Source: an uncultured Clostridia bacterium
GTDB taxonomy: Bacteria; Bacillota; Clostridia; Christensenellales; Aristaeellaceae
Length of the DNA: 64,000 bases
Reading direction: 5' to 3'
Assembly: GCA_946538615.1 (NCBI GenBank)
Contig: CAMNGW010000001.1
Coordinates: 5,166 to 69,165 of the forward strand
Shown here: positions 1 through 64,000 of the stretch, in pieces
How the letters are laid out: each line of letters begins with the position of its first letter
How positions within the stretch are numbered: position 1 is the first letter of the stretch
Notes under the pieces: model-generated
Databases searched by the model: none
Told to the model about the DNA's origin: nothing
What the model saw: the letters and a program-made list of their open reading frames with translations, nothing else
Position numbers and translations under genes: made by a program

Positions 1-1
1 C

Positions 2-343
2 GTTTCGTCACTGTCCGACACTGCGGTCCGCGCCGTGTGCTCAGTAACAGTTGCGGAGGACCTTCCGGTCCTGTCACTTCCTGAAATGCTCCGGGAAATC
101 GATGAAGAAGCCTTCGCCGGCATGCCGGCAGTGTGCCGGGTCAGCCTGGGCAGCCAGGTTTCCCGCATTGGTTCCCGCGCCTTCGCAGATAACCCGTCAC
201 TGGTGCAGGTCCGTGTGCCGGCGGGTTGCACAGACCTTGCAGACTCCGCCTTTGAAGGCTCGTCTCCTGCCATCGTCTGTCCCGAAAACAGCGCTGCCTG
301 GCACTATGCCATCTCCCATGGATATGCTGTTATCCCGGAGTGA
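2..343 (+). CDS. 3' end of a leucine-rich-repeat (BspA/LRR_5-like) surface protein; 5' end lies outside the window
   Basis: The frame is open from the window edge, with no stop between 2 and 34. It carries EEAF..G / IG.RAF / AFEG repeats typical of BspA-like LRRs. The last ~85 aa align by eye with the C-terminus of the 45736..49869 product. A hairpin plus T-tract follows. Confidence 0.7.
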   Translation, partial: VSSLSDTAVRAVCSVTVAEDLPVLSLPEMLREIDEEAFAGMPAVCRVSLGSQVSRIGSRAFADNPSLVQVRVPAGCTDLADSAFEGSSPAIVCPENSAAWHYAISHGYAVIPE

Positions 344-377
344 CAATATACCTTATCCGCAAGCAGCTGAAAAACTT

Positions 378-414
378 GCAGGGGCCCGTTCAGACACGGG
401 TCCCTGCTTTTCTT
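378..414 (+). terminator. Rho-independent terminator of the LRR gene
   Basis: Stem gcaggggcccgt (378-389) pairs with acgggtccctgc (396-407) with one mismatch. The tract ttttctt follows. Confidence 0.6.
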
Positions 415-442
415 CCGGTACCTGGCATGCACTCTGACCTCC

Positions 443-491
443 CGCGAAAAATCAAATGCCCGGCACGGTGCATGTGCACCGTGCCGGGCAT
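443..491 (-). terminator. Rho-independent terminator of the GH51-GH3 operon
   Basis: A near-perfect 17-nt inverted repeat lies at 456-472 / 475-491 (atgcccggcacggtgca / tgcaccgtgccgggcat). It sits just downstream of the GH3 stop on the minus strand and is followed there by ttgattttt. Confidence 0.6.
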
Positions 492-533
492 TGATGTCCC
501 TTTCCGGACAGGAAACGCTTCCGGTCCTAAGCT

Positions 534-3125
534 TCAGCGGACCGTAAAATCACACTGCATCAGAATATGTTCGGCATCCTTGGCAAGGTACACGGTGAAA
601 TCCCCCGGTTCCACGTGCCATTTGAAGTGCCTGTCAAGCGTTCTCATGGCATCCGGAGAAATCTCAAGGCAGATCTCCCGCTCTTCTCCCGGAAGCAGTT
701 CCACCTTGGTAAACGCCGCAAGCGTCATGAAGGGCTTGACAACCGATGCAAACTGATCCCGGATATACAGCTGCGGGACAGCGCTTCCCTTTACAGACCC
801 CGTGTTGCGTACCGTAAATCTCGCTGTTATGGGCTCACCTGCCGCAATGGTTGCCGCTGAAAGGCTCAGATGGTCAAAGGTAAAATCCGTATAGCTCAGG
901 CCATAGCCAAAAGGATACAGGGGCAGCCAGTCCATTTCAACATACCTTCTCCCGCCTCCGGGCCTCCTGCTGTAATGGCACGGGACCTGGCCCACATCCT
1001 TTGGGAACGTGATCGGGAGATGGCCGGAGGGATTGTTGTCGCCAAACAGGGTTTCCGCCACCGCCATACCGCCCTCTTCCCCAGGGAACCAGGCCTCTAA
1101 TATAGCCGGCACATGGGCCTGCTCCCACACAATGGAAGCAGGGCGCCCCGTCTGCAGGACCAGCACGACAGGTGTCCCGGTGTCCACCACTGCCTTGACC
1201 AGTTCACTTTGCCTTCCCGGAAGGTTCAGACTGACACGGTCAAGGTTCTCTCCGGAAGTCTCCTCGTTATCCCCCATGCACATCACGGCAACGTCAGCCT
1301 GGCGCGCCAGTTCAATTGCACGGGTGAAATCCTCCTTCTCACGGTTGTAGCCGAAGACAACCCTCGCTCCGCGCTGGTCGTTGGTAAAGAGGATGCGGAC
1401 CGCATAGGCCCTCCCTTTTTCAAATCTGAAAGGCACGGTGCGGTTGGCGTCCTTCTTCTCCCCCCAGCCATCAAGGACCAGTCTCCCGTCGACATACAGC
1501 TGCATACTGTCATTGGTGCTGAAGCCGATATAGCCATCGAACGTCTCCGGACTTGTCAGAATGCCGGTCCAGACCACACTGAACGCATAGGCATCCAGTT
1601 CGCCGTGCGGTTTGGACATGATCCAGTTAAACTGGATCATGGGATCTGTCCGTGTCATGACAGGGACGCCCTCAGGTTTTCTCCCGTTATAGTACCGGCC
1701 CGTCAGTCCCTGTTTTCCGGATTCATCGGTCAGCCACTGCGGATCAAAGGGAATAGCCCTGTCCCCGAGGAAATGGCAGCCTTCGTCATAGACCACCTCA
1801 GTCCCTTCCGAAGCGAGATTCCTTATCCCCTCAAGAACTGAAATACCGCCTTTGAACGGAGCTGTATAGTCACCAAGGACCGCCGGGAAGGCGCCGGGGC
1901 CGAGAACGGCGATCTTTTTCAGATCTTTGCTCAGCGGCAGGAGCTGGTCCTCATTTTTCAGCAGGGTAATGCCCTGACGTGCAATCTCCCTTGCCAGTTC
2001 CCGGTGCTGCTGGGCATGCACAACGGCCTGTCTCGCCGTATCAGTATAGGGGTTTTCAAACAGGCCAAGCATGAATTTCACACGCAGAACGCGCTCACAG
2101 GCCTGCCGGATCACCCGCTTATCAAGTCTTCCGCTCTCCACGAGCTGTTTCAGCCCGCTGTGCCATTCATCATGCGGGAAATCATACAGCTGCAGGTCCA
2201 CACCTGCCTCAAGCCCCATCGCCATCGCTTCCATCCGGGAATCCGCCACATAATGGTTGTCATACAGCCTGGCTACTGCAGTCAGGTCGGACCGCACGAA
2301 CCCCGGCATGTGCCAGGCGTCCCTGAGGACTTCGGTGAGCAGTTCATGGTCCGAGGCCACCGGCTGTCCATCGATCGAATTATAGGAGCACATCACATTT
2401 GTCGCGCCGCCGTCCCGTACCGCTGCCTCAAATACAGGGAGAGCCTCTGAGAACGCTTCATGCCTGCCCAGAGCGGAAGGGGCACAGTTCAGTCCGCCCA
2501 CAGGCGCGCCATATGCGACATAATGCTTGGGTTCTGCAGCAATCGCGTCCGGGTCTGACAGGCACCTGCCCTGCATGCCCCGTACCACTTCTCTGGCAAA
2601 CTCAGCGCACAGGTGCGTGTCCTCGCCATATGATTCCTCTGTTCTGCCGTAGCGGGGGTCGCGGATCAGGTCCATCACGGGGCTGAACGTCTCCTGAATC
2701 CCCATGGCCCTGGACTCTGTCCCAATCGCCCGTCCCATCTTCCATCCAAGTTCCGGCTCGAAGGTCGCAGCCAGCCCGATCTGCTGCGGAAAAGCTGTTG
2801 CTGCGCGGTGTCCCAGGCCATGCAGTGCCTCTTCACTGAAAAGAAAAGGAATGCCAAGGCGGGTCTTTTCAATGGCATACTTCTGGACCTGATTGATCTG
2901 CTCAGGCGTCATGCCCCGGGCCTGGATGCTGCCGCAGCTCTTTCCCTGAAGAAGGCTGTCGACCCTGTCCATATTAACGGACTGCACATCACCCTGTGCA
3001 TTGCGCACAGTAAAGTCATGGCTGTAGTACTGGTCCGTCTGATAAATCATCTCTTCCAGCGTCATACGTTCCAGAAGGTCCTCCAATCTGGCCTCCAGAT
3101 CCAAACCGGTATCCCTGTAACTCAT
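534..3125 (-). CDS. Glycoside hydrolase family 3 beta-glucosidase/beta-xylosidase with inserted PA14 domain
   Basis: 863 aa. GH3 nucleophile motif GFVRSDL is present. A PA14-like segment (GLTGRYYNG...) lies between the catalytic and C-terminal domains. The RBS is GGGAGGAAAGAG. Confidence 0.9.
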   Translation of the reverse strand: MSYRDTGLDLEARLEDLLERMTLEEMIYQTDQYYSHDFTVRNAQGDVQSVNMDRVDSLLQGKSCGSIQARGMTPEQINQVQKYAIEKTRLGIPFLFSEEALHGLGHRAATAFPQQIGLAATFEPELGWKMGRAIGTESRAMGIQETFSPVMDLIRDPRYGRTEESYGEDTHLCAEFAREVVRGMQGRCLSDPDAIAAEPKHYVAYGAPVGGLNCAPSALGRHEAFSEALPVFEAAVRDGGATNVMCSYNSIDGQPVASDHELLTEVLRDAWHMPGFVRSDLTAVARLYDNHYVADSRMEAMAMGLEAGVDLQLYDFPHDEWHSGLKQLVESGRLDKRVIRQACERVLRVKFMLGLFENPYTDTARQAVVHAQQHRELAREIARQGITLLKNEDQLLPLSKDLKKIAVLGPGAFPAVLGDYTAPFKGGISVLEGIRNLASEGTEVVYDEGCHFLGDRAIPFDPQWLTDESGKQGLTGRYYNGRKPEGVPVMTRTDPMIQFNWIMSKPHGELDAYAFSVVWTGILTSPETFDGYIGFSTNDSMQLYVDGRLVLDGWGEKKDANRTVPFRFEKGRAYAVRILFTNDQRGARVVFGYNREKEDFTRAIELARQADVAVMCMGDNEETSGENLDRVSLNLPGRQSELVKAVVDTGTPVVLVLQTGRPASIVWEQAHVPAILEAWFPGEEGGMAVAETLFGDNNPSGHLPITFPKDVGQVPCHYSRRPGGGRRYVEMDWLPLYPFGYGLSYTDFTFDHLSLSAATIAAGEPITARFTVRNTGSVKGSAVPQLYIRDQFASVVKPFMTLAAFTKVELLPGEEREICLEISPDAMRTLDRHFKWHVEPGDFTVYLAKDAEHILMQCDFTVR

Positions 3126-3141
3126 TTTCTCTTTCCTCCCG

Positions 3142-4980
3142 CTAATAATCTGTCAGTTTAAACCGGATCCTCCCTACACTGCGGGGCGGCAGAAACACAT
3201 GCACCCTGTCCCCTGCCGTATAAGACACTTCCCGCTCCTCAAAGACGGACCCCGGAAGCAGGTCTGACGCAACAAGAAGCTTTTCGGGAAACACTTTTCC
3301 CAGGCAGGGCATCACATATTCCACATCTTCATCGTAGTCCGTGTTCAGAAGCGTCATGGTGACCAGACCCCATTTCATGCTGGCCACAGCATCCCCGCCC
3401 AGAACAGGCACATAAGTCCCGCCCCGGTGGGCCATTATCATGTTGAATACTCTTCCGTTTGGCGTAAGGCACGCATGGTCAGGGAACACATCAATAGCCC
3501 CTTCTCCCACCGGCTGAAAATAGCATGCAAGCGGCATATCAAGTTCTGCTGCGTGCCGCAGGAGCATGTGCAGCATGCATGCTGTATAGATTCCTTCCAT
3601 CGCATTGGGCTTGCGGAACCAGGCCGCCCATACGTTCCACTCGTCGCAGGAGATATGGATGCCTTCCGGCGTGACAGCACGCAGTTCCCGCAGTGCCTCA
3701 AGGTTTCCCCTGACAGAATCCACCATATCCGTATACGTCTTCCTGACCCTTTCCGGTGTTGTGAAATCCTGTCGGGACCCCTGATACACGTGATACGAGA
3801 TATACTGCGCCTCCGGGTACAGAGCCGCTGCAGATGCATTGACCCAGGTCCTCGCGCGCGCCCCGTCATGATAGGGGCCGCAGCTCACAATCTGAATGTC
3901 AGGTGAAACAGACCGCATGGCACGGGCCGCTTCCTTGCCAAGCGCTGCATACTTTTCCGGGTCCATGGGGCCTTCCATATGGCCATAGCCCATTTCATTG
4001 CCAAGGGACCAGAAGCGCACATTGTAGGGTTCTTCGTGTCCGCGCTCGGCACGTTTCCGGCCGTACACCGTATCCGTACCACCGTTGCAGTATTCTACCC
4101 AGGCCGCGCACTGCTCAGGCGTGTCCCAGGCCAGGTTCACCGTGATAAAAGGCTCGGCACCAATCTTTCTGCAGAGCATGATATAGTCATCTGTATCCAG
4201 ATCATTCACATCGTACCCATGTGTATAGGGCTGGGTCTCATCCTCCGTAACAGCCTGAAGGGGCGCCCGCTGGTCCACGGGCAGGAACATATCCTGCCAC
4301 CGGTACTCGCCCGCAAAATTCCCTCCCGGCCATCTGAGCAGCGTTATGCCTATTTTCTGCATTTCCCGGACCACATCCCAGCGCATGCCATAAAAGTGGC
4401 GCCGCGGAAGCATGGAAACTGAGCCAAAAACAACACGGGCCCGCTCTGTAAAGGTGATGCTGAGGATCGCTTCTGCCCTCTGGGGCACAGTCAGGGCCAC
4501 TTCACAGCGCTGAAAGCTGTCCTCATGGAGATGGACTGTTTTCTCTTCGAGGAGTTTTTCCCTGGCCCACAGCCTGACATGCAGGCATACAGGTACCGAA
4601 CTTCTCGCCACCACAGCGAAATCGTATGCTGTCCCGCAAAGCTCAAGCCCGCTCTGCTCTATGCCGGCTTCCCTGCCCTCTGTGGGGTTCTGTACTGTCT
4701 GGGCATTGGTTTCGTTGCGCCGCCGCATGCCGTTTTCCGTCATGTGACAGACATAGGCGTCCTGGTCATTGCAGAAATACGCCCGCTCCCCTATTCCTTT
4801 CCATTCTGCAGCTACGCCGGTCCTTGCTCCCGGCCTGCCCGCAAATTTCCGGTTCCTCAGGACCTGCGCACTCAGACCGCCTGACATGCAGGCCCTGGTG
4901 TGCTCCAGATTATGCCCGAAAAGGAAGGGGGAAAGAGGGGCCTGACTGTCTGTCAGGACCCGGAGTTCCCTGATCTTCAT
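3142..4980 (-). CDS. GH51-like alpha-L-arabinofuranosidase family glycosidase
   Basis: 612 aa. Both GH51 signature motifs are present: acid/base WSLGNEMGYG and nucleophile ISCDEWNVW. The RBS is GCAGGAGGGG. The gene lies 16 nt upstream of the GH3 gene and is probably in the same operon. Confidence 0.8.
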   Translation of the reverse strand: MKIRELRVLTDSQAPLSPFLFGHNLEHTRACMSGGLSAQVLRNRKFAGRPGARTGVAAEWKGIGERAYFCNDQDAYVCHMTENGMRRRNETNAQTVQNPTEGREAGIEQSGLELCGTAYDFAVVARSSVPVCLHVRLWAREKLLEEKTVHLHEDSFQRCEVALTVPQRAEAILSITFTERARVVFGSVSMLPRRHFYGMRWDVVREMQKIGITLLRWPGGNFAGEYRWQDMFLPVDQRAPLQAVTEDETQPYTHGYDVNDLDTDDYIMLCRKIGAEPFITVNLAWDTPEQCAAWVEYCNGGTDTVYGRKRAERGHEEPYNVRFWSLGNEMGYGHMEGPMDPEKYAALGKEAARAMRSVSPDIQIVSCGPYHDGARARTWVNASAAALYPEAQYISYHVYQGSRQDFTTPERVRKTYTDMVDSVRGNLEALRELRAVTPEGIHISCDEWNVWAAWFRKPNAMEGIYTACMLHMLLRHAAELDMPLACYFQPVGEGAIDVFPDHACLTPNGRVFNMIMAHRGGTYVPVLGGDAVASMKWGLVTMTLLNTDYDEDVEYVMPCLGKVFPEKLLVASDLLPGSVFEEREVSYTAGDRVHVFLPPRSVGRIRFKLTDY

Positions 4981-5147
4981 GCCTTTCCCCTCCTGCTTTG
5001 CATGAATCCATGTGCTGTTTTGTCACCTTTCCCTGACAGTGTATACTGCTTTTCCCAATATGGCAATAGCGAAAAAAGGCTTGACGCAGCGCTGTCTTTC
5101 GCCTACGCTATCCCCTGCAGACCTCATTTTTTCCGGAGGAATACGCC

Positions 5148-5876
5148 ATGCAGCAGACAGAAAATACTGCCATTGTGGTCCATGCGGTCAATTACCGCGA
5201 AGCCGACAGAATGCTTACCCTGTTCAGTCCTGTCCATGGACGGATTGACGCCATTGCCAGGGGGTGCAAGCGCCCCAAGTCCCCGCTCCTGAACGCGTCT
5301 GAAATCTTCGCTCTGGGCGATTATGAGCTATATGAAAAAAGCGGAAGGCACACCATTGTCTCCGCTTCTCTGATTGAAACCTTTTTTCCTCTGCGCGAGG
5401 ATTATGAGCGCCTGGTCTGTGGAACGTACCTCCTGGGCCTTTGCAGCGCTGTGATCCAGCCCAACCAGCATGCCGAGAACCTCTTTTCCCTGCTGCTGCA
5501 CACCCTGTCCCGTCTTACCTTTTCGGACCAGGAATGGCGGCCCCTGCTGTGCGGTTTCCTCATCCATTTTACAGCTGACCAGGGGATCCAGCCCAGACTG
5601 CACCACTGCGTGCTGTGCGGCAGGCCTGTTCCTGCCGATGAGAACGCATTCTTTGGCGTCCATGACGGCGGCGTGGTCTGCAGGACCTGCCACCGCCAGG
5701 GGGACATGCCCCTCGCGGCGGCTCAGCGGGCTTTTCTCTCCTCTGCCCTGCGCTCCGGTAGCGCATCCTGGGTCAACTCCCCGGAAAAGTACGCTCCTTT
5801 GCGCGTCATGCGCAGGTATGTGGAATCCCAGCTAGGGAGCCGCCTGAACCCGGGGCTCATGCTTCCGGACGATTAA
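5148..5876 (+). CDS. recO: DNA repair protein RecO
   Basis: 242 aa. The N-terminal OB-fold pattern is AIVVHAVNYREADRMLTLFSP..G. A Cys4 zinc motif is present (CVLCG...CRTCH). The RBS is GGAGGA. Confidence 0.9.
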   Translation: MQQTENTAIVVHAVNYREADRMLTLFSPVHGRIDAIARGCKRPKSPLLNASEIFALGDYELYEKSGRHTIVSASLIETFFPLREDYERLVCGTYLLGLCSAVIQPNQHAENLFSLLLHTLSRLTFSDQEWRPLLCGFLIHFTADQGIQPRLHHCVLCGRPVPADENAFFGVHDGGVVCRTCHRQGDMPLAAAQRAFLSSALRSGSASWVNSPEKYAPLRVMRRYVESQLGSRLNPGLMLPDD

Positions 5877-7267
5877 GTCCCCTTACTGTCCGCTTCTGCT
5901 TTTTTGGGGACCAGCCACGTATCACCCCGCATGCGCAGCCTGAGCGCAATACCGCGTGCCGCCCACTCTATGACAAGTGAGATCCACACGCCCGGCACAC
6001 CGAGCCCCAGCGGGATCGTCAGGAAGTACCCTGCCACGCACCGGCAAAGGACAAGGGCCACAACGGAAACGGTGCCCGTATACACACTGTCTCCCGCGCA
6101 CCGCAGCGCCATAGAGGGGATATTGCTGTCGCACCAAAGGAACGGCAGGCAGAATACGCCAATGCGCAGAGCCTCATAAATGATGGGCGCCCCCTCCGCA
6201 GTGGCATGGTACATGGTCATCACAAAGGGCGTCAGAGGATAGAGCACGGCAACGGTCACAAGCAGGATGACCCGTCCGATGCGTATGAGGTTCTTTGCAT
6301 AGGTCCTGGTCAGTTCATACTTGCCGGCGCCATAGCACTGTCCGCACACCGTGCTTGTCAGGGAGATCAGTGCGTTCCCCGGCACCATGTAAAGGTTCAG
6401 TATGGAATTGGCCACCGCATGGGCCGCAAGGGCCGCCGTGGTCAGTTTGGCAAGATACACCTGCACCAGCAGCATGCCGCCCTGCAGCAGCAGGGACTCA
6501 ACGGCAAGCGGCATGCCCAGGGAAAAGATTTCCCGTGTGGTGGATGCCTTAAAGTGGAAAAAGTTGCCCAGCGTCACACCGTAGTCATTGTAGAAGACCA
6601 GCACCATGAGAAGGGCTACGATCATGCCGATCAGCCGGGCCAGGATATATGAAAGACCGGAGCCTGTCACACCCATGTGCAGGAAGTTGATAAAGACAAT
6701 GCTGAGGATCAGGTGCATCACATTAATGACGATGGTAAGCACCAGGCTCTGTCTTGTATTGCCCAGGTTCCTCAGGATATTGAACACCGCATTGAAAACC
6801 GAAAAAGGAATGAAGGAGATTGCCATCATCCGCATGTAGCTCACCGCGTATTCCACAAGAAGCGGCTCCACATTCGGATACAGGGCACGCACCAGCACCT
6901 CCGCAAGGGCATACAGCCCGGCGGACAGCACAGTGGCCACAGCGCCGCACAGTCCCGTCACCTCTCCGATTGTGCGGCGGATATCAGCAAAGTCCCCGCG
7001 CCCCTTGGCACGTGCCACCACAATCGCTCCGCCCGTGGCCATAGAGGTAAAGACCAGACTGACCAGACCGTTGATGGTGCCCACCATGGACACCGCCGCA
7101 ATGGCAGCCTCGCCTACCGAAGAGACAAGCGCTGTGCTTACCATGCCGATAAAGAAAATAAAGAACGTATCCAGCATCAGGGTAAAAAACATTCCCCTGA
7201 GCTGTTTGTAGGTGAACTGCTCCGTGGTGAGCAGTTTTTCCATATGATTCTGCAGCGCGTTCAACAT
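5873..7267 (-). CDS. MATE family efflux transporter
   Basis: 464 aa and polytopic, with about 12 hydrophobic segments. The N-terminus is MATE-like (FTLMLDTFFIFFIGMVSTALVSSVGEAAIAAV). Its 3' end overlaps the recO stop by 4 nt in a convergent arrangement. Confidence 0.85.
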   Translation of the reverse strand: MLNALQNHMEKLLTTEQFTYKQLRGMFFTLMLDTFFIFFIGMVSTALVSSVGEAAIAAVSMVGTINGLVSLVFTSMATGGAIVVARAKGRGDFADIRRTIGEVTGLCGAVATVLSAGLYALAEVLVRALYPNVEPLLVEYAVSYMRMMAISFIPFSVFNAVFNILRNLGNTRQSLVLTIVINVMHLILSIVFINFLHMGVTGSGLSYILARLIGMIVALLMVLVFYNDYGVTLGNFFHFKASTTREIFSLGMPLAVESLLLQGGMLLVQVYLAKLTTAALAAHAVANSILNLYMVPGNALISLTSTVCGQCYGAGKYELTRTYAKNLIRIGRVILLVTVAVLYPLTPFVMTMYHATAEGAPIIYEALRIGVFCLPFLWCDSNIPSMALRCAGDSVYTGTVSVVALVLCRCVAGYFLTIPLGLGVPGVWISLVIEWAARGIALRLRMRGDTWLVPKKAEADSKGT

Positions 7268-7286
7268 GCCTTACCTCAAATCTGCC

Positions 7287-8687
7287 TTAGTCGGCTACTT
7301 TGCCTGGATTGAGGATTCCCTTAGGATCAAATACCCGCTTGATCCCCCGCATCAGTTCCATCTGCCGTTCTCCGACGCTCCGGGCAAGGTACGCCTTCTT
7401 GGCGTGCCCCACCCCATGCTCCCCGCTCACCTGTCCCTCAAGTCTCTCCGCCTCACGGTAAAGGGCATCCATGACAGAGCTGACCCGGGTCTTCCATGTC
7501 TGCTCATCCAGTCCGTCCCGGCACACATAGATATGCAGGTTGCCATCCCCTGCGTGCCCGAAGGAACGGATGCGGATCCCGTTTTCCCGGCTGATCTCCA
7601 CCATGCGGTGCACAAAGGCGGCAATGGCGTCCCGCGGCACGACAACATCGCATTCATCCATGGCGCTTGTGCTGTTTTTAATCGCCTCCAGGAACGCACC
7701 CCTTGCGTTCCAGATGCTCTCCTTGCGCTCATCCGTATCAGCCAGGAGCACGTCTTTCGCGCCAAGGGAGAGCAGCAGCTCCGTGAGCGTGTCCATAGCC
7801 GGCTGGAGCTGGGCCTCGCTTCCCCCGTCAAGACGGATCAGAAGGTAGGCGTCCGCGCTCGTGTCCGGAAAGGATTTGCCCAGGTACGTCTCAGCGCACG
7901 AGATGACCTCCCGCTCCATGAACTCCACCGCGGTCGGGTCACAGCCGCTGAGCAGGACCTGGGGGACAGCCCGGATACACGCGTCAATGTCATCAAAGGG
8001 GATGAGAAGGGAGAGGTTCACTTTGGGCTCAGCCACCAGCTTGACGGTCAGCTTTGTGAGGATCCCCAGCGTGCCCTCGGACCCGATCAGAAGGTCCATG
8101 AGGCTGTACCCGCTTGATGTTTTGACATTCTTGCCCCCGAAGACCTCCACCGTGCCGTCAGCCAGGACGACTTCCATGCCCAGGACATAATCCCTGGTGA
8201 CACCGTAGCGCACGGCGCGCATGCCGCCCGCGTTGGTCATGGCGTTCCCGCCCATGGTTGCCGTTTTCTCGCCCGGGTCCGGCGGATAGAAAAGCCCGGT
8301 CCCTTCAAGGGCCTTGGGGAACTCCATCAGGAGCACGCCCGGCTCGACTGTCGCTGTCATATTGCGCGTGTCCACTTCAAGCACGCGCTTCATTTTTTCT
8401 GTGGAAAGAACGATGCCGCCATGGACTGGGACACAGCCGCCGCAAAGGCCGGTCCCCGCTCCCCTCGGCGTCACAGCAATGTCATGGTCATTGCAATAGG
8501 CAAGGACCCGGCTGACCTCCTCAGTGGATGTGGCCAACACAACAGCCTCCGGCATAAAGTGTCCGTATTCTGTCATCTCGTCATGATCATAGTCTGTGGA
8601 AACAGCCTCTCCCGAGAACACGCGTCCGGGCATAACCGATTCAAAGAACGCAATATCGTTTTCATCCACTGTGTGAAATGTCCTCAT
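7287..8687 (-). CDS. FAD-binding oxidase (GlcD family), LctD-like lactate dehydrogenase subunit
   Basis: 466 aa. The FAD_binding_4 pattern is VTPRGAGTGLCGG. A GlcD-type C-terminal domain is present (HAGDGNLH...GEHGVG). Its start overlaps the stop of the upstream etfA-like gene by 4 nt. Confidence 0.85.
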   Translation of the reverse strand: MRTFHTVDENDIAFFESVMPGRVFSGEAVSTDYDHDEMTEYGHFMPEAVVLATSTEEVSRVLAYCNDHDIAVTPRGAGTGLCGGCVPVHGGIVLSTEKMKRVLEVDTRNMTATVEPGVLLMEFPKALEGTGLFYPPDPGEKTATMGGNAMTNAGGMRAVRYGVTRDYVLGMEVVLADGTVEVFGGKNVKTSSGYSLMDLLIGSEGTLGILTKLTVKLVAEPKVNLSLLIPFDDIDACIRAVPQVLLSGCDPTAVEFMEREVISCAETYLGKSFPDTSADAYLLIRLDGGSEAQLQPAMDTLTELLLSLGAKDVLLADTDERKESIWNARGAFLEAIKNSTSAMDECDVVVPRDAIAAFVHRMVEISRENGIRIRSFGHAGDGNLHIYVCRDGLDEQTWKTRVSSVMDALYREAERLEGQVSGEHGVGHAKKAYLARSVGERQMELMRGIKRVFDPKGILNPGKVAD

Positions 8688-9874
8688 GCTCTCCCGCCTC
8701 CCTTCAGACTTTCCATGAGACGTGGGACCACATCATACAGGTCCCCGACTATGGCGATATGGGCCACCTGGAAAATCGGGGCATCCGGATCCGTGTTGAT
8801 CGCCACAATATGCTCGCTGCCGTTCATGCAGGCCACGAACTGGATGGCTCCGCTCACACCGCAGGTGATGATGAGTTTCGGCCTCACGGTCCTTCCCGAA
8901 AGGCCAATCTGCCTTTCGTTGCCGGCCCAGCCTTTTTCCACCAGCGGCCTGGTTGTTGCCCAGTCACCGCCAAGCTGCTTTGCCAGGTCCTGGACCAGCC
9001 GGAGGTCTTCCTCTTTCTGAAGGCCGCGGCCGCCCACAACCAGGACCTCCGCATCCGATATGGATTTGACCGGCGGTACGGGCACCACGGACAGGCAGGT
9101 GATTCTGGATGCATACACATTCTCCGGCACCGGACGCATGAGTATTTCCCCGCTCTGCTTTTCTTCGCGCACACAAGGATTCATCACCTTGTAGCGCACC
9201 GTGGCAAACTGGGGCCGGGTATTTCCAGTGATGATCTGCGCCATAATGTTGCCGCCAAAAGCCGGACGGATCTGCACAAGGTCGGTGTTCTCACGGAGCA
9301 TGAGGGTCGTACAGTCAGCCGTGAGCCCTGTGTGGAACCTCGTGGCCACTCTCGGGGCCAGCGAGCGCCCCAGACTGGTCGCGCCTGTCAGCACAACGCT
9401 TGGTTTCAGTCTCTTGATCTCTGCTTCCACACAGTCCGCATAAGCGTCCGCCCGGAAGTACCCCAGCTGGGGATCGTCATAGACCGCGATCTTCCCCAGC
9501 CCATAGTGTGTCAGTTCCTCCGCCGCCCCTTCCAGTCCATGTCCGACCAGCACGGCGTGCACCTCAAACCCCAGGGGGCCTGCCAGCTCCCTGGCTTTTC
9601 CGATCAGTTCTGTGACCACAGGATGGAGCCTGCCCCCTGAAATTTCCGCGAAAACAAGGATATCGTTCCACGCCTTCTTGTCCACGCTCTGTGTGCGCGT
9701 CTCAAGGCGGACAATGGCACTCTCTGGACAGTTCCTGACGCAGATTCCGCAGACACGGCAAGCCGCATTCAGTTCCGGTTTCCCGTCCTTCATGTCGATG
9801 GCGCCGAACGGACAGCTGCTCTGACAGATCCCGCAGCCCACGCATTTACGTTCAATCACAGCAATCTTCGCCAT
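8684..9874 (-). CDS. Electron transfer flavoprotein alpha subunit with N-terminal 2x[4Fe-4S] ferredoxin domain (LctC-like)
   Basis: 396 aa. Two CxxCxxCxxxCP motifs are present (CVGCGICQSSCP, CRVCGICVRNCP). An EtfA core follows (GGRG..., AINTDPDAPIF). Confidence 0.9.
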   Translation of the reverse strand: MAKIAVIERKCVGCGICQSSCPFGAIDMKDGKPELNAACRVCGICVRNCPESAIVRLETRTQSVDKKAWNDILVFAEISGGRLHPVVTELIGKARELAGPLGFEVHAVLVGHGLEGAAEELTHYGLGKIAVYDDPQLGYFRADAYADCVEAEIKRLKPSVVLTGATSLGRSLAPRVATRFHTGLTADCTTLMLRENTDLVQIRPAFGGNIMAQIITGNTRPQFATVRYKVMNPCVREEKQSGEILMRPVPENVYASRITCLSVVPVPPVKSISDAEVLVVGGRGLQKEEDLRLVQDLAKQLGGDWATTRPLVEKGWAGNERQIGLSGRTVRPKLIITCGVSGAIQFVACMNGSEHIVAINTDPDAPIFQVAHIAIVGDLYDVVPRLMESLKGGGRA

Positions 9875-9886
9875 GCGCTCATCTCC

Positions 9887-10666
9887 TCACACAAATTTCC
9901 AGGCCCGCAGCTGCGCGGCAAGCTTCTCAGCGCTGTCCCCGCCCGTCCAGACTTCATGTTCCGTCCCTGTCTCTGGCGGGAACACCCGCTCAACCTGCGT
10001 AGGGCTCCCTGAAAGGCCGTAATGTGACTCATCCGTGTCCAGGAAAGCCTCAAGGCCCAGAATATGGACCGGCTTGTCCGCAATTTCTCTGGCCTTTTTG
10101 AGGGAAGGCAGGCGCGGCATGCAGATATCTTTCTCCACCGTGATCAGACAGGGGAAAGGAATGTGCACTGTCTCAATCACATCCTGCAGCTGCTGCTCGG
10201 CGTCAACGCCATCCCCGCTCAGTGTAAGACGGGAGACCCATGCCGCATGGGGGATGCCGAGATGTTCCGCAATGGCGGGCCCGACCTGTGCTGTGTCCCC
10301 GTCGGTTGTCTGCCTGCCGCACAGCACGAGGTCAAAATCGCCCACGCTGCGGATGGCCTGTGACAGGGTGTAGCTTGTCGCCAGCACGTCCGCTCCGCCA
10401 AGCCGTCTGTCAGAAAACACGTACCCCTCATCTGCGCCCATCATGTAGGCTTCCCGGACAACAGCCTGCGCCTGGGGAGGACCCATGGTGCCAACTGTCA
10501 CCTTTGCCCCTGTGCTTTCTTTGATCCTCAGCGCAGTTTCAAGGGCATACAAATCATAAGGGTTCATTTTGCTTGCCACCCCGCTGCGCCTGAGCACACC
10601 TGTTTTTTCATCCACCTGCACTTTGTTTGTTGCAGGCACTTGTTTGATACAGACAAAAACTTGCAT
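9887..10666 (-). CDS. Electron transfer flavoprotein beta subunit (LctB-like)
   Basis: The protein starts MQVFVCIKQVPA, the canonical EtfB N-terminus. I chose the ATG at 10666 because GGAAGGA lies 9 nt upstream. The tracked ORF extends to 10684. Confidence 0.9.
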   Translation of the reverse strand: MQVFVCIKQVPATNKVQVDEKTGVLRRSGVASKMNPYDLYALETALRIKESTGAKVTVGTMGPPQAQAVVREAYMMGADEGYVFSDRRLGGADVLATSYTLSQAIRSVGDFDLVLCGRQTTDGDTAQVGPAIAEHLGIPHAAWVSRLTLSGDGVDAEQQLQDVIETVHIPFPCLITVEKDICMPRLPSLKKAREIADKPVHILGLEAFLDTDESHYGLSGSPTQVERVFPPETGTEHEVWTGGDSAEKLAAQLRAWKFV

Positions 10667-10825
10667 CGCGTCACATCCTTCCATGACGTTTTACGCGATT
10701 ATACCAGAAAGGTGGGGCACGGCATAGCTTCATCAGGATTTTTCGGCATTTTTTCACGACGTGTCTGTCCGGCTGTTGCCCCGGGCGCTCCCGCACCGCG
10801 GCACCCGCTTTGAAACCCATATACA

Positions 10826-10850
10826 GAAAAAGCTCCCCCCAGGGGAGCTT
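10826..10850 (-). terminator. Rho-independent terminator downstream of the GH130/DUF4434-like operon
   Basis: Stem aagctcccc (10830-10838) pairs with ggggagctt (10842-10850). On the minus strand it is followed by ttttt. Confidence 0.6.
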
Positions 10851-10879
10851 ATCCTGCGGCATATGCGCAAAAGCTTCTG

Positions 10880-11839
10880 TCAGTTCTTCTTTGCCAGTTC
10901 CATATAATCCGCGTACAGTTTTTCAGGTCGCGGGTCACCGTAGCCCGCTATGGAGCCCGGCTTTGACATAAGACCGGGATAGGCATAGACCAGCACCTTT
11001 TCAACCTGGTCCGATACAGCTTCAAGCTGTCTGCGGACTCTGTCAACAGGCGCCGGGAGCAGTGCGCTCCTGTAGACCTGTCCTTCAAAGGCAAAAATTT
11101 CCATGTCCACCCACAGCCTGCTTCTTCCGGCAGCGTCATGGGCTTTTTTCAGTCCGGCATAATATGCACCGGTCTCATCCGGCGTGGATTTTTCCACGCC
11201 CACTTCATCCTGATAGGCTATGATGTCCACGTCCAGTTCCTGCAGCTGCCTTACAAAGGTTGCATCCGGAACGATTTTGTTGGTCCCATACGGTGCAATC
11301 AGTATCTTCTTTTCCGGGTCCATCCCGCGCAGAAAACGGGCATATCTGGCCACATAATCCATAAAAACCGGAGAAAAGTATGGTCCGGCTTCCGTTTCAT
11401 CCGGCAGGTACCAGCCAACGAAAGCAGGGTTGTCCCTGTAGGCAGCATAAAGCTGTCCAGCGGCAGTCTTTGCCCTCTCTTCAACTTCCTTTGACTGCAT
11501 GTTGCCCAGGGGGTCCATCCAGTTCCCGTAAAAGCCGACAGAGAGGAAAACCTGCATGCCGTGTTCCCGTGCACCGTCCATCATGATGTCCATGGCATCA
11601 GGACAGGCCATGTCCTCCGGCTGCGGAAAAACAGTAACGGGCGCATAGCTCTCCGCGCTGTCCGCCGTGGGGAGGGAGGAACAGGTCAGGACAATCGTGT
11701 CCAGGCCCAGTTCTGCCATGTCATCGATCATGGCCCTCCACTGCTCTTTTGTGAAGGCGCGCAGAGCCGGATTGTAATATTTCCCTTCCCATGTGCTGTG
11801 GTGCCTGAACTCGAACCAGGCCCCTGTGATTTTCTTCAT
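10880..11839 (-). CDS. DUF4434-like putative glycoside hydrolase (TIM-barrel-like)
   Basis: 319 aa from the ATG at 11839, with GAGAGGA 8 nt upstream. The N-terminus MKKITGAWFEFRHHSTWEGKYYNP and the overall pattern resemble DUF4434 proteins as I remember them. It lies immediately downstream of GH130. Confidence 0.55.
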   Translation of the reverse strand: MKKITGAWFEFRHHSTWEGKYYNPALRAFTKEQWRAMIDDMAELGLDTIVLTCSSLPTADSAESYAPVTVFPQPEDMACPDAMDIMMDGAREHGMQVFLSVGFYGNWMDPLGNMQSKEVEERAKTAAGQLYAAYRDNPAFVGWYLPDETEAGPYFSPVFMDYVARYARFLRGMDPEKKILIAPYGTNKIVPDATFVRQLQELDVDIIAYQDEVGVEKSTPDETGAYYAGLKKAHDAAGRSRLWVDMEIFAFEGQVYRSALLPAPVDRVRRQLEAVSDQVEKVLVYAYPGLMSKPGSIAGYGDPRPEKLYADYMELAKKN

Positions 11840-11853
11840 CCCGGGACATCCTC

Positions 11854-12834
11854 TCACAGTGCATGTTCCTTGGTAAAGCGCACAAGCTCTTCAAGAGTCG
11901 TGAAGGCAAGGCCCGTCACCGTATCGGCGCACCCATAGTAAACAGCGATCCTTCCGGTATCTTTATCCGTCAGAGCCGCGCACGGGAACACCACATTGGG
12001 CACGTCACCCACGCATTCATACAGTTCCCAGGGGGCCATGAGGTAATCCTTGGAGCGGTACTTGACCTTCCACGGTTCATCCAGGTCCAGAAGCGCAGTG
12101 CCCATCCTGTATACGAACCCATTGCATGTCGTAATCACGCCGTGATAGATGAGCAGCCATCCCTCATCTGTCTCAATGGGCGCCGGGCCGGGTCCTACTT
12201 TGGTGCTCTGCCAGGCGGAGCAGTCATCCTTGATCGTACCGAAAAGATAGCGGTGCCTTCCCCAGAACTCCAGGTCCTTTGACTGGCTCACAAAGATATC
12301 GCCAAAAGGCGTGTGCCCGTTATCTGACGGGCGCGAGAGCATGACATACATACCGTTGATCTTCCTGGGGAAAAGGACGCCGTTGCGGTTAAAAGGCAGG
12401 AATGCATTTTCCAGCTGATGGAAAGTCTTGAAATCCTCGGTCCATGCGATTCCGATGGTCGGTCCGTGGTAGCCGTTGCACCAGGTCACGTAATACTTGC
12501 CGTCCATCATGGTGATCCGCGCATCGTACCGGTACTCTTTGGGTGTGGGCGCGTCCTGGAACACAATGGGCTCATCTTCAATTTTCCAGTGGTACCCATC
12601 CGGAGAAAAGCCGGCAAACAGGTCCATGCTGATGGAGCGGCTGTCACAGCGGAAAACACCGGCAAAGCCGTCTTTGAAGGGAACAACTGCACTGTTGAAC
12701 ACACTGTTGGACCGTTTGTTGCCGTGGCGGTCAATGATGGGATTGCCCGAGAAGCGCCAGATCGGTTCTGTACAGTTTTCAGGCTTGTCCTCCCAGGGAA
12801 TATTGGGAAGTGAAGTACCGGAAAGGATACGCAT
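11854..12834 (-). CDS. GH130 family beta-mannoside phosphorylase/hydrolase
   Basis: 326 aa from the ATG at 12834, with RBS GAAAGAGG. The typical GH130 N-terminus is NIPWEDKP....[10 protein letters not shown]....[20 protein letters not shown]. The tracked ORF extends upstream to 12921 without an RBS. Confidence 0.85.
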
Positions 12835-12984
12835 GATTCCAACCTCTTTCTTTTTCTCTGTTTCAGGACCCGGACAGGTCGTACCTGAGCGCATTGTATG
12901 CTGTGACACTGCGCTTGTCAAGGAATCGGAAAAAGCAAGGTTAACCAGATAACCAAAACAATTCTGTAAAGTTCCGGACCATTA

Positions 12985-13013
12985 TTGACATTTAAGTCAA
13001 AATCTCTTATACT
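12985..13013 (+). promoter_or_regulatory. Putative sigma-70 promoter of the sugar ABC operon
   Basis: TTGACA (12985-12990), a 17-nt spacer, then TATACT (13008-13013). Confidence 0.45.
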
Positions 13014-13157
13014 GTCACTAACCTTATCGAATGGATATCAGAAAAAAGCAGTCACCGCTGTTTTTCTGCTTTCGTTTCCACCATGGAACCGGAACTTTTT
13101 TCCATTCTTTTGATCTGTTCTTTGTTAATTGTTAATAGTGCCGGAAGGAGTGGTAGG

Positions 13158-14138
13158 ATGAGTGTGAAATCCATCAAAAACACACAGAAGAAAAAAAGCG
13201 GAAGTAATGGAGCGTCGTTTGACAATCTGGAGATTTTCCTTCTCCACCTCCCAACGACCATCTGGTACTTTATCTTCTGTTACGTCCCCATGTTTGGTGT
13301 GCTGATTGCCTTCAAAGACTATAACATCAAACGTGGCAAATCCTTCCTGTGGTCCCTGCTGTACAACAGTCCCTGGGCCGGGTTCAAAAATTTTGAGTTC
13401 CTTTTCAAGTCCAGCTATTTCCCCATCATGCTCAAGACAACGATTATATATAATCTTATATTCATTGTACTGGGCATTCTGATTCCTGTAACGCTCGCAA
13501 TTCTCTTCAATGAGCTGTACTCCAAAAAGCTGGCCAAAACCTGCCAGACCATGATGTTCCTGCCCCACTTCCTGAGCTGGGTCGTCATTTCCTATTTTAT
13601 CTATGCTTTCCTTGCCACTGACCAGGGGCTTGTGAACAACCTCATTGTGCAGCTGACCGGGGTAAGCGGCCCCAAAGAGAACTGGTACCGTAATGTCACC
13701 TTCTGGATGTATTTCATTGTGTTCCTCAATGTCTGGAAAGGCATGGGGTACAACATGGTCGTGTACATGGCTTCCATCTCAGGCATTGACGCCGAGCTCT
13801 ATGAAGCCGCGCTCATCGACGGTGCAACGAAATCCCAGCAGGTCCGCTATATCACCCTGCCCCTTCTCCGACCGGTCATCTCCATTATGTTCATCATGGC
13901 CGTCGGCAACATCTTCCGCAGTGATTTCGGCCTGTTCTATCAAGCGCCGCGCAACTCCGGTGCCCTGGTCTCCGTTACGCAGACCATCGACGTATACGTC
14001 TATAAGGCCCTGCTCGAACGCAGTGACGTCAACTTCTCCTCAGCAGCAGCTTTCCTGCAGTCCGTGGTCGGCTGCCTGACCATTGTCGGCGCGAACCTGG
14101 TCGTCAAGAAGATTGACCCCGAATCGGGTCTGTTCTGA
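13158..14138 (+). CDS. Carbohydrate ABC transporter permease (LplB/YtcP-like)
   Basis: 326 aa from the ATG at 13158, with RBS GGAAGGAG. It is multi-TM and carries the EAA-type loop IDAELYEAALIDGA. Confidence 0.85.
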   Translation: MSVKSIKNTQKKKSGSNGASFDNLEIFLLHLPTTIWYFIFCYVPMFGVLIAFKDYNIKRGKSFLWSLLYNSPWAGFKNFEFLFKSSYFPIMLKTTIIYNLIFIVLGILIPVTLAILFNELYSKKLAKTCQTMMFLPHFLSWVVISYFIYAFLATDQGLVNNLIVQLTGVSGPKENWYRNVTFWMYFIVFLNVWKGMGYNMVVYMASISGIDAELYEAALIDGATKSQQVRYITLPLLRPVISIMFIMAVGNIFRSDFGLFYQAPRNSGALVSVTQTIDVYVYKALLERSDVNFSSAAAFLQSVVGCLTIVGANLVVKKIDPESGLF

Positions 14139-14166
14139 GAAGGCGTTTGTGAAAGGAGTGAGACGT

Positions 14167-15081
14167 ATGGCAAAAAAGAATTCTGTCCTTCAGTATACCC
14201 GTGTCAAACCCATGACAAACTTCTGGATCAGCGTCCTGTTCATCTTTCTGGCGCTGCTGTGCTTCCTGCCGGCCCTTCTGGTCGTGATCGTTTCCTTCTC
14301 ATCGGAAGCCTCCGTCCGCATCAAGGGCTACAGTTATATCCCTACAGAGTGGAGCGTTGCCGCTTACCAGTACCTTGCCAGACAGACCGGGTACATCGGG
14401 CGCGCTTTCCTGAATTCCATTGGCGTGACCATCGTCGGTACCTTACTGGGGCTTATCACCACAAGTACCATGGGGTACGCCCTGAGCCGTCCCAATTACC
14501 GGCTCCGCAAGTTCTTCACCTGGTACATCTTTATCCCCATGCTTTTCAGCGGCGGCCTTGTCGCCTCCTACGTGGTGAATGCACACGTCCTCGGTCTCAA
14601 GGATACCTACTGGGCGCTGATCCTGCCCATATGCTGTTCAAGTTTTTACTGCATCATCATGCGCCCCTTCTTCCAGACCACGGTTCCTGATGCCATTATT
14701 GAGTCTGCCAAGATCGATGGTGCACGGCAGATCCGCATTTTCCTTCAGATTGTGCTCCCCATTTCCCTTCCGGCTATCGCGACCATCGGTCTCTTCCTGA
14801 CCTTTGCCTACTGGAACGACTGGATGATGGCCAAGTATTATCTCTCAGGCAACTCGCAGGACCTCTATCCCCTGCAGTATGTTCTGATCTCTCTGGAAGA
14901 AAACATTACCTTCCTCACCCGCAACCGTGACATGATGACTGCCGGCACTGCCTCGCAGGTTCCTTCGGAAACCGTGCGTATGGCCATGGTTGTCATCTCT
15001 GTTGTCCCGATCGCCTGCTCCTATCCTTTCTTCCAGAAATATTTCGTCTCCGGTCTGACGATCGGTGCTGTTAAAGGTTAA
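14167..15081 (+). CDS. Carbohydrate ABC transporter permease (LplC/YteP-like)
   Basis: 304 aa from the ATG at 14167, with RBS GAAAGGAG. The EAA loop is IIESAKIDGARQIRIF. Confidence 0.85.
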   Translation: MAKKNSVLQYTRVKPMTNFWISVLFIFLALLCFLPALLVVIVSFSSEASVRIKGYSYIPTEWSVAAYQYLARQTGYIGRAFLNSIGVTIVGTLLGLITTSTMGYALSRPNYRLRKFFTWYIFIPMLFSGGLVASYVVNAHVLGLKDTYWALILPICCSSFYCIIMRPFFQTTVPDAIIESAKIDGARQIRIFLQIVLPISLPAIATIGLFLTFAYWNDWMMAKYYLSGNSQDLYPLQYVLISLEENITFLTRNRDMMTAGTASQVPSETVRMAMVVISVVPIACSYPFFQKYFVSGLTIGAVKG

Positions 15082-15131
15082 GGTTACAACAGCATACGCT
15101 GTGTAATAAATTACAAAGGAGGGTTTCGTTC

Positions 15132-16640
15132 ATGAAGAAACTCGTTGCTATCCTTTTGGCTGCCATGATGATGCTCAGCATGGTTTCCTTCGCTTCTGCT
15201 GAGAGCGGTGGGGATTATGTGAAGCTGACCTGGGTCAACGGCAATGCGCCTGCCCCTATTGACAACGCTGAAGTGCTCGAAGAACTCAACAAGATCTCCC
15301 GCAAAGAACTGGGCGTCGAAGTTGATATCATCTACATGACCAGCGACCAGGTCCAGACCGCCATTCAGGCCGGTGAAGTCTATGACATGTATTTCACCTG
15401 CTCCTGGTACAACAATTTCAACAACAACGTCTCCAACGGCATCTTCGCCAACATCTGGGGCAAAGTACAGGAAGTCACCCCTGCTCTGTGGGCAACCATG
15501 CCTGAGAACATCTGGAACCTCGCCCGCTCCAGCGACGGCGGCCTCTATGCCATCCCGGTAAAGAAGGACTATGCTCCGATGAACTTCATCGTCTATGACG
15601 CACAGTTCGCCAAGGACGCTGGCATCGAAATCCCGGAAGCTATCTCCAGCTGGGATGAAATGACCCCCTACCTGGTGGCTATGAAAGAAGCCATGACCAA
15701 GGATCCTACCCTCGGACAGTACCCCGTCAACATCGGCGGCGCTCCTGCCGGTATGGAATCTTCCTTCGACTTCATCGACCGCACACCGCTCATCGGCGTG
15801 AAGTTCGGCACCACTGAAGTCATCTCCGTGTTCGACGATCCCGATGTTGTGGAACGCTATCGCACCATGCACAAATGGCACGACATGGGTCTTGTCAATC
15901 CTGACGCTCCGACCCTGACTGAAGATGCCATCGACTCCAAACTGCACCATATCAGCTTCGTGCAGGCCTGGAACGATTATGATTACACGCCTTCCCGCGG
16001 TTTCTGGGTAGAAATGACCAAGTATTCCGGCCCGTTCGTCAACACCGACGGTGTCCAGGGTGCTATGACCGGCTTCGATGCCACCCTCGCTGACAATCCT
16101 GAGCGCCTTGAACTGTGCCTGAAGTATCAGGAACTGGTGAACACCAATAAAGAGTACCGCGATATCCTTGCTTTCGGTATCCCCGGAAAGCACTTCAACT
16201 ATCGTGACGTCATCGATGAGAACGGCAACAACCTCGGCCAGGTCGCCGTCCGCACCGAACTGGGCAAGAGCAACTACAGCCCGTGGCGCTTCTCCCAGGG
16301 CTCCTACTCCCTCAACTCTGTCGAAGCTTCCGAAGAGACCCTCAACGGCACCTATCCGCTGCCTGTTGTCGATCAGTGGGACAAATATTTCGCAGAGTGC
16401 GAGACCGCTCCTGAATCCAAGATCTCCGGCTTCACCTTCAACTCCTCTGCTTTCAATACGCAGTACACCGAAATCTCTGCGATTAAAGACGAGTACCTGA
16501 AGGACATCCAGTGCGGCGTTGTGGATCCTGACGTGGCGATCCCCGAAATGCGCGCTAAGCTCGAAGCTGCCGGCCTGAATGATATCATTGCCGAAGCACA
16601 GCGTCAGCTCGACGAATACCTCGCAAGCAAAGTTCAGTAA
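15132..16640 (+). CDS. Extracellular solute-binding protein of the sugar ABC transporter (large LplA-like type)
   Basis: 502 aa. The signal peptide is MKKLVAILLAAMMMLSMVSFASA and the RBS is AAGGAGGG. Its size and position after two permeases are typical of LplABC-type loci. No ATPase gene is present in the locus. Confidence 0.85.
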   Translation: MKKLVAILLAAMMMLSMVSFASAESGGDYVKLTWVNGNAPAPIDNAEVLEELNKISRKELGVEVDIIYMTSDQVQTAIQAGEVYDMYFTCSWYNNFNNNVSNGIFANIWGKVQEVTPALWATMPENIWNLARSSDGGLYAIPVKKDYAPMNFIVYDAQFAKDAGIEIPEAISSWDEMTPYLVAMKEAMTKDPTLGQYPVNIGGAPAGMESSFDFIDRTPLIGVKFGTTEVISVFDDPDVVERYRTMHKWHDMGLVNPDAPTLTEDAIDSKLHHISFVQAWNDYDYTPSRGFWVEMTKYSGPFVNTDGVQGAMTGFDATLADNPERLELCLKYQELVNTNKEYRDILAFGIPGKHFNYRDVIDENGNNLGQVAVRTELGKSNYSPWRFSQGSYSLNSVEASEETLNGTYPLPVVDQWDKYFAECETAPESKISGFTFNSSAFNTQYTEISAIKDEYLKDIQCGVVDPDVAIPEMRAKLEAAGLNDIIAEAQRQLDEYLASKVQ

Positions 16641-16652
16641 TCCTGACCTTTA

Positions 16653-16680
16653 CAGGGCGGCGAACGCCGCCCTGTTTTCT
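16653..16680 (+). terminator. Rho-independent terminator of the ABC operon
   Basis: The hairpin is cagggcggcg..cgccgccctg and is followed by ttttcttt. Confidence 0.7.
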
Positions 16681-16885
16681 TTGTGCTGCTTAAACGTTTA
16701 AGTATTCAAATGTTAAGCAGCATGGTCTGAACCCGTTCTGCCATATCCTGACTTTCCGGATGGCCTGAGGCGGGTTCCATATGCCTGTACGCATGGGCAC
16801 TGTTTGTTTCATCTTCTGCTGTCCACGCGCATTGGGCACAAGTACGCAGCAGAGCAGCTCAGATGTTCTGACAGAGAATTCACAA

Positions 16886-16929
16886 GGCCCCCATGCCCTG
16901 TGCCCAAAAGGGCAGAGGGCATGGGGGCC
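16886..16929 (-). terminator. Strong GC-rich hairpin 3' of the 389-aa secreted-protein gene
   Basis: 20-nt arms lie at 16886-16905 and 16910-16929 with one mismatch and loop aaaa. The hairpin is 17 nt downstream of the minus-strand stop. There is no clear T-tract. Confidence 0.45.
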
Positions 16930-16946
16930 AATGATCCGCTTTCCGC

Positions 16947-18116
16947 TCATTCCCCGCGGACAAACACAAATTCGTGTGCGGTCTCCTCCTTGGAGTCCAC
17001 CCAGCCCAGTCCTTTTTCCGTCCGGAAGAACCATCCATCAGATTCGGTGTACACAGCGTTTTCCGAGACAATTTCGCCGTTATCGCTGTATGCAGTTTCT
17101 GTTTTTGCACCATCTGTATAGGCCAGGTCGCCTGCAGCATCCAGCCTGCCGGTCATCTTCCACTCTGTCGCTTCGCTGGCGCCATCAGCCCAGGAAACCG
17201 CAATCTGGTACACTCCATCCTCAAGCGCCGTCACTTCCATCGAGGCACGCTCGCTGGTTTCATCGAACCATGTGCCAAGGTAATCTTCCTCCGAGGCAGG
17301 CTCCAGGCTCCCGCTGTCCCCAAAGTCGAACACGAGGGGCTCGTCATAGATCTCCTTTTTTGCCTGGCTGACGCCCGTCACCTTTCCGTCTGCAACGGTT
17401 AGCGTGATGAAAGCCTCCCCGGCAGCTGCGTTCTCATTGCCCAGAGAAAAATACTGCGTGTACCAGCCGTCTGTACTGTCCCTCAGCATCATGGTGTACA
17501 CCCCGTTTTCGCTGGCAGCTTCTTTCTCGACCACTGGTTCTTCAATACCCTCATCGTATGCATAGTACCCGGTCCCGGATTCATCCCAGTGGAAATCGTC
17601 CTTTTCTTCAAGCACAACAGTCACTGTGCCGTCCTCCCCGACTGAGAACCAGTCCCCCGTCACCTCCGGGACAACCTTTATACTTTCCAGGACCGACAGC
17701 ACATCCGGATTGGACAGGACGAAATCGTCACCTTTCACCATACTGAAGTACAGGGTGCCGTCCTTCCCCCTTGAAATGGCCGTAACACCGGAAAGCTCCG
17801 CAGAAGTGAATTCATAGCCTGTCCACTCATATCCCGCTGCCGTGAAAGGCTCCAGGTCCACGACATCTTCATAATAATCTTTGACATCAAAGAAAACCTC
17901 GCCCTGGGGATAATAGCTGACTGTCAGATACGGGGCACCAAACAGGATGTCGTTTCCCTTGAAAAGGGCCACCGACGATTCACCCAGGACCTTGCCGTTC
18001 CAGCCTTCCGGTACATCGACAGACAGGCGGCCCGCATCACAGACCCTGACTTCCTCTGCACCCGCCAGGGGCAGCATAAAACAAAACAACATCAGAACAG
18101 CAATCCATTTTTTCAT
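16947..18116 (-). CDS. Secreted hypothetical protein
   Basis: 389 aa. The signal peptide is MKKWIAVLMLFCFMLPLAGA. The protein is acidic and beta-rich, and I recognise no catalytic motif. Confidence 0.6.
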   Translation of the reverse strand: MKKWIAVLMLFCFMLPLAGAEEVRVCDAGRLSVDVPEGWNGKVLGESSVALFKGNDILFGAPYLTVSYYPQGEVFFDVKDYYEDVVDLEPFTAAGYEWTGYEFTSAELSGVTAISRGKDGTLYFSMVKGDDFVLSNPDVLSVLESIKVVPEVTGDWFSVGEDGTVTVVLEEKDDFHWDESGTGYYAYDEGIEEPVVEKEAASENGVYTMMLRDSTDGWYTQYFSLGNENAAAGEAFITLTVADGKVTGVSQAKKEIYDEPLVFDFGDSGSLEPASEEDYLGTWFDETSERASMEVTALEDGVYQIAVSWADGASEATEWKMTGRLDAAGDLAYTDGAKTETAYSDNGEIVSENAVYTESDGWFFRTEKGLGWVDSKEETAHEFVFVRGE

Positions 18117-18178
18117 CTTGCATTTTTCCTTTTGCCTGAAGCTCTGGTCCTCATGCGATTTACAGCGCCCATATTTTT

Positions 18179-19183
18179 TCAGGAACCGAACAATACTCCT
18201 GTATTTCCGCCATGGTCATCGCTTGCCCCGCTCCGGGCAAAGGCCAGAAGCGTCACAAACAGCAGGCTCAGATCCGTCTGCGTTGTGGTGACCCGGTAGA
18301 ACCCCCGCACAGGAACCAGCCCCGCCAGAATGGATTTCTTTGTCCCGCTTTCCTCGTGCACATTTTGGGAAGTGCTCTGGGCAGTTGCGATCTCCTGACC
18401 ATTGCGCAGAATTCTGAATTCCGTATGAAGGTCACCCGTCAGACCGGATTTCACTGAGATCCCATTCTCTTTCAGGTGCTTCCAGATGTCCTGCCCGTCA
18501 AAGGTAAATGTATAGTGGCTGTCCAGCGGCAGCGCATCCCACTCAGAAGATTCCTCGTGGCCGATCAGATGGGGCGTGGTCGTGCCGTGTTCGTGATCGA
18601 TGAAATCAAAGCCGTAAGGCGCTGTCAGGGTGAACTTTGTCATTTTCGCCTCATAAAGTACCTTTCCATCCGCATCCTCCAGACGGTGCCCGCCCTTGGA
18701 CGTGCCGGTGTCGGTGAGGAAGTACACCTTGCGTTCAGGCCCCTGCGCGCACTCAGGGTAAGCCTCAAAGACTTCCTTGTGGGCCTTCACCTTTTTCAGC
18801 GCTTTCCTTGTCCTGACCTGTGTCCCAATGACAACTGCCAGGATAAGAATGCCCACACCTATGACATACAGCCCTGCAAAACCTCCGCCATGTACCTCAG
18901 AAGGGTTCTTTGGGTCATACAGTACCTCTATGGTTTCCCCGGTCTGATGGGAGGAACTGTCCAGGTTCACCTCGCCTGAATACTCCGTCCCGTCCACCGT
19001 ATAGGCCACAGTGGCCCGGTACGTCTTTGAATCATCTGATACCTCTTCCACGATCTTCTGGATAGTCGCCTGCGTTTTCACGAATCCCATGGAATGAAAA
19101 AAGGTCAGGTAGATACCTCCCACAATGGCAACAACCGCCATGAACAGTGCCAGGTACCTGAAACCATTTTCTTTAAATGACAT
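18179..19183 (-). CDS. Membrane protein: N-terminal DUF3592-like module (TM - beta domain - TM) fused to a ~200-aa cytoplasmic domain of unknown function
   Basis: 334 aa from the ATG at 19183, with RBS AGGAGG. The pattern is TM, then YRATVAYTVDGTEYSG...IEVLYDPKNP, then a second TM. The tracked ORF reaches 19540, but that part overlaps the AraC gene and has no RBS. Confidence 0.65.
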   Translation of the reverse strand: MSFKENGFRYLALFMAVVAIVGGIYLTFFHSMGFVKTQATIQKIVEEVSDDSKTYRATVAYTVDGTEYSGEVNLDSSSHQTGETIEVLYDPKNPSEVHGGGFAGLYVIGVGILILAVVIGTQVRTRKALKKVKAHKEVFEAYPECAQGPERKVYFLTDTGTSKGGHRLEDADGKVLYEAKMTKFTLTAPYGFDFIDHEHGTTTPHLIGHEESSEWDALPLDSHYTFTFDGQDIWKHLKENGISVKSGLTGDLHTEFRILRNGQEIATAQSTSQNVHEESGTKKSILAGLVPVRGFYRVTTTQTDLSLLFVTLLAFARSGASDDHGGNTGVLFGS

Positions 19184-19373
19184 CACATTACCTCCTGATC
19201 TTTGTCGCATCCTCCTGGAAGATGCAGGCACAATTATATTAAAATAAAGCTTCCGCTCAAGTCTTTCCGGCTCTTTGTTACAACCCGCACATTGACACGG
19301 ACCATAAATACCCTTACTGCGTACTGCCTGCACCCATACCCTATCCTGTCCCTGATCTGTCCGGGACACCCTG

Positions 19374-20246
19374 TCAGGTTTCCTCATCTCCGCCAAGCCT
19401 TCGCAGATATTCCGCCGGCGGATAGCCCATCCATCGTCTGAAGGCACGGTAGAACCCGGCGTAATCTTCAAATCCGCTCTCATGGGCCGCCTGCTGGGGG
19501 CTCTCACCGTTCTGCATGAGCATCTGCGCATACACCACACGTTTCATGAGCAGGTACTGATAAACCGCCATGCCTGTCTTCTCTTTGAAAGCATGGGAGA
19601 GATGGTACTTGCTGACGTACAGGGTCTCTGCGAGTTCATCAAGGCTGATCCTTTCCGTCAGATGCTCATTCACAAAGCGCATGGCCTGTGCGGCCACGGA
19701 CCGGTCCTCCCTGCCCGCCTGTGCGCTGTCCCCTCTGAGGCATTCGCACACCTGTGCCACAAGCAGCGTCAGCCTCGCCCGGTTCCCGCACTGTATAAGC
19801 GGGTCCGTACTGCTCCCGCACTCTATGATTTTCTTCATGTTCTGAAGCATGGCCACCGCCCGCTCCCTGCCGGGATGGCACTGGAAGCGCTTCTCCCGTA
19901 TCGCTGCGCGGACCATTTCTGAAAAATCACACTCGGGGGCGCCAAGATGGCCCAGCAGGTTTTCGGTCAGATAAAGATAGGCGCGTTCATACTGGAACGG
20001 TTTCCCGCCTACTGCCCGGTGCCGGTGCATAAGTCCTGGAGGAAAGAGAAACAGGTCATACGGCTGCACCTCATAGGCGCGCTCTTCAATCATAATATGG
20101 ATATCGCCCTTGAGGTACAGGTAAATTTCATAATAGGCGTGGCTGTGGATCAGCCCGTCTTCCCTGTAGGCATCTTCAAAATGGTAAATCTCGTAGTCCC
20201 TCCCGGCCGGCATGGCGCTGAGCGGGTTCCACAGCAGGTTGTCCAA
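19374..20246 (-). CDS. AraC family transcriptional regulator (cupin sensor + HTH)
   Basis: 290 aa. A cupin-like N-terminus is followed by a C-terminal AraC HTH (LDELAETLYVSKYHLSHAFKEKTGMAVYQYL...GFEDYAGFYRAFRR). Confidence 0.9.
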   Translation of the reverse strand: MDNLLWNPLSAMPAGRDYEIYHFEDAYREDGLIHSHAYYEIYLYLKGDIHIMIEERAYEVQPYDLFLFPPGLMHRHRAVGGKPFQYERAYLYLTENLLGHLGAPECDFSEMVRAAIREKRFQCHPGRERAVAMLQNMKKIIECGSSTDPLIQCGNRARLTLLVAQVCECLRGDSAQAGREDRSVAAQAMRFVNEHLTERISLDELAETLYVSKYHLSHAFKEKTGMAVYQYLLMKRVVYAQMLMQNGESPQQAAHESGFEDYAGFYRAFRRWMGYPPAEYLRRLGGDEET

Positions 20247-20440
20247 TCTGTCTCACCTCGGAGTACAGCATACCGCAAGATCCACAATCCATCAAGCAAG
20301 ATTCGCAATCGAAACTTTTTCTGTAAAATGTATAATGATTCTGCATCTTATCGTTGACACCTGTCCCGGTCCCCGGATGGGGCAGTACACTCATTCACGT
20401 TGTGATTCTTGCGGCTTCTGCAGACAAGGAGGTTCCTTCC

Positions 20441-21598
20441 ATGATTCAGGTTGCCATCATTGGCACGGGCAACATCTCTCATGCCCATATCCATGCCTAT
20501 CTTCTTTTCCCCGACAGGATCCATATTGCGGCCCTCGTCGACATTGTCCCCGGCAAGGCCGAAAAAGTCAAAGCCCAGTACGGCCTGGACTGCGACTGCT
20601 ATGAAGACCACCAGGACATTCTCGGAAGAAAAGACATCACCCTCGTGGATGTCTGCACGCCGCCTTATGTCCATGCGCAGATCAGCATCAACGCCCTGCA
20701 TGCGAAGAAAAACGTCATCTGTGAGAAGCCCATGGCCGCTTCTCTTGCCGAGTGCGATGAGATGATCAGGGCCCGGGACGAGAGTGGGATGAAGCTTTCC
20801 ATCATTGCACAGAACCGTTTCCGCAAATCCATCCGTGACCTTAAAGCCATGCTGGACGCAGGAATCGCCGGCCCCGTGCGCTCTGCCCAGATTGACTCGT
20901 TCTGGTGGCGGGGGCACTGCTACTATGACCTGTGGTGGCGCGGGACCTGGGAAAAAGAAGGGGGCGGCTGCACCCTTAACCACGCGGTCCACCATATTGA
21001 TATGCTCGGGTGGATGATGGGCCTCCCGCAGCGCGTCACCTCTGTTATGGCCAACACAGCCCATGACAATGCCGAAGTCGAAGATCTCAGCATGTCGGTT
21101 ATGGAGTATCCCGGGGCTCTTGCCCTCCTCACCGCCTCTGTGGTCCATCACGGCGAGGAGCAGACCCTGACGTTCCAGTGCGAGAAAGCCAAAATTTCAT
21201 CCCCCTTCTCCGTTTTTGCCTCTGTATCCAAACCCAACGGGTTCCCGGAGCGCAATGAAGGCCTTGAAGAGGAAATCCGGTCTTTCTGTGACCGCCTGCC
21301 GCCTCTGCCCTACGAAGGGCATGATGGCCAGATCGACAATGTGCTCTCCGCCATTGAGGAGGACAAACTTCCCGCCATCACAGGCGAAGACGGGAGGCGC
21401 ACACTTGAGCTGATCACCGCTGTCTATAAAGCAGGTTCCACAAGGTGCCCCGTCACACTGCCCATCGCAGCGGACGACCCCTTCTACACGGCAGACGGCC
21501 TGCGGGCCAACGTCCCGCATTTCTATGAGAAAACGGTGTCTGAAATGGAACTTGGCCAGAGCGGTGACATCACCCTTGGCAGCTTTGATAAAAAATGA
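20441..21598 (+). CDS. Gfo/Idh/MocA family NAD(P)-dependent oxidoreductase
   Basis: 385 aa from the ATG at 20441, with RBS AAGGAGG. The Rossmann motif is VAIIGTGNISHAH, and the family motif EKPMA is present. Confidence 0.85.
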   Translation: MIQVAIIGTGNISHAHIHAYLLFPDRIHIAALVDIVPGKAEKVKAQYGLDCDCYEDHQDILGRKDITLVDVCTPPYVHAQISINALHAKKNVICEKPMAASLAECDEMIRARDESGMKLSIIAQNRFRKSIRDLKAMLDAGIAGPVRSAQIDSFWWRGHCYYDLWWRGTWEKEGGGCTLNHAVHHIDMLGWMMGLPQRVTSVMANTAHDNAEVEDLSMSVMEYPGALALLTASVVHHGEEQTLTFQCEKAKISSPFSVFASVSKPNGFPERNEGLEEEIRSFCDRLPPLPYEGHDGQIDNVLSAIEEDKLPAITGEDGRRTLELITAVYKAGSTRCPVTLPIAADDPFYTADGLRANVPHFYEKTVSEMELGQSGDITLGSFDKK

Positions 21599-21625
21599 TC
21601 TTAAGAAAGCAGGAGTGAAGACAGT

Positions 21626-22723
21626 ATGCAGACAGCAGATGGCATGAACTACGCCCCCAAAGGCAAGCCCAGCCGTGTGGTGAACCCCGGTGAATTCGTT
21701 TTTTCCGCCGTCCGGCTTGACCACGGTCACATTTATGGTATGTGCAACGGCCTTACCGAGGCCGGCGGCACGCTCAAATACGTATGGGACCCCGACCCCA
21801 AAAAAGTCGAAGCTTTCCTCAAAGCCTTTCCCCAGGCAACACCTGCCAGGTGCGAAGAGGAGGCCCTTGAGGACAAAGGGACCCACCTGATTGCCGGAGC
21901 GGCTGTGACCAGTGAGCGCTGTGCTCTGGGACTGAGGGCCATGGAGGCCGGGAAAGACTATTTCACCGACAAAGCCCCGCTGACCACCCTCGCCCAGCTT
22001 GAAGCGGCCAAGGCCATGGTCCGCAAAACCGGAAAGAAGTACATGGTCTATTATTCTGAACGACTGCACGTGGAAGGCGCCATACTCGCCGGCTACATGG
22101 TCCAGGAAGGGCTCATCGGCAAAGTGGTCCAGGTCATGGGTGTCGGTCCTCACCGCGTCTCGCTCAGCGCCAGACCCGACTGGTTCTTTATCAAGGAGAA
22201 CTATGGCGGCATCCTCTGCGATATAGGGAGCCACCAGATTGAACAGTACCTGTATTTCGCCGGCGAGGAAGACGCACAGGTCGTTTCCAGCCGCATCGCA
22301 AATTACAACAATGCCGCACATCCTGAACTGGATGATTTCGGTGACTGCACCATCACAGGGAGCAACGGGACAACCAACTACTTCCGCGTCGACTGGTTCA
22401 CACCCGACGGCCTGCGCACCTGGGGCGACGGGCGCACGCTGATCCTGGGGACCAACGGTTTTATTGAGATCCGCAAATATATCAACCTTGCCGCTCCTGA
22501 ATGCTCCGGCAACCACGTCTTCCTGGTCAACGGCGAAGGCGAAAAATATGTGGACGCAACAGGCGTCACAGGCTACCCCTTCTTTGGCCAGCTAATCCTG
22601 GACTGCCTCAACCGCACAGAAAACGCCATGACGCAGGCCCACGCCTTCAAGGCTGCAGAACTGTGTGTCAAAGCACAGATGCAGGCGGCCGATCTTACAC
22701 CGGATGTCCCCGGCAGAAAATAA
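21626..22723 (+). CDS. Gfo/Idh/MocA-like oxidoreductase (divergent N-terminal dinucleotide motif)
   Basis: 365 aa. The overall pattern matches the family (DKAPLTTLAQLE..., YYSERLH). The N-terminus reads FSAVRLDHGHIYGM instead of a GxGxxG loop. Confidence 0.75.
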   Translation: MQTADGMNYAPKGKPSRVVNPGEFVFSAVRLDHGHIYGMCNGLTEAGGTLKYVWDPDPKKVEAFLKAFPQATPARCEEEALEDKGTHLIAGAAVTSERCALGLRAMEAGKDYFTDKAPLTTLAQLEAAKAMVRKTGKKYMVYYSERLHVEGAILAGYMVQEGLIGKVVQVMGVGPHRVSLSARPDWFFIKENYGGILCDIGSHQIEQYLYFAGEEDAQVVSSRIANYNNAAHPELDDFGDCTITGSNGTTNYFRVDWFTPDGLRTWGDGRTLILGTNGFIEIRKYINLAAPECSGNHVFLVNGEGEKYVDATGVTGYPFFGQLILDCLNRTENAMTQAHAFKAAELCVKAQMQAADLTPDVPGRK

Positions 22724-22760
22724 GTCTCTTGCATGTCCTTCACAGATGGACAGAAAAAGA

Positions 22761-22800
22761 AAGGCAGGAAAAGAGCGGAGAAACGCTCTTTTCCTGCCTT
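22761..22800. terminator. Bidirectional terminator between convergent genes
   Basis: 17-nt arms aaggcaggaaaagagcg / cgctcttttcctgcctt. An A-tract lies upstream and T-rich sequence downstream. Confidence 0.7.
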
Positions 22801-22805
22801 TTGCT

Positions 22806-24005
22806 TTATGCTTCCAGTCCCGGTATGCCCTGCATATTCGTAAGGACAAACTGGACAAACAGCCTCACACCCACGGACAGTGCCCGCTCGTCAATGTCCC
22901 AGTCAGCGGTATGCGCTGGCCGGTTGAACCCTTTCTCATCATTGCGGCAGCCAAGTCCGAAGAGAAGACCGGGCTTTTCCTGCTCATAATAGGCAAAATC
23001 CTCCCCGCCCGGGGACGGGAGAAGCGGAAGCACCCGCCCCTCGCCCAGGACTAGGGCTGAGGAAGCCAGGAAAGCCTTATACATGGCGTCATGGTTCACA
23101 GCACACGGGAGCGGGTCATCGGGAATCTCTAGCTCCCAGGTCCCTCCCAGGTCCTCGCACACACTTCTGCACAGACGCTCCATTCTTGTCCGGATCCATG
23201 CAAACGTTGTCCCCTTGAAACAGCGGATGGAGCCCGTCATCTCGCACAGGTCCGCGTTCCGGCTGATGCCAGTCCCGGCCTGCATGGTGCACACTGAAAT
23301 GACACACGGGTCAAAGGGGTCTGTCTCCCTTGAGAGCATGGTCTGGATCCCCTCATAGATGCGCACCCCCATGAGCAGGGCATCCTTGCCCCGGTGGGGC
23401 GATGCGACATGGACGCTGTCCCCGTGCGTCACGATCCGGAACCGGGTGGACGTTGCGTTCGTCACCCCGCTGCAGCAGGAAGGCGAACCGCAGGGGTCAT
23501 TGCAGTTGACATGGCACATGACAATGCAGTCCACATCTTTCATCACGCCATGTTCGCACATCGTCCTTGCCCCTGAGGGCCTGGATTCTTCGCAGGGCTG
23601 AAAAAGAATTTTCACCCTGCAGGCAAGCTCGTCACGGATCTCCCAGAGCGCCCTGGCTGTCATGATCATCATGGCCGTATGCGCATCATGGCCGCAGGCA
23701 TGCATTTTGCCCTCACAGCGCGAGATATACGGCTGTCCCCTGTCTTTTTCCTGGATGGGGAGGGCATCCATATCTGCCCGCAGCCCTATGGTAAACTGGC
23801 CCGATTTCTGTCCCTCGATCATTGCCACTACAGTGTTCTGCCCGTACCGGTCCCGCTCATAAGGTACCCCAGCTGCGTCCAGTTCGCGGCACACCACATC
23901 TGCTGTCTGTCCCACATCCCAGCCAAGCCCCGGGTACATATGGATCTCCCGTCTCAGTGCGACGAGCTGCTCTTCATCAATCCTGATCTCATTTGCCGTG
24001 ATCAT
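22806..24005 (-). CDS. M20D family amidohydrolase (aminoacylase/hippuricase-like)
   Basis: 399 aa. Motifs are LRREIHMYPGLGW, GLRADMDALPI and HACGHDAH. Confidence 0.85.
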   Translation of the reverse strand: MITANEIRIDEEQLVALRREIHMYPGLGWDVGQTADVVCRELDAAGVPYERDRYGQNTVVAMIEGQKSGQFTIGLRADMDALPIQEKDRGQPYISRCEGKMHACGHDAHTAMMIMTARALWEIRDELACRVKILFQPCEESRPSGARTMCEHGVMKDVDCIVMCHVNCNDPCGSPSCCSGVTNATSTRFRIVTHGDSVHVASPHRGKDALLMGVRIYEGIQTMLSRETDPFDPCVISVCTMQAGTGISRNADLCEMTGSIRCFKGTTFAWIRTRMERLCRSVCEDLGGTWELEIPDDPLPCAVNHDAMYKAFLASSALVLGEGRVLPLLPSPGGEDFAYYEQEKPGLLFGLGCRNDEKGFNRPAHTADWDIDERALSVGVRLFVQFVLTNMQGIPGLEA

Positions 24006-24147
24006 CCGTCCGACCCTCCTTTACCGGCATTATATATCCATGCCCATTTACCGTAAACCCGCCCCGGGCGTCTTTGGCGATAATTCCCCTGGGCATGAAG
24101 GAAACCCACCCTTTTTGAAGAACATGTATTCATGAAAAAACAAAAAG

Positions 24148-25974
24148 GTGTTGATCGCATTGCATCTGGAACATATTCTGGAAACCATGCTGCGCGTCAC
24201 GGGTGAGTGCCGTCCCTGGACCGTCACGCTGCAGGAAGGGGAGGACCTTCTGGTCAGACGTACCGGCACCCATATTGATCTCAGGTGCCATACGCCCAGT
24301 GCCGCCTGCCGCGGGATCTATATGGCGCTGTGCCACGCCAGGGACAATCCCATGGAAGCATCCTGGAGCTGCGAAGAACACAGGCACTTCCGGGACCTGG
24401 GCCTTCTGGTGGATGTATCCAGAGGCGCCGTGCTGAAAAAAGAGGCTGTCTTCCGTCTTGTGGACCATATGGCTGCCCTTGGCATGAACCTTCTCATGAT
24501 CTATACCGAGGACACCTATACCATGGACGATTATCCCTATTTTGGCTATCTCAGGGGGCGCTACAGCCATGAAGAGCTAAGGGAAATCAACGCGTATGCG
24601 CAGGAGCTGGGCGTTGAACTGGTACCCTGCATCCAGGTGCTCGCCCATATGGGGTCTTTCCTGCAATGGAACGACAGCATCCATCTCAGGGACCAGCCGA
24701 CCGTCCTCCTTTGCGATGACGAAAAAGCCTATGATCTCATCGAAGCGGAAGTCAGGACGATGCGGGAAATCTTCCCTTCCTCAAGGATCCATATCGGTAT
24801 GGATGAAGCCGCCTCTGTCGGACTTGGCAGGTATTACCAGCTCCATGGTCCTGTTGACAGGTTCGGTCTCCTCTCCCGCCACCTGAACCGTGTGGTCCGC
24901 ATCTGTGAAAAATACGGTTTCCGTCCCATGCTCTGGTCCGACATGTTCTTCCGTCTGGGAAGTGCCAGTACAGACTATTATGACCCGGACGCTGAGATTC
25001 CCGAAAGGGCCATCCGTGCCCTTCCCGATGTGGACCTGTGCTACTGGGATTATGAACATGATTCCCGTGCCCACTTTGACCGCATGCTGGAAAGACATGA
25101 CCGGATGGATCGTCCCATCGTCTTTGCCGGCGGCATCCATACCTGGCACGGTTTTCTCCCCAATTTCCGCATGACCGATGCAACCATGGTCCCGGCACTT
25201 CAGGCCTGTCTGGCCCACGGCACACAGAGCGTTCTTGCCACCATCTGGGGAGATGACGGCAATGAGACAGACCTGTTCCTGGCGCTTTCCCGTCTGGCTC
25301 TTTTCAGCGAAGCCTGCTGGAAAGGGGAAATCGTGGCATCCCACTGGAAAAAGGTTGGCGAATGGATCTCCGGCCGTCCGGAACCCGTCCATGAAGCCAT
25401 GGCCGCTTTCTTCCCGGGCCCGGGGGACAACCGGATCGGAAAAGCACTTGTCTGGGGAGACCTCCTCTATCCATTCTTTTTCCTGCCCCATCCGGAAAAA
25501 ACTCTGGCGGAGAACTTAATCACCTATGCCGGACAGCTCGGGGACGCCCTGCAGACCATCAGGAAGACCGCCCCGCAGGACCCGGAAAGCCGCTATGCCG
25601 AAAAAATCCTTCTGCTCACAAAAAAGAAAGCTGAATACATGGCAGGGATCCGCACCGCCTACGGGGTCCGTGACCTTCCTGCTCTGCGCAGCCTTGCCGC
25701 ACAGGTTCCGGGCATAGCAGGGCTCGAGGACGAAGTCAGGCGGCTGCACAAAGTGTTATGGACAAGGGATTTCAAAGTGCAGGGATGGGAGCTGCTCTGC
25801 CGGCGCTATGGTGCAACCTCGGCACGCCTCCTTGATGTCAAGGAAGAAATCGATGCTTTCCTTGAGGGGGAGACCAGCCATATACCTGTGCTTGACGAAA
25901 AGATCCTTCCTCCCGGCCGCAAGGGCGGCATGCAGTTCTACCAGACCTTTACCGTACCTTCCCACTATCTGTGA
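24148..25974 (+). CDS. GH20 family beta-N-acetylhexosaminidase
   Basis: 608 aa. The motifs FRDLGLLVDVSRG..., NLLMIYTEDTY and IHIGMDEA fit the GH20 D-E catalytic pair context. The start is uncertain: GTG at 24148 has no spacing to the RBS, and TTG 24160 or ATG 24187 are alternatives. Confidence 0.75.
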   Translation: MLIALHLEHILETMLRVTGECRPWTVTLQEGEDLLVRRTGTHIDLRCHTPSAACRGIYMALCHARDNPMEASWSCEEHRHFRDLGLLVDVSRGAVLKKEAVFRLVDHMAALGMNLLMIYTEDTYTMDDYPYFGYLRGRYSHEELREINAYAQELGVELVPCIQVLAHMGSFLQWNDSIHLRDQPTVLLCDDEKAYDLIEAEVRTMREIFPSSRIHIGMDEAASVGLGRYYQLHGPVDRFGLLSRHLNRVVRICEKYGFRPMLWSDMFFRLGSASTDYYDPDAEIPERAIRALPDVDLCYWDYEHDSRAHFDRMLERHDRMDRPIVFAGGIHTWHGFLPNFRMTDATMVPALQACLAHGTQSVLATIWGDDGNETDLFLALSRLALFSEACWKGEIVASHWKKVGEWISGRPEPVHEAMAAFFPGPGDNRIGKALVWGDLLYPFFFLPHPEKTLAENLITYAGQLGDALQTIRKTAPQDPESRYAEKILLLTKKKAEYMAGIRTAYGVRDLPALRSLAAQVPGIAGLEDEVRRLHKVLWTRDFKVQGWELLCRRYGATSARLLDVKEEIDAFLEGETSHIPVLDEKILPPGRKGGMQFYQTFTVPSHYL

Positions 25975-25982
25975 GGTGCAGC

Positions 25983-26933
25983 ATGCAAAGCATACATATT
26001 GGCATCGACGGCGGCGGGACGCACTCCACGGGCACTGCTGTGGGCGCGGACGGGCAGATCCTTGCCGTGTGCGGGGGCGGCCCGCTCAATGAAAACACCA
26101 TAGGCAGAAAGCAGGCTTCAGAAAACTTTTTCAGCCTCGTCCATTCGCTTCTTGGTGCCTGCGGCGCTAAAGGCTTTGCCTCCCTGACCGCCGGCCTTTC
26201 TTCCCTGGAACGGACAGCGGGACCCGATATGGTCCTGGCCTATACCCATCCGCAATGGGAAGCAGGTGATATTGTCCTGGAATCGGACGCCCTGGTTGCA
26301 CTGATGGGTGGGACCCTTGGGGACCCGGGGCTTGCCGTCATCGCAGGAACGGGCTCCATGTGCCTTCTTCTGGACAGGCAGGGCAGGCAGCATACAGCAG
26401 GCGGCCTGGGTTTCGCTCTGGGCGACCCGGGAAGCGGCTACAGCATAGCAAGGGACGCGCTGAGGTACGCCCTGCTTCATGACAGAAATTCCCCCATCCT
26501 CAAAGAAGCTTTCAGTTACTTTGGTGCCGGGGACACAGATGAGCTCATGCAGAAGATTTACGCTTCGCCCTTCAGTCCTTCCCGCATCGCAGGTTTTGCC
26601 CGCTGTGTGATTGGACTTTCAGGAGAGGGGGACCACGGCGCCGCCGGCATTCTCGGAAAGAACATGCGCGCCCTTGCCGCACAGGCAAACGGACTTCTGC
26701 AGCGCTTCAGTGACGTCAGGGATGTTTTTCTTTACGGCAGCATGTTCCGCCAGTGCCAGGAAAACTGCGATACGTTCAAGGACGCTCTTTCGGGCCCCTT
26801 CTCCGTCCGCTTTCCTGAGTTTCCGCCAGAGACAGGGGCCGCCCTGATGGGCCTGAAGCGCTGCGGCCAGCTGAATCATGACTGCCTTACCCGTCTCTCG
26901 TCCTGCCTCCATACATTTTACCCGGATGCCTGA
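25983..26933 (+). CDS. BadF/BadG/BcrA/BcrD-type ATPase, N-acetylglucosamine kinase-like
   Basis: 316 aa from the ATG at 25983. The ASKHA phosphate-1 motif is IGIDGGGTHS, followed by AGTGS. Confidence 0.75.
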   Translation: MQSIHIGIDGGGTHSTGTAVGADGQILAVCGGGPLNENTIGRKQASENFFSLVHSLLGACGAKGFASLTAGLSSLERTAGPDMVLAYTHPQWEAGDIVLESDALVALMGGTLGDPGLAVIAGTGSMCLLLDRQGRQHTAGGLGFALGDPGSGYSIARDALRYALLHDRNSPILKEAFSYFGAGDTDELMQKIYASPFSPSRIAGFARCVIGLSGEGDHGAAGILGKNMRALAAQANGLLQRFSDVRDVFLYGSMFRQCQENCDTFKDALSGPFSVRFPEFPPETGAALMGLKRCGQLNHDCLTRLSSCLHTFYPDA

Positions 26934-26982
26934 GCCTGTTTCCCAACGTTCCCGCCTGACATGAGGAAAGGAGAAATACATC

Positions 26983-27720
26983 ATGGAAAACGCCATCTCA
27001 CGCTATAAGGAAAGCGTAACTCATATGCTCGAAAGCGCTTTTTCCACTCAGGAAGAGTGTCTTGAAAAAGCAGCCCGTATGCTTGCGGACTGTCTTCGCA
27101 GCGGCGGCATGATCTACACCTTCGGCACAGGGCACGCATGCCTGCTCGCCCAGGAAATTTTCTACCGCGCAGGCGGCCCTGCCGCAGTCTGTCCGATCCT
27201 GGATGAAAAGCTGATGCTCCACGTTTCCGCAAGCGCCTCAAGCGACTGGGAACGGCGCAGCGGCATCGGCAGGGAGCTGCTCGACAGGTACCCGGTGCGT
27301 GCCGGGGACATCCTGATCCTCATTTCCAATTCCGGCAGAAATACCGTTCCCCTGGAAATGGCGCTTTATGCCCGCGAAAAAGGCATGGCAACAGTCTGTC
27401 TGACCAGCCTCAGCCATTCCAGGTCCGTCACCCCGAGGAACCCGGAGGGAAAGCGCCTTTATGAGGTATGCGACCTTGTTCTGGACAATATGGGCATCAA
27501 GGGAGATGCAGTTGTGGAAACAAAAAGCGGAAGATATGTCTCCCCCACCTCCACTGTGATAGGCGCTGCCCTTCTTCAGGCCATCTGTGCCCGGGCAGAG
27601 GAAATCGCAAGCAACAGCGGCCAGACGCCCGATTATTTCATCTCCAGCAACGTGGACGGCGGCGATGAATACAACAGGGACCTGATCCACACCTACAGGT
27701 CACGGGTTCCTTTTCTCTGA
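26983..27720 (+). CDS. SIS (sugar isomerase/phosphosugar-binding) domain protein, UPF0309-like
   Basis: 245 aa. Motifs are GGMIYTFGTGHA and ILILISNSGRN, which are SIS signature segments. Confidence 0.7.
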   Translation: MENAISRYKESVTHMLESAFSTQEECLEKAARMLADCLRSGGMIYTFGTGHACLLAQEIFYRAGGPAAVCPILDEKLMLHVSASASSDWERRSGIGRELLDRYPVRAGDILILISNSGRNTVPLEMALYAREKGMATVCLTSLSHSRSVTPRNPEGKRLYEVCDLVLDNMGIKGDAVVETKSGRYVSPTSTVIGAALLQAICARAEEIASNSGQTPDYFISSNVDGGDEYNRDLIHTYRSRVPFL

Positions 27721-27733
27721 GGGGGGTGATCTG

Positions 27734-28963
27734 ATGCTTGCAGGTTATGGCACTTCAGACCTTACGCCCCCCGTCGGCACGGAACTGTGCGGGTACGGAT
27801 ATTACCTTGACAGGCGTGCCGATGAGATCCACGACCCCCTGTTTGCGCGTGCCCTCTATCTGGAGGACGGGTCCGGCAGCTACCTCATTGTCTCCTGTGA
27901 TCTGCTCGGGCTGAGCCGGGAGATTGTCAGAAAGGTCAAGGACGGCCTTGCCCAGGAGGGTTTTGACCCTGACCATCTCATGCTGGTCAGCATTCACACC
28001 CACACGGGTCCCGCGATGATTTATCATGAAGGTTGCGGGTATACGGACCCTGATTGCGTTGCCCGGGTCCCTTCCATCATTCTCAAAGCCTGCCGGGCCG
28101 CTATGATCGACAGGAGTGAAGTGACGCAGCTCACAAGCGGCATGGGCGAAGTGGCGGACGGTCTCATTTATAACCGTTCAGACCCGGACGGCTTTCTTGA
28201 CCGCAGTGTCCGCAGCCTCTTCCTCTCCCGCTCAGGAGGGAAGCCCATCGCCCTCGTCTCCCTTGGCTGTCACCCGGTTTGTTCGGGCCGGGCACGCTAT
28301 GTGTCCGCGGACTATCCCGGCGTGGTGGTCCATGGCCTTGAATCTCTCGGTTACCATGGGATTTTCCTCAATGGACTGTGCGGGGACGTCGACCCCGTCA
28401 GGGATGAAACCAGAGATGGGGATTTTTACAGACAGCGCCTCGGCAGAGCCATAGTGGAACAGGCCGGGAAGAACCTCCGCGTCCTTCCTCTCACCCTGTG
28501 CGCCGGCTGGATTCCCTTTACGCTCCATCTGAGTGAAGTGAGCCGTGAAGACATCCGCAAAAGTGCAGACCGCGCCGTCCTCAGTGCGGGCCATCCACAG
28601 GATGGGGCCGCGCGAGTTGCACGCATCTGGGAAACAGAGATGCTTGCCAAATATGACCAGCTGCGCTTTGAAGAGCCCATCTCCATCCCCTACCTGTTCC
28701 TGGGCGGGAATCTCATCATTGCGCTCCCATTCGAAGGCTTTGGCGCCATAGGGCGTATCATCCGTGGCCGCATCAATGCTCAGGATGCCATGGTGCTCGG
28801 CTGCGCAGAGGAGCTTCTGGGTTATCTTCCGACGCTGGATGACATCGCACGCGGAGCCTATGCCGCCCTTGAATCCACCTATCTTTACAAACGGCTCCCG
28901 GTGAAACCCGGGGAGGCGGAACGGTTGGGCGAAGTGGTCGGCCGCCTCGTATCAGAAAGCTGA
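27734..28963 (+). CDS. Neutral/alkaline ceramidase-like hydrolase family protein
   Basis: 409 aa. The N-terminal pattern G.SDLTPPVGTELCGYG...DPLFARALYL and the SIHTHTGP motif resemble the bacterial ceramidase-like family. There is no signal peptide. Confidence 0.6.
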   Translation: MLAGYGTSDLTPPVGTELCGYGYYLDRRADEIHDPLFARALYLEDGSGSYLIVSCDLLGLSREIVRKVKDGLAQEGFDPDHLMLVSIHTHTGPAMIYHEGCGYTDPDCVARVPSIILKACRAAMIDRSEVTQLTSGMGEVADGLIYNRSDPDGFLDRSVRSLFLSRSGGKPIALVSLGCHPVCSGRARYVSADYPGVVVHGLESLGYHGIFLNGLCGDVDPVRDETRDGDFYRQRLGRAIVEQAGKNLRVLPLTLCAGWIPFTLHLSEVSREDIRKSADRAVLSAGHPQDGAARVARIWETEMLAKYDQLRFEEPISIPYLFLGGNLIIALPFEGFGAIGRIIRGRINAQDAMVLGCAEELLGYLPTLDDIARGAYAALESTYLYKRLPVKPGEAERLGEVVGRLVSES

Positions 28964-29204
28964 ACAGGGAACCTTTTTCCCTCTCCGGGAGGGTCTTCGC
29001 GGCAGCAGGGCTTGCAGCCCTTTTTTCCGGGAAACAAGCAGGAAGACGGGGCATGTCTCGCCGCACTTTGCCAAACCGGAAACAGTGCCCTGCCCGGGGA
29101 CAGCGTATGGCGCTGCAGCCCGGACAGGGCACCATGTATATGAACAGATTGGACAGGTCCGAATCTGGATATTTTATGATGTGCCGCATGCCACGTGATG
29201 CGAC

Positions 29205-30746
29205 TCAGCTGATTCCTTCAAGGGGCGTCCCGTTGACGTACAGTGTATAGCCATTGCCCTGCACGAGTGACGCATCACCTGAAAATGCTGTAATATTCGT
29301 GTCCGCCGTGAGCGTCCATGTGCTGCCTTCCTCAATGGTTACCGATACCGTTCCCAGTTCCGTGGAAACCGCTGTTCCCTTGCTGTTGACAATTTCACCG
29401 CTGAAGGTCCCTTCAAAAGAAGAACCGTTTCTGAGTGTCAGGGAAAATTCTGCATTGTCCCCTACAAGGACAGTGCCTGCAAGCTGCTGTGCGTCAGCCA
29501 CAAGTTCCGCTGTATTGCCCGCGCCCTTCCAGCCGTCATCACACACAGAAAGCAGGACATCGCTCCCCTCGTTGATCAGTGTCACGTCTGAAAGCGTTAT
29601 AACCGCATGCGTATTGGTCACATGGAACATATGGCCGCTCAGGCTTTTCAGCGACCCGCCTGTCATGGTAAAAGCTGATGTGCCGCTGTCCGCATCCCCG
29701 GACATCGACTGATAGATCATAATCGTATCCAGGAAGGTGGCATTTCCATTGCATTGGGTGTTGTTCGCCATCATGTCACAGTTCACAAGCGTAATGGAAT
29801 TCTTCCCTTCAATGCAGACCCCTTCGGAAAGATTGGAGACAAGGGTCGCGTTGCTGACCTCAATATCTGCCGTAGAGTAGATCACCGGGGAACCCAGTCC
29901 ATTGGAAATATATGTGCCCCCGTCTGCGATCACTTTTCCGCCGCCGCGGTCGGTGCGGATGGGTGCAGATGAACCTCCTCCGGTGGTCACGGTAAGGTTA
30001 CTTGCATAAGTCACACCGCCCCCCGTGGTCATAATGCCGCCAGATCCATTGCCCTTTGTTGTGATGGCCGTATCTTTGATATATACGGTTGTGCCATCAC
30101 CATCCGCACCATTAGAACCACCGTTGCCACCATAGCAGAAAACGCCGTTTGCCCCGGAAGCCTCACTGACGATGCTCCCACCGGCTATTGTCGTCACTGA
30201 ACCGCCTTTGACAAGAAGGGCCGCGTTCAGACCGTAGAAACTGCAGTTATCGCCGCCATCCGAATCGCCTGTCTTGCTCACAGACGGGTTGATGATGGTC
30301 ACTTCTTCATCAGTATTGATCATCAGTGCGCTTTCATCTGCCGTCTGGCTAGTGTAAGTTCCGTCTGTCTGGCTGGTTCCGGAGGTGACCTCAGTTGCGG
30401 CACTGTAGGTAAAGCTTGAACGATTGCCGCCTGGCATACCGCCTTCAGGCGGTTTTCCTCCCGGCATGTTTCCTGGCATGCCTCCCTCAGGCGGTTCCCC
30501 TCCCGGCATGTTTCCCGGCATGCCTCCCTCAGGCGGTTCCCCTCCCGGCATGTTTCCCGGCATGCCTCCCTCAGGCGGTTCCCCTCCCGGCATGTTTCCC
30601 GGCATACCGCCTTCAGGCGGTTCCCCTCCCGGAGCGCCAGAAGATGGGGGTTCCGGTGGCGTACCTGTCTGGCCACTTTCTGCAAACGCCGACACTGCTG
30701 CAAACATCATGGTGCATACAAGAAGAATTGAAACCAACTTTTTCAT
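29205..30746 (-). CDS. Secreted protein: signal peptide, Pro/Gly-rich tandem repeats, then a Gly/Thr/Ser-rich probable right-handed beta-helix domain (Cthe_2159-like carbohydrate-binding family?)
   Basis: 513 aa from the ATG at 30746, with RBS AAGAGG. The signal peptide is [22 protein letters not shown]. Four units of [14 protein letters not shown] are followed by a partial one. The C-terminal part has periodic short G/N/T-rich turns. The family call is from memory only. Confidence 0.6.
30427..30636 (-). repeat. In-frame 42-nt tandem repeat (~5 copies) encoding [14 protein letters not shown]
   Basis: The unit ggcatgcctccctcaggcggttcccctcccggcatgtttccc is directly visible. The three central copies are identical and the outer copies diverge. 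Confidence 0.9.
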
Positions 30747-31161
30747 AGGAATACCTCTTTTCTTTCCCGGTCCGCTTTCTGAAATGTCTTCCCGTCTGCG
30801 GTCTTCCCTCCGGCAGTCTGGATTGTACAAAAGAAATCTTAAATGAACCTTGAAACTGAATCTGTTTTTCTGTATCTGAGGAATATGTCAGCTGCAGGTG
30901 AAACCACAGCTCATCTGAAGGACATACATGTATTATAATCTGATGCAGTCTGACACGTCCCCTGATCACAATGGAAGCCTCTGTCTTTCCGTCTTAATCC
31001 TGACATTTTTCTGACCTGTCTGCTTTCAGAAGACGTTCAAAGCAGAAAATTTTTCTGATTTTGTTCGTCTCCTGATGATTGGTCTTTACCATATCCGACA
31101 ACTTTCCGCGAAAAAACACTGTACTTGGCGTCTTTGGTCACCGTAAAAGCAGGTTCGTCTA

Positions 31162-31189
31162 TTGTCTTGTCTGCTGATTTGCATATAAT
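31162..31189 (+). promoter_or_regulatory. Putative promoter of the ParB-like/BMP fusion gene
   Basis: TTGTCT, a 16-nt spacer, then TATAAT (31184-31189). Confidence 0.4.
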
Positions 31190-31241
31190 GGCGCTGTGCG
31201 GAGCACCGCACGATCCATTCTGTTCATTCAGGAGGTATATT

Positions 31242-33218
31242 ATGAGCAGATCTGAAGCAATTGATCATTACCGCGAAGCTCTGCGTCGCGGACAAAAATA
31301 TTACCATGAGCATGTCAGCCAGGGACAGTTCCCCTATCCTCAGGTACTGGAAAACATCTATCCTGAATCCCGTTCCGCAGCCCGCCAGGATCTGGGTGTG
31401 CTTGAAATCCCGGCGGATGCCATTGTCGGCACACTTGCAGACGGCCGCAAAGCTGCCTTTGCCGGCAACTTTATGCCCCTTTTGGGTGAGACCACAGAAT
31501 TCGCCACAAAATGGGTGAACCTGTGTGAGGCCCATCTGGGATCAAAGGGAATTACCGATCCCATTTCCTGCTTTGAGTATATGGGACGTTTCTATGTTCA
31601 GGAAGGCCATAAACGTGTCTCTGTGCTGCGTTCCTATGACTCTCCTTCCATTCAGGCCAAGGTCACAAGGATCTTCCCGGTCTGGTCAGAGGATCCCGCG
31701 GTCCAGGCTTATTATGAGTTCCTTCCTTTCTTCAAACGTTCAGGCATCTATGTCCTGCAGTTCACACATCCGGGATGTATCAGAAAAATCGAATCCGCGC
31801 TCGGCTTTGAAGCCGACCATGTCTGGACCGACAGCGAACGTTCCGATTTTATGTCTTTCTACTGGGTCCTGCGGGAAGCCTGCACCCCTGAGATGCTCCA
31901 GCACGTCAAGGACCATTCCCTGAGTGAAGTTCTCCTCTCCTGCCTTGATCTGTATTCCTACGATCAGCTCAAGGACCTGGGGGTCAGCGATCTGCGCAAG
32001 CGTCTCGCTGCCCTTATGCCTGACCTCAAGTTTGCCGCTGAAGAGGATACCGTGGATAATGCCACAGTTTCAACTGAACCTGAGATTCCCGGCAAGAGTC
32101 TCGTCCGGAGCATTCTCGACGGGATCTCCAGGCCTACTCTCAATGTGGCTTTTATCAACGTCAATACGCCTGAGACAAGCGTGTGGACACGCGGTCATGA
32201 CGAAGGACGCAAGCATCTCGAAGAAGCACTGGGGAACCAGGTCAGAGTCAAGTCGTACTTTGTCAATGGTACAAGTGCTGAGGTCCTCATGGAGCGTGCA
32301 GTCACCGAGGACGGCGCCCATGTCCTGATTGCCACAGCACCTACGCTTCTGGCCAGCGCACGTCAGTGTGCAGCCATGCACCCCAATGTCAAAGTCCTGG
32401 TATGCGCTCTTTCTGTTCCGTATGTCGGCGTCCGCACATACTACAGCCGCATCCATGAAGCCAAATTCATCTCCGGTGCTGTTGCCGGGGCACTGTGCGG
32501 CTCAAACCCTGTAGGGTATATTGCCAGATATCCTATTCTCGGTGTACCGGCTTCAGTCAATGCCTTTGCCCTCGGCGTACGCATGACCAACCCGAACGCC
32601 AAAGTACTCCTTGAATGGTCCTGCCTTGAGGGGAACCCCGCGGAAAAGCTCCGCTCTGCCGGTGCACGGATCATTTCCGGCCACCCTGTGGCCGCCTCCA
32701 CACCTTCCAACGTGGCACCCGGCTGGTCAACCTCCATCATGGAAGACGACGGGTCTATGACGCCCATCGCCTCTGACGTATGGAACTGGGGCCAGACCTA
32801 CGAACAGATGATCCGTTCCATTCTTGCAGGCGCCTGGGACAGCGCCGCGCCCCGCGGCAACGCCGTCAACTACTGGTGGGGCATGTCCAGCGGCGTCATT
32901 GATGTGGAGCTTTCTGATGCCGTCCCCGAAGGCGTCCGTCAGCTCGCCAGCATTCTCAAGGAAGGGCTTGTCAACGAAACCATTCAGCCTTTCAACAGCA
33001 TAGTTTATGACCAGGCAGGCAATCTGCGTGCGGATCACAGTACCTGGTTCAACCCTGAAGAGCTCATGCAGATGAACTGGCTGTGCGATAATATCGTTGG
33101 CCGGATTCCGGATTTTAACGAGCTCCTCCCCATGTCGCGCGAAACAACCCGTCTGCTCGCACTGCCTCAGGAGACACCTGCTGAAGAAACAGCAGAGGAA
33201 TCCGGAAGCGCAGAATAA
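31242..33218 (+). CDS. Cytoplasmic fusion protein: N-terminal ParB/Srx-like domain + C-terminal BMP (PnrA/Med-type, periplasmic-binding-fold) domain
   Basis: 658 aa from the ATG at 31242, with RBS AGGAGG. There is no signal peptide or lipobox. The N-terminal part has LEIPADAIVGT ... GRFYVQEGHKRVSVLR, a ParB-type (D/E)GH(H/K)R motif. The C-terminal ~330 aa resembles BMP family proteins (VAFINV..., YYSRIHEAKFISGAVAG, YPILGVPASVNAFALG). Confidence 0.7.
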   Translation: MSRSEAIDHYREALRRGQKYYHEHVSQGQFPYPQVLENIYPESRSAARQDLGVLEIPADAIVGTLADGRKAAFAGNFMPLLGETTEFATKWVNLCEAHLGSKGITDPISCFEYMGRFYVQEGHKRVSVLRSYDSPSIQAKVTRIFPVWSEDPAVQAYYEFLPFFKRSGIYVLQFTHPGCIRKIESALGFEADHVWTDSERSDFMSFYWVLREACTPEMLQHVKDHSLSEVLLSCLDLYSYDQLKDLGVSDLRKRLAALMPDLKFAAEEDTVDNATVSTEPEIPGKSLVRSILDGISRPTLNVAFINVNTPETSVWTRGHDEGRKHLEEALGNQVRVKSYFVNGTSAEVLMERAVTEDGAHVLIATAPTLLASARQCAAMHPNVKVLVCALSVPYVGVRTYYSRIHEAKFISGAVAGALCGSNPVGYIARYPILGVPASVNAFALGVRMTNPNAKVLLEWSCLEGNPAEKLRSAGARIISGHPVAASTPSNVAPGWSTSIMEDDGSMTPIASDVWNWGQTYEQMIRSILAGAWDSAAPRGNAVNYWWGMSSGVIDVELSDAVPEGVRQLASILKEGLVNETIQPFNSIVYDQAGNLRADHSTWFNPEELMQMNWLCDNIVGRIPDFNELLPMSRETTRLLALPQETPAEETAEESGSAE

Positions 33219-33236
33219 AAGCAGCTCAAGCTTAAG

Positions 33237-33268
33237 AAAACAGAAGCAGTATGCACTGCTTCTGTTTT
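33237..33268. terminator. Bidirectional Rho-independent terminator
   Basis: A perfect 14-bp stem aaaacagaagcagt / actgcttctgtttt with loop atgc. The A/T tracts are built into both arms. It lies between the convergent 31242..33218 and 33272..35041 genes. Confidence 0.75.
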
Positions 33269-33271
33269 TCT

Positions 33272-35041
33272 TTATGGGCTGTCGTGGCCTGATGTGTACC
33301 ACTCGATATATTCCCTTAACTCGTCCTCACTGGGTTTTTCCTGATCTTTCGGTTCCTGGTATGCCTCATCCGGTTCCTCCCGGCATATTTCTTTCACACA
33401 GGGAAAATCTGCATTCTCCTCAGTATCTGATCCTGAAATGTCCCATGTGCTTCCAGCGCGTTCATATCTGACCCGTTCCTGAGCAATGCGTTTCATTGCA
33501 ATGAGACTGTTTCTCCTGCTCACATCATCCATGGGTACGCGGGCCAGTTCCTGTGCGAGTACCTCCGGTCTGTTCATCCAGTCAGGAAGGACCACCCCCT
33601 GCTCCACACGTCTGCGGAATTCCCAGATCGTACTTTCCTCAATCCCTTTCTGACGTGCATCATGAATAACACGCCTGGCAAGAAGGGTGTAGATTTCACA
33701 GTCATAAGCATCCTCCTGGGCAAGGTACTGCATATCGACCATAGGGTGCGGATCATCTTCATCCGGCAGATACCTGGCCTCGTCCACATTGCCGTTAATA
33801 TACAGATAATAAAGCGCTGCATACGTCTTGCCCTCAGAACGTCTGAGCACGCGTCCAAGGCGCTGGATGCGCTGACGGTTCGTCATGGTCGATGAAATGA
33901 CGATCCCGATCGAAGCATCGGGAACATTCACACCTTCATCAAGCGCCTTGCATGTGGCCAGGATGCGGACCATGCCATCTTTAAAATCCCTGAGCGCACG
34001 TCTTCGCTGCTCCGGCAGCATCTGAGAATGGTACTTGGCTACATCATGAGGGAACAGGGTCTGCATATATGCTGCGATCCTGTCGGTCTGCGAAATTTTT
34101 TCACAAAACAGGATGATGCGCTCTGTCCGCGGAAGACGGCGGATCAGGGATGCTGCACAGAGCATGCGATTTCTTGCATTGGTGACAAGACTCCGCCGGA
34201 GATAGATCACATTGAGATATTTTTGCGGCAGGGATTGCGGGTCATCCAGTTTTTTGGCCAGTTCCAGAATACGCATGAAAAAGCTCCCGCCGCCGGAAGA
34301 AGCCAGTGCCGGAAAGGCATTGAGCAGCTGTCCATGCAAATAGGCCAGTGTGTCGGACAGTTCGCTGTATTGTAAAACTTCTTCACCGGTAAAGGAGACT
34401 GCAATCTGATAGATCAGGAAAGGGCTCACCTGCCCTTCAAAAACTGCTTCCCTCAGTCCGTACCAGTAGATTTCACTGCCCAGCGCTGGTACAAGCACCT
34501 GATCGTACCGGGCACATTGGGGCGTAGCAGAAAGCCCCATGGAAGCATAGCGGGACGGATCAAAAAAGCGGCTGTACTGAAAATCAAAGATTTTTTTGTT
34601 CTCGTCACCCGTATAGTGATGGCATTCATCCGCAATCAGAAAAGTATGCCGCCCATTCTGCATGTCCATATTGACATGGGCGGACAGCGCGTGCCGTGCC
34701 GAATTGACAACATACACCATACAAAAGCAGTCCGGATCATCCTTTTCCGCGCCATAATAGAGACCAATTGTCCTTTCGTCTGCACGTATCTCCTTTTCAT
34801 AAAAACGTCTGAGGCTCTGCACCCACTGCCGTGCGATCGCAATGGTTGGCGTGACAATGCGGACGCGAAGTGCTGTTTCCGGATGTCCGGTCTTCAGTCT
34901 GTCTTCCAGTACCCTGATTCCTGTCATGGCGCACATGGTTTTCCCCGCGCCTGTGATCACATGGACAATCCCATGGAACGCATGTTTTTCCCATGCATCC
35001 AGACACTCTCTCTGCCACCTGTACAGCTCCAGATTGCTCAC
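33272..35041 (-). CDS. Superfamily 2 DNA/RNA helicase (ResIII/DEAH-type) with ~190-aa C-terminal extension ending in an acidic tail
   Basis: 589 aa. Motifs: Q-like YRWQRECL, I TGAGKT, II IADECHHY, III LSATP, VI QRIQRLGRVLRR. The acidic tail is DTEENADF...EEPDEAYQEPKDQEKPSEDE. Confidence 0.85.
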   Translation of the reverse strand: MSNLELYRWQRECLDAWEKHAFHGIVHVITGAGKTMCAMTGIRVLEDRLKTGHPETALRVRIVTPTIAIARQWVQSLRRFYEKEIRADERTIGLYYGAEKDDPDCFCMVYVVNSARHALSAHVNMDMQNGRHTFLIADECHHYTGDENKKIFDFQYSRFFDPSRYASMGLSATPQCARYDQVLVPALGSEIYWYGLREAVFEGQVSPFLIYQIAVSFTGEEVLQYSELSDTLAYLHGQLLNAFPALASSGGGSFFMRILELAKKLDDPQSLPQKYLNVIYLRRSLVTNARNRMLCAASLIRRLPRTERIILFCEKISQTDRIAAYMQTLFPHDVAKYHSQMLPEQRRRALRDFKDGMVRILATCKALDEGVNVPDASIGIVISSTMTNRQRIQRLGRVLRRSEGKTYAALYYLYINGNVDEARYLPDEDDPHPMVDMQYLAQEDAYDCEIYTLLARRVIHDARQKGIEESTIWEFRRRVEQGVVLPDWMNRPEVLAQELARVPMDDVSRRNSLIAMKRIAQERVRYERAGSTWDISGSDTEENADFPCVKEICREEPDEAYQEPKDQEKPSEDELREYIEWYTSGHDSP

Positions 35042-35101
35042 TTCCCACTTTTTTGATTCCTTCAGATTTTACCATGATTAGACTGTAAAGCACACATCAG
35101 A

Positions 35102-35130
35102 TTGAAATAATGCATTTTCTGATATATACT
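35102..35130 (+). promoter_or_regulatory. Putative promoter of the 35192..38651 operon in the divergent AT-rich region
   Basis: TTGAAA (35102-35107), a 17-nt spacer, then TATACT (35125-35130). Confidence 0.4.
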
Positions 35131-35191
35131 TGAGCACGACTTTTCATATCATATCCCATTATCTGATTTTTCAAATAAGGAGAAAACCCCT

Positions 35192-35974
35192 ATGAATTAT
35201 GAAGATTTATACACTGAACTTGCTCCGCTGAAAAAAGCCGTCAAGGATGCTACCGGCAAAGCAGACTCTGCCAGCAAAGCAGCTCTGAAAGCCATAGAAA
35301 CCGGCAATGTCACAGACCTGAAAAAACAGATCAGCATTCTGGAAGGACTCAATGACACGATCTCCAGCGCTACACAGGCCCTCAAACAGGCCTCTGAAGC
35401 TTTCGACGTCGCCGCATATTTCTCCAGCAGCGATTATGAAAAGCAGCTTGTGGAAGAATGCCAGCGGTCTGGTATTGATGTAAAAAACACCGATAATGGC
35501 GTCTATGAAATGTTCCCCTATTCTGTAAAGATTGCTGCGGACCGCCAGGAGGTTACGTTCAATCGCAAAAAGTTCGCCTCGATCCGTCCTGCTTTCCTTG
35601 TCAAGACCATCAAGGAAGGCATTGAAAAGCTGAATAAAGCATCTTTCAACGGCGCCACCATTGCCAAGGAATTCGCTGCGGCTTATGATACAGCTATCGC
35701 TGTTGCCGGAAAGCCTGCCGGGACGCCCATCAGCCTTAAAGTCCTCTATAAGTATCTCGCCCCTACCTCAAGGGCCCGCAAGGAATACGACAACCTCAGC
35801 TTTGCCTATGATGTCGCACGGCTCTACAACGCCCACTATACCCTTCTCCCTGACGGACGTTCTATGGATATCTCCGGCGGGCGTGATGCAGCAAAGAACG
35901 GAGTCCGTGTTCTGAACAGCAACGGCAATGAAGAGATGCTCAGCACCATCTCCTTCAGTTCCGACAAGCAATAA
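35192..35974 (+). CDS. Hypothetical protein, no recognisable domain (N-terminal coiled-coil-like segment)
   Basis: 260 aa, with RBS AAGGAGAA. There is no signal peptide or TM segment. It is the first gene of the operon with the two P-loop ATPases. Confidence 0.6.
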   Translation: MNYEDLYTELAPLKKAVKDATGKADSASKAALKAIETGNVTDLKKQISILEGLNDTISSATQALKQASEAFDVAAYFSSSDYEKQLVEECQRSGIDVKNTDNGVYEMFPYSVKIAADRQEVTFNRKKFASIRPAFLVKTIKEGIEKLNKASFNGATIAKEFAAAYDTAIAVAGKPAGTPISLKVLYKYLAPTSRARKEYDNLSFAYDVARLYNAHYTLLPDGRSMDISGGRDAAKNGVRVLNSNGNEEMLSTISFSSDKQ

Positions 35975-35984
35975 TTTTCTTTCT

Positions 35985-36020
35985 TGTCTCCCGGAAAGGC
36001 CCGGGAGACAGGTTTCTTTT
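35985..36020 (+). terminator. Intra-operon hairpin + T-tract (possible partial terminator/attenuator)
   Basis: Stem tgtctcccgg (35985-35994) pairs with ccgggagaca (36001-36010) around a 6-nt loop. The sequence ggtttctttt follows. Confidence 0.5.
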
Positions 36021-36058
36021 CCCCTCATCTCATGATTTGAATAACGGAGGATATTTCC

Positions 36059-37438
36059 ATGGAGAACCTTGCATGGCTTGATCTCAAAGAAGATGAGCTG
36101 CAGCATGCTCTCAGACAGATCCTGCTCAGTGAATCAGCCGGTCCTAACCTGATCACCCGGGATATGTCGGTAGGCGTCGATTTTCTTGCAGATTTCTGGT
36201 CCAAATATTACCTCGAAGAATATATCAGAAATGGCGGCAGCAAGATCAAATTTGTAACAGGCCGTTCAGGTTCAGGGAAGACCCATCTTCTGGACCTTCT
36301 TTCGTACAAAGCCCAGAAAATGGGATATATCACCGTTAACCTTTCTGCAAGAGACTTTATGCTCGACAATTTCCGGACTGTCTACCTGGAAATCCTCCGT
36401 CACGTGGACTTGCCCTCCGTCTTTGACACCATGGCAGCAAATATTCTCCGTACGCTTGGAGTAGATCTTACTGACAAGCCTTCGGACCTCTCCTACACCG
36501 ATTTTCTGGTCAACAAAAGAGAACTGGACGTCATTATGCGCAATGATATCCGTGGTGCCCTGCGCTCCAATTTTCTTAACCATCCGCTTATGGACAGTAA
36601 TTTCGGTATGTGCTGTTCACTGCTTGTGGGCAATGCCCTTGGGCACCCCAAGCTTGACGATGCCACACTCAGCGTCCTCATGGACTGGATGCACGGTGAA
36701 AGCTCCCAGAAATTAACCACAATCAAAGCAGTTGGCCTGGCCCCCTACCGCATCAACAAATTCAACGCCCGGCACCTCCTGCGTTCACTGGCTGTTTTGC
36801 TGAACATGGCCGGCTATCCCGGCATTTTTGTCACCATTGATCATCTGGAAACAGTCATGAACCTCTCCGGACTGGACGAAATGAAGTATACGCCCAAAAA
36901 ACGCAATGACACCTATGAGAGCATCCGGCAGCTTGTGGATGACATCGACACGCTGCATCATGTTTTCTTTATCTATGCATTCAACAGTGAACTGCTGCAC
37001 AATGAAAAACTCGGGCTCCCTTCCTATGGGGCCCTGTGGATGCGCATCCAGAACGAGATTGTGTCAGAACGTTTTAACCGTTTCCAGGACATTGCCAACC
37101 TAGACAGACTGGCCAGACAGATTTATACACCCCAGGCCCTTATTGAAATCACCTCACGCCTGTCCTGCGCCCTTCCTGACCTGCTCGCCTGCTTCCCGGA
37201 CGTCTCGCCGGAAGCCGTATGGCGCCGTAACGGTCTGGCCGCTCTGATTCCCAAAAATCTCCCGGACGTCTGGCCACGGACCATCACCAGCGAAGAGGCT
37301 GAGGCGCTCATTGCTGAGCAGGCCTACGGTCCTGTCGGTCTGGTCAGGCAGGCGCTTCGTCTTTCTCTTGGGCTCGCAGAAAAGAATCCCGGGCCTGTGG
37401 ACATGCTCTCTGAGGAGGGGAATGAAAGCAATGTATGA
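36059..37438 (+). CDS. P-loop NTPase, BrxD/DUF2791-like (copy 1, Walker B Asp-His)
   Basis: 459 aa, with RBS ACGGAGGA. Walker A is GRSGSGKTHLL (36260-36283). The Walker B-like strand is GIFVTIDHLE, with D261 and H262. It is a paralogue of the next gene (MAGYPGIFVTIDHLE vs VMGYAGWVILFDEAE). Confidence 0.75.
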   Translation: MENLAWLDLKEDELQHALRQILLSESAGPNLITRDMSVGVDFLADFWSKYYLEEYIRNGGSKIKFVTGRSGSGKTHLLDLLSYKAQKMGYITVNLSARDFMLDNFRTVYLEILRHVDLPSVFDTMAANILRTLGVDLTDKPSDLSYTDFLVNKRELDVIMRNDIRGALRSNFLNHPLMDSNFGMCCSLLVGNALGHPKLDDATLSVLMDWMHGESSQKLTTIKAVGLAPYRINKFNARHLLRSLAVLLNMAGYPGIFVTIDHLETVMNLSGLDEMKYTPKKRNDTYESIRQLVDDIDTLHHVFFIYAFNSELLHNEKLGLPSYGALWMRIQNEIVSERFNRFQDIANLDRLARQIYTPQALIEITSRLSCALPDLLACFPDVSPEAVWRRNGLAALIPKNLPDVWPRTITSEEAEALIAEQAYGPVGLVRQALRLSLGLAEKNPGPVDMLSEEGNESNV

Positions 37439-38651
37439 TCTTGAAGCCCGGCACATTATAGAGGCCCTGCGTTCAGGTGTTCCTTCACGCACGGTTGGAC
37501 AGTGTTTTGCCCAGGCAAGGCCGGCTCTCCTTGAACGCATTCAGACCCAGCTTAATGAAGTCAGGGAACAGCACGTCTCTTCCGGCATGGTGATCCGCGG
37601 ACGATACGGTGAGGGCAAGACCCATCTTCTCAACACGGTCCTCTCTATGGCTTATGAGAACAATATGGTGGTTTCCTTACTTCCCCTGAGTCTGGAAAAC
37701 CCTATGGACAAAATGCACACGATGTATCCTGCCCTGGTCAGCCAGACCTATCTCCCCGGACGTGAACAGCCCGGGTTCTTCGAGCTGTTCAGCAATCTTT
37801 CCCTGAATTCCGACCCTTCCAACCAGCTGCAGGTCTTCGCCCTCAAGGAACTGGAATCAGATAAGCTCTTTTATACGCTCCGCACCTATCTGAGCGCCCA
37901 AAACAATGATGATTTCCAGTTTTCCCTGCGTTCAGATTTTGAAGGCAATTTTGTTTCCAATGCCGATGTCAAAAAAATGTACAGAGCTGAGTTCAAGCAG
38001 ACCGCCAAGTTCAATACGCCCTTCGCTAAGACCCTTCACACCTTTGACTATATCGCTTTCCTCAGCAAAGTCTTCCAGGTTATGGGCTATGCAGGCTGGG
38101 TGATACTTTTTGATGAAGCCGAGCTCATGGGGCGTCTTGGCAAAAAAGCCAGAATCAACTTTTACCGCAACATGGCTAAGTTCATCAATCCGCCGCCAAG
38201 TCTCATCAATACCTTTACCATGTTCGCTTTCACGGACAGCTATGTGGATGAGGTCATAGATGCAAAACATGACATCAGGAACCTGAATGAGCTTTTTCCC
38301 GACAATCAGGAGCCCATGCTAAGCATGATCCATGAAATCTCCAATGCCAACCGGCTGCGTTCCCTCACGCAGGATGAAATCCGCCAGGTCGTCTGTCATA
38401 TCCGCGAATACCACGCAAGAGCTTACTCCTGGACACCTGCCTCTACAGATGATGAACTCATGCATGTTGCCGACTCTGCAAGCCATGCGCTCCGCACCCG
38501 GCTGCGTTCTGTGATCGAATATCTTGATCAGGAATTCCAGTATGGAAACGCCATGGAAGCCAGCATTGGAGCACTCCAGACATCGTCATACGAAGAAGCA
38601 ACACCTTCCCTGGAAGCAATGAACACTGACGAAGACCCGGCCAACAGCTGA
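37431..38651 (+). CDS. P-loop NTPase, BrxD/DUF2791-like (copy 2, canonical Walker B)
   Basis: 406 aa from the ATG at 37431, with GAGGAGGGG ~10 nt upstream. It overlaps the upstream stop (ATGTATGA). The N-terminal segment is ARHIIEALRSGVPSRTVG. Walker A is GRYGEGKTHLL (37599-37622) and Walker B is VILFDEAE (D228 E229). Confidence 0.75.
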   Translation: MYDLEARHIIEALRSGVPSRTVGQCFAQARPALLERIQTQLNEVREQHVSSGMVIRGRYGEGKTHLLNTVLSMAYENNMVVSLLPLSLENPMDKMHTMYPALVSQTYLPGREQPGFFELFSNLSLNSDPSNQLQVFALKELESDKLFYTLRTYLSAQNNDDFQFSLRSDFEGNFVSNADVKKMYRAEFKQTAKFNTPFAKTLHTFDYIAFLSKVFQVMGYAGWVILFDEAELMGRLGKKARINFYRNMAKFINPPPSLINTFTMFAFTDSYVDEVIDAKHDIRNLNELFPDNQEPMLSMIHEISNANRLRSLTQDEIRQVVCHIREYHARAYSWTPASTDDELMHVADSASHALRTRLRSVIEYLDQEFQYGNAMEASIGALQTSSYEEATPSLEAMNTDEDPANS

Positions 38652-38727
38652 CAGGCATCAGGAAACGTTTTCCTTGCCAGAGCAGTCCCGTCCCCGCCGA
38701 CCAGGAACCCGTCTTTACTGGAAAATC

Positions 38728-38774
38728 AAAGAAGCTTCAGAACGCAGACCCGTTCCGCTTTCTGAAGCTTCTTT
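38728..38774. terminator. Bidirectional terminator hairpin
   Basis: A perfect 14-bp stem aaagaagcttcaga (38728-38741) / tctgaagcttcttt (38761-38774) with a 19-nt loop. It lies between convergent genes. Confidence 0.65.
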
Positions 38775-38792
38775 ATATCTGATCCATTCTTC

Positions 38793-39230
38793 CTATGCTT
38801 TCTGTTTGAATACCGTATGACACTTGGGGCACGTCATTTCCACCTCTCCGCGGCCCCGGCTCAGCCGCATCAGGCTCCTGCAGCCCGGACAGCGGAAATA
38901 TTTGTACTGCTTGCGCAGCTTCAGTCTCAGGAAAAATGCTTTCGTGTCTCTCTTCCGGGTCCGGTACCATGTCAGAAAGGCTGTATTTTCCTGTGCCCTT
39001 TTGAGCACCTGTCTGGAAAGCATTCTGAAAAGCGCATAGATTTCAAAAGCAAAACCCAGAAAATACATCAGACCTGAGCCGAACAGACTTCCAAGCATGA
39101 CAAAAACAGCACCTGCAAGCAGGCAGGCAAGACCCAGCTCATCCGCTCCCCGTCTCCCCTGCATAAACCGCATCATGCGCCCACGGAAGCGGAACCACAG
39201 CTGTCTGAGAAACACTTTGATTTTATCCAT
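38793..39230 (-). CDS. Small membrane protein with C-terminal zinc ribbon
   Basis: 145 aa from the ATG at 39230. It has two hydrophobic segments, a basic linker, then CPGC...(15)...CPKC. I remember the pattern as widespread in Clostridia with no assigned function. Confidence 0.6.
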   Translation of the reverse strand: MDKIKVFLRQLWFRFRGRMMRFMQGRRGADELGLACLLAGAVFVMLGSLFGSGLMYFLGFAFEIYALFRMLSRQVLKRAQENTAFLTWYRTRKRDTKAFFLRLKLRKQYKYFRCPGCRSLMRLSRGRGEVEMTCPKCHTVFKQKA

Positions 39231-39368
39231 TGCGTATCCGTCCTTTGTCCTGTATTGGCACATGCAATATGATACCACACTGTGTGTGAACTTCTTATGA
39301 AATTTTGGCCATAAATGAAAATATGTCCAAAACAGGCATCTGCTTTCCATCCGGCCGCACAGCTGTGC

Positions 39369-40478
39369 TTACCACCGGGAGAGGACGCTGATCATATTCC
39401 GCTGGAGCTGCCTGTACCTGCCGTAGGACACGTCATCTTTGCAGCAGTCCGCGCTGACCCCCATCTCTGTCTTTGTCCTGCCGGTCAGGTCCACGCACCT
39501 TCCCTGGTATCCGCTGACAAAATAGCCCCCCTCTTCAAACCCTGTGTCCAGGATGTCCAGCCCGCACATATCTGCCACGATCCTCGCCGTCACGTCATCC
39601 TGGCCCTTCTCAGGTACCGAGAGGTCAAACTTTCCCCTGCAGGTTTCTCCGGTATAAGCTTTGCGTACCACAGCAATCAGTTCATACAGATTCGTGATCC
39701 CCGGAAACTGCCGGACCGCTTTGCAGGGAACATCCTTCATCCATGTCATGTCCTCCGCAAACTTCCCGTCTGCTTCCATATCATACACAGCCAGAGATAC
39801 CGCCATACATCCCGGGAGAGCCGGGTTCGGTGCGTCTTCAAGCTCCATGCCCGGAAGGTACAGATGGTTTTTCCGGATCTGCAGCCTGTTCCTGGAAACA
39901 GCCGTATTGACAAGGGCGACAAGGGCTTCCGTATCCGCAAGGGACCTGTGTGCGCCGCGAAGGTCAAAACCTATTGCTTCTGCCATATTGCCCAGTTTAT
40001 GGCTCCGCATGCCCGGCCAGTACCGCCTTGCCACTTCCAGTGAATCCGCAGCACGGTCCGGCAGCTTTCTTTGGATCCTTGTACATGCAGATTGCAGAAA
40101 ACCGACATCAAAGGTCGCGTTATGGGCCACAAAGGGGTCATCACCGATAAATTCCAGAAATCTGGGGAGCACGGTCCTGATATCCGGCTCATCACTGACC
40201 ATATCATCCGTGATATGGGTAAGCTGCTGTACCTCATAGGGAATGGGCATGCCGGGATTGACCAGCTGCTGGAAAACTTCCGTGCGCTTCCCGTGCACCA
40301 CACGGATCGCGCCGATTTCCGTGATCCCGCTGTACTTGGGGCTCAGCCCTGTTGTCTCCAGATCGAAAGCAACGTACCGGTGGGAAGCAAGACATAGAAA
40401 ATCTTCAGCATCTATCATACGCAGCCCCTGTGATACGTGCCGTCTGGCCTGAGCGACCTTTTCTGTAAAAGCATCCAT
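39369..40478 (-). CDS. DEDDh (DnaQ-like) 3'-5' exonuclease fused to a ~190-aa C-terminal domain of unknown function
   Basis: 369 aa from the ATG at 40478, with RBS GGAAGGAGGG. Exo I is VAFDLETTGL, Exo II is FVAHNATFDVGFL and Exo III is HRSLADTEAL. Confidence 0.8.
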   Translation of the reverse strand: MDAFTEKVAQARRHVSQGLRMIDAEDFLCLASHRYVAFDLETTGLSPKYSGITEIGAIRVVHGKRTEVFQQLVNPGMPIPYEVQQLTHITDDMVSDEPDIRTVLPRFLEFIGDDPFVAHNATFDVGFLQSACTRIQRKLPDRAADSLEVARRYWPGMRSHKLGNMAEAIGFDLRGAHRSLADTEALVALVNTAVSRNRLQIRKNHLYLPGMELEDAPNPALPGCMAVSLAVYDMEADGKFAEDMTWMKDVPCKAVRQFPGITNLYELIAVVRKAYTGETCRGKFDLSVPEKGQDDVTARIVADMCGLDILDTGFEEGGYFVSGYQGRCVDLTGRTKTEMGVSADCCKDDVSYGRYRQLQRNMISVLSRW

Positions 40479-40563
40479 CGCTGATCCCTCCTTCCTGTTT
40501 CTTTTCGGCATTCCCCGCGCTTTCCCTGCATGACCCGTTTTTCATTCCTGCCCGTCTCTGGAA

Positions 40564-40594
40564 TTGACAGATCACGGAGGCAGAGTGGTATAAT
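40564..40594 (+). promoter_or_regulatory. Putative extended -10 promoter of the 1616-aa surface protein gene
   Basis: TTGACA (40564-40569), a 19-nt spacer, then TGgTATAAT (40586-40594). Confidence 0.4.
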
Positions 40595-40641
40595 GAAGAC
40601 AGAACAAAACATGACAAAACGTATGCCAAGGGGGAAAACAC

Positions 40642-43600
40642 ATGAAACGCATCTGTATGCTTGCCCTTCTTCTCCTGCTTTTTGTCTCCTTAGCCGCAGG
40701 CGAGAGCGAAACTTACCGGTACAATGCTGAAACATATGCTGTCACAAAATATTCCGGCCCCGGCGGTGCCATCACCGTCCCGGCCGAATGGGACGGTCAG
40801 AAAGTTAAGGCACTGGCTCTTACTCTCTTTTACAATAACGATGACGTGACAGAACTCACCCTGTCCGAGGGCATTGAGGCCCTGCGGGACGGTGCCCTTG
40901 CCTATATGCGCAGCCTGACAGCCCTTCATCTGCCGGAGACTTTGCGCTACATCGGTCTGGGCAACATCCAGGGACTTTACGCACTCAAAGAAGTAATTGT
41001 TCCATCGTCCGTCAGTTACATCGGGAATAACTGCTTCAACTTCCTTGACGCCCTCGAATCAGTGACCTTTCTGGGGGAAGCGCCTTTTATTGGTGAGCTC
41101 AGCTTTTCAAACATCCCCGACTCCACTGTCTTTTATGTTCCGGATGACTGTGTTGACGCGTACCGTCAGTGCCTGCCGGAAAGCGCCAGCATCCAGCCTT
41201 CCGGAAAAAATGCTGTCCGGCACGCTTTTCTTACGGACGAAAACGTTTTCGATTTTGACGCATCCACAGGGACCGTGACCGGCTACCATGGTTCGGAAGC
41301 CATTGTTACGCTTCCCCGGACCATAGGCGGGACCCAGGTACGGCACATTGGCGAAGGCGTTTTCCGCAAGGACAATTTCCTGAGTGTGATCCTTCTCCCG
41401 GAAGGCCTTGAATCCATCGGCAAAGAAGCCTTTGCTGATGCCCGTTTCCTTGTGCACGTCGACTGTCCGGACACAGTCACACTGATTGATGACGGGGCTT
41501 TCAACAACGGTTTCCACGGCAGTTCCTTTGACTGGAGCAGGAACCTGAAGTCCATTGGCGACCTTGCCTTCAGATGGGCCAATTCTCTCAGTTCGGACCT
41601 TATTCTGCCTGAAGGGCTCACCAGCATTGGTGAGGAGGCTTTCACGGGCATGAGCTATGTCGATGTCTATCTGCCTTCCACCATTGAACATATCGGCCGC
41701 CGTGCCTTTGCAGACTCTTTCCTGCACTATCTCTCCCTTCCTGTCTATGAAATGAGGGATTTTGCTGAGGATGCTTTTGTGAACACTTCATCTTTTGAAG
41801 ATCTGGACCTTCCCTGGGATGCCTCCCTTGAAACACTGCGTACTTTTGAAGCCTTCCTGAACCCGCAGGCGCCCGGCTGCCATGTCTGGCTGAACAATCC
41901 TCCGGACGTCGATTATGTAAGCGGGGACTACCTGTACACCTTAGGCGATGATGACATGTTCTACCTCACCTCCTATCAGAGCGATCAGGAGGCCCTCATG
42001 CTTCACTACAATGTCTGGGACAATTCCGGGGAGGAGCGTGTCACCAAACCCGTTGCAGGCCTTGGAGACGGCGTGTTCAAAGGCAATCAGACCCTGAAGC
42101 TTTTCAGGGTCACCCATTCCTTCGACATGACGAAAATCGGCAAGGAAGCCTTCGCTGATTCGTCCATCGTGGCAGTCGACCTGTTCTATTCCATCGAAGA
42201 GATCGGGGAAGGCGCTTTCCGCAACTGTAAAAATCTGGAAGAACTCGTTTTGCCCGCAAGCGTGAAATATATAGGGGATGGCGCCTTTGACGGCTGCGAT
42301 GCCCTGAAATCTGTGACAGTGCTCTGCGACGCTGGCATCGTTCCTGATGACGCCTTTGTCAACTGCCCTGCTCTGATGGAACATCCGGAGGGCATCACCT
42401 TCCTGCCCGACGCTGACCCGGATGCTGTCCGTGCCGTCCGCACAGCCATGGGGCTCCCATGGTACGACGCAGAAAACCTGATTCTTATGCCCTGTGCCCC
42501 TGACGACGCAGCTGTCTTTGATTTTGATCCCCAATCGGGCATGATACGTGGCTATCTCGGTACAGACGCCGATGTCGTTGTGCCCCGTGAAATTGATGGC
42601 GTGGCCGTGCGCGGCATAGCCCGCAATGCATTCGAAGCGTGCCGGGACTACACGGATACTGACATGGTCACCAACCGGACATCTTATGTCTATCTTCGTT
42701 CCCTTGTCCTTCCTGAAACAGTGCAAGTGATTGAAGACGGGGCCTTCAGCTATCTGCAGCACCTTTCGACCTTTATCTGCTATGCGCCCCTTGATACGAC
42801 GGGCCGCAGTACGTTTGCTTACTGCAGGTCATTGAACCATGTCATTTTCCCCAACGGCTGCGATGTCATCGACAACTATGCCTTCGACCATGCAGGCTCC
42901 CTTGAAACATTCTGGAACCCGCATACAGTAAGCCGGATCGGAACTTTTGCCTTTTCCCACTGTGCACTCCGCGAAGCAGTGGTAAACGCTCTGGAACTGG
43001 ACTATGGCGTCTTCTCATACTGCAATGACCTTGAGTCCATTCATTTCAGCCGTGCTCCCAAAACTTTTACAGCTGTCCCGGTTGTCAGCTGTCCGTCCCT
43101 GTGTCTTGTCTGCCTGCAGTTTACCTCCCTCTCTTCCCTTCCCCCGGACGGTTTCATCTCTCAGGTTGCGCCTGTACTGACCGTGCAGGTGCCGGCGGAC
43201 ACTGACGAAGAGAACTGTGCCCGCGCCGGGCAGGTTCTGGTATGGGGCTCAGACACAAAAGCGGAGGTTCTCCGTGAGAACTGCACATATGAAGTTTCAG
43301 CACCTGATATTACTGCCATTCTGACAGAATATGAACAGAACCCCTATCTGCCGCCCCAGGCGGAACCCACCTCTGAGCCAGCGAAGGCAGAGCCTGCAGG
43401 ACCGGAAGGAGAGCCTTACCTGGGCTCATGGTACGTTGCCCAGGTTATCCTCGGTGATACGACCTATGCGGCATCTGATTTTGGCGTGGAAGCCACGTTC
43501 ACCCTTTACGCTGACGGGACATGTCAGATGGTTGATCCGGACGGGGAGTCAATCCAAGGTGTCTGGTCTATGACTGACGGGAACATGAACCTTATGGGAG

Positions 43601-45492
43601 AACGCTTGGAGCCCCAGGAAGACGGTTCCCTTCTTGCCTCAAGCGACGGCATCGGGATGGTCTTCCTCAGACTGGATGAGGACAGTATCCCCGCACAGAA
43701 TGGCCCCGGCAAAGAAGGCGAGCCGTTTGTTGGGACCTGGCGCGCCACGCAGGTCCGGAAAGGCGGTCTGATCTATCATTCCGATCAGAAAACGGAAATC
43801 ACCCTTCACGCTGATGGCACCTGCCTGCTTCTGGGGGCAGATGGGGACACCCAGCAGTCAACATGGTCCGTGAAGAACGGCGCTGTCAGCATCATGGGCA
43901 AGATATTCGAACCCCATGAAGACGGTACGCTCACCACATCCCTGGGGGACACAGAGCTGATCTTTATCCATGTAGAAGAAGCGTCCCCTGTGCCGTCCGG
44001 AACGTCCGATGAGGACAGGCAAGCGTATTCCGGTTCCTGGCACCTGGTCCGGGTCGGGCTCGGCGATACCATATATGCCGCTTCTGATCTCGGCATGGAG
44101 ATGGAGCTCCTGCTGGACCCGGATGGGACCTTTACCCTTCACGGGCCGGAGCATGATGAAACCGGCACCTGGTCCATCGCAAACGGTACCCTGGATCTTT
44201 CCGGGACTCCATTTGTCCTGCAGGAGGACGGAACCCTGTCGGGCGAGGATGAAGGCATCCGCCTGGTTTTTGAACACGGGGCCGCTGCCGACCTGACACC
44301 CGCAGGCAGAGAACCCTATATTGGCACCTGGTACGTGACCCATGTTACCTTCGGGGAAACCACCTATGCCGCCTCTGAACTGGGAATGGAAATCGAGATC
44401 ATTCTGCATGAAGACGGGACGTGCCTGATACACAATCCCGAAAGCGAAGAGCACACCGGGACCTGGTCACCCAGGGGAAATGTACTTGACATCGACGGCA
44501 CGCCATTTACGTTGCAGGAAGATGGGACCCTTTCGGGCGAAGAAGACGGTATCCGTATGGTATTTGCCCACAAGAGCGAAACCGCCGCTCTCCCCAGTGA
44601 AGACATGGCGTTCTACAGCGGTACCTGGCTCGTGACCGGTGTGGCCTTTGGCGATACGATGTTTGCAGCTTCTGAACTTGGAACGGAAATTGAGATCATT
44701 CTCTGCGAAGACGGAACTTGCGTGACCCGCAGCCCTGAGACCGGAGAAGTGGCCGGTACATGGATGCTCCGGAATGGGCAGCTTGATATAAACGGCACAC
44801 CATTCACTGTGCAGGAAGACGGTACGCTTTCAGGCACAGAGGATGGGATCCGTATGGTATTTGCACGCCAGGAAGAACCGGATGCCGCCCCCGGCGAAGA
44901 AGGCCTTCCCTTTACCGGTACCTGGTACGCCACCTCGGTCCAGTCCGGCGGATCAGTCCGCTCAGCCGCGGAATCCGGCATCTCGCAGGCCCTTGACCTT
45001 GGTGCCGAAGGACAGTACACACTCACTGACACAGCAACGGGGGAAACCCTTGCCAGCGGAAGATGGACCGTCACCGGTACCGGTCTGGACCTGGGTATGG
45101 TCCAGCTGGACAAACAGGAAGACGGCTCGCTCAGCGCACCTGCAGATGACATGACCATCTTTTATACCAGGGACCTTCCGGCTGAAGCCACACTTCCTCC
45201 CACCGCTGAACCTTCCCTGAACTATGCCGGCACATGGGTCCCCTCCAGAGTCTATGTCTCAAGTCTCGACTTTGATGCCGCCGATCTTGGCTATGCGGAT
45301 GTCCTGTATCTTCACCCTGACGGCACCTACCGGTACGAAGACAAACAAGGTCTGGTCACAGAGGGTACATATACCGCGTCCCCGGAAGGTATCCAGTTTG
45401 ACGGCGCGCTCTGGGCCCTGCAGGAAGACGGGAGCCTGCTCCGGGAAGACGGTGTCATTCTGATTTCCTATATCCGTCAGGAAGCACCCTGA
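40642..45492 (+). CDS. Giant secreted protein: BspA-like leucine-rich repeats (N-terminal ~900 aa), Pro-rich linker, then seven ~99-aa GTW-type (lipocalin-like?) repeats
   Basis: 1616 aa. The signal peptide is MKRICMLALLLLLFVSLAAG. Many units of the form L.LPE.L..IG..AF..C..L occur. The C-terminal repeats are described in the repeat feature. Confidence 0.8.
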   Translation: MKRICMLALLLLLFVSLAAGESETYRYNAETYAVTKYSGPGGAITVPAEWDGQKVKALALTLFYNNDDVTELTLSEGIEALRDGALAYMRSLTALHLPETLRYIGLGNIQGLYALKEVIVPSSVSYIGNNCFNFLDALESVTFLGEAPFIGELSFSNIPDSTVFYVPDDCVDAYRQCLPESASIQPSGKNAVRHAFLTDENVFDFDASTGTVTGYHGSEAIVTLPRTIGGTQVRHIGEGVFRKDNFLSVILLPEGLESIGKEAFADARFLVHVDCPDTVTLIDDGAFNNGFHGSSFDWSRNLKSIGDLAFRWANSLSSDLILPEGLTSIGEEAFTGMSYVDVYLPSTIEHIGRRAFADSFLHYLSLPVYEMRDFAEDAFVNTSSFEDLDLPWDASLETLRTFEAFLNPQAPGCHVWLNNPPDVDYVSGDYLYTLGDDDMFYLTSYQSDQEALMLHYNVWDNSGEERVTKPVAGLGDGVFKGNQTLKLFRVTHSFDMTKIGKEAFADSSIVAVDLFYSIEEIGEGAFRNCKNLEELVLPASVKYIGDGAFDGCDALKSVTVLCDAGIVPDDAFVNCPALMEHPEGITFLPDADPDAVRAVRTAMGLPWYDAENLILMPCAPDDAAVFDFDPQSGMIRGYLGTDADVVVPREIDGVAVRGIARNAFEACRDYTDTDMVTNRTSYVYLRSLVLPETVQVIEDGAFSYLQHLSTFICYAPLDTTGRSTFAYCRSLNHVIFPNGCDVIDNYAFDHAGSLETFWNPHTVSRIGTFAFSHCALREAVVNALELDYGVFSYCNDLESIHFSRAPKTFTAVPVVSCPSLCLVCLQFTSLSSLPPDGFISQVAPVLTVQVPADTDEENCARAGQVLVWGSDTKAEVLRENCTYEVSAPDITAILTEYEQNPYLPPQAEPTSEPAKAEPAGPEGEPYLGSWYVAQVILGDTTYAASDFGVEATFTLYADGTCQMVDPDGESIQGVWSMTDGNMNLMGERLEPQEDGSLLASSDGIGMVFLRLDEDSIPAQNGPGKEGEPFVGTWRATQVRKGGLIYHSDQKTEITLHADGTCLLLGADGDTQQSTWSVKNGAVSIMGKIFEPHEDGTLTTSLGDTELIFIHVEEASPVPSGTSDEDRQAYSGSWHLVRVGLGDTIYAASDLGMEMELLLDPDGTFTLHGPEHDETGTWSIANGTLDLSGTPFVLQEDGTLSGEDEGIRLVFEHGAAADLTPAGREPYIGTWYVTHVTFGETTYAASELGMEIEIILHEDGTCLIHNPESEEHTGTWSPRGNVLDIDGTPFTLQEDGTLSGEEDGIRMVFAHKSETAALPSEDMAFYSGTWLVTGVAFGDTMFAASELGTEIEIILCEDGTCVTRSPETGEVAGTWMLRNGQLDINGTPFTVQEDGTLSGTEDGIRMVFARQEEPDAAPGEEGLPFTGTWYATSVQSGGSVRSAAESGISQALDLGAEGQYTLTDTATGETLASGRWTVTGTGLDLGMVQLDKQEDGSLSAPADDMTIFYTRDLPAEATLPPTAEPSLNYAGTWVPSRVYVSSLDFDAADLGYADVLYLHPDGTYRYEDKQGLVTEGTYTASPEGIQFDGALWALQEDGSLLREDGVILISYIRQEAP
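43408..45489 (+). repeat. Seven tandem ~99-aa protein-coding repeats
   Basis: The consensus, visible by eye, is G(T/S)W.......G.T.YAAS(E/D)LG.E.E..L.EDGTC.......E..GTW....G.LD..GTPF.LQEDGTLSGE.DGIR.VF. Repeats 3-5 are most similar to each other. Confidence 0.75.
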
Positions 45493-45624
45493 TCCTCTGC
45501 CCTGCCATGTCGTTCCATATACCCTGAATGCTTAAGTTAACTGCACTGCCAGCATGGTCATTTCATGCTGGCATATCATATTTCTGCATTCTTTGCTGTC
45601 CAAAAGCCATTCTTCTCATCACCT

Positions 45625-45653
45625 TTGTGCATTGGACTTTTATATGTTACAAT
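45625..45653 (+). promoter_or_regulatory. Putative extended -10 promoter of the 1377-aa surface protein gene
   Basis: TTGTGC (45625-45630), a 17-nt spacer ending in TGt, then TACAAT (45648-45653). Confidence 0.45.
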
Positions 45654-45735
45654 GCAAATGCACAGACAGACATGAAGTTCTGTCTGGCTGGTGCTTCTGT
45701 GGTTCAACAAGGGTCAGAAGTCTGGAGGTTTAGTA

Positions 45736-48700
45736 ATGAAACAGATCACCGGAACCCTTTTGCTGGTATTATTCATGTTCGCCCTGTTCCCTTCTGCCTG
45801 CGCCGAGGATCTGGTCCTCTTTGAAGACGTGTTTTCTTCAGAAGAAGCCTGTACCATGGACGGTCCGTCCACCGATGCACTGACAAAGGGCTATCTGAAA
45901 AATCTCCTTTATCCGGGCACGTCCTCCAGCCGCTCTGCCATGCCTCTTGGCGACAAGCTGACCGGGGTCAATAAAACCCTCTATGATCTGCTGAAATCCG
46001 GCATTGCAGAAATTGCAGCAGGTGACCGGCAGTCCACTCAGTTTGAATTCTACTACAGGGATATTTTTCCCCAGATCTCCTTTACTGAGGCCGAGCTCGG
46101 GACGCCTATCGTTGTCGATAAGGCCATCTCTTCTGCTGCCGTCAGTGCAATGAAAGCCAAAACAACAGCTTTGCTTGATATCGCCTCTGTGGTCCGTGCC
46201 CTGCTCGCAGACTCTCCCTATGAGCTGTACTGGTTCGACAAATCCGGTAAGGGATATACGATTGGAACCTCAGAAAAAATAAGCGCGACTACCAAAGTGC
46301 TCTCTTTTAAACCCGATGTCAGCATGCTTACCATAACCATGAATGTGGTGCAAGCCTATGCTGTGGACTATGACCCCGATCCCGATATCAAAGTCAAAAA
46401 CTCCGTCATGAACACAACCTACGGCAAAAGTGCGGCCCAGGCAGCTGTAAAAGCCCGCGCCATCACCGCTGCCAACGAGGGCAAAAGTGACTATGACCGT
46501 CTCCTTGCCTATAAAAACGCCATCTGTGAGCTGGCAAGCTATAACAACGAGGCGGCAGAAAGCACAGATATGCCCTATGGTGATCCCTGGCAGATGATCT
46601 GGGTCTTTGATGACGATCCCACAACCAAAGTTGTCTGTGAGGGCTATGCCAAAGCCTTCAAATACCTCAATGACCTTTCCCGCAGCTCAGTGAGCACCAT
46701 ACTCGTCTCCGGAACAATGATCGGTGCCACGGGTGAAGGTCCACATATGTGGAATGTTGTCACCATGGATGATAACCTCCGCTATCTTGTGGACATCACC
46801 AACTCGGATATCGGCACGGTCGGCTATCCGGACCAGCTGTTTCTCGCAGGCTACGATTCCGGTACCTTGAGCAGTGGTTATATTCTCACCCCTAACGGCA
46901 ACGCTACCCTGTACGGCTATGATTATGAAACCCTCATGCTCTTTTCCGAGGATGAGCTGACCCTGTCAGACAAAGACTATATGGAAAACCTTGACCTGCC
47001 CCGTCTGCAGGCTGAGGACAGGACAGTCGTCATCCTTCCCGAAGTCACAGAGCATCTCAGGCCCACCGGAGCAGAATTCTCCTTCCATCTGGAAAACTAT
47101 GATCCTGAGAACAGCCAGGATACGCCTGAATATTCCCTCCGCCATATCTCCGGCCCTGAGCTGAACCCTGAATTGTCCGTCTCAGACGATCATACGTATG
47201 GAACAGCCACAATCCCCTATGAGAACCAGCCCAAGGAAAGCAGCGTTTCAGTCTATGAGATTCGCTGTACGCTTGGAAATACTGTATACCGGAAGACATG
47301 TGCCATCACTTTCACCGAGGATGCCATGCCCACCGGCAGCACGCTTCCCGATCCCATTGAGCTCCAGATGGGACAGACTTCACAGATCACCGTTTCCTTC
47401 ACGCCTTCCGAAGGCTGGTGGGAGCAGGCTGCAGATCCTGACATCCTCTTTGATATGAGCCCTGAAGCTTTCGGGGACGCCTTTACCTATGAGGTCGACC
47501 GGGAAAACGTCGCGCCTAACGCGGTCCCCGTCACCCTTATCCCTCAAAAACCCGGTTTCTATCTGGGTTGGGCCGGTCCTGTCTTTAACGGCATCCAGTA
47601 CAGGGACCTAGTCGAAGTCATTGTCCTGGATGAAAACGGGAACCTCCCTCAAGTCACGCCGGAATTTGACGAGATAGCACCCTGCAGTTACGCGGTGGTT
47701 CCCGAAAATGATGACCATTTATCCGCAGACGGATGGCTCTTCTCTTTCAGCCTCTCCAATGCTGAGCTGCTCCGCAAGCGTTACGGGAGCGTGCCTGTCT
47801 TCACCGTTGAGCCCCTGTCCGGTCTTCCCTTTGATATTGATGTCCATTTTTATGAGGACCTCTACAGCGGATATGTGACAACGGACCGCAAGCCTTCTCA
47901 GCCCTGCACAGCGGAATTCCTGGTAACGGCCAGCTTTGGCGATGTATCTTCAAGCACAACGGCCTCTGTCACCTTCCGCGAAGATGTTTTGCCCACCGGC
48001 GTTGCTGTCCCGGATGTGATTGAACTGCAGCTTGGCCAGGCATATACATGTACAGCTGGCTTTGAACCTGAAGAGGGATGGTGGACAGACCCGGAATATG
48101 GCACAGCCATATGGTTCGACGGGAATTACCAGGACTATGTGGAAATCCAGATCACCCAGCCCGATCAGACCCACACCGGAAGTGCAGTTCTGACCCCTCT
48201 GCAGGCCGGCATCTCTCAGGCCTGTGTGCACGTGTCCACACAGGGCGTGACATACAGCAAGTTTGTCGCCATTTGCATTGCCGATGAAAGCGGCAACGTT
48301 CCCATGCCTGAACCTGAGTTTGAATCTGTCAGCGAACAGCGCTATGTCATCATTCCTCAGGACCATGCCAGTATCAGCGCAGATCCTCATCTGTTCTCTT
48401 TCCACCTTGCCAATTACGATATCCTTGCACCCTTCTATGAAGGAGACCCCGTTTTTACTGTAACATCCTCCCCGGACCTCACCTTTGATTATCATGTCCA
48501 GACCTGGGAAAGCGGCGGTGAAGCTGATGCCGTTGCAAAGCCTGACGCACCCTGCACAGCTGAATTTACGGTCGCTGTCGATTGGGACGGACATCAGGCA
48601 AGCACTGCAGTTTCTGTTTCATTCACCGAAGGTCCGCTGCCCACCGGGGTCGCCATACCCGATAACGTTCATCTGCAGGTGGGACAGGAAAGTGTATTTT

Positions 48701-49869
48701 CACCGGTGTTTGAGCCTTCAGATGGATGGTGGAACCAGACGGACTATACGCGCTCCCTCTGGATCGACGGCGATATAGGGTCTTTTGCCCTGCTTGAAGA
48801 GAACTTTGACGGTACAGTCAACGGAAATACCATTTCCGTGATGCCCAGTGAAGCCGGGATCTGCAGCGCACACGTTGTGGCCGCGGTACATGGCCTTATC
48901 TTTGAAAAGGATATCCGGGTCTTTATCGCCGACGCGGACGGATACGTCCCGATGCCCTCCCCGGAACTGGAGGTACACGCTGAGCAGCATTATGCTGTCC
49001 CTGCCACTTCGGAACGCCTGCGTGATTCCTCCACCCTTTTCACCTTCTCTGTTGCCAATGCCGGCCTGCTCAAAGAGGCCTGCGCACAAAGCCCTGTCTT
49101 TACTGCTCTTCAGACAGGGGGCGATGCCCTTTCCTTCGAGGTGGTCCTTTGGGAAGATGACCCATGTGGAGGCTACGTCAGGGCCCTACAGCCTGTCACC
49201 TCTCCTTCCTCCTGTCGCTTTGAATTGACCTGTACCTGGGGCAAAGAATCTGCAACGGTTCCCTGCACGGTTGACTATATCCTGGACACGCTGCCATCGG
49301 ATCTCACTGTACCTGATCTGGTCACCGTCAGCCTCTCTGACGGAGGACTTGATCTGACCCCCGGTTTCCTGCCGGAAAATGGTCCCTGGTCCAGCAGTAT
49401 GGCGGATGCCGGCATAGCGGTCCGTGGAGCCGACGAATACTTTGATATCTCAGAAAACTGTAGCTCTCAGCCCATGCATCTGGTCCTGACCCCCAAAAAA
49501 GCCGGCATTGTCACCGGAACTGTTGAAGTTTCCTGCGGCACGCTGACGTACTCCAAGCCTGTCCTGTTCAAAATCACAGACAGTTCGGGCGCGCTGCCGC
49601 ACCTCACGCTGCCCGATGGCCTTACTGCCATTGAGGATGAGGCTTTTCTGGGCACCGCGTCCCCCTACATCATTCTGCCCAGGAGCTGCACCACAATCGG
49701 TGCCCGGGCCTTTGCCGGGAGTGGAGAAATTGTCGTGGAGATTCCGGGCGATCCCGGACAGATCGCCGAGGATGCCTTTGAAGGTCACAGCCACGTCACG
49801 TTTATCACGAATTCTCCTGCTGCGGTTGCCTATGCACAGAGCCATGCATTCCTCCTCATCGCACCCTGA
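45736..49869 (+). CDS. Giant secreted protein: transglutaminase-like Cys-His-Asp core, four ~216-aa tandem modules, C-terminal LRR tail
   Basis: 1377 aa from the ATG at 45736, with RBS GGAGG. The signal peptide is MKQITGTLLLVLFMFALFPSACA. The putative triad is C301 (VCEGYAKAF, 46636-46638), H337 (GPHMWNVV, 46744-46746) and D353 (YLVDITNSD, 46792-46794). Confidence 0.8.
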   Translation: MKQITGTLLLVLFMFALFPSACAEDLVLFEDVFSSEEACTMDGPSTDALTKGYLKNLLYPGTSSSRSAMPLGDKLTGVNKTLYDLLKSGIAEIAAGDRQSTQFEFYYRDIFPQISFTEAELGTPIVVDKAISSAAVSAMKAKTTALLDIASVVRALLADSPYELYWFDKSGKGYTIGTSEKISATTKVLSFKPDVSMLTITMNVVQAYAVDYDPDPDIKVKNSVMNTTYGKSAAQAAVKARAITAANEGKSDYDRLLAYKNAICELASYNNEAAESTDMPYGDPWQMIWVFDDDPTTKVVCEGYAKAFKYLNDLSRSSVSTILVSGTMIGATGEGPHMWNVVTMDDNLRYLVDITNSDIGTVGYPDQLFLAGYDSGTLSSGYILTPNGNATLYGYDYETLMLFSEDELTLSDKDYMENLDLPRLQAEDRTVVILPEVTEHLRPTGAEFSFHLENYDPENSQDTPEYSLRHISGPELNPELSVSDDHTYGTATIPYENQPKESSVSVYEIRCTLGNTVYRKTCAITFTEDAMPTGSTLPDPIELQMGQTSQITVSFTPSEGWWEQAADPDILFDMSPEAFGDAFTYEVDRENVAPNAVPVTLIPQKPGFYLGWAGPVFNGIQYRDLVEVIVLDENGNLPQVTPEFDEIAPCSYAVVPENDDHLSADGWLFSFSLSNAELLRKRYGSVPVFTVEPLSGLPFDIDVHFYEDLYSGYVTTDRKPSQPCTAEFLVTASFGDVSSSTTASVTFREDVLPTGVAVPDVIELQLGQAYTCTAGFEPEEGWWTDPEYGTAIWFDGNYQDYVEIQITQPDQTHTGSAVLTPLQAGISQACVHVSTQGVTYSKFVAICIADESGNVPMPEPEFESVSEQRYVIIPQDHASISADPHLFSFHLANYDILAPFYEGDPVFTVTSSPDLTFDYHVQTWESGGEADAVAKPDAPCTAEFTVAVDWDGHQASTAVSVSFTEGPLPTGVAIPDNVHLQVGQESVFSPVFEPSDGWWNQTDYTRSLWIDGDIGSFALLEENFDGTVNGNTISVMPSEAGICSAHVVAAVHGLIFEKDIRVFIADADGYVPMPSPELEVHAEQHYAVPATSERLRDSSTLFTFSVANAGLLKEACAQSPVFTALQTGGDALSFEVVLWEDDPCGGYVRALQPVTSPSSCRFELTCTWGKESATVPCTVDYILDTLPSDLTVPDLVTVSLSDGGLDLTPGFLPENGPWSSSMADAGIAVRGADEYFDISENCSSQPMHLVLTPKKAGIVTGTVEVSCGTLTYSKPVLFKITDSSGALPHLTLPDGLTAIEDEAFLGTASPYIILPRSCTTIGARAFAGSGEIVVEIPGDPGQIAEDAFEGHSHVTFITNSPAAVAYAQSHAFLLIAP
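46996..49590 (+). repeat. Four tandem ~216-aa protein-coding modules
   Basis: Recurring landmarks are ...LFSF.L.N......PVFTV.... C(T/R)AEF.V ... (V/I)(T/S)F(T/R)E..LPTGV.(V/I)PD...LQ.GQ......FEP..GWW ... I.D..G(N/Y)(L/V)P.P.PE(F/L). The fourth module is the most divergent. Confidence 0.75.
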
Positions 49870-49895
49870 GTCCGGCTCTGTCCCGCTTTGTCTTC

Positions 49896-49932
49896 ACAAG
49901 TCCCTGTGCTATACCCACAGGGACTTGTTTTT
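49896..49932 (+). terminator. Rho-independent terminator of the 1377-aa gene
   Basis: Stem caagtccctgtg / cacagggacttg with a 7-nt loop, followed by ttttt. Confidence 0.75.
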
Positions 49933-50186
49933 AACAGGCATCCCTTCCATACCCGCTGACTCTGAAGTGTTCCGGCCCGGGCATTTTCGCCTTCATCAGA
50001 CTGGTTGCTCTGTCCTGCAGCTTTCCCATAAGCAGAAACTACGGACCTGACTGACAGCAGACAGCATGCCACTCAGGTCCGCAGCGCAAATGACCGCTGA
50101 AAAGCGTGATGGGGCCATTTCCGTAGCGTCTGCGTTGTTTTCAATTTGTTCCTTTTAACCATCTGCTTTCCCTGTGCCCACTTTTT

Positions 50187-50195
50187 TGCTATAAT
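50187..50195 (+). promoter_or_regulatory. Putative extended -10 promoter (TGcTATAAT) upstream of the ECF S-component/coaX operon
   Basis: TGcTATAAT lies at 50187-50195. This implies a ~100-nt leader before the ATG at 50305. Confidence 0.4.
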
Positions 50196-50304
50196 CCCTG
50201 CGCATCCCTGCGTCTGGCCGGAAGCCGCCGCTCCGGACCCTGCAAGGCAACGGGACAGCTTATTATGATCGTAGGGTATCTTCAGAACCCGAACGGAGGT
50301 TATT

Positions 50305-50901
50305 ATGTCCAAATCTTATCGCCGTACCTTCCCCCTTACACTGCTTTCTCTGCTCATCGCCCTGCTTGTCGTACTGGCCCTTGTCAATATCCCTCAGCCA
50401 GCCGGCCTTTCCATCACCTTTAACATGATTCCTGTTGCTGTTGCCGCCGTTGCCCTGGGTGTGCCGGGCGGCATGATCATAGGCGGAGCTTTCGGGCTGA
50501 TCAGCTTTCTGCAGTGTTTTGGCATTATTGGTTACAGCGCCATGGGCGCCGCACTTGTCAACATTTCCCCTGTGCTGATGTTCATGCAGCGCTTCGTCTC
50601 ACGCCTTCTGGTGGGTCTTCTCACGGCACTGTTTTACCGCATGGTCAGCAAAAAGCTGAATGATAAACTGGCCTTTACGCTTACAGGTTTCTGTGCGGCC
50701 TTTCTCAATACGCTCCTTTTCATGCTCAGCCTTGTCGTACTCTTTGGACATACCGAATATATGCAAGGCCTGATTGCCGGCCGCAGTGTCATCACCTTCA
50801 TCATTGCTTCCGTGGGCATTAATGCCGTGATTGAGATGATTGTTTCAGCCCTGGTGACCGGCGCTGTATGTATCGCTCTGAAAAAAGCACGTCTCATCTG
50901 A
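50305..50901 (+). CDS. ECF transporter S component (predicted pantothenate-specific, PanT-like, by context)
   Basis: 198 aa with about six hydrophobic helices and no other domains. The RBS is GGAGG. A type III pantothenate kinase gene follows immediately. Confidence 0.7.
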   Translation: MSKSYRRTFPLTLLSLLIALLVVLALVNIPQPAGLSITFNMIPVAVAAVALGVPGGMIIGGAFGLISFLQCFGIIGYSAMGAALVNISPVLMFMQRFVSRLLVGLLTALFYRMVSKKLNDKLAFTLTGFCAAFLNTLLFMLSLVVLFGHTEYMQGLIAGRSVITFIIASVGINAVIEMIVSALVTGAVCIALKKARLI

Positions 50902-50931
50902 TACCGCATACCAGCAAGGAGAATCCCCTCT

Positions 50932-51699
50932 ATGATTTATACCATGGACATTGGCAATACCAATATCAAAACAGCACTTTTTGACGGTGACGAGATGCGC
51001 GGCTATTGGCGGATTTCCACCAACAAGATGTACACGTCCGATGAATACGGCATGCTGATCTCAAACCTTTTCCTTCACAAAGGTTTTTCAATCGAGGATG
51101 CTGAGGGCATCATCATTTCCAGTGTTGTGCCCACCATCAACTTCACGATTGAACACATGTGCCAGAATTATTTCAAGAAGACGCCCATGTTTGTTGTGCC
51201 CGGGATCCGGACAGGCATCAACATCCGCTATGAAAATCCCCGCGAACTGGGCAGTGACCGTATTGCCAATGCCGTCGCTGCTATTGAAGGGTACGGGGCG
51301 CCGGTCATCACCATTGACTTCGGTACAGCCACCACCTTCGGTGTGGTCGATGAGGGCGGCGCCTTCCTGGGCGGTGCCATCTGTCCGGGTATCAAACTTG
51401 CCAGTGAAGCGCTTGGCAGCGGTACAGCCAAGCTCCCAAGGTTCGAGCTGGCCAAACCCGACCATGTCATAGGGCGCACAACCCTCGCCAACCTTCAGTC
51501 CGGCATGTTCTATGGTTACGTAGGACTTGTACAGAATGTAATTTATAAAATCAAACAGGAATTGGGAAAGTCCGCAACTGTTGTGGCCACCGGCGGCATG
51601 GCCCAGATGATTGCGGACGAAACCAATGCCATTGACCACGTGGACGGTTCCCTGACGCTTAAAGGACTGCGCCTCATTTATGAGCGCAATGTCATATGA
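50932..51699 (+). CDS. coaX: Type III pantothenate kinase
   Basis: 255 aa. Motifs are MDIGNTNIK, GSDR and ITIDFGTATT. Confidence 0.9.
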   Translation: MIYTMDIGNTNIKTALFDGDEMRGYWRISTNKMYTSDEYGMLISNLFLHKGFSIEDAEGIIISSVVPTINFTIEHMCQNYFKKTPMFVVPGIRTGINIRYENPRELGSDRIANAVAAIEGYGAPVITIDFGTATTFGVVDEGGAFLGGAICPGIKLASEALGSGTAKLPRFELAKPDHVIGRTTLANLQSGMFYGYVGLVQNVIYKIKQELGKSATVVATGGMAQMIADETNAIDHVDGSLTLKGLRLIYERNVI

Positions 51700-51763
51700 A
51701 AGACGCCGGCAGCATATACTGCCGGCTTTTATCCATCATGTCTCCAGGAAATGAGGTGACAGA

Positions 51764-53449
51764 TTGACAAAGCGTATTCTCAGACTTCTTGCCCTTTTCT
51801 GTTTTATTCCCCTTCTTGCCTTTTCAGACAGCGTATGGCTTCAGGCGGAAGCCGTCCTTCCCATCGGGTCAGAGATCACCCTTGCCTTTGCCTGCGACAC
51901 AGAAAGTGCACTGGTTTACCTGACAACCGAGGAAGGGATAGCGCTTGCCACACTGCCCTGTGCTGTCAAAGACGGGAAAGGCACCGTCACCCTCAAGGAC
52001 CTGGACCTTGCAGAGGGCCAATACCGGCTCTTCCTGGTCTGCGGCTCTTCAACATCCCCGCTTTCCCTTGAGGTACGCAGCGCCCTGCCGGAGATCCTCA
52101 CCGTGGACGCACCTTCAGTCTTTGATGAAAACTGGTCTGCCCACGCCAGTGTCAATACAGGCGGTACCCTGATCATATCTCTCCCTGGCGGTACAGAAAT
52201 CGGCCGTATGTCCGTAAGCCCGGGGGAAAACCGGGTCACCCTCAGCGCAGGCGTTCTTCCTGCCGGCCACCATTTTCTGGACTTCAGGCTCATTGATGCA
52301 TTCGGGAACCTTTCCGACGCCTTTGAACTTGAGCTTGACGTGCCTCAGCCCCCGGCACCCCATCCCGTACAGGACGTGGTGTTCCATACGCCCAATGAAC
52401 TCGCAGGGACTTCCTGCCAGCACGAGAACTGCTCATGGAACCTGCAGATGGGCAACCTGAATAATACAGACGCGATCTGGCAGGCGCTCATTACCCCTAT
52501 GACCGTCATCGAAGGCAGTGAGCGCCATCAGTACAAGGTCCGCAAAGAGCCACGGATGGATTGCCAGGAATACACAGGTGAGGTCACCTGTGCCAGCCAG
52601 GGTGTGCACATCCTTGAGAGAGGTGATGAATGGACACTCATTGAAGCCTATTCTTCATCGGTAGAAGGCAGCCGGGTCGCGGTCTTCTCCTCCTGCTTTA
52701 CCGGCTATGTGGAGACAAGCAAGCTGAGAGAACAGAAAGTGTCCCAGCATGTCGGTCTTGTCATTGATAAGCTGCAGCAAAGGATCTTTGTGTTCAAGGA
52801 CGGCGAAATGATCTCCACCCTCCTGTGTTCCACGGGGTTTGCCCGTTCCGACACACCTTTTAATGAGACCCCGGCCGGTGAATTTTATGCCATTTCCCAC
52901 ACAGGCGGCTTCTGGGCAGGGACCCTTTACTGCGACATGGGCATCCGCATCAACGACGGCATTCTCCTCCATGAAGTCCCCTGCACCATCACAGAGGAAG
53001 AGGACGGGACAAAGACCCGCCACCATGAAAAAAGTGAATCGTACCTGGGTGAAAAAGCCTCCCACGGCTGTATCCGTATCCAGCGGGCAAGCGGGGTCAA
53101 TAACGTCAGCATCAAATGGCTCTGGGACAATCTGCCAAGAACGGGAGACCGTGCCAAGGTGATCATCTGGGAAGACTCGGACCGCGTGCTGGGCCCCGCT
53201 TCGGATGATTTTGTCCTCTACTACAATCCCGACAATGGTCGGCAGTACCATTCCGATCCCCAGTGTCCGCAGGTCAATGCACGTTTCTATCCGCTTAAGG
53301 CATTCACTTACGGTGAGCTTGAAAATGCGCCTTATGCTTCCCTGAGGGTATGTCCCGGCTGCTGTCCGCAGCTCCGTCTCAGTGCAATTGACACCGCCAA
53401 CAGCAAAAATCACGGCCATGCCTATGATCTGATCCGAAACGGTCACTGA
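51764..53449 (+). CDS. Secreted L,D-transpeptidase (YkuD domain) with N-terminal Ig-like region, SH3-like segment and C-terminal Cys-rich motif
   Basis: 561 aa from a TTG start, with RBS GAGGTG. A signal peptide is present. The YkuD catalytic motif is SHGCIRI. The C-terminal motif is YHSDPQCP...(33)...CPGCCP. Confidence 0.8.
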   Translation: MTKRILRLLALFCFIPLLAFSDSVWLQAEAVLPIGSEITLAFACDTESALVYLTTEEGIALATLPCAVKDGKGTVTLKDLDLAEGQYRLFLVCGSSTSPLSLEVRSALPEILTVDAPSVFDENWSAHASVNTGGTLIISLPGGTEIGRMSVSPGENRVTLSAGVLPAGHHFLDFRLIDAFGNLSDAFELELDVPQPPAPHPVQDVVFHTPNELAGTSCQHENCSWNLQMGNLNNTDAIWQALITPMTVIEGSERHQYKVRKEPRMDCQEYTGEVTCASQGVHILERGDEWTLIEAYSSSVEGSRVAVFSSCFTGYVETSKLREQKVSQHVGLVIDKLQQRIFVFKDGEMISTLLCSTGFARSDTPFNETPAGEFYAISHTGGFWAGTLYCDMGIRINDGILLHEVPCTITEEEDGTKTRHHEKSESYLGEKASHGCIRIQRASGVNNVSIKWLWDNLPRTGDRAKVIIWEDSDRVLGPASDDFVLYYNPDNGRQYHSDPQCPQVNARFYPLKAFTYGELENAPYASLRVCPGCCPQLRLSAIDTANSKNHGHAYDLIRNGH

Positions 53450-53455
53450 TACAAA

Positions 53456-53510
53456 AAGAAGCCTTCCGTTCCAAAGCCCTGCTGCGGGCCTGGGAACCGG
53501 AAGGCTTCTT
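53456..53510. terminator. Bidirectional hairpin between convergent genes
   Basis: Arms aagaagccttccgttcc (53456-53472) and ggaaccggaaggcttctt (53493-53510) pair with a one-nt bulge around a 20-nt loop. Confidence 0.55.
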
Positions 53511-53589
53511 CATTATGCAGACGGTTCCAGAAAATGCATCTGTCGGCCGCTGCGCGGGGCACCGGACAGTTTTCTTCCGGCATCATCCC

Positions 53590-53871
53590 TCACTTTATGA
53601 TCTGGACCTTTCCTGTCCCGGGAAAGATCTCCTCTCTCCCAAGCAGGACACAGAGAACGCCCCATACCATCAGGACAGCTGTTATGATTTTCAGCACAAG
53701 CCCAAGAAATCCGCCAAACAGACCCGCTGCCAGAGCCACAATATTGACAAGGATCGCCGAATTCAGGTGCGTGGTCATAAAGCGGTCCGTCCTGTCCCGC
53801 ACAAGCAGTGCAAAGAACAGGCCATACCATGTGATATAGCTTACTGCCGTTATGATCTTATTCCACAGCAT
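53590..53871 (-). CDS. Small integral membrane protein (three hydrophobic helices), function unknown
   Basis: 93 aa from the ATG at 53871, with RBS AAGAGGTG 6 nt upstream. The tracked ORF extends to 53934. Confidence 0.5.
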   Translation of the reverse strand: MLWNKIITAVSYITWYGLFFALLVRDRTDRFMTTHLNSAILVNIVALAAGLFGGFLGLVLKIITAVLMVWGVLCVLLGREEIFPGTGKVQIIK

Positions 53872-54084
53872 ACCTTCACCTCTTTCTGGCACCATCTTAC
53901 CACTTCTTATCCGTTTGTCCAGCAGAAGGTTCATGTGCTGCCCTCATTTCCAGTCGTCCCCGTGCAGTTCTGCCCTGTCTGAAAACAGTTCCTTCACCCC
54001 CGGATCCGGGCTAGCACGTAAAACGGCGTTTTCCCCGGACCTTCCGGGACCTGCCCGTCCGCCTGGCATCTGTACATTTTCCCG

Positions 54085-54113
54085 TTGACATCTCTCTTCT
54101 GGCGTGCTAGGAT
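54085..54113 (+). promoter_or_regulatory. Putative promoter of the thrS leader
   Basis: TTGACA (54085-54090), a 17-nt spacer, then TAGGAT (54108-54113). Confidence 0.5.
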
Positions 54114-54119
54114 TTCCCT

Positions 54120-54334
54120 GTCTTCCCGGATGAAAGGGAACATGCCCCTGCCCATCATTCTGCAAAGAGAGCAAGCGCCGCGGCTGAAAGCGCCTGACAG
54201 AAGAGACAGGGGATACCATCTCTGGACAGGAAGCGCCTCATGCCCGATATCGCATGATTTGAGTGGTTTTTTAGCAAGCAGGGTGGAACCGCGGATGTTC
54301 AGGCATTCGTCCCGGCGTGGGTGAATGCCTTTTG
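54120..54334 (+). promoter_or_regulatory. T-box riboswitch leader, probable Thr (ACC) specifier
   Basis: The conserved T-box sequence AGGGTGGAACCGCG lies at 54280-54293. The terminator is aggcattc (54301-08) / gaatgcct (54323-30) followed by tttt. Stem I elements are AGAGAG and a GGCTGAAAG distal loop. ACC at 54215-54217, followed by A, sits 3' of the CCCCTG/CAGGGG helix. Confidence 0.8.
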
Positions 54335-54391
54335 TTGTGCGCTCACCCGGTTTTCCTGAAAGAAACAAGTTTATGGAAGAAGGGTATCACA

Positions 54392-56170
54392 ATGGAAAGA
54401 GAAGAATTCCTGCAGGTCTACCGTCACTCCCTGGCGCATATTCTCGCCAAGGCCGTCATTGAGCTCTACGGCAAGGAAGTTCAGTATGCCATCGGACCGC
54501 AGATTGCGGACGGTCTCTATTACGACTTCATTCTGCCCAAAGCCGTATCTACTGAGGACTTTCCTGTCATTGAGGCCAAGATGAAAGAGATCCTCAAGCG
54601 CAAGGAAAACTGGCGCCGTGAAGAGGTCTCCAAGGCAGCTGCCCTTGAACTGTTCAAGGATCAGAAGTTCAAAGTGGAAATCATCCAGGACCTCCCTGAG
54701 GATGAAACCATCACCATCTATTATACAGGCGACGATTATGTCGACCTGTGCCGCGGCCCTCACGTGGAAAATTCCGCTGAGCTCCTGTCCACGGCATTCA
54801 AGATCAAATCTGTCTCCAGCGCTTACTGGCGCGGCGATGAAAAGCGGGACAGCCTGCAGCGTATCTACGTGTACGCTTTCCCGGACCAGAACCAGCTCAA
54901 GGCCCATCTGGCCTGGGTCAAGGAAGCCCTTGAACGCGACCATAAGAAAATCGGCACCCAGCTTGACCTGTTCATGTTCAACGAGACGGCTCCAGGCATG
55001 CCCTATTGGCTCCCCCGCGGCTCCAAGCTCTACCAGGCCCTTCTTGCTTTCTCCCGTGAGCTGCAGGCCCGTGAAGGCTATCAGGAGATCTCTGCGCCTG
55101 TCATCAATTCCAAGAAACTCTGGCTGATCTCTGGCCACTGGGCACATTATCAGAACAACATGTTTGTTGTCCCTGGCACAGACTGGACGCCGGACGCTGA
55201 GGATATGATGGGTGCCAAGCCCATGAACTGCCCCAACGCCATGACCGCCTACAAGCGCACTTCCCATTCTTATAAGGAGCTCCCGATCCGTTACAGCGAA
55301 TATGACGTGCTGCACCGCAAAGAAAAGTCCGGTCAGATGAACGGCCTGTTCCGCGTGCAGGAGTTCCGCCAGGATGACGACCATACCTTTGTCATGGAGA
55401 GCCAGATCGAAAGTGAGATTGAGAACATCATCTCAATTGCTGACCGCATTTACTCCACCTTCGGTCTCACCTACCGCGCTGAGTTTTCCACCCGTCCTGA
55501 CGATTTCATGGGCGATATCGAAGTCTGGAACCGCGCTGAAGCCGCTCTCAAGCGCATTCTTGATAAGCACTACGGCGAAGGCAAGTACGAAATCAACGAG
55601 GGCGACGGTGCCTTCTACGGTCCCAAGATTGACCTTCAGATCAAGGACGCGCTCGGACGTGAATGGCAGTGCGGTACCATTCAGCTTGACTTCCAGCTCC
55701 CCCACAATTTCGGTCTGACCTATCAGGATTCCAACGGCACGCTCCAGGAGCCGGTTGTTCTGCACCGTGCTATCTATGGTTCCTTCGAGCGTTTCATCGG
55801 CATCATCATCGAGCACTTCAAGGGCGCTTTCCCCTTCTGGCTCAACCCCTATCAGGTCGGTGTCGTCCCGATCCGCACGGAACACAATGCCTACGCTGAG
55901 AAAGTTGTCGCTGCCCTGCAGGATGCCGGCATCCGCACCGAGGTGGACTATGCGGATAAGAACATGAATGAAAAAATCAAGTTCTACAAGACCATGAAAG
56001 ATCCGTATATCGTGGTTGTCGGCGATAAGGAAGCCGCTGAAAATACCGTTTCTGTCACCGTCCGCGGTCAGAAGCAGCAGCTCCATGATGTCCCGCTCGA
56101 TACGTTCGTCGCCATGTGCGATAAGCTCAACCGCAGCCGCGCCATCGATCTTCTGACAAGCTTTGAATGA
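54392..56170 (+). CDS. thrS: Threonine--tRNA ligase (short form lacking the N-terminal TGS domain)
   Basis: 592 aa from the ATG at 54392. It begins directly at the editing-domain His motif (YRHSLAHILAKAV). Class II motifs and the anticodon-binding domain are present. A Thr T-box lies upstream. Confidence 0.9.
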   Translation: MEREEFLQVYRHSLAHILAKAVIELYGKEVQYAIGPQIADGLYYDFILPKAVSTEDFPVIEAKMKEILKRKENWRREEVSKAAALELFKDQKFKVEIIQDLPEDETITIYYTGDDYVDLCRGPHVENSAELLSTAFKIKSVSSAYWRGDEKRDSLQRIYVYAFPDQNQLKAHLAWVKEALERDHKKIGTQLDLFMFNETAPGMPYWLPRGSKLYQALLAFSRELQAREGYQEISAPVINSKKLWLISGHWAHYQNNMFVVPGTDWTPDAEDMMGAKPMNCPNAMTAYKRTSHSYKELPIRYSEYDVLHRKEKSGQMNGLFRVQEFRQDDDHTFVMESQIESEIENIISIADRIYSTFGLTYRAEFSTRPDDFMGDIEVWNRAEAALKRILDKHYGEGKYEINEGDGAFYGPKIDLQIKDALGREWQCGTIQLDFQLPHNFGLTYQDSNGTLQEPVVLHRAIYGSFERFIGIIIEHFKGAFPFWLNPYQVGVVPIRTEHNAYAEKVVAALQDAGIRTEVDYADKNMNEKIKFYKTMKDPYIVVVGDKEAAENTVSVTVRGQKQQLHDVPLDTFVAMCDKLNRSRAIDLLTSFE

Positions 56171-56257
56171 GCCATACCATGAAACCCTGCCGCAAGGCGG
56201 GGTTTTTCTTTGTGCATTTTCAGCGTCCCCTTGCAGCATGAAGCATCCGGTACTATA

Positions 56258-56899
56258 ATGGCCATATTGATTAAGTCACAGAAACGGGGTAATGACTTGA
56301 AAATCCTTCTTATTGCCGATCAGGAGTGTCCCGCGCTTTGGGATCACTACCGTCCTGAACGGGTACAGGGCATTGATCTCATCATTTCATGCGGGGATCT
56401 GAAACGGGAATATCTGGAATTTCTGGTCACCATGGCCTCAAAGCCGCTGCTCTACGTGCCCGGAAACCATGATGAACGGTACGCTAAGGACCCGCCCGAA
56501 GGCTGCGAGAATATCGATGGCTGCATCTTTGAGTTCCATGGGCTGCGCATCGGCGGCCTTGGCGGCTGCAAAGAATACTCTTCCGGTGTCTACCAGTTCA
56601 CAGAAAAACAAATGTCCAAAAAAGTGCACCGTTTTCAGAAGGCCATCAAAAAAGCTGGCGGCCTGGACATTTTTGTCAGTCACGCAAGCCTCACCGGCTA
56701 CGGCGATGCCCAGGACCGTGCTCACCTTGGCTTTGATTGTTTCCAGACCATTCTTGATGAAGCCAGGCCGCAGGTCATGTGCCACGGCCATGTCCATCAG
56801 AGCTATGGCTGGGACATCCCGCGCATCGTGGATTACAATGGGATTCCTATCATTAACGCCTTTGAGCGCTATGTGCTGGATGTCCCCGATAAAGCGTAG
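56258..56899 (+). CDS. Metallophosphoesterase family protein
   Basis: Motifs are ILLIADQ, SCGDL, VPGNHD and CHGHVH. The start is uncertain: ATG 56258 or the in-frame TTG at 56297. Confidence 0.7.
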   Translation: MAILIKSQKRGNDLKILLIADQECPALWDHYRPERVQGIDLIISCGDLKREYLEFLVTMASKPLLYVPGNHDERYAKDPPEGCENIDGCIFEFHGLRIGGLGGCKEYSSGVYQFTEKQMSKKVHRFQKAIKKAGGLDIFVSHASLTGYGDAQDRAHLGFDCFQTILDEARPQVMCHGHVHQSYGWDIPRIVDYNGIPIINAFERYVLDVPDKA

Positions 56900-56902
56900 A
56901 AG

Positions 56903-56930
56903 AAGACACCGTTTTCACGGTGTCTTTTTA
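56903..56930. terminator. Rho-independent terminator
   Basis: A 10-bp stem aagacaccgt / acggtgtctt with loop tttc, followed by ttta. Confidence 0.75.
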
Positions 56931-57086
56931 AAGACTCCGTGCCCGTGTGACCTCCGTATGCCCAGTCACAGACCGCAAAATCCCGCGGTCTCCTCACCTG
57001 CAGCAGACAGGTCCGGGAGCGCTTTTTCATGTTTGTCAGCCATATGTGTCCGTGTGCAGCACCGTTTCCGCCCATGGCACGGCAAA

Positions 57087-57104
57087 CGCGAATAATTATG
57101 CATA
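57087..57104. promoter_or_regulatory. ARG-box-like ArgR/AhrC operator (distal)
   Basis: The reverse complement tatgcataattattcgcg matches wnTGAATwwwwATTCAnw at 8 of 10 conserved positions. It shares a 15-nt core (57091-57105) in inverted orientation with the proximal box. Confidence 0.4.
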
Positions 57105-57227
57105 AAACACTGTATATTTATTTTGTCTTTTTTATATTGTTTGTTATCCATTTCCGACATCTGCTCTGTTAAAAGCGGGATTTTTCAGTTTATCCGTTCC
57201 CTGTCTAAAATGTTCTGATTAATTTTT

Positions 57228-57245
57228 TATGCATAATTATTGACA
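57228..57245. promoter_or_regulatory. ARG-box-like ArgR/AhrC operator overlapping the argG -35
   Basis: tatgcataattattgaca matches the ARG-box consensus at 8 of 10 conserved positions and overlaps TTGACA (57240-57245). Confidence 0.45.
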
Positions 57246-57268
57246 AGGAAACACCCCGGGTGTAGAAT
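57240..57268 (+). promoter_or_regulatory. Putative promoter of the arginine operon
   Basis: TTGACA, a 17-nt spacer, then TAGAAT (57263-57268). It lies ~40 nt upstream of the argG RBS. Confidence 0.5.
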
Positions 57269-57310
57269 GTGCGGCGTTCCCATTAGTAAAAAGCAGGAGG
57301 CAAATATCCT

Positions 57311-58528
57311 ATGGCAGCCTATAAGAAAATTGTCCTCGCCTATTCCGGCGGACTTGATACATCCATTATCATCCCCTGGCTCAAGGAAAACTACAACAAT
57401 CCCGAGATCATCGCTGTATCCGGGAACGTCGGCCAGGCTGATGAACTGGAAGGCCTTGAAGAAAAAGCGCTTAAGACCGGTGCATCCAAGCTCTATGTCC
57501 TTGACCTGATGGATGAGTACGTCGACGACTTCATCATTCCCACCATGAAAGCCGGGGCTGTGTACGAAGATTATCTCCTCGGCACGAGCCATGCCCGTCC
57601 CTGCATTGCCAAGGGCCTTGTGGACATTGCGATCAAGGAAGGTGCTGACGCCATCTGCCATGGCTGCACCGGCAAAGGCAACGACCAGGTCCGTTTCGAA
57701 CTCGCGATCAAGCATTTCGCCCCGAATATGCCCATCATCGCGCCGTGGCGTGAATGGTCCATCAAATCCAGAGACGAAGAAATCGATTATGCCGAGGCTC
57801 ACAATGTGCCTCTGAAGATTAACCGCGAGACCAACTATTCCAAGGACAAGAACATGTGGCACCTCTCCCATGAAGGTCTTGACCTTGAGGATACCGGCAA
57901 TGAACCGCAGTATGAAAAACCCGGTTTCCTGGAGATGGGCGTATCCCCCATTGATGCGCCGGACAAGCCCACCTATGTCGAGCTGGAATTTGAAAAAGGC
58001 ATCCCGGTTGCCCTCAACGGTGAGCGCATGAGTGCCAAGAACATTATCCTCGCCCTGAACAAAATTGGCGGGGAAAACGGAATCGGCATCATTGACATCG
58101 TGGAGAACCGTCTTGTGGGCATGAAGTGCCGCGGCGTCTATGAGACTCCCGGCGGCACCATTCTCTACAAGGCCCATCATGTTCTTGAGAGCCTCTGCCT
58201 GGATAAGCTGACCATGCACGAGAAAGAGAAGCTGGCAATCACCTTCGCCGAGCTCGTCTACAATGGCCAGTGGTTCACCCCCCTGCGCGAAGCCCTCTCC
58301 GCCTTTGTGGACAAGACCCAGGAGCACGTGACAGGCAAAGTCCGTCTCAAGCTCTACAAGGGCAACATGATCAATGCCGGCACCTGGAGCCCCTACTCTC
58401 TGTATTCTGAGGAAATCGCCACCTTCGGCGAGAGCGATTACAATCAGAAGGACGCCCAAGGCTTCATCAATCTCTACGGTCTGCCCATCCGTGTCCAGGC
58501 TCTGGTTTCCCAGAAGAACGAAAAGTAA
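57311..58528 (+). CDS. argG: Argininosuccinate synthase
   Basis: 405 aa. Motifs are AYSGGLDTS and the [13 protein letters not shown] signature. The RBS is AGGAGG. Confidence 0.95.
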
Positions 58529-58581
58529 CTTTGTCTCTTCGGCTGCCAAGGCAGCCTGAAATCAATCAGGAGGAAACGATT

Positions 58582-59331
58582 ATGAAAAAGATGCTTGCTT
58601 TACTCTGTGTCCTTTGCATGACAGTGTCCGTGTTCGGCTTTGTCCTTGCAGAAGAACTCACCACCGTCGACGCCGGGAAGCTCACCATTTCCACCAGCCC
58701 TGATTTCCCTCCCTTCGAGTATACCGATGATGAGAACAACATCGTCGGCATTGAACCCGAACTCATGGCCATCATCTCCGAGAAAATCGGTCTGGAGCTT
58801 GTCATTGATGCCATGGATTTCGACTCCGCCCTCCTTGCTGCCCAGACTGGCAAGAGCGATGCCGTCGTATCCGGCGTGACGGTCACCGAGGACCGTAAGC
58901 TGATCTTCGACTTCACCGATACCTACATCACCATCACCCAGGCTATCGTCTCCAAGGAAGCCAACAACGTGACCATGGATGACCTCAAGGGCAAGACCAT
59001 CGGTGTGCAGCGCGGCACAACCGGCCACATCTACACAGAAGACGATTACGGCGAGGACAGCGTACAGGCTTACGACACCTACTCCACTGTCTTCCAGGCC
59101 CTGTTCAATGACCAGGTCGACTGCATCGTCATGGATGACGCTGTAGCCAAGGCCTACATTGCCAGGAATCCTGGCCTCGTCATGAACCCCACGACCTATG
59201 AGCCTGAAAGCTTTGCCTTTGGTGTCAACAAGGGCAACTCCGGCCTGCAGGCTGCCATCAACAAAGCCCTTGCCGAGCTCAAGGAAGACGGCACCGTGCA
59301 GAGTCTGATCGACAAGTACATGGTCGACTGA
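58582..59331 (+). CDS. Polar amino acid ABC transporter substrate-binding protein
   Basis: 249 aa from the ATG at 58582, with RBS AGGAGG. A signal peptide is present. The family-3 SBP pattern is SPDFPPFEY...D.D.ALLAAQTGK.D.V.SG.T.T..R. Confidence 0.85.
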   Translation: MKKMLALLCVLCMTVSVFGFVLAEELTTVDAGKLTISTSPDFPPFEYTDDENNIVGIEPELMAIISEKIGLELVIDAMDFDSALLAAQTGKSDAVVSGVTVTEDRKLIFDFTDTYITITQAIVSKEANNVTMDDLKGKTIGVQRGTTGHIYTEDDYGEDSVQAYDTYSTVFQALFNDQVDCIVMDDAVAKAYIARNPGLVMNPTTYEPESFAFGVNKGNSGLQAAINKALAELKEDGTVQSLIDKYMVD

Positions 59332-59413
59332 GCAGAGACGTTCATAAAAGGGCGGCCTTGGGCCGTCCTTTCCTTTTTATTCCTGCCCTCCATCTACTGA
59401 ACCGGAAAGTGAG

Positions 59414-60187
59414 GTGCCCCATTTGGAGCAATACACAGCCTGGAAAGCGCTGATTACCAGCGGTGAAGCAGTCAGCGCCTGGCAAAAATTCTATGTCTAC
59501 TTCTATCAGGCTTTTTTAGAAAAGAACCGCTGGCAGCAGTACCTCAACGGCGTGGGAACAACGCTTTATGTCACCGCGCTCGCGCTTATCCTCGGCGTGA
59601 TCCTCGGCATTATTGTCGCTGTGGTGCGTACCGCCCATGACCAGCAGCGCCCCGGCCACAGGAACCCCATCCTTGGCATCCTGGACCTGATTTTCCGTGT
59701 CTATGTGACCGTCATCCGCGGCACACCCATGATGGTCCAGCTCCTCATCATGGGATTTGTCGTATTCGCTTCCTCCAAAAACTTTGCCCTCGTCGGCGCA
59801 CTTACCCTCGGCATCAACTCCGGTGCCTACCAGGCAGAAATCATCCGCGGCGGGCTGATGTCCGTAGATGCCGGGCAGATGGAGGCCAGCCGCTCCCTGG
59901 GGCTCAATTATTTCGATACCATGCGCTTTGTCATCATTCCCCAGGCCATCAAGGCGATTCTTCCTGCCCTGGGCAACGAGTTCATCGTGCTGCTCAAGGA
60001 TACCTCCCTGATCTCCGTCATCGGCGGCAAAGAGCTGCTGTACGCTGCGCGCGCCATCGTCAGCCGTACCTATGAGGCCATGTACCCCTTCCTCATCACA
60101 GCCGCAATCTATCTGATTCTCGTTATGATCTTTACCTGGCTCCTAGGCATCTTTGAAAGGAGGCTGCGTACCAGTGATCGACGTTAA
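59414..60187 (+). CDS. Amino acid ABC transporter permease (His/Glu/Gln/Arg/opine family)
   Basis: About 255 aa. The motif is [13 protein letters not shown] with the EAA-like loop [22 protein letters not shown]. The start is uncertain: GTG 59414 or the in-frame TTG 59423. Confidence 0.85.
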
Positions 60188-60896
60188 GCATCTCTCCAAG
60201 CGCTTTGGCACGCTTGAAGTTCTGCAGGATGTGAACCTTCACGTGGACAAAGGTGAATGTGTCTGCTTTATCGGACCGTCCGGTTCGGGCAAATCCACCT
60301 TCCTGCGCTGCCTGAACCTGCTTGAGATCCCCACATCCGGGGAAGTCATCTTTGACGGCGTCTCCATGACAGATCCCAAAACTGATATCAACCGCATGCG
60401 TCAGAAAATGGGCATGGTCTTCCAGCACTTCAATCTTTTCCCGAACATGACCATACTGCGCAACATGACCCTGGCTCCGGTCCGCACGAAGCTCTGCACC
60501 AGGGAGCAGGCAGAAAAGAAGGCCATGGAACTTCTCACCCGAGTAGGACTCCAGGATAAAGCCAATTCCTATCCGGCCCAGCTTTCCGGCGGTCAGAAGC
60601 AGCGCGTGGCCATTGTGCGCGCCCTGTGCATGGAACCCGAGGTGATGCTCTTTGACGAGCCCACTTCAGCCCTCGACCCTGAAATGGTCGGAGAAGTGCT
60701 CGATGTCATGAAAAGTCTTGCCGCAAGCGGAATGACCATGGTTGTTGTCACCCATGAAATGGGTTTTGCCCGCGAAGTGGCCAACCGTGTGCTCTTCCTT
60801 GAGGGGGGCCAGATCCTTGAAGAAGGCGACCCCCAGACCCTTTTCAACGCGCCCAAAACCGAACGCCTGGCTTCATTTCTTGCCAAAGTTCTGTAA
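60174..60896 (+). CDS. Amino acid ABC transporter ATP-binding protein
   Basis: 240 aa from the GTG at 60174, with GAAAGGAGG upstream. Walker A is GPSGSGKST, the signature is LSGGQKQR and Walker B is [11 protein letters not shown]. Confidence 0.9.
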
Positions 60897-60911
60897 CCAA
60901 CAGGAGGATGT

Positions 60912-61916
60912 ATGTCAAACTGTTCAAGTCTGTACCGCAAAAGTTTTCTCAAGCTTCTCGATCTGACAGCAGATGAAATTGTCGGCCTGCTCGATCTTGC
61001 CTCTGAACTGAAAACACGCAAAAAAGCCGGCATCCCGCACAAGCTGTGTGACGGGATGAACATTGCCCTGATTTTTGAAAAGACCAGCACGCGCACACGC
61101 TGCGCTTTTGAAGTGGCGGCTTCCGACCTGGGCATGCATGCCACCTATCTCGATCCCTCCGGCAGCCAGATCGGCAAAAAAGAATCCATTGCTGACACCG
61201 CCCGCGTGCTTGGGCGCATGTATGATGGCATTGAATACCGCGGCTATGGCCAGGACATCGTGGAGAGCCTGGCAAAATACGCAGGGGTACCGGTATGGAA
61301 CGGTCTGACCAATGAGTTCCATCCCACGCAGGTCCTCGCTGATTTTCTCACCATCCTTGAGCATTTCGGCTCCCTGCATGACAAGAAGCTTGTCTTTATG
61401 GGAGACGCCCGGTACAACATGGCCAATTCCCTGATGGTGGGCTGTGCCAAAATGGGTCTGCATTTTGTCGCCTGCGCACCTGAAATATATTTCCCCAACC
61501 CTGACCTCGTCCGTACCTGCCAGTCCCTTGCCCAGGAAACAGGCGCGACCCTCACTTTTGAGACGGACCCTGTAAAGGCTGTGAAGGATGCCGATGTGAT
61601 CTATACCGACGTATGGGTCTCCATGGGCGAGCCGCAGGAAGTCTGGGCCGAACGGATCAAAGACCTCAGGCCCTACCAGGTCAATGCGTCTCTGATGTCC
61701 CTCGCCGGCAGCAAAGCCGTTTTCATGCACTGCCTGCCCGCCTTCCATGATCTGGGCACCTCCATCGGCCGGGAGATCCATGATACCTTCGGCCTTGATG
61801 CCATGGAAGTCACAGATGACGTCTTTGAAAGCTCCCAATCCATCGTGTTCAATGAGGCTGAGAACCGGATGCATACCATAAAGGCTGTCATGGCAGCAAC
61901 GCTTTGCGAGGTGTGA
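60912..61916 (+). CDS. argF: Ornithine carbamoyltransferase
   Basis: 334 aa. Motifs are STRTR, HPTQ and HCLPA. Confidence 0.9.
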
Positions 61917-61917
61917 T

Positions 61918-62997
61918 ATGGCTTATCTTGTGCTGGCCAACGGCGATGTCTATGAGGGCACGCGCATTGGCGCCAAAGGGGATTGCATAGGGGAAATTGT
62001 ATTCACCACCGGCATGGTGGGCTATCTTGAAACCCTCACTGACCCCAGCTATGCCGGCCAGATCATCATCCAGACCTTCCCTATGATCGGCAACTACGGC
62101 GTAATCCCCGAGGATTTCGAAGGAAAGAGCGCCTGCAGAGGGTACGTGGTCCGCGAGCTTTGCGATGCCCCTTCCAATTTCCGCTCCCGCTACGATCTGG
62201 ATACCTATCTCCGGGAAAACGGGATCCCCGGCATCTGCGGCGTCGATACGCGCCAGCTCACGCGTGTGATCCGCGAATCCGGCGTGATGAACGCCATGAT
62301 CTGCGACACGCTGCCTGACACGCTCGATGCGATCCGTGCATACAAGGTAGGAAAGGTTGTCAATGAGGTTTCCGTCAGCGAGCCCCATACTTACCCTGCC
62401 TGCGGTCAGGCCCGGTACCGGGTGGCCCTGCTGGATTACGGCGCAAAGCATAATATTATCCGCTCTCTTCAGTCCCGCGGCTGTGACACAACCGTGTACC
62501 CGGCCCGGACGACGGCCTCTGTGATCCTCCAGGGCCATTATGACGGCCTTATGCTTTCCAATGGCCCCGGTGACCCGGAAGAAAACGTCTATGAAATCGG
62601 ACAGCTCAGGGAGCTCATCGGAAAGCTCCCCATCTTTGGCATCTGCCTCGGGCACCAGCTTACGGCCCTTGCCATGGGCGGCAGGACCATAAAGCTCAAA
62701 TACGGCCATCGCGGCGGGAACCAGCCCGTGCGCGAACTGAAGAGCGGAAGGACCTATATCACCTCCCAGAACCATGGGTACGCCGTCGTCACAGACAGCC
62801 TGAAAGGCACAGGGACCGAGACATGGCGCAATGCCAATGACGGCAGCTGTGAGGGCATGGCTTATCCCGGTAAGAACTGTGAAACCGTCCAGTTCCATCC
62901 GGAAGCCTGCTCTGGTCCAAAAGACACAGGCTTTCTCTTTGACCGCTTCCTTGAGATGATGAATGCCGCAAAGGGGGAGAATCATGCCGAAGGATAA
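61918..62997 (+). CDS. carA: Carbamoyl-phosphate synthase small (glutaminase) subunit
   Basis: 359 aa. The motif is GICLGHQ with the catalytic Cys, followed by the FHPE His-Glu region. Confidence 0.95.
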
Positions 62998-64000
62998 CCT
63001 GATCCGCAAGGTGCTCGTCATCGGCTCCGGTCCCATTGTGATCGGCCAGGCCGCTGAATTTGACTATGCCGGCGCCCAGGCCTGCCGCGTACTGCGCGAA
63101 GAGGGGATCAATGTGGTGCTGGTGAACTCCAACCCGGCCACCATCATGACGGACAAACACCTTGCCGATGAAATCTACCTTGAGCCCCTCAATGCGGAAA
63201 CTGTAAGGCGCATCATTGAGAAAGAGCGCCCTGACGGCCTGCTGGCAGGCCTTGGCGGACAGACCGCCCTCACCCTGGCCATGCAGCTGGACCGTGACGG
63301 CACACTGAAAAAATATGGCGTGCGCCTGCTCGGGTCCGATATCTCCGCCATTGAAAAAGCGGAAGACCGGGAGAAGTTCCGCGCCACAATGCAGGCTATA
63401 GGCCAGCCCTGTGTGCCCAGCCAGATCGCAGAGGACCTGGAGACAGCCGTTGCGGAGGCGCGTGAAATCGGCTATCCCGTCATCGTGCGTCCTGCCTATA
63501 CCCTTGGCGGCACCGGGGGCGGAATCGCCTATAACGAGGAAGAGTTCCGCACCATTGCAAGAGGCGGTCTGGATGCCAGCCCCATCACGCAGATCCTTGT
63601 GGAAAAATGTATCGCCGGCTGGAAAGAAATCGAGTTTGAAACCATGCGCGACAGTCTGGGCAACGTGATTGCCGTCTGTTCCATGGAAAATGTCGACCCT
63701 GTCGGCATCCATACAGGGGACTCCATTGTCGTGGCCCCCGCCCTTACCCTCTCGGATAAAGAGTACCAGATGCTGCGCTCAGCGAGCCTTGATATGATCT
63801 CCGCCATAGGGATCATGGGCGGGTGCAACTGCCAGTTCGCACTCAATCCCGACTCGTTTGAATATGCTGTCATAGAGGTCAATCCCCGTGTCTCGCGCTC
63901 CTCTGCCCTCGCCTCAAAGGCAACCGGCTACCCGATTGCCAAGATCACAACGCGCATCGCCCTGGGCTACACCCTCGATGAAATCGCCAATGACATCACA
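62984..64000 (+). CDS. carB: Carbamoyl-phosphate synthase large subunit, 5' part (runs off the window)
   Basis: This gene is not in the ORF track. The ATG at 62984 gives [30 protein letters not shown]..., the canonical CarB N-terminus. It overlaps carA by 14 nt and is open to 64000 (339 codons). Confidence 0.9.

Follow-up and report, generated by a model that had tools for sequence, protein, structure and literature searches.

Shango consists of a TerB protein (SngA), a BrxD-like ATPase (SngB), and a DEAD/DEAH helicase (SngC). BrxD-type ATPases are linked to helicases both in type 2 BREX and in Shango. It has been proposed that BrxD, as a protein of the ORC/Cdc6 type, loads or activates the helicase linked to it (PMC12839542). 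Paired Orc/Cdc6 ATPases, one of them with a disrupted Walker B, have also been described in other conflict systems, as has PbeA, in which an HKD endonuclease is joined to an SF2 helicase (PMC10853773). In the DUF499 'BREX-related' MANTIS / Gao_RL systems, an AAA+ ATPase and a small co-regulator recognise DNA and trigger a helicase-type effector (bioRxiv 10.64898/2026.09.23.753747).

Here we describe a hairpin-bounded, four-gene block at positions 33237-38774 of a 64,000-nucleotide stretch of DNA from an uncultured Clostridia bacterium (the window, by which we mean this whole stretch). It encodes an SF2 helicase (HEL) on the minus strand and, on the plus strand, a 260-aa orphan protein (U260) followed by two PF10923 (BrxC/BrxD) ATPases (ATP1 and ATP2). 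Our main reading, to which we give a probability of roughly 0.6, is that the block represents a horizontally mobile, self-contained cassette, the most likely role of which would be modification-independent defence against phages or other mobile DNA. It most likely belongs to the broad class that includes Shango and the type 2 BREX dyad BrxD-BrxHI, and it looks like an undescribed relative of Shango and the BREX-accessory modules. None of the PADLOC model sets names it, although it may have been named since 2023; in the initial annotation it was considered a possible undescribed variant of an ATPase-helicase immune module.

The four proteins and their closest relatives

ATP1 (36059..37438, plus strand, 459 aa), an ORC/Cdc6-clade AAA+ protein, and ATP2 (37431..38651, plus strand, about 406 aa), which carries the BrxD-type N-terminal ARHIIEALRSGVPSR motif, score 98.0 bits (7.6e-28) and 83.8 bits (1.6e-23) with PF10923, respectively, the gathering threshold being 22.2 bits. 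Among the PADLOC models, BrxD (1e-16 for ATP1 and 1e-12 for ATP2) is matched slightly better than SngB (3.7e-15 and 4e-11). However, the NCBIfam BrxD equivalog NF033438 gives 60.1 and 43.5 bits, far under its cutoff of 350, so the first description of these ATPases as BrxD/DUF2791-like holds for the family and not for BrxD proper. Walker A is invariant across the orthologues of both proteins (GRSGSGKTH in ATP1, GRYGEGKTH in ATP2). In the Walker B of ATP1 (FVTIDH), the Asp is invariant (78/78 orthologues) and the position of the catalytic Glu is taken by D (55), N (16), H (6), or S (1), with E in 0/78; the Walker B of ATP2 (VILFDE) has DE in 76/76. Even though the two proteins share P-loop motifs and are related, as had been claimed, they are only deep paralogues: BLASTP aligns 68 residues at 26% identity, and hhalign of the two families gives an E-value of 2.5e-5 over 319 columns. 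The ATP2 open reading frame spans 37311-38651, and the protein has about 406 aa, not 446, because the conserved start is the ATG at 37431 (or 37422), which follows a GAGGAGG Shine-Dalgarno. The overlap of this start with the ATP1 stop points to translational coupling of the two genes.

HEL (33272..35041, minus strand, 589 aa) was rightly recognised as an SF2 helicase/translocase. The Pfam scan finds ResIII (PF04851, 3.3e-18) and Helicase_C (PF00271, 1.4e-17), with both RecA lobes present, and motifs I (GAGKT), II (DECHH), III (SAT), and VI (QRLGRVLRR) are invariant or nearly so in 73-74 orthologues. Judged by the alignments, the catalytic motifs of the helicase and of the ATPases are all under selection. 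The proposed likeness to BrxH/SngC had to be abandoned, since the best matches are the helicase half of PbeA (PADLOC, 3.2e-58) and the XPB-like TIGR04095 (5.7e-42). BrxHI is matched weakly (4.6e-8, residues 292-404, RecA2 lobe only), and SngC is absent from the 24 PADLOC families matched at E<=0.01. The alignment with PbeA is limited to positions 252-631 of a profile of 672-682; HEL begins directly at helicase motif Q/I and lacks the HKD nuclease domain. Matches to XPB/Rad25-type repair helicase models are found as well (NF045503, 1.1e-17; PF16203, 3.4e-10), and the last ~65 residues form an acidic tail that is absent from the orthologues.

U260 (35192..35974, plus strand, 260 aa) had been presented as a protein with no recognised motif, and none of the models in Pfam, NCBIfam, PADLOC, or PHROG matches it; its confident AlphaFold model gives no significant Foldseek match either. 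The protein starts with an invariant MNYE, and residues 3-70 form a long antiparallel helical hairpin, followed by an alpha/beta domain that contains seven invariant basic residues (K126, R132, K146, R194, R196, R210, and R239) and a DxxRL helix. A TerB signal, sought in 29 family members with Pfam TerB, TerB_N, and TerB_C to E<=5, was not found, nor was any match of U260 to PADLOC SngA or, with Foldseek against the PDB, to the TerB fold. The weak Foldseek neighbours of its C-terminal domain are the winged-helix loader proteins Cdt1, ORC, and Cdc6, at a non-significant E > 0.8. With a mean column identity of 57%, U260 is conserved as strongly as the enzymes, and its family comprises 691 cluster representatives (50% identity), all of them stand-alone proteins of about 260-290 aa.

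The cassette shares with Shango a small non-enzymatic first gene, an ATPase of the PF10923/SngB family, and an SF2 helicase, with neither a methylase nor an obvious nuclease; both of its ATPases match SngB, and the helicase of a sister clade, described below, matches SngC. However, it has no TerB/SngA, two divergent ATPases instead of one, and four genes instead of three, and the helicase of the window's clade is PbeA/XPB-like, with no match to SngC. It resembles the BrxD-BrxHI pair known from BREX of type 2 (and 6) in the tight linkage of an ORC/Cdc6-clade, BrxD-family ATPase to an SF2 helicase, but the adjacent BrxHI (Lhr/Ski2-like) enzyme is found in the Desulfomonile clade and not in HEL, and the ATPases stay far below the BrxD equivalog cutoff. 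Contrary to BREX, the cassette also stands alone, the window having neither PglZ nor a large BrxC/PglY ATPase with a PglX methyltransferase (or a type 4 PAPS reductase). A PADLOC and Pfam scan of the 41 other proteins of the window finds no PglZ, PglX, BrxC, PglW, TerB, or Dnd gene, in agreement with the lack of PglX, PglZ, BrxC, and TerB reported at first.

Among the PbeABCD / CxC-ABC systems, PbeA (TIGR04095, 'DNA phosphorothioation system restriction enzyme') is the closest sequence to the HEL core, but HEL has no HKD nuclease and the block has no PbeC (CxC ABC ATPase), PbeD (DndE-like), or Dnd genes. MANTIS / Gao_RL is similar in concept, combining an AAA+ ATPase, a small partner, and a helicase, but requires a methyltransferase, a helicase-nuclease, and DUF499 ATPases, all absent from the cassette. 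The loading of MCM by ORC/Cdc6 and Cdt1 offers an analogy only, in that a small cofactor and a helicase likewise accompany a pair of ORC/Cdc6-clade ATPases with one weak site; the cassette helicase is SF2 and not MCM, the similarity of U260 to the Cdt1/ORC winged helix has E>0.8, and homology is not claimed.

Layout and boundaries of the block

The four open reading frames lie where they had been placed, and every motif quoted for them was found. The left boundary hairpin (33237..33268) has a perfect 14-bp stem and a 4-nt loop, its arms (33237-33250 and 33255-33268) being complementary at 14/14 positions; an A-run precedes it and a T-run follows. Transcription of a Bmp-like gene on the plus strand and of the helicase on the minus strand could both end here, the hairpin serving as a bidirectional terminator. 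The right boundary hairpin (38728..38774) has 21-nt arms (38728-38748 and 38754-38774) around a 5-nt loop, with 90% complementarity, a perfect outer 15 bp, and a weak T-tail. Two perfect 14-bp hairpins had been reported, and this is exact for the left one, whereas the right one is longer and imperfect.

The divergent control region between HEL and U260 (35042..35191, 150 bp) is AT-rich, as described, with 32% GC. It contains a sigma-70-like, promoter-like site (TTGAAA-17-TATACT) at 35102-35130 on the plus strand, and a GGAG Shine-Dalgarno precedes the U260 start. A further hairpin, overlooked in the initial annotation, lies in the gap between U260 and ATP1 (35983..36012, plus strand) and is strongly terminator-like, with 12 bp, 8 of them GC pairs, and then a TTTCTTTT T-run. 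It would raise the abundance of U260 above that of the ATPases, and it is specific to this genome, the nearest relatives having no such element.

The lower GC content, first noted by eye, was confirmed, with 0.504 in the block versus 0.551 +/- 0.017 (minimum 0.522) in 474 other segments of the same size. The surrounding 64 kb are a housekeeping region, and directly next to the block lie genes for a Bmp-like protein and a DEDDh exonuclease. Those for BspA-type LRR giants and a Pro-rich repeat protein are one gene further away, so that the placement among surface-protein genes is correct only in a loose sense. In the window, the block is bounded neither by an integrase or transposase gene nor by a tRNA, a terminal inverted repeat, or a target-site duplication.

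Linkage, distribution, and the sister clade

All four genes are present in 67 of the 80 genome loci that were fetched; 12 others are cut by a contig end, and one has a helicase remnant only. The genes thus occur together in essentially all homologous loci, and at varied genomic positions, which is the outcome of the co-occurrence check that had been proposed for them. The helicase is divergent and upstream in most loci, co-directional and upstream in 5, and downstream in 4, and it is always adjacent; this constancy despite the varied position and strand is what a functional partner would show. Neither a fixed genomic position nor a fifth conserved gene was found, the 350 flanking proteins falling into 302 clusters with at most 5 members. 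The genes that flank the block in the window never recur beside it in other loci, and no block lies within 10 kb of orthologues of the Bmp-like gene (76% and 69% identity).

A collection of 185,579 species genomes yielded about 229 matches (roughly 0.1%), mostly in Lachnospiraceae, but also in Sphaerochaeta, other Spirochaetales, and one Bacilli MAG. On this genomic evidence, the four genes travel as a unit between gut bacteria. Neighbours in this main clade include type III MTase, JetB, AbiEi, PtuB, HEC-02, PDC-S01, PDC-S27, and HEPN genes, and about 8 of the 148 neighbour proteins sampled match defence models strongly, as a raw count. The expectation of variable loci beside defence genes was borne out in the variable positions; the flanks of the 80 loci are mostly housekeeping, with ordinary metabolic or transport genes, so that any association of the main clade with defence islands appears weak. 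PglZ, PglX, BrxC, TerB, and Dnd are absent from the 25 commonest families matched by the 148 neighbours sampled at other loci. The main-clade cassette was not found in the phage, plasmid (72,556 plasmids), and IMG/VR collections, and there is no recurrent recombinase family around the 80 loci. Some loci have IS-like insertions in or close to them: L001 carries an HTH_38 gene that L003 lacks, and in L048, L058, and L064 extra open reading frames separate HEL from U260. Decaying copies are represented by a helicase remnant alone (L054) and by broken ATPase genes (L088).

A second, distant and independent clade, of the Desulfomonile type, repeats this plan: its U260-like protein (hhalign probability 81%, E 1.2e-5; family HMM E 8.6e-9) is accompanied by two BrxD-like ATPases in the same order and by a helicase from another family. 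This helicase is of the BrxHI/SngC type (PADLOC BrxHI 4e-87 over the full length, SngC 8e-74); judged by these profile matches, the helicase family is exchanged between the two clades. One copy is located on the Desulfomonile tiedjei plasmid pDESTI.01, beside AbiEi/AbiEii and next to ParA, and further copies, on metagenome contigs, have as neighbours either a C5 methylase, Vsr, and DUF87 or giant helicases.

Proposed function and competing explanations

Three of the four proteins (ATP1, ATP2, and HEL) belong to families known from defence systems, and there is no recognisable nuclease, toxin, or other effector among the four. In the mechanism that we propose, ATP1 and ATP2, both ORC/Cdc6-clade AAA+ proteins, would assemble into an asymmetric hetero-oligomer, with ATP2 as the ATP-hydrolysing subunit and ATP1 as a nucleotide-binding but regulatory or slow one. 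U260 may act as a non-enzymatic adaptor or sensor in place of the TerB protein of Shango, its coiled-coil hairpin serving for assembly and its basic, possibly winged-helix-like domain binding DNA or a partner; such a role is suggested by its conserved basic residues and by non-significant structural hints. Upon sensing of foreign or aberrant DNA, the ATPase pair would load or activate HEL, as an SF2 translocase, on that DNA, and HEL would then block replication or pass the DNA on to nucleases of the host. That the proteins form a complex, how the two ATPases share the work, what U260 does, and that immunity results are all predictions. A broader joint reading, which we hold tentatively and consider possible rather than probable, would make U260 the founder of a new fold family and the specificity or sensor subunit of an unrecognised class of 'loader-helicase' immune machines that work autonomously. 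Such machines would turn interchangeable SF2 helicases, deployed by an asymmetric ORC/Cdc6-type heterodimer, against invading DNA, with neither DNA modification nor a dedicated nuclease.

The block might instead be an accessory module for transactions of the host's own DNA, the loader pair and its cofactor loading an XPB-like helicase during repair, recombination, or the restart of replication. The XPB/Rad25-type matches of HEL, the absence of an effector nuclease, the mostly housekeeping flanks, and the winged-helix loaders found, none of them significantly, as neighbours of the U260 C-terminal domain would all fit. Nevertheless, we consider this unlikely, since repair genes would be expected to be more widespread and vertically inherited, whereas the cassette is present in ~0.1% of species genomes, at varied positions, across phyla, and with an atypical GC content; moreover, its closest ATPase models are defence-specific, and the sister clade is found beside AbiE/restriction-type genes and on a plasmid. 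That plasmid copy, next to ParA, could also indicate a maintenance or competition module (anti-plasmid exclusion, replication or partition helper) of an unrecognised integrative element, which would agree with the IS-like insertions and extra open reading frames at some loci and with the transposition and replication helpers known among ORC/Cdc6-clade ATPases (PMC10853773). The lack of any mobility gene, tRNA, or repeat at the window's block, of a recurrent recombinase in the 80 loci, and of main-clade matches in plasmids and IMG/VR makes such an element improbable.

That the block is the decaying leftover of a BREX, Shango, or Dnd/Pbe system that was once larger and has lost its modification or sensor genes appears very improbable. 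The resemblance of the ATPases and the helicase to accessory parts of those systems and the few visibly degraded copies would be explained, but not that exactly four genes stay intact in 67/80 loci with conserved catalytic motifs, that U260 is conserved like the enzymes, or that the genes supposedly lost are lacking both in the window and among the commonest neighbour families. As for a stand-alone helicase next to a separate three-gene operon by chance, the opposite strand and own terminator of HEL would allow it, but wherever a locus has enough sequence the helicase lies next to the other genes, in three arrangements and two distant clades, which leaves a chance neighbourhood scarcely credible; the survey of 80 loci in effect refutes this reading.

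The cassette contains an ATPase-helicase core devoid of methylases, PglZ, and TerB, and it is kept in hundreds of gut Firmicutes, cultured strains included. Its two clades, with different helicase families and the same ATPase pair and first protein, provide a natural comparison. The cassette would be a compact model for how an ORC/Cdc6-like pair recognises DNA and engages a helicase, for how invaders could be restricted without an obvious nuclease, and for the role of the new 260-aa protein family. Defence catalogues for Lachnospiraceae from human, mouse, and ruminant guts would gain a common, currently unannotated system and, if the loader-helicase class is true, it would explain what the BrxD-BrxH dyad of BREX and the core of Shango do.

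Organisation of the four-gene block

An ORF scan of the block at 33237-38774 recovered the four genes listed in the initial annotation: HEL (33272-35041, minus strand, 589 aa), an SF2 helicase, and, on the plus strand, U260 (35192-35974, 260 aa), an orphan protein, followed by two PF10923 (BrxC/BrxD) ATPases, ATP1 (36059-37438, 459 aa) and ATP2 (ORF at 37311-38651). Judging from the alignment of 76 orthologues and from the DNA itself, the real start of ATP2 is the ATG at 37431 (or 37422), preceded by a GAGGAGG Shine-Dalgarno sequence; since this start overlaps the ATP1 stop codon, the arrangement suggests that both ATPases are translationally coupled. HEL and U260 diverge from a 150-bp spacer (32% GC) with a promoter-like site at 35102-35130.

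Both hairpins proposed to bracket the block are real. The left one (33237-33268) has the perfect 14-bp stem originally described, with an A-run at 5' and a T-run at 3', but the right one (38728-38774) is 90% complementary over 21-nt arms, with only the outer 15 bp being perfect. An additional terminator-like hairpin on the plus strand between U260 and ATP1 (35983-36012; 12 bp, 8 of them GC pairs, followed by a T-run), which is predicted to be strong and had been missed initially, would imply more U260 than ATPase transcript. Because it is absent from the two closest relatives, the loci L004 and L007, we regard it as a local expression feature, outside the design of the system. An Rfam scan of the block gave no RNA element near any threshold. 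The impression that the block is less GC-rich than its surroundings also held, since its 50.4% GC falls below all 474 equal-size windows taken from the rest of the window (0.551 +/- 0.017, minimum 0.522).

HEL consists of the Pfam domains ResIII and Helicase_C. Among specific models, it scores best with PbeA (PADLOC, 3.2e-58), where the alignment is confined to the helicase half (positions 252-631 of the profile), and with TIGR04095 (5.7e-42), followed by XPB/Rad25. In PbeA, an SF2 helicase is joined to an HKD endonuclease (PMC10853773); comparison with the PbeA profile found no HKD-type nuclease domain in HEL. Motifs I, II (DECH), III, and VI of the helicase hardly vary among orthologues, and a PHROGs search returned generic helicase families only. 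The initial assignment of both ATPases to the BrxD/DUF2791 family (PF10923) is supported by Pfam scores of 98 bits for ATP1 and 84 bits for ATP2 (BrxC_BrxD cutoff 22.2), and by matches of both to the PADLOC BrxD and SngB models; with the NCBIfam BrxD equivalog they score 60 and 44 bits, respectively, far under its cutoff of 350. The two proteins share 26% identity, over the P-loop only, and their families align with an hhalign E of 2.5e-5 over 319 columns; on these sequences, we take them to be ancient paralogues. Walker A is intact in both among orthologues. Since Walker B of ATP2 is D-E in 76/76 orthologues, while the catalytic-Glu position of ATP1 is never Glu in 78/78, drawn from loci L004-L083 (D in 55, N in 16, H in 6, and S in 1, with the Asp kept), these proteins fit a pair that is asymmetric, one site being hydrolytic and the other regulatory. 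In the window, ATP1 has a His at the catalytic position (residues 261-262, 36827-36832).

Linkage, genomic context, and spread

Relatives of U260 are encoded in 229 stretches of a one-genome-per-species collection, of which 80 loci were fetched and orthologues of all four window proteins located in each. The co-occurrence with an ATPase pair and a helicase, suggested at the outset as a check on the 260-aa protein, was found in 67 of the 80 loci, 12 others being interrupted by a contig end; the remaining one is a decaying copy (L054:9431-9736) with only a 46-aa remnant of the helicase. The order U260-ATP1-ATP2 is constant across the fetched loci. The helicase is divergent and upstream in most of them, co-directional and upstream in L050, L060, L071, L077, and L078, and downstream in L016, L039, L081, and L082. 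That the helicase is rearranged, yet still adjacent, argues for the four genes being functionally linked and not chance neighbours. Extra ORFs between HEL and U260 in L048, L058, and L064, and an IS30-like HTH_38 gene (L001:6433-7728) beside the cassette of one Dorea contig, absent in another (L003), may represent insertion sequences that have entered the AT-rich control region.

The cassette is mobile. Within three genes on either side, the 80 loci encode 350 proteins falling into 302 clusters, the largest with 5 members; therefore, there is neither a fifth conserved gene nor a conserved position. At other loci, the proteins that flank the block in the window do not reappear in its vicinity. 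Most carriers are Lachnospiraceae of the mouse, human, rabbit, or ruminant gut, joined by Sphaerochaeta sp. PS, one Spirochaetales MAG, and one Bacilli MAG, a spread that implies horizontal transfer. No member of the main clade, which comprises the cassettes with a PbeA/XPB-like helicase, was found in phage, plasmid, and IMG/VR collections, and the block boundaries show no tRNA, integrase, target duplication, flanking direct repeats, or terminal inverted repeats.

The rest of the window encodes housekeeping functions (glycoside hydrolases, ETF, ABC transporters, OTCase, a tRNA synthetase, RecO, and pantothenate kinase). A scan of its proteins confirmed the reported absence of PglX, PglZ, BrxC, and TerB from the 64 kb, and found no Dnd genes either. 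In the nearest available relatives, no block lies within 10 kb of the genes orthologous to the adjacent Bmp-like gene (76% and 69% identity), general synteny being lost there, and a metagenome scan with the same gene gave one 2.5-kb contig with a rhodanese gene in the place of the block. Exact-sequence look-ups of the window proteins returned no record. The block is thus consistent with an accessory insertion, the compared contigs forming no clean before/after pair.

Scanned as a pool, 148 non-redundant neighbour proteins gave mainly metabolic and transport families, single strong matches to type III MTase, JetB, AbiEi, PtuB, HEC-02A/B, PDC-S01, and PDC-S27, and two HEPN and two PDDEXK_9/AAA-ATPase-like proteins. 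As raw counts, these defence-gene neighbours in the main clade tentatively suggest a defence context. Convergent on the window's cassette lies a gene (39369-40511, minus strand) for a DEDDh (RNase_T) exonuclease that carries a fused YunG-like domain at its C-terminus and is most likely the window protein matched by the PADLOC DEDDh 'Cas-associated' model (2e-38); it was not found beside the cassette at other loci, and is therefore probably unrelated to it. The PADLOC candidate family PDC-S48 matched one of the 41 non-block window proteins (3e-29, in a pooled scan that does not single out the protein). The surroundings also include a secreted protein lacking any Pfam match, in which a 14-aa Pro/Gly-rich unit is repeated about five times in tandem (29205-30830, minus strand), a 1616-aa ORF with many repeats of a C-terminal module of about 115 aa, probably a cell-surface protein (40642-45492, plus strand), and a 1392-aa ORF (45691-49869, plus strand). 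Pfam LRR_5 (BspA-type leucine-rich repeats) matches one window protein, again without singling it out in the pooled scan.

The orphan protein and a sister clade

The 260-aa protein, in which no motif had been recognised by eye, matches no family in Pfam, PADLOC, NCBIfam, or PHROGs. A search of a 90%-clustered database gave 186 homologues (E<=1e-3), and one of 1.84 billion 50%-identity representatives gave 691 matches, nearly all of the latter being stand-alone proteins of 255-290 aa. One protein from the second search (P0182, 646 aa), where a rhamnosidase-like N-terminus is abruptly joined to a U260 fragment, is most probably a chimera of assembly and no real fusion. The AlphaFold2 model of U260, a confident one (29-sequence alignment, mean pLDDT 88, pTM 0.72), predicts a long antiparallel helical hairpin (residues 3-70) and a five-strand beta-meander (97-128), followed by four helices and, at the C-terminus, a small sheet.

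A tblastn search of plasmids with ATP2 led to a sister clade, with the same plan and a helicase from another family, whose annotated plasmid copy is found in Desulfomonile tiedjei pDESTI.01 (L085; NC_018026.1, 10215-15641). This cassette is annotated as a hypothetical protein of 279 aa, two BREX system ATP-binding domain proteins of 430 and 397 aa, and a DEAD/DEAH helicase of 701 aa, with AbiEi/AbiEii and ParA upstream. The 279-aa protein aligns with the C-terminal domain of U260 across 158 columns that take in the F..DL.RL helix (hhalign probability 81%, E 1.2e-5), and matches the 82-member U260 family HMM (E 8.6e-9), so that by profile comparison it is a remote U260 homologue. The ATPase order is kept, with the ATP1-like protein first and the ATP2-like one second, and the helicase matches BrxHI (4e-87) and SngC (8e-74) at full length, which places it in another family than HEL. 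On metagenome contigs, the four sister genes adjoin a C5 DNA methylase, Vsr, and a DUF87 protein (L087), or lie between very large helicase genes (L089 and L090). A decaying sister copy has its BrxD-like genes broken into 68- and 99-aa pieces (L088:1641-3156). In more divergent U260 relatives, the directly downstream gene is again ATP1-like. Because the sister clade keeps the plan with a different helicase family, the invariant core of this class consists of a U260-like protein and the ATP1/ATP2 pair, the SF2 helicase being an exchangeable partner.

Two identities were considered for U260 and rejected. Against a relationship to TerB, none of 29 members matched TerB, TerB_N, or TerB_C at E<=5, and there was neither a PADLOC SngA match nor a fold match. 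A PD-(D/E)xK-like nuclease was prompted by E106 and K126, which are invariant in the main clade along with the N-terminal NYE, D72, R132, K146, R194, R196, D200, D207, R210, and R239, but the YEMFPY strand is not kept in the Desulfomonile clade, and the domain with E106/K126 is more likely a binding domain. Since the segment common to both clades is the DxxRL helix with its preceding basic loop, and not the EMFPY strand, a binding role of U260 is favoured over a catalytic one. Foldseek found nothing at E<=0.001, either with the full-length model against PDB and BFVD or with the C-terminal domain alone (pLDDT 79) against PDB, and the U260 profile matched only designed coiled coils among PDB sequences, on the N-terminal hairpin. 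Many of the non-significant PDB neighbours of the C-terminal domain model (E 0.8-3) are winged-helix proteins (Cdt1, ORC subunits, Cdc6/Orc1, TFIIE, and MukE/JetB), which we take as no more than a hint of a winged-helix likeness.

Relation to known systems and proposed mode of action

Operons of TerB, ATPase, and helicase genes were reportedly first discussed by Anantharaman et al. in 2012. Shango, which combines a TerB-like protein, an ATPase, and a DEAD/DEAH helicase, has experimentally demonstrated anti-phage activity (bioRxiv 10.1101/2022.11.11.516204, 10.1101/2022.05.11.491447), and BrxD is classed as an ORC/Cdc6-type AAA+ ATPase forming a tightly linked dyad with BrxHI, a helicase that it is proposed to load or activate (PMC12839542). 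The cassette would resemble both Shango and the BrxD-BrxH dyad in its mode of working. However, it differs from Shango in having no TerB, two ATPases, and, in the main clade, a non-SngC helicase; from BREX in having no PglZ, BrxC, or PglX; and from Pbe in having no HKD domain, CxC ABC ATPase, or DndE-like protein. MANTIS/Gao_RL is a different, methylase-dependent system. Because the defining components of Shango, BREX, and Pbe are missing, the cassette appears, by gene content, to belong to none of the known systems compared. No PADLOC v2 model covers U260, and searches of the literature on DUF2791/PF10923, BrxD-like, SngB, PbeABCD, and Cdc6-helicase-BREX phage defence turned up no account of the four-gene set. 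The cassette is real, widespread, and unnamed as far as PADLOC v2 and this literature go.

From the published accounts of BrxD-BrxHI and Shango, we propose a loader-helicase mechanism, where ATP1 and ATP2 would form an asymmetric heteromer that, with U260 as adaptor or sensor, would recognise invading or aberrant DNA. The heteromer would then load or activate HEL as a translocase, which may block replication or make the DNA accessible to nucleases of the host. What the sequences establish is gene content, linkage, conserved motifs, and mobility; the complex, its trigger, and the outcome are inferred. The weakest point of the proposal is that no nuclease or toxin domain was found in the cassette. 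Altogether, an immune function of the cassette is likely, with a probability of roughly 0.6, and the copy on pDESTI.01 offers a ready reference locus for experiments.

Follow-up and report, generated by a model that had tools for sequence, protein, structure and literature searches.

Two BrxD/SngB-Like ATPase Genes in a Four-Gene Locus

The window, i.e., the whole stretch of 64,000 nucleotides of clostridial DNA that was analysed, contains two adjacent genes for BrxD/SngB-like AAA+ proteins. Copy 1 (36059-37438, plus strand) encodes a protein of 459 aa whose ATP site is degenerate but in which a putative trans-acting arginine is retained. Copy 2 (37431-38651, plus strand) encodes an ATPase of 406 aa with the full cis-acting catalytic set and no conserved arginine finger. 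The open reading frames, sequence motifs, Walker A sites and gene overlap that a first-pass annotation had reported were all present at their coordinates. Both proteins passed the gathering threshold of Pfam PF10923 (BrxC_BrxD; 22.2 bits), with 98 bits for copy 1 and 84.4 bits for copy 2. Direct comparison by BLASTP gave 26% identity across 68 aa, and a profile-profile comparison aligned 232 columns with an E-value of 1.7e-5. The two genes are thus paralogues, as the annotation had proposed, and the remoteness of their similarity points to an ancient duplication.

AlphaFold2 monomer models were obtained with a pLDDT of 86 for copy 1 and 85.5 for copy 2, and the same order of secondary structure elements was seen in both: beta1-alpha-beta2, a helical insert, beta3 with Walker B, beta4 and beta5. 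The motif order typical of ORC/Cdc6 proteins (Walker A, Walker B, sensor 1, arginine-finger segment and helical lid with sensor 2) was recovered in a three-way alignment. Among the Foldseek matches of the copy-2 model were RdrA, Aeropyrum ORC2 (1w5t), Sulfolobus Cdc6/Orc1 (2qby) and BrxC (9zll/9zdx); 1w5t, 2qby and 9zll were matched with probabilities of 0.99-1.0 and TM-scores of only 0.3-0.4. The copy-1 model matched RdrA and generic AAA+ proteins best, with low TM-scores. A sequence search of the PDB with copy 1, copy 2 and a profile of the canonical proteins yielded no solved BrxD/SngB relative and did not reach BrxC.

The operon begins with a gene for an orphan protein, P3 (35192-35974, plus strand; 260 aa), which has a helical hairpin at its N-terminus as well as a globular domain that was assigned to no family. 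Between P3 and copy 1 lies a terminator-like, GC-rich hairpin of 12 bp followed by a T tract (35983-36012, plus strand). This hairpin is not general to the locus type, the gap between P3 and copy 1 being mostly 2-30 nt elsewhere. An SF2 helicase of 589 aa is transcribed divergently (33272-35041, minus strand). It was assigned to the Pfam families ResIII, Helicase_C and ERCC3_RAD25_C, carries motifs I (TGAGKT), II (DECHH) and VI (QRIQRLGRVLRR), and is extended at the C-terminus by about 190 aa. Its best PADLOC match was the C-terminal helicase part of PbeA, and mREase_IV and Cas3 models were matched as well; SngC was absent among the 24 PADLOC families matched. The neighbours of the ATPase pair in the window are the SF2 helicase, the orphan P3, a DEDDh exonuclease and LRR proteins. 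The helicase, P3, copy 1 and copy 2 are referred to below as the cassette. Among the four cassette proteins, neither a nuclease nor any other obvious effector was identified.

Distribution of ATP-Site Motifs over the Two Copies

Motif statistics were derived from 79 copy-1 orthologues, 76 copy-2 orthologues and 25 single-copy canonical sequences of the SngB/BrxD type. Walker A of copy 1, G68-T75 (GRSGSGKT; 36260-36283, plus strand), is intact, with G68, G71, G73 and K74 invariant in 79/79 sequences. In copy 2, Walker A spans G57-T64 (GRYGEGKT; 37599-37622, plus strand), and YGEGKTH was invariant across 120 homologues.

The copies differ at Walker B. In copy 1 of the window, the motif is degenerate and reads D261-H262 (36839-36844, plus strand; within MAGYPGIFVTIDHLE, residues 250-264), and copy 2 shows the canonical D228-E229 (38112-38117, plus strand; within VMGYAGWVILFDEAE, residues 217-231). 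The annotation had placed the expected catalytic glutamate of copy 1 at H262, and the alignment with canonical proteins agreed, as 25/25 of these carry Asp-Glu at this site. The aspartate is invariant in copy 1. The residue after it was Asp in 47, Asn in 25, His in 4 and Gln in 2 of the copy-1 sequences and Glu in 0/79, compared with Glu in 76/76 copy-2 and 25/25 canonical sequences. In copy 2, the Asp-Glu pair was conserved in 76/76 orthologues and in 120/120 database homologues, and the asymmetry was repeated among 120 homologues of each copy. Hence, the asymmetry read from the single locus proved to be family-wide, while the histidine itself is a minor variant (4/79), restricted to the clade of the window's own protein. 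A glutamate three residues after the Walker B aspartate is conserved in both copies (E264 of copy 1; Glu in 73 and Asp in 6 sequences).

The two sensors follow the same pattern. At sensor 1, canonical proteins have Thr (25/25) and copy 2 has Ser (59), Thr (6) or Gly (10), while Asp (63) or Asn (6) is found in copy 1. The sensor-2 arginine of copy 2, R355 (38493-38495, plus strand), is present in 76/76 orthologues and aligns with R391 of the canonical proteins, where it is likewise invariant (25/25); in copy 1 it was retained in only 36/79 sequences (Arg 36, Gln 25, Lys 7, Gly 6 in this column).

The opposite distribution was observed for the arginine of the motif G..SYxAL..R, which is R329 in copy 1 of the window (37043-37045, plus strand). 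It is present in 79/79 copy-1 and 25/25 canonical sequences and in 0/76 copy-2 sequences, which carry Val, Ile or Leu instead. A further arginine besides the R329 column occurs in 70/79 copy-1 sequences, and copy 2 has Val or Leu in two aligned columns. The Walker B glutamate and the arginine lie 61 residues apart in BrxC; for the canonical SngB of the source genome, this distance is 62. When the proteins were aligned with six BrxC N-terminal domains by MAFFT and hhalign, the Walker A region alone was aligned. By its position, its conservation and its spacing from Walker B, which matches that of the K326/R330 fingers of BrxC, R329 is a putative arginine finger.

Judged by these alignments, degeneration is reciprocal: copy 1 has lost cis-acting elements and copy 2 the putative trans-acting arginine. 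Since copy 2 lacks the trans arginine and copy 1 the catalytic glutamate, a homo-oligomer of either would lack a complete site. We infer that a complete ATP site is possible solely at the interface of copy 1 with copy 2.

A divergent sister system, L123, shows a related pattern. In its copy-1 relative, Walker A is gone altogether and Y.AL..R is kept, and its copy-2 relative has kept GSGKS and DE. In the phylogenetic tree, the L123 proteins are sister to each of the two clades (support 99/92 and 100/98). The L123 helicase is of the SNF2 type. Another candidate relative, L124, was ruled out; it consists of ParA, a protein of unknown function and a single complete BrxD-like protein.

Conservation and Distribution of the Cassette

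Copy 2 follows copy 1 in 78/80 homologous loci, and both exceptions stop at a contig edge; pairing, which the annotation had suggested be checked in homologous loci, is thus the rule. P3 lies upstream of copy 1 in 76/80 loci, and a homologue of the SF2 helicase adjoins the two ATPase genes in almost every one of the 80 loci. Three clades were obtained in the tree, one each for copy 1, copy 2 and the canonical sequences. The subtrees of copy 1 and copy 2 resemble each other, i.e., the two proteins diverged together. Copy 1 and copy 2 are strictly co-occurring and co-inherited.

In the window, the coupling region (37412-37438, plus strand) consists of a Shine-Dalgarno sequence, GAGGAGGGG (37412-37420), inside copy 1 and the start/stop overlap ATGTATGA (37431-37438). 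The overlap between the genes amounts to 8 nt in 59/79 loci, 1 nt in 9 and another length in 9, with an apparent gap in only 2. Overlap and GGAGG are retained in 77/79 loci. From the overlap, the annotation had suggested stoichiometric co-translation. The overlap indicates that translation is coupled, but it does not show a 1:1 stoichiometry.

In a profile search for relatives of P3 among 1.84 billion proteins, 683 cluster representatives were obtained, almost all of them stand-alone proteins of 255-275 aa. No relative of P3 was found in Pfam, PADLOC or the PDB sequences, and no TerB domain was detected in P3 and nine homologues at E <= 1. One apparent fusion, P0295, joins a truncated rhamnosidase to a P3 fragment and is most likely an assembly chimera.

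The cassette was found in 336 of 185,579 species genomes and in about 1% of 300 sampled genomes of the class. It is common in gut Clostridia, including human and animal gut Lachnospiraceae, and is also present in Spirochaetota. A single copy-2 protein is listed for over 1,000 contigs. The flanks of the cassette are unrelated to each other; the 126 proteins encoded there contain 160 Pfam families. Housekeeping genes occur at many flanks and defence genes at some (Wadjet, GajB/UvrD-like, mad3 and Schlafen/AlbA_2; recorded as plain occurrences). Neither a fifth conserved gene nor a clear defence island was found in these heterogeneous flanks. A phage collection gave no match to the cassette, and a plasmid collection gave one distant match. 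From its genomic contexts, the cassette appears to be horizontally mobile and self-contained.

Comparison with Shango, BREX and Clamp-Loader-Type ATPases

Shango, an experimentally validated anti-phage system, consists of the TerB protein SngA, the PF10923 ATPase SngB and the Lhr-like DEAD helicase SngC. The cassette resembles it in being a compact operon, in which a first protein that is small or of unknown function is combined with an SF2 helicase and an ORC/Cdc6-like ATPase of the BrxD family, and both of its ATPases match the PADLOC SngB model (E-values of 3.7e-15 and 3.9e-11). However, they reach only 54 and 41 bits on this model, compared with 616 bits for the true SngB of the source genome, and two reciprocally degenerate ATPases take the place of one SngB with complete motifs. 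P3 lacks a TerB domain, whereas the true SngA of the source genome scores 208 bits; the cassette helicase is XPB/ResIII/PbeA-like, not an SngC, and is divergently transcribed, whereas the true SngC scores 889 bits. A complete canonical Shango is encoded on another contig of the source genome; thus, two systems coexist there.

The second related arrangement, BrxD-BrxHI, is an accessory pair found in BREX types 2 (Pgl) and 6. It has been described as a dyad of closely linked ATPase and helicase, with BrxD proposed to load or activate the helicase (PMC12839542). The cassette shares with it a stand-alone, ORC/Cdc6-type PF10923 ATPase in tight linkage with an SF2 helicase. It differs in having two ATPases instead of one and an additional orphan protein. 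On the NCBIfam BrxD model NF033438, its ATPases score 60.1 and 44 bits, well under the equivalog cut-off of 350 bits. PglZ, PglX and BrxC are not found beside the cassette, and the BrxC profile NF033441 had no match in the source genome, which is 81% complete. The cassette belongs neither to BREX nor to Shango. PbeABCD was rejected as its identity, since the match to PbeA is limited to the helicase core and the models of PbeB, PbeC and PbeD gave none. The "dual ATPase" of MANTIS is a different pair, made up of the AAA+ protein MtsA and the helicase-nuclease MtsD.

By cryo-EM, BrxC was seen to dimerise asymmetrically, back to face, with ATP bound between the subunits; K78, E269 and R430 act in cis and K326 and R330 in trans (PMC13326643). 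BrxC (PDB 9zdx/9zll) belongs to PF10923 like the cassette ATPases; its Walker A, Walker B and sensor 2 serve in cis, and its trans fingers lie about 57-61 residues past the Walker B glutamate. It is, however, a homodimer of a 1200-aa polypeptide that combines both roles, whereas the cassette would split the roles over two genes; the equivalence of individual residues is not established by sequence.

A division of labour between paralogues is found in ORC1-5/Cdc6, RFC and the delta/delta-prime subunits of the bacterial clamp loader, in which paralogous subunits keep the pocket or the finger and certain interfaces alone hydrolyse ATP. These complexes load ring or motor proteins onto DNA. The principle, a pocket or an arginine finger per paralogue, would be the same in the cassette, but these complexes serve housekeeping replication and have at least five subunits, whereas a two-gene pair in a small mobile cassette is found here.

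Literature searches on DUF2791, BrxD with helicase and ATPase, BrxD-like and SngB returned nothing on paired BrxD-type ATPases or on the cassette. Within this literature, no report of such a two-gene arrangement was found for proteins of the BrxD/SngB type.

Discussion

The findings are best explained by a complementary, degenerate pair of ATPases that forms a heteromer with a single hydrolytic site and serves a surveillance cassette similar to Shango or BrxD-BrxHI. To this reading as a whole, a probability of about 0.68 is assigned. Copy 2 would supply the elements of its own pocket (Walker A lysine, Walker B Asp-Glu, sensor-1 Ser/Thr and sensor-2 arginine) and lack a conserved arginine for the pocket of a neighbour. 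Copy 1 would contribute R329 and an intact P-loop, without the catalytic glutamate, the sensor-1 threonine and a conserved sensor-2 arginine. Given these complementary losses, the working unit is most likely a heterodimer of back-to-face geometry, or else an oligomer in which the two proteins alternate, comparable to the ATP-bound BrxC dimer. The arginine face of copy 1 would close on the ATP pocket of copy 2 to form the one hydrolytic site, and nucleotide bound in the pocket of copy 1 may have a structural or regulatory role. Through the conserved stop/start overlap, both subunits would be made together, and the pair may act as an ATP-gated switch or loader for the helicase. The first-pass annotation had proposed, from one locus, an obligate hetero-oligomer in which a hydrolysis-competent subunit is joined by a regulatory one that binds ATP; this proposal is supported by comparative tests across the family.

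Two other readings of the pair itself were considered. Both subunits might hydrolyse ATP, with the Asp at +1 or the Glu at +3 (E264) as the base in copy 1, so that the pair would be fast and slow instead of live and dead. In DnaA and STAND NTPases, Walker B motifs of the DD kind do function, though hydrolysis is slow, and slow hydrolysis may occur in the 47/79 copy-1 proteins that have Asp, not His or Asn, at +1. The conservation of E264 (E73/D6) is consistent with this reading, and the invariant Walker A of copy 1 indicates that nucleotide binding is under selection. Yet Asn, His or Gln occupies +1 in 31/79 copy-1 proteins, that of the window included, which suggests that catalysis from this position is dispensable, and the +3 glutamate is kept equally in copy 2 beside the canonical one, which marks it as a feature of the clade and not as a replacement. 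Copy 1 also lacks the sensor-1 threonine and the sensor-2 arginine, the partner that faces its pocket has no conserved arginine, and the copy-1 relative in L123 has no P-loop at all. Hydrolysis by both subunits is therefore considered improbable. It is very improbable that the two proteins form no heteromer and act as separate, merely co-expressed homo-oligomers with separate roles, e.g., a DNA-binding scaffold and a motor. Single-copy SngB and BrxD are presumably homo-oligomers, the AAA+ domains of BrxC homodimerise on ATP, and co-expression and gene overlap by themselves do not prove binding. But homo-oligomers would leave copy 2 without the trans arginine and copy 1 without the glutamate, i.e., both inactive, although both P-loops are under strong purifying selection; strict co-occurrence, similar subtrees and the conserved stop/start overlap also argue for association of the two proteins.

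With regard to its biological role, the cassette is most likely, by analogy to its relatives, a nucleic-acid surveillance (anti-phage) module of the Shango or BrxD-BrxHI kind. It might instead be a module for DNA maintenance or of a mobile element that resides on genomic islands and serves helicase loading, replication restart or repair. ORC/Cdc6-like ATPases and XPB/Rad25-type helicases are classic parts of replication and repair, no effector was recognised among the four proteins, and many flanking genes are housekeeping genes. This alternative is unlikely, though it deserves serious attention: the cassette is patchily distributed (about 1% of the class genomes sampled and 336/185,579 species genomes), has unrelated flanks and evident transfer across phyla, adjoins Wadjet or other defence genes at some loci, and has its nearest characterised relatives, SngB of Shango and BrxD of BREX types 2 and 6, among defence components. 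The lack of matches in phages and the single distant match in plasmids speak against a mobile-element module and are neutral, neither for nor against, with respect to a defence role.

Among the components of Shango and of BREX types 2 and 6, SngB and BrxD are the ones understood least, and we know of no published structure or mechanism for either. A split of the ATP site into donor and acceptor would tell which faces of a BrxD-type protein touch each other, and a defined asymmetric dimer is predicted from it. In addition, it offers separation-of-function mutants (E229Q in copy 2, R329A and K74A in copy 1) by which ATP binding and hydrolysis could be distinguished in ATPase-helicase modules. 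If the cassette is a defence system, it would be relevant to phage-host dynamics in the gut, as it is common in gut Lachnospiraceae.

A wider reading is offered tentatively, at somewhat less than even odds. The pair may form the centre of an extensive, unnamed superfamily whose members are immune cassettes composed of an orphan protein, a dead, arginine-donating BrxD, a live BrxD and a swappable helicase, which is XPB-like here, SNF2 in L123 and Lhr-like elsewhere. The two ATPases would constitute an ATP switch with one interface; P3 or foreign nucleic acid would gate the meeting of the halves, and closure would license the helicase on invader DNA. If so, the pair would represent a minimal two-gene analogue of ORC/Cdc6-type loading that was recruited for defence.

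Two Overlapping ATPase Genes of the BrxC/BrxD Family

The two ATPase genes lie on the same strand, copy 1 at 36059-37438 (459 aa) and copy 2 at 37431-38651 (406 aa). Their P-loops are intact (GRSGSGKT in copy 1 and GRYGEGKT in copy 2), and the Walker B strands read MAGYPGIFVTIDHLE in copy 1 (residues 250-264, with D261-H262 at nt 36839-36844) and VMGYAGWVILFDEAE in copy 2 (residues 217-231, with D228-E229 at nt 38112-38117). Translation of the ORFs recovered every string quoted in the first-pass annotation at the coordinates assigned to it. Both proteins matched the Pfam family PF10923 (BrxC_BrxD), with 98 bits for copy 1 and 84 bits for copy 2 at a threshold of 22.2, and gave weak matches to the PADLOC BrxD and SngB models. 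With the NCBIfam BrxD equivalog they reached 60 and 44 bits, respectively, far under the cut-off of 350 bits. The copies are very distant from each other: BLASTP aligned 68 residues around Walker A at 26% identity, and 232 columns were aligned by profile-profile comparison (E 1.7e-5). At E <= 1e-3, the families comprised 1505 (copy 1) and 2094 (copy 2) database clusters, mainly from gut Lachnospiraceae and other Clostridia.

The copy 2 start codon and the copy 1 stop codon overlap in ATGTATGA (37431-37438), and GAGGAGGGG is located upstream of this start (37412-37420). Among 79 loci, the overlap measured 8 nt (ATGnnTGA) in 59, 1 nt in 9 and other lengths in 9; an apparent gap was present in just two, where the chosen start may be wrong. 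Since the overlap is conserved, ATG 37431 is favoured as the start of copy 2 over the longer ORF beginning with TTG 37311. The overlap in 77/79 loci, together with GGAGG 8-12 nt upstream of the copy 2 start, is good evidence for the translational coupling suggested earlier, and no proof of a 1:1 stoichiometry.

Reciprocal Loss of Active-Site Residues

In 120 homologues of copy 1, the Walker B Asp was invariant and was followed by N (63), D (39), H (17) or E (1), whereas 120 homologues of copy 2 carried D-E without exception. For a genomic set, 80 loci were collected and both ATPase genes were extracted per locus. Copy 1 (79) and copy 2 (76) proteins were then aligned with 25 canonical, i.e., single-copy SngB/BrxD-type, PF10923 proteins drawn from same-class genomes, including the SngB of the window's own genome (GCA_946538615.1; Walker B MIIMFDELVNL). 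The Walker A Lys was present throughout (25/25 canonical, 79/79 copy 1, 76/76 copy 2). The residue after the Walker B Asp was Glu in all canonical (E25) and all copy 2 (E76) proteins, and D47/N25/H4/Q2 in copy 1, with Glu in 0/79. Since D-E is found in 25/25 canonical and 76/76 copy 2 proteins, the catalytic Glu lies where the first-pass annotation had placed it, and the asymmetry of Asp-His versus Asp-Glu described there for one pair is family-wide. By this alignment, the missing Walker B Glu is the defining trait of the entire copy-1 lineage; its His form was restricted to the window's own clade.

Further positions differed between the groups. Sensor 1 was T25 in the canonical proteins, D63/N6/S5/G3 in copy 1 and S59/G10/T6/A1 in copy 2. 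The sensor-2 Arg (canonical R391) was kept in all canonical (R25) and copy 2 (R76; R355) proteins, copy 1 having R36/Q25/K7/G6. Conversely, the Arg of the motif G..SYxAL..R (R329 of copy 1) was invariant in canonical (R25) and copy 1 (R79) proteins and was found in none of copy 2 (V/I/L). The Glu of the YE motif (E287 of copy 1) was likewise E25 and E79, and R55/N9/K6/Q2 in copy 2. A second candidate arginine of copy 1, R338, just ahead of strand 5, was Arg in 70/79 and is V/L in copy 2. Judged by these residues, the degeneration of copy 1 and copy 2 is reciprocal.

A Putative Arginine Finger and a Predicted Composite Site

BrxC, a member of the same Pfam family, was resolved by cryo-EM in 2026: its AAA+ subunits pack back to face in an asymmetric dimer, and ATP is bound where they meet. 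One subunit provides K78 (Walker A), E269 (Walker B) and R430 (sensor 2), and the other supplies the arginine fingers K326 and R330 (PMC13326643). The spacing from the Walker B Glu to the finger is 61 residues in BrxC and 57 residues in the extracted Clostridial BrxC proteins; in canonical SngB, E254 and the invariant R316 are 62 residues apart. R329 of copy 1 aligned with this R316, and lies 68 residues past D261 because of a 7-8 residue insertion after the copy 1 Walker B. In the AF2 model, R329 falls in a low-confidence segment that separates strand 4 from strand 5, at the end of helix 321-331, which is compatible with an exposed interface element. From its spacing and conservation, R329 is probably an arginine finger. 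Sequence and profile alignments to BrxC covered the Walker A region alone and yielded no residue-level match between R329 and the BrxC fingers, so that we infer this equivalence.

A homo-oligomer of copy 2 would lack the trans arginine at each interface, and one of copy 1 would lack the catalytic Glu in each pocket. Given this reciprocal loss, the full catalytic set would be assembled only where the arginine face of copy 1 meets the pocket of copy 2. Thus phrased, a single-site heteromer of copy 1 and copy 2 is our main reading, with a probability of about 0.68. The earlier proposal, in which one subunit is competent for hydrolysis and the other binds ATP without catalysis, is supported by the comparative motif evidence, which also supports a sharper version: the degeneration is reciprocal, the composite site would be single, and an orientation of the subunits can be predicted. 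Since the copy 1 P-loop is invariant in the clade, nucleotide binding there is probably still required. The split-subunit principle is not new, being well known from heteromeric AAA+ machines in which some subunits are degenerate (ORC, RFC, clamp loaders); such an arrangement for BrxD/SngB-type proteins was not found in the searchable literature.

The Pair Belongs to a Four-Gene Cassette

Copy 2 followed copy 1 in 78/80 loci, the two exceptions being at a contig edge, and the pairing is hence conserved in homologous loci. In almost every locus, a homologue of P3, an orphan 260-aa protein (35192-35974 in the window), was encoded directly upstream of the pair, and an SF2 helicase gene (33272-35041) was divergently oriented upstream of P3; in a few loci, the helicase was found downstream or on the same strand. 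The helicase is of the ResIII/XPB-Rad25 type with intact motifs (TGAGKT, DECHH, QRIQRLGRVLRR), and its top PADLOC match was the helicase part of PbeA. No relative of P3 turned up in Pfam, in PADLOC or among PDB sequences. When 1.84 billion proteins were searched with a profile, 683 cluster representatives were returned, essentially all stand-alone proteins of 255-275 aa; the single apparent fusion resembles a chimera and was discarded. This four-gene cassette was not found in the searchable literature.

P3 and copy 1 are separated by a strong 12-bp hairpin with a T tract (35983-36012). The hairpin is not conserved across cassettes, since the gap between these two genes is mostly 2-30 nt elsewhere; a few other loci, e.g., L015, have hairpins of their own.

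Relation to Shango and BREX

Shango, comprising a TerB protein, SngB and the SngC helicase, is experimentally anti-phage. BrxD-BrxHI has been described as a dyad of closely linked ATPase and helicase, in which BrxD is an ORC/Cdc6-type AAA+ ATPase that stands alone and may serve as loader or activator of the helicase (PMC12839542). By analogy, the cassette would work like both, yet it differs from them. Unlike the Shango TerB protein, P3 has no TerB domain; the helicase gave no match to SngC among the PADLOC models; the neighbours of the cassette include no BREX core genes, and BrxC had no match in the own genome, whose assembly is 81% complete. The two ATPases also score far under the family level of BrxD and SngB.

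These likenesses could be those of a decayed Shango. This was rejected, as a textbook Shango coexists in the own genome: a complete canonical system on another contig (L010 7738-13159; G000:C2:33737-39158), with SngA (TerB_N/TerB_C) at 208 bits, SngB at 616 bits (Walker B FDEL) and SngC at 889 bits. Therefore, the twin-ATPase cassette is regarded as a separate system. A DUF5131 gene lies just downstream of this Shango.

Ancestry of the Pair

A divergent sister cassette (L123 2879-7716; G013:C36) encodes a P3-like protein (271 aa), a copy-1-like protein (325 aa), a copy-2-like protein (481 aa) and, on the same strand, an SNF2-type helicase. Its copy-1 relative has lost Walker A entirely (KFGITDDSFNYAG) and has D-I at Walker B, with RYDALKLRI retained; in its copy-2 relative, GSGKS and LIDEAE are both preserved, and there is a low-complexity Asn/Ser insert. 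In a maximum-likelihood tree, the former was sister to the copy-1 clade (99/92) and the latter to the copy-2 clade (100/98). Copy 1, copy 2 and canonical sequences each formed a monophyletic group, and the subtrees of copy 1 and copy 2 were alike. Thus, the duplication and division of labour are old, and the genes are co-inherited.

Other arrangements of the family were observed. One five-gene locus (L120 446-7166; G059:C87) encodes a 288-aa protein of unknown type, three BrxD-like ATPases in tandem (383, 410 and 456 aa; D-E at Walker B in each, the third without Y.AL..R) and a 689-aa Lhr/DEAH-like helicase. Another (L124 2664-5893; G043:C1) offers a different context: a single complete BrxD-like ATPase (LVDEIE, SYNALSDRL) is encoded alongside a ParA-like ATPase and a low-complexity protein of 419 aa, with no adjacent helicase.

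Distribution and Genomic Context

A peptide-pattern scan confirmed a copy-1 relative in 336/185,579 species genomes, including Sphaerochaeta (Spirochaetota) and Desulfosporosinus; the locus-level counts cover the 80 best loci from these 336 genomes. Among 300 sampled genomes of the class, close copies occurred in ~1% and single canonical copies in ~8%. The flanks varied by locus (126 non-redundant flank proteins, 160 Pfam families) and included Wadjet, UvrD/GajB-like, mad3, Schlafen/AlbA_2 and AbiEii-like ATPase genes as well as ordinary metabolic genes. The cassette was absent from the phage collection, and the plasmid collection contained one distant match. Overall, these are the traits of an accessory cassette that is self-contained and moves horizontally. 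A role in defence is plausible, and the balance tips slightly towards an anti-phage or anti-mobile-element system.

At L001 (1-17245; DAMAMW010000001.1), the setting is defence-island-like: the cassette is flanked on one side by a 1607-aa DEAD+UvrD fusion helicase and an AAA_14 protein, and on the other by a complete Wadjet JetABCD. A contig labelled as a Bacteroides fragilis MAG (L062; JAMPFK010000006.1) carries a Lachnospiraceae-typical cassette, 46-50% identical to that of the window, reflecting either mis-binning or cross-phylum transfer.

In the window, a DEDDh exonuclease (RNase_T; 39369-40511, minus strand) whose C-terminal part is YunG-like directly adjoins the cassette; it matches PADLOC DEDDh and the candidate system PDC-S48, and is not conserved at other loci. 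It is followed by a small Zn-ribbon/IBR-like protein (38793-39350, minus strand). On the plus strand, 31125-33218 encodes a protein of 697 aa whose C-terminal half alone carries an assigned domain, Bmp/PnrA-like and substrate-binding (residues 340-598). Two giant proteins, 1616 and 1392 aa long, are encoded by 40642-45492 and 45691-49869; both contain BspA-type leucine-rich repeats, and the former has GH43_C lipocalin-like repeats too.
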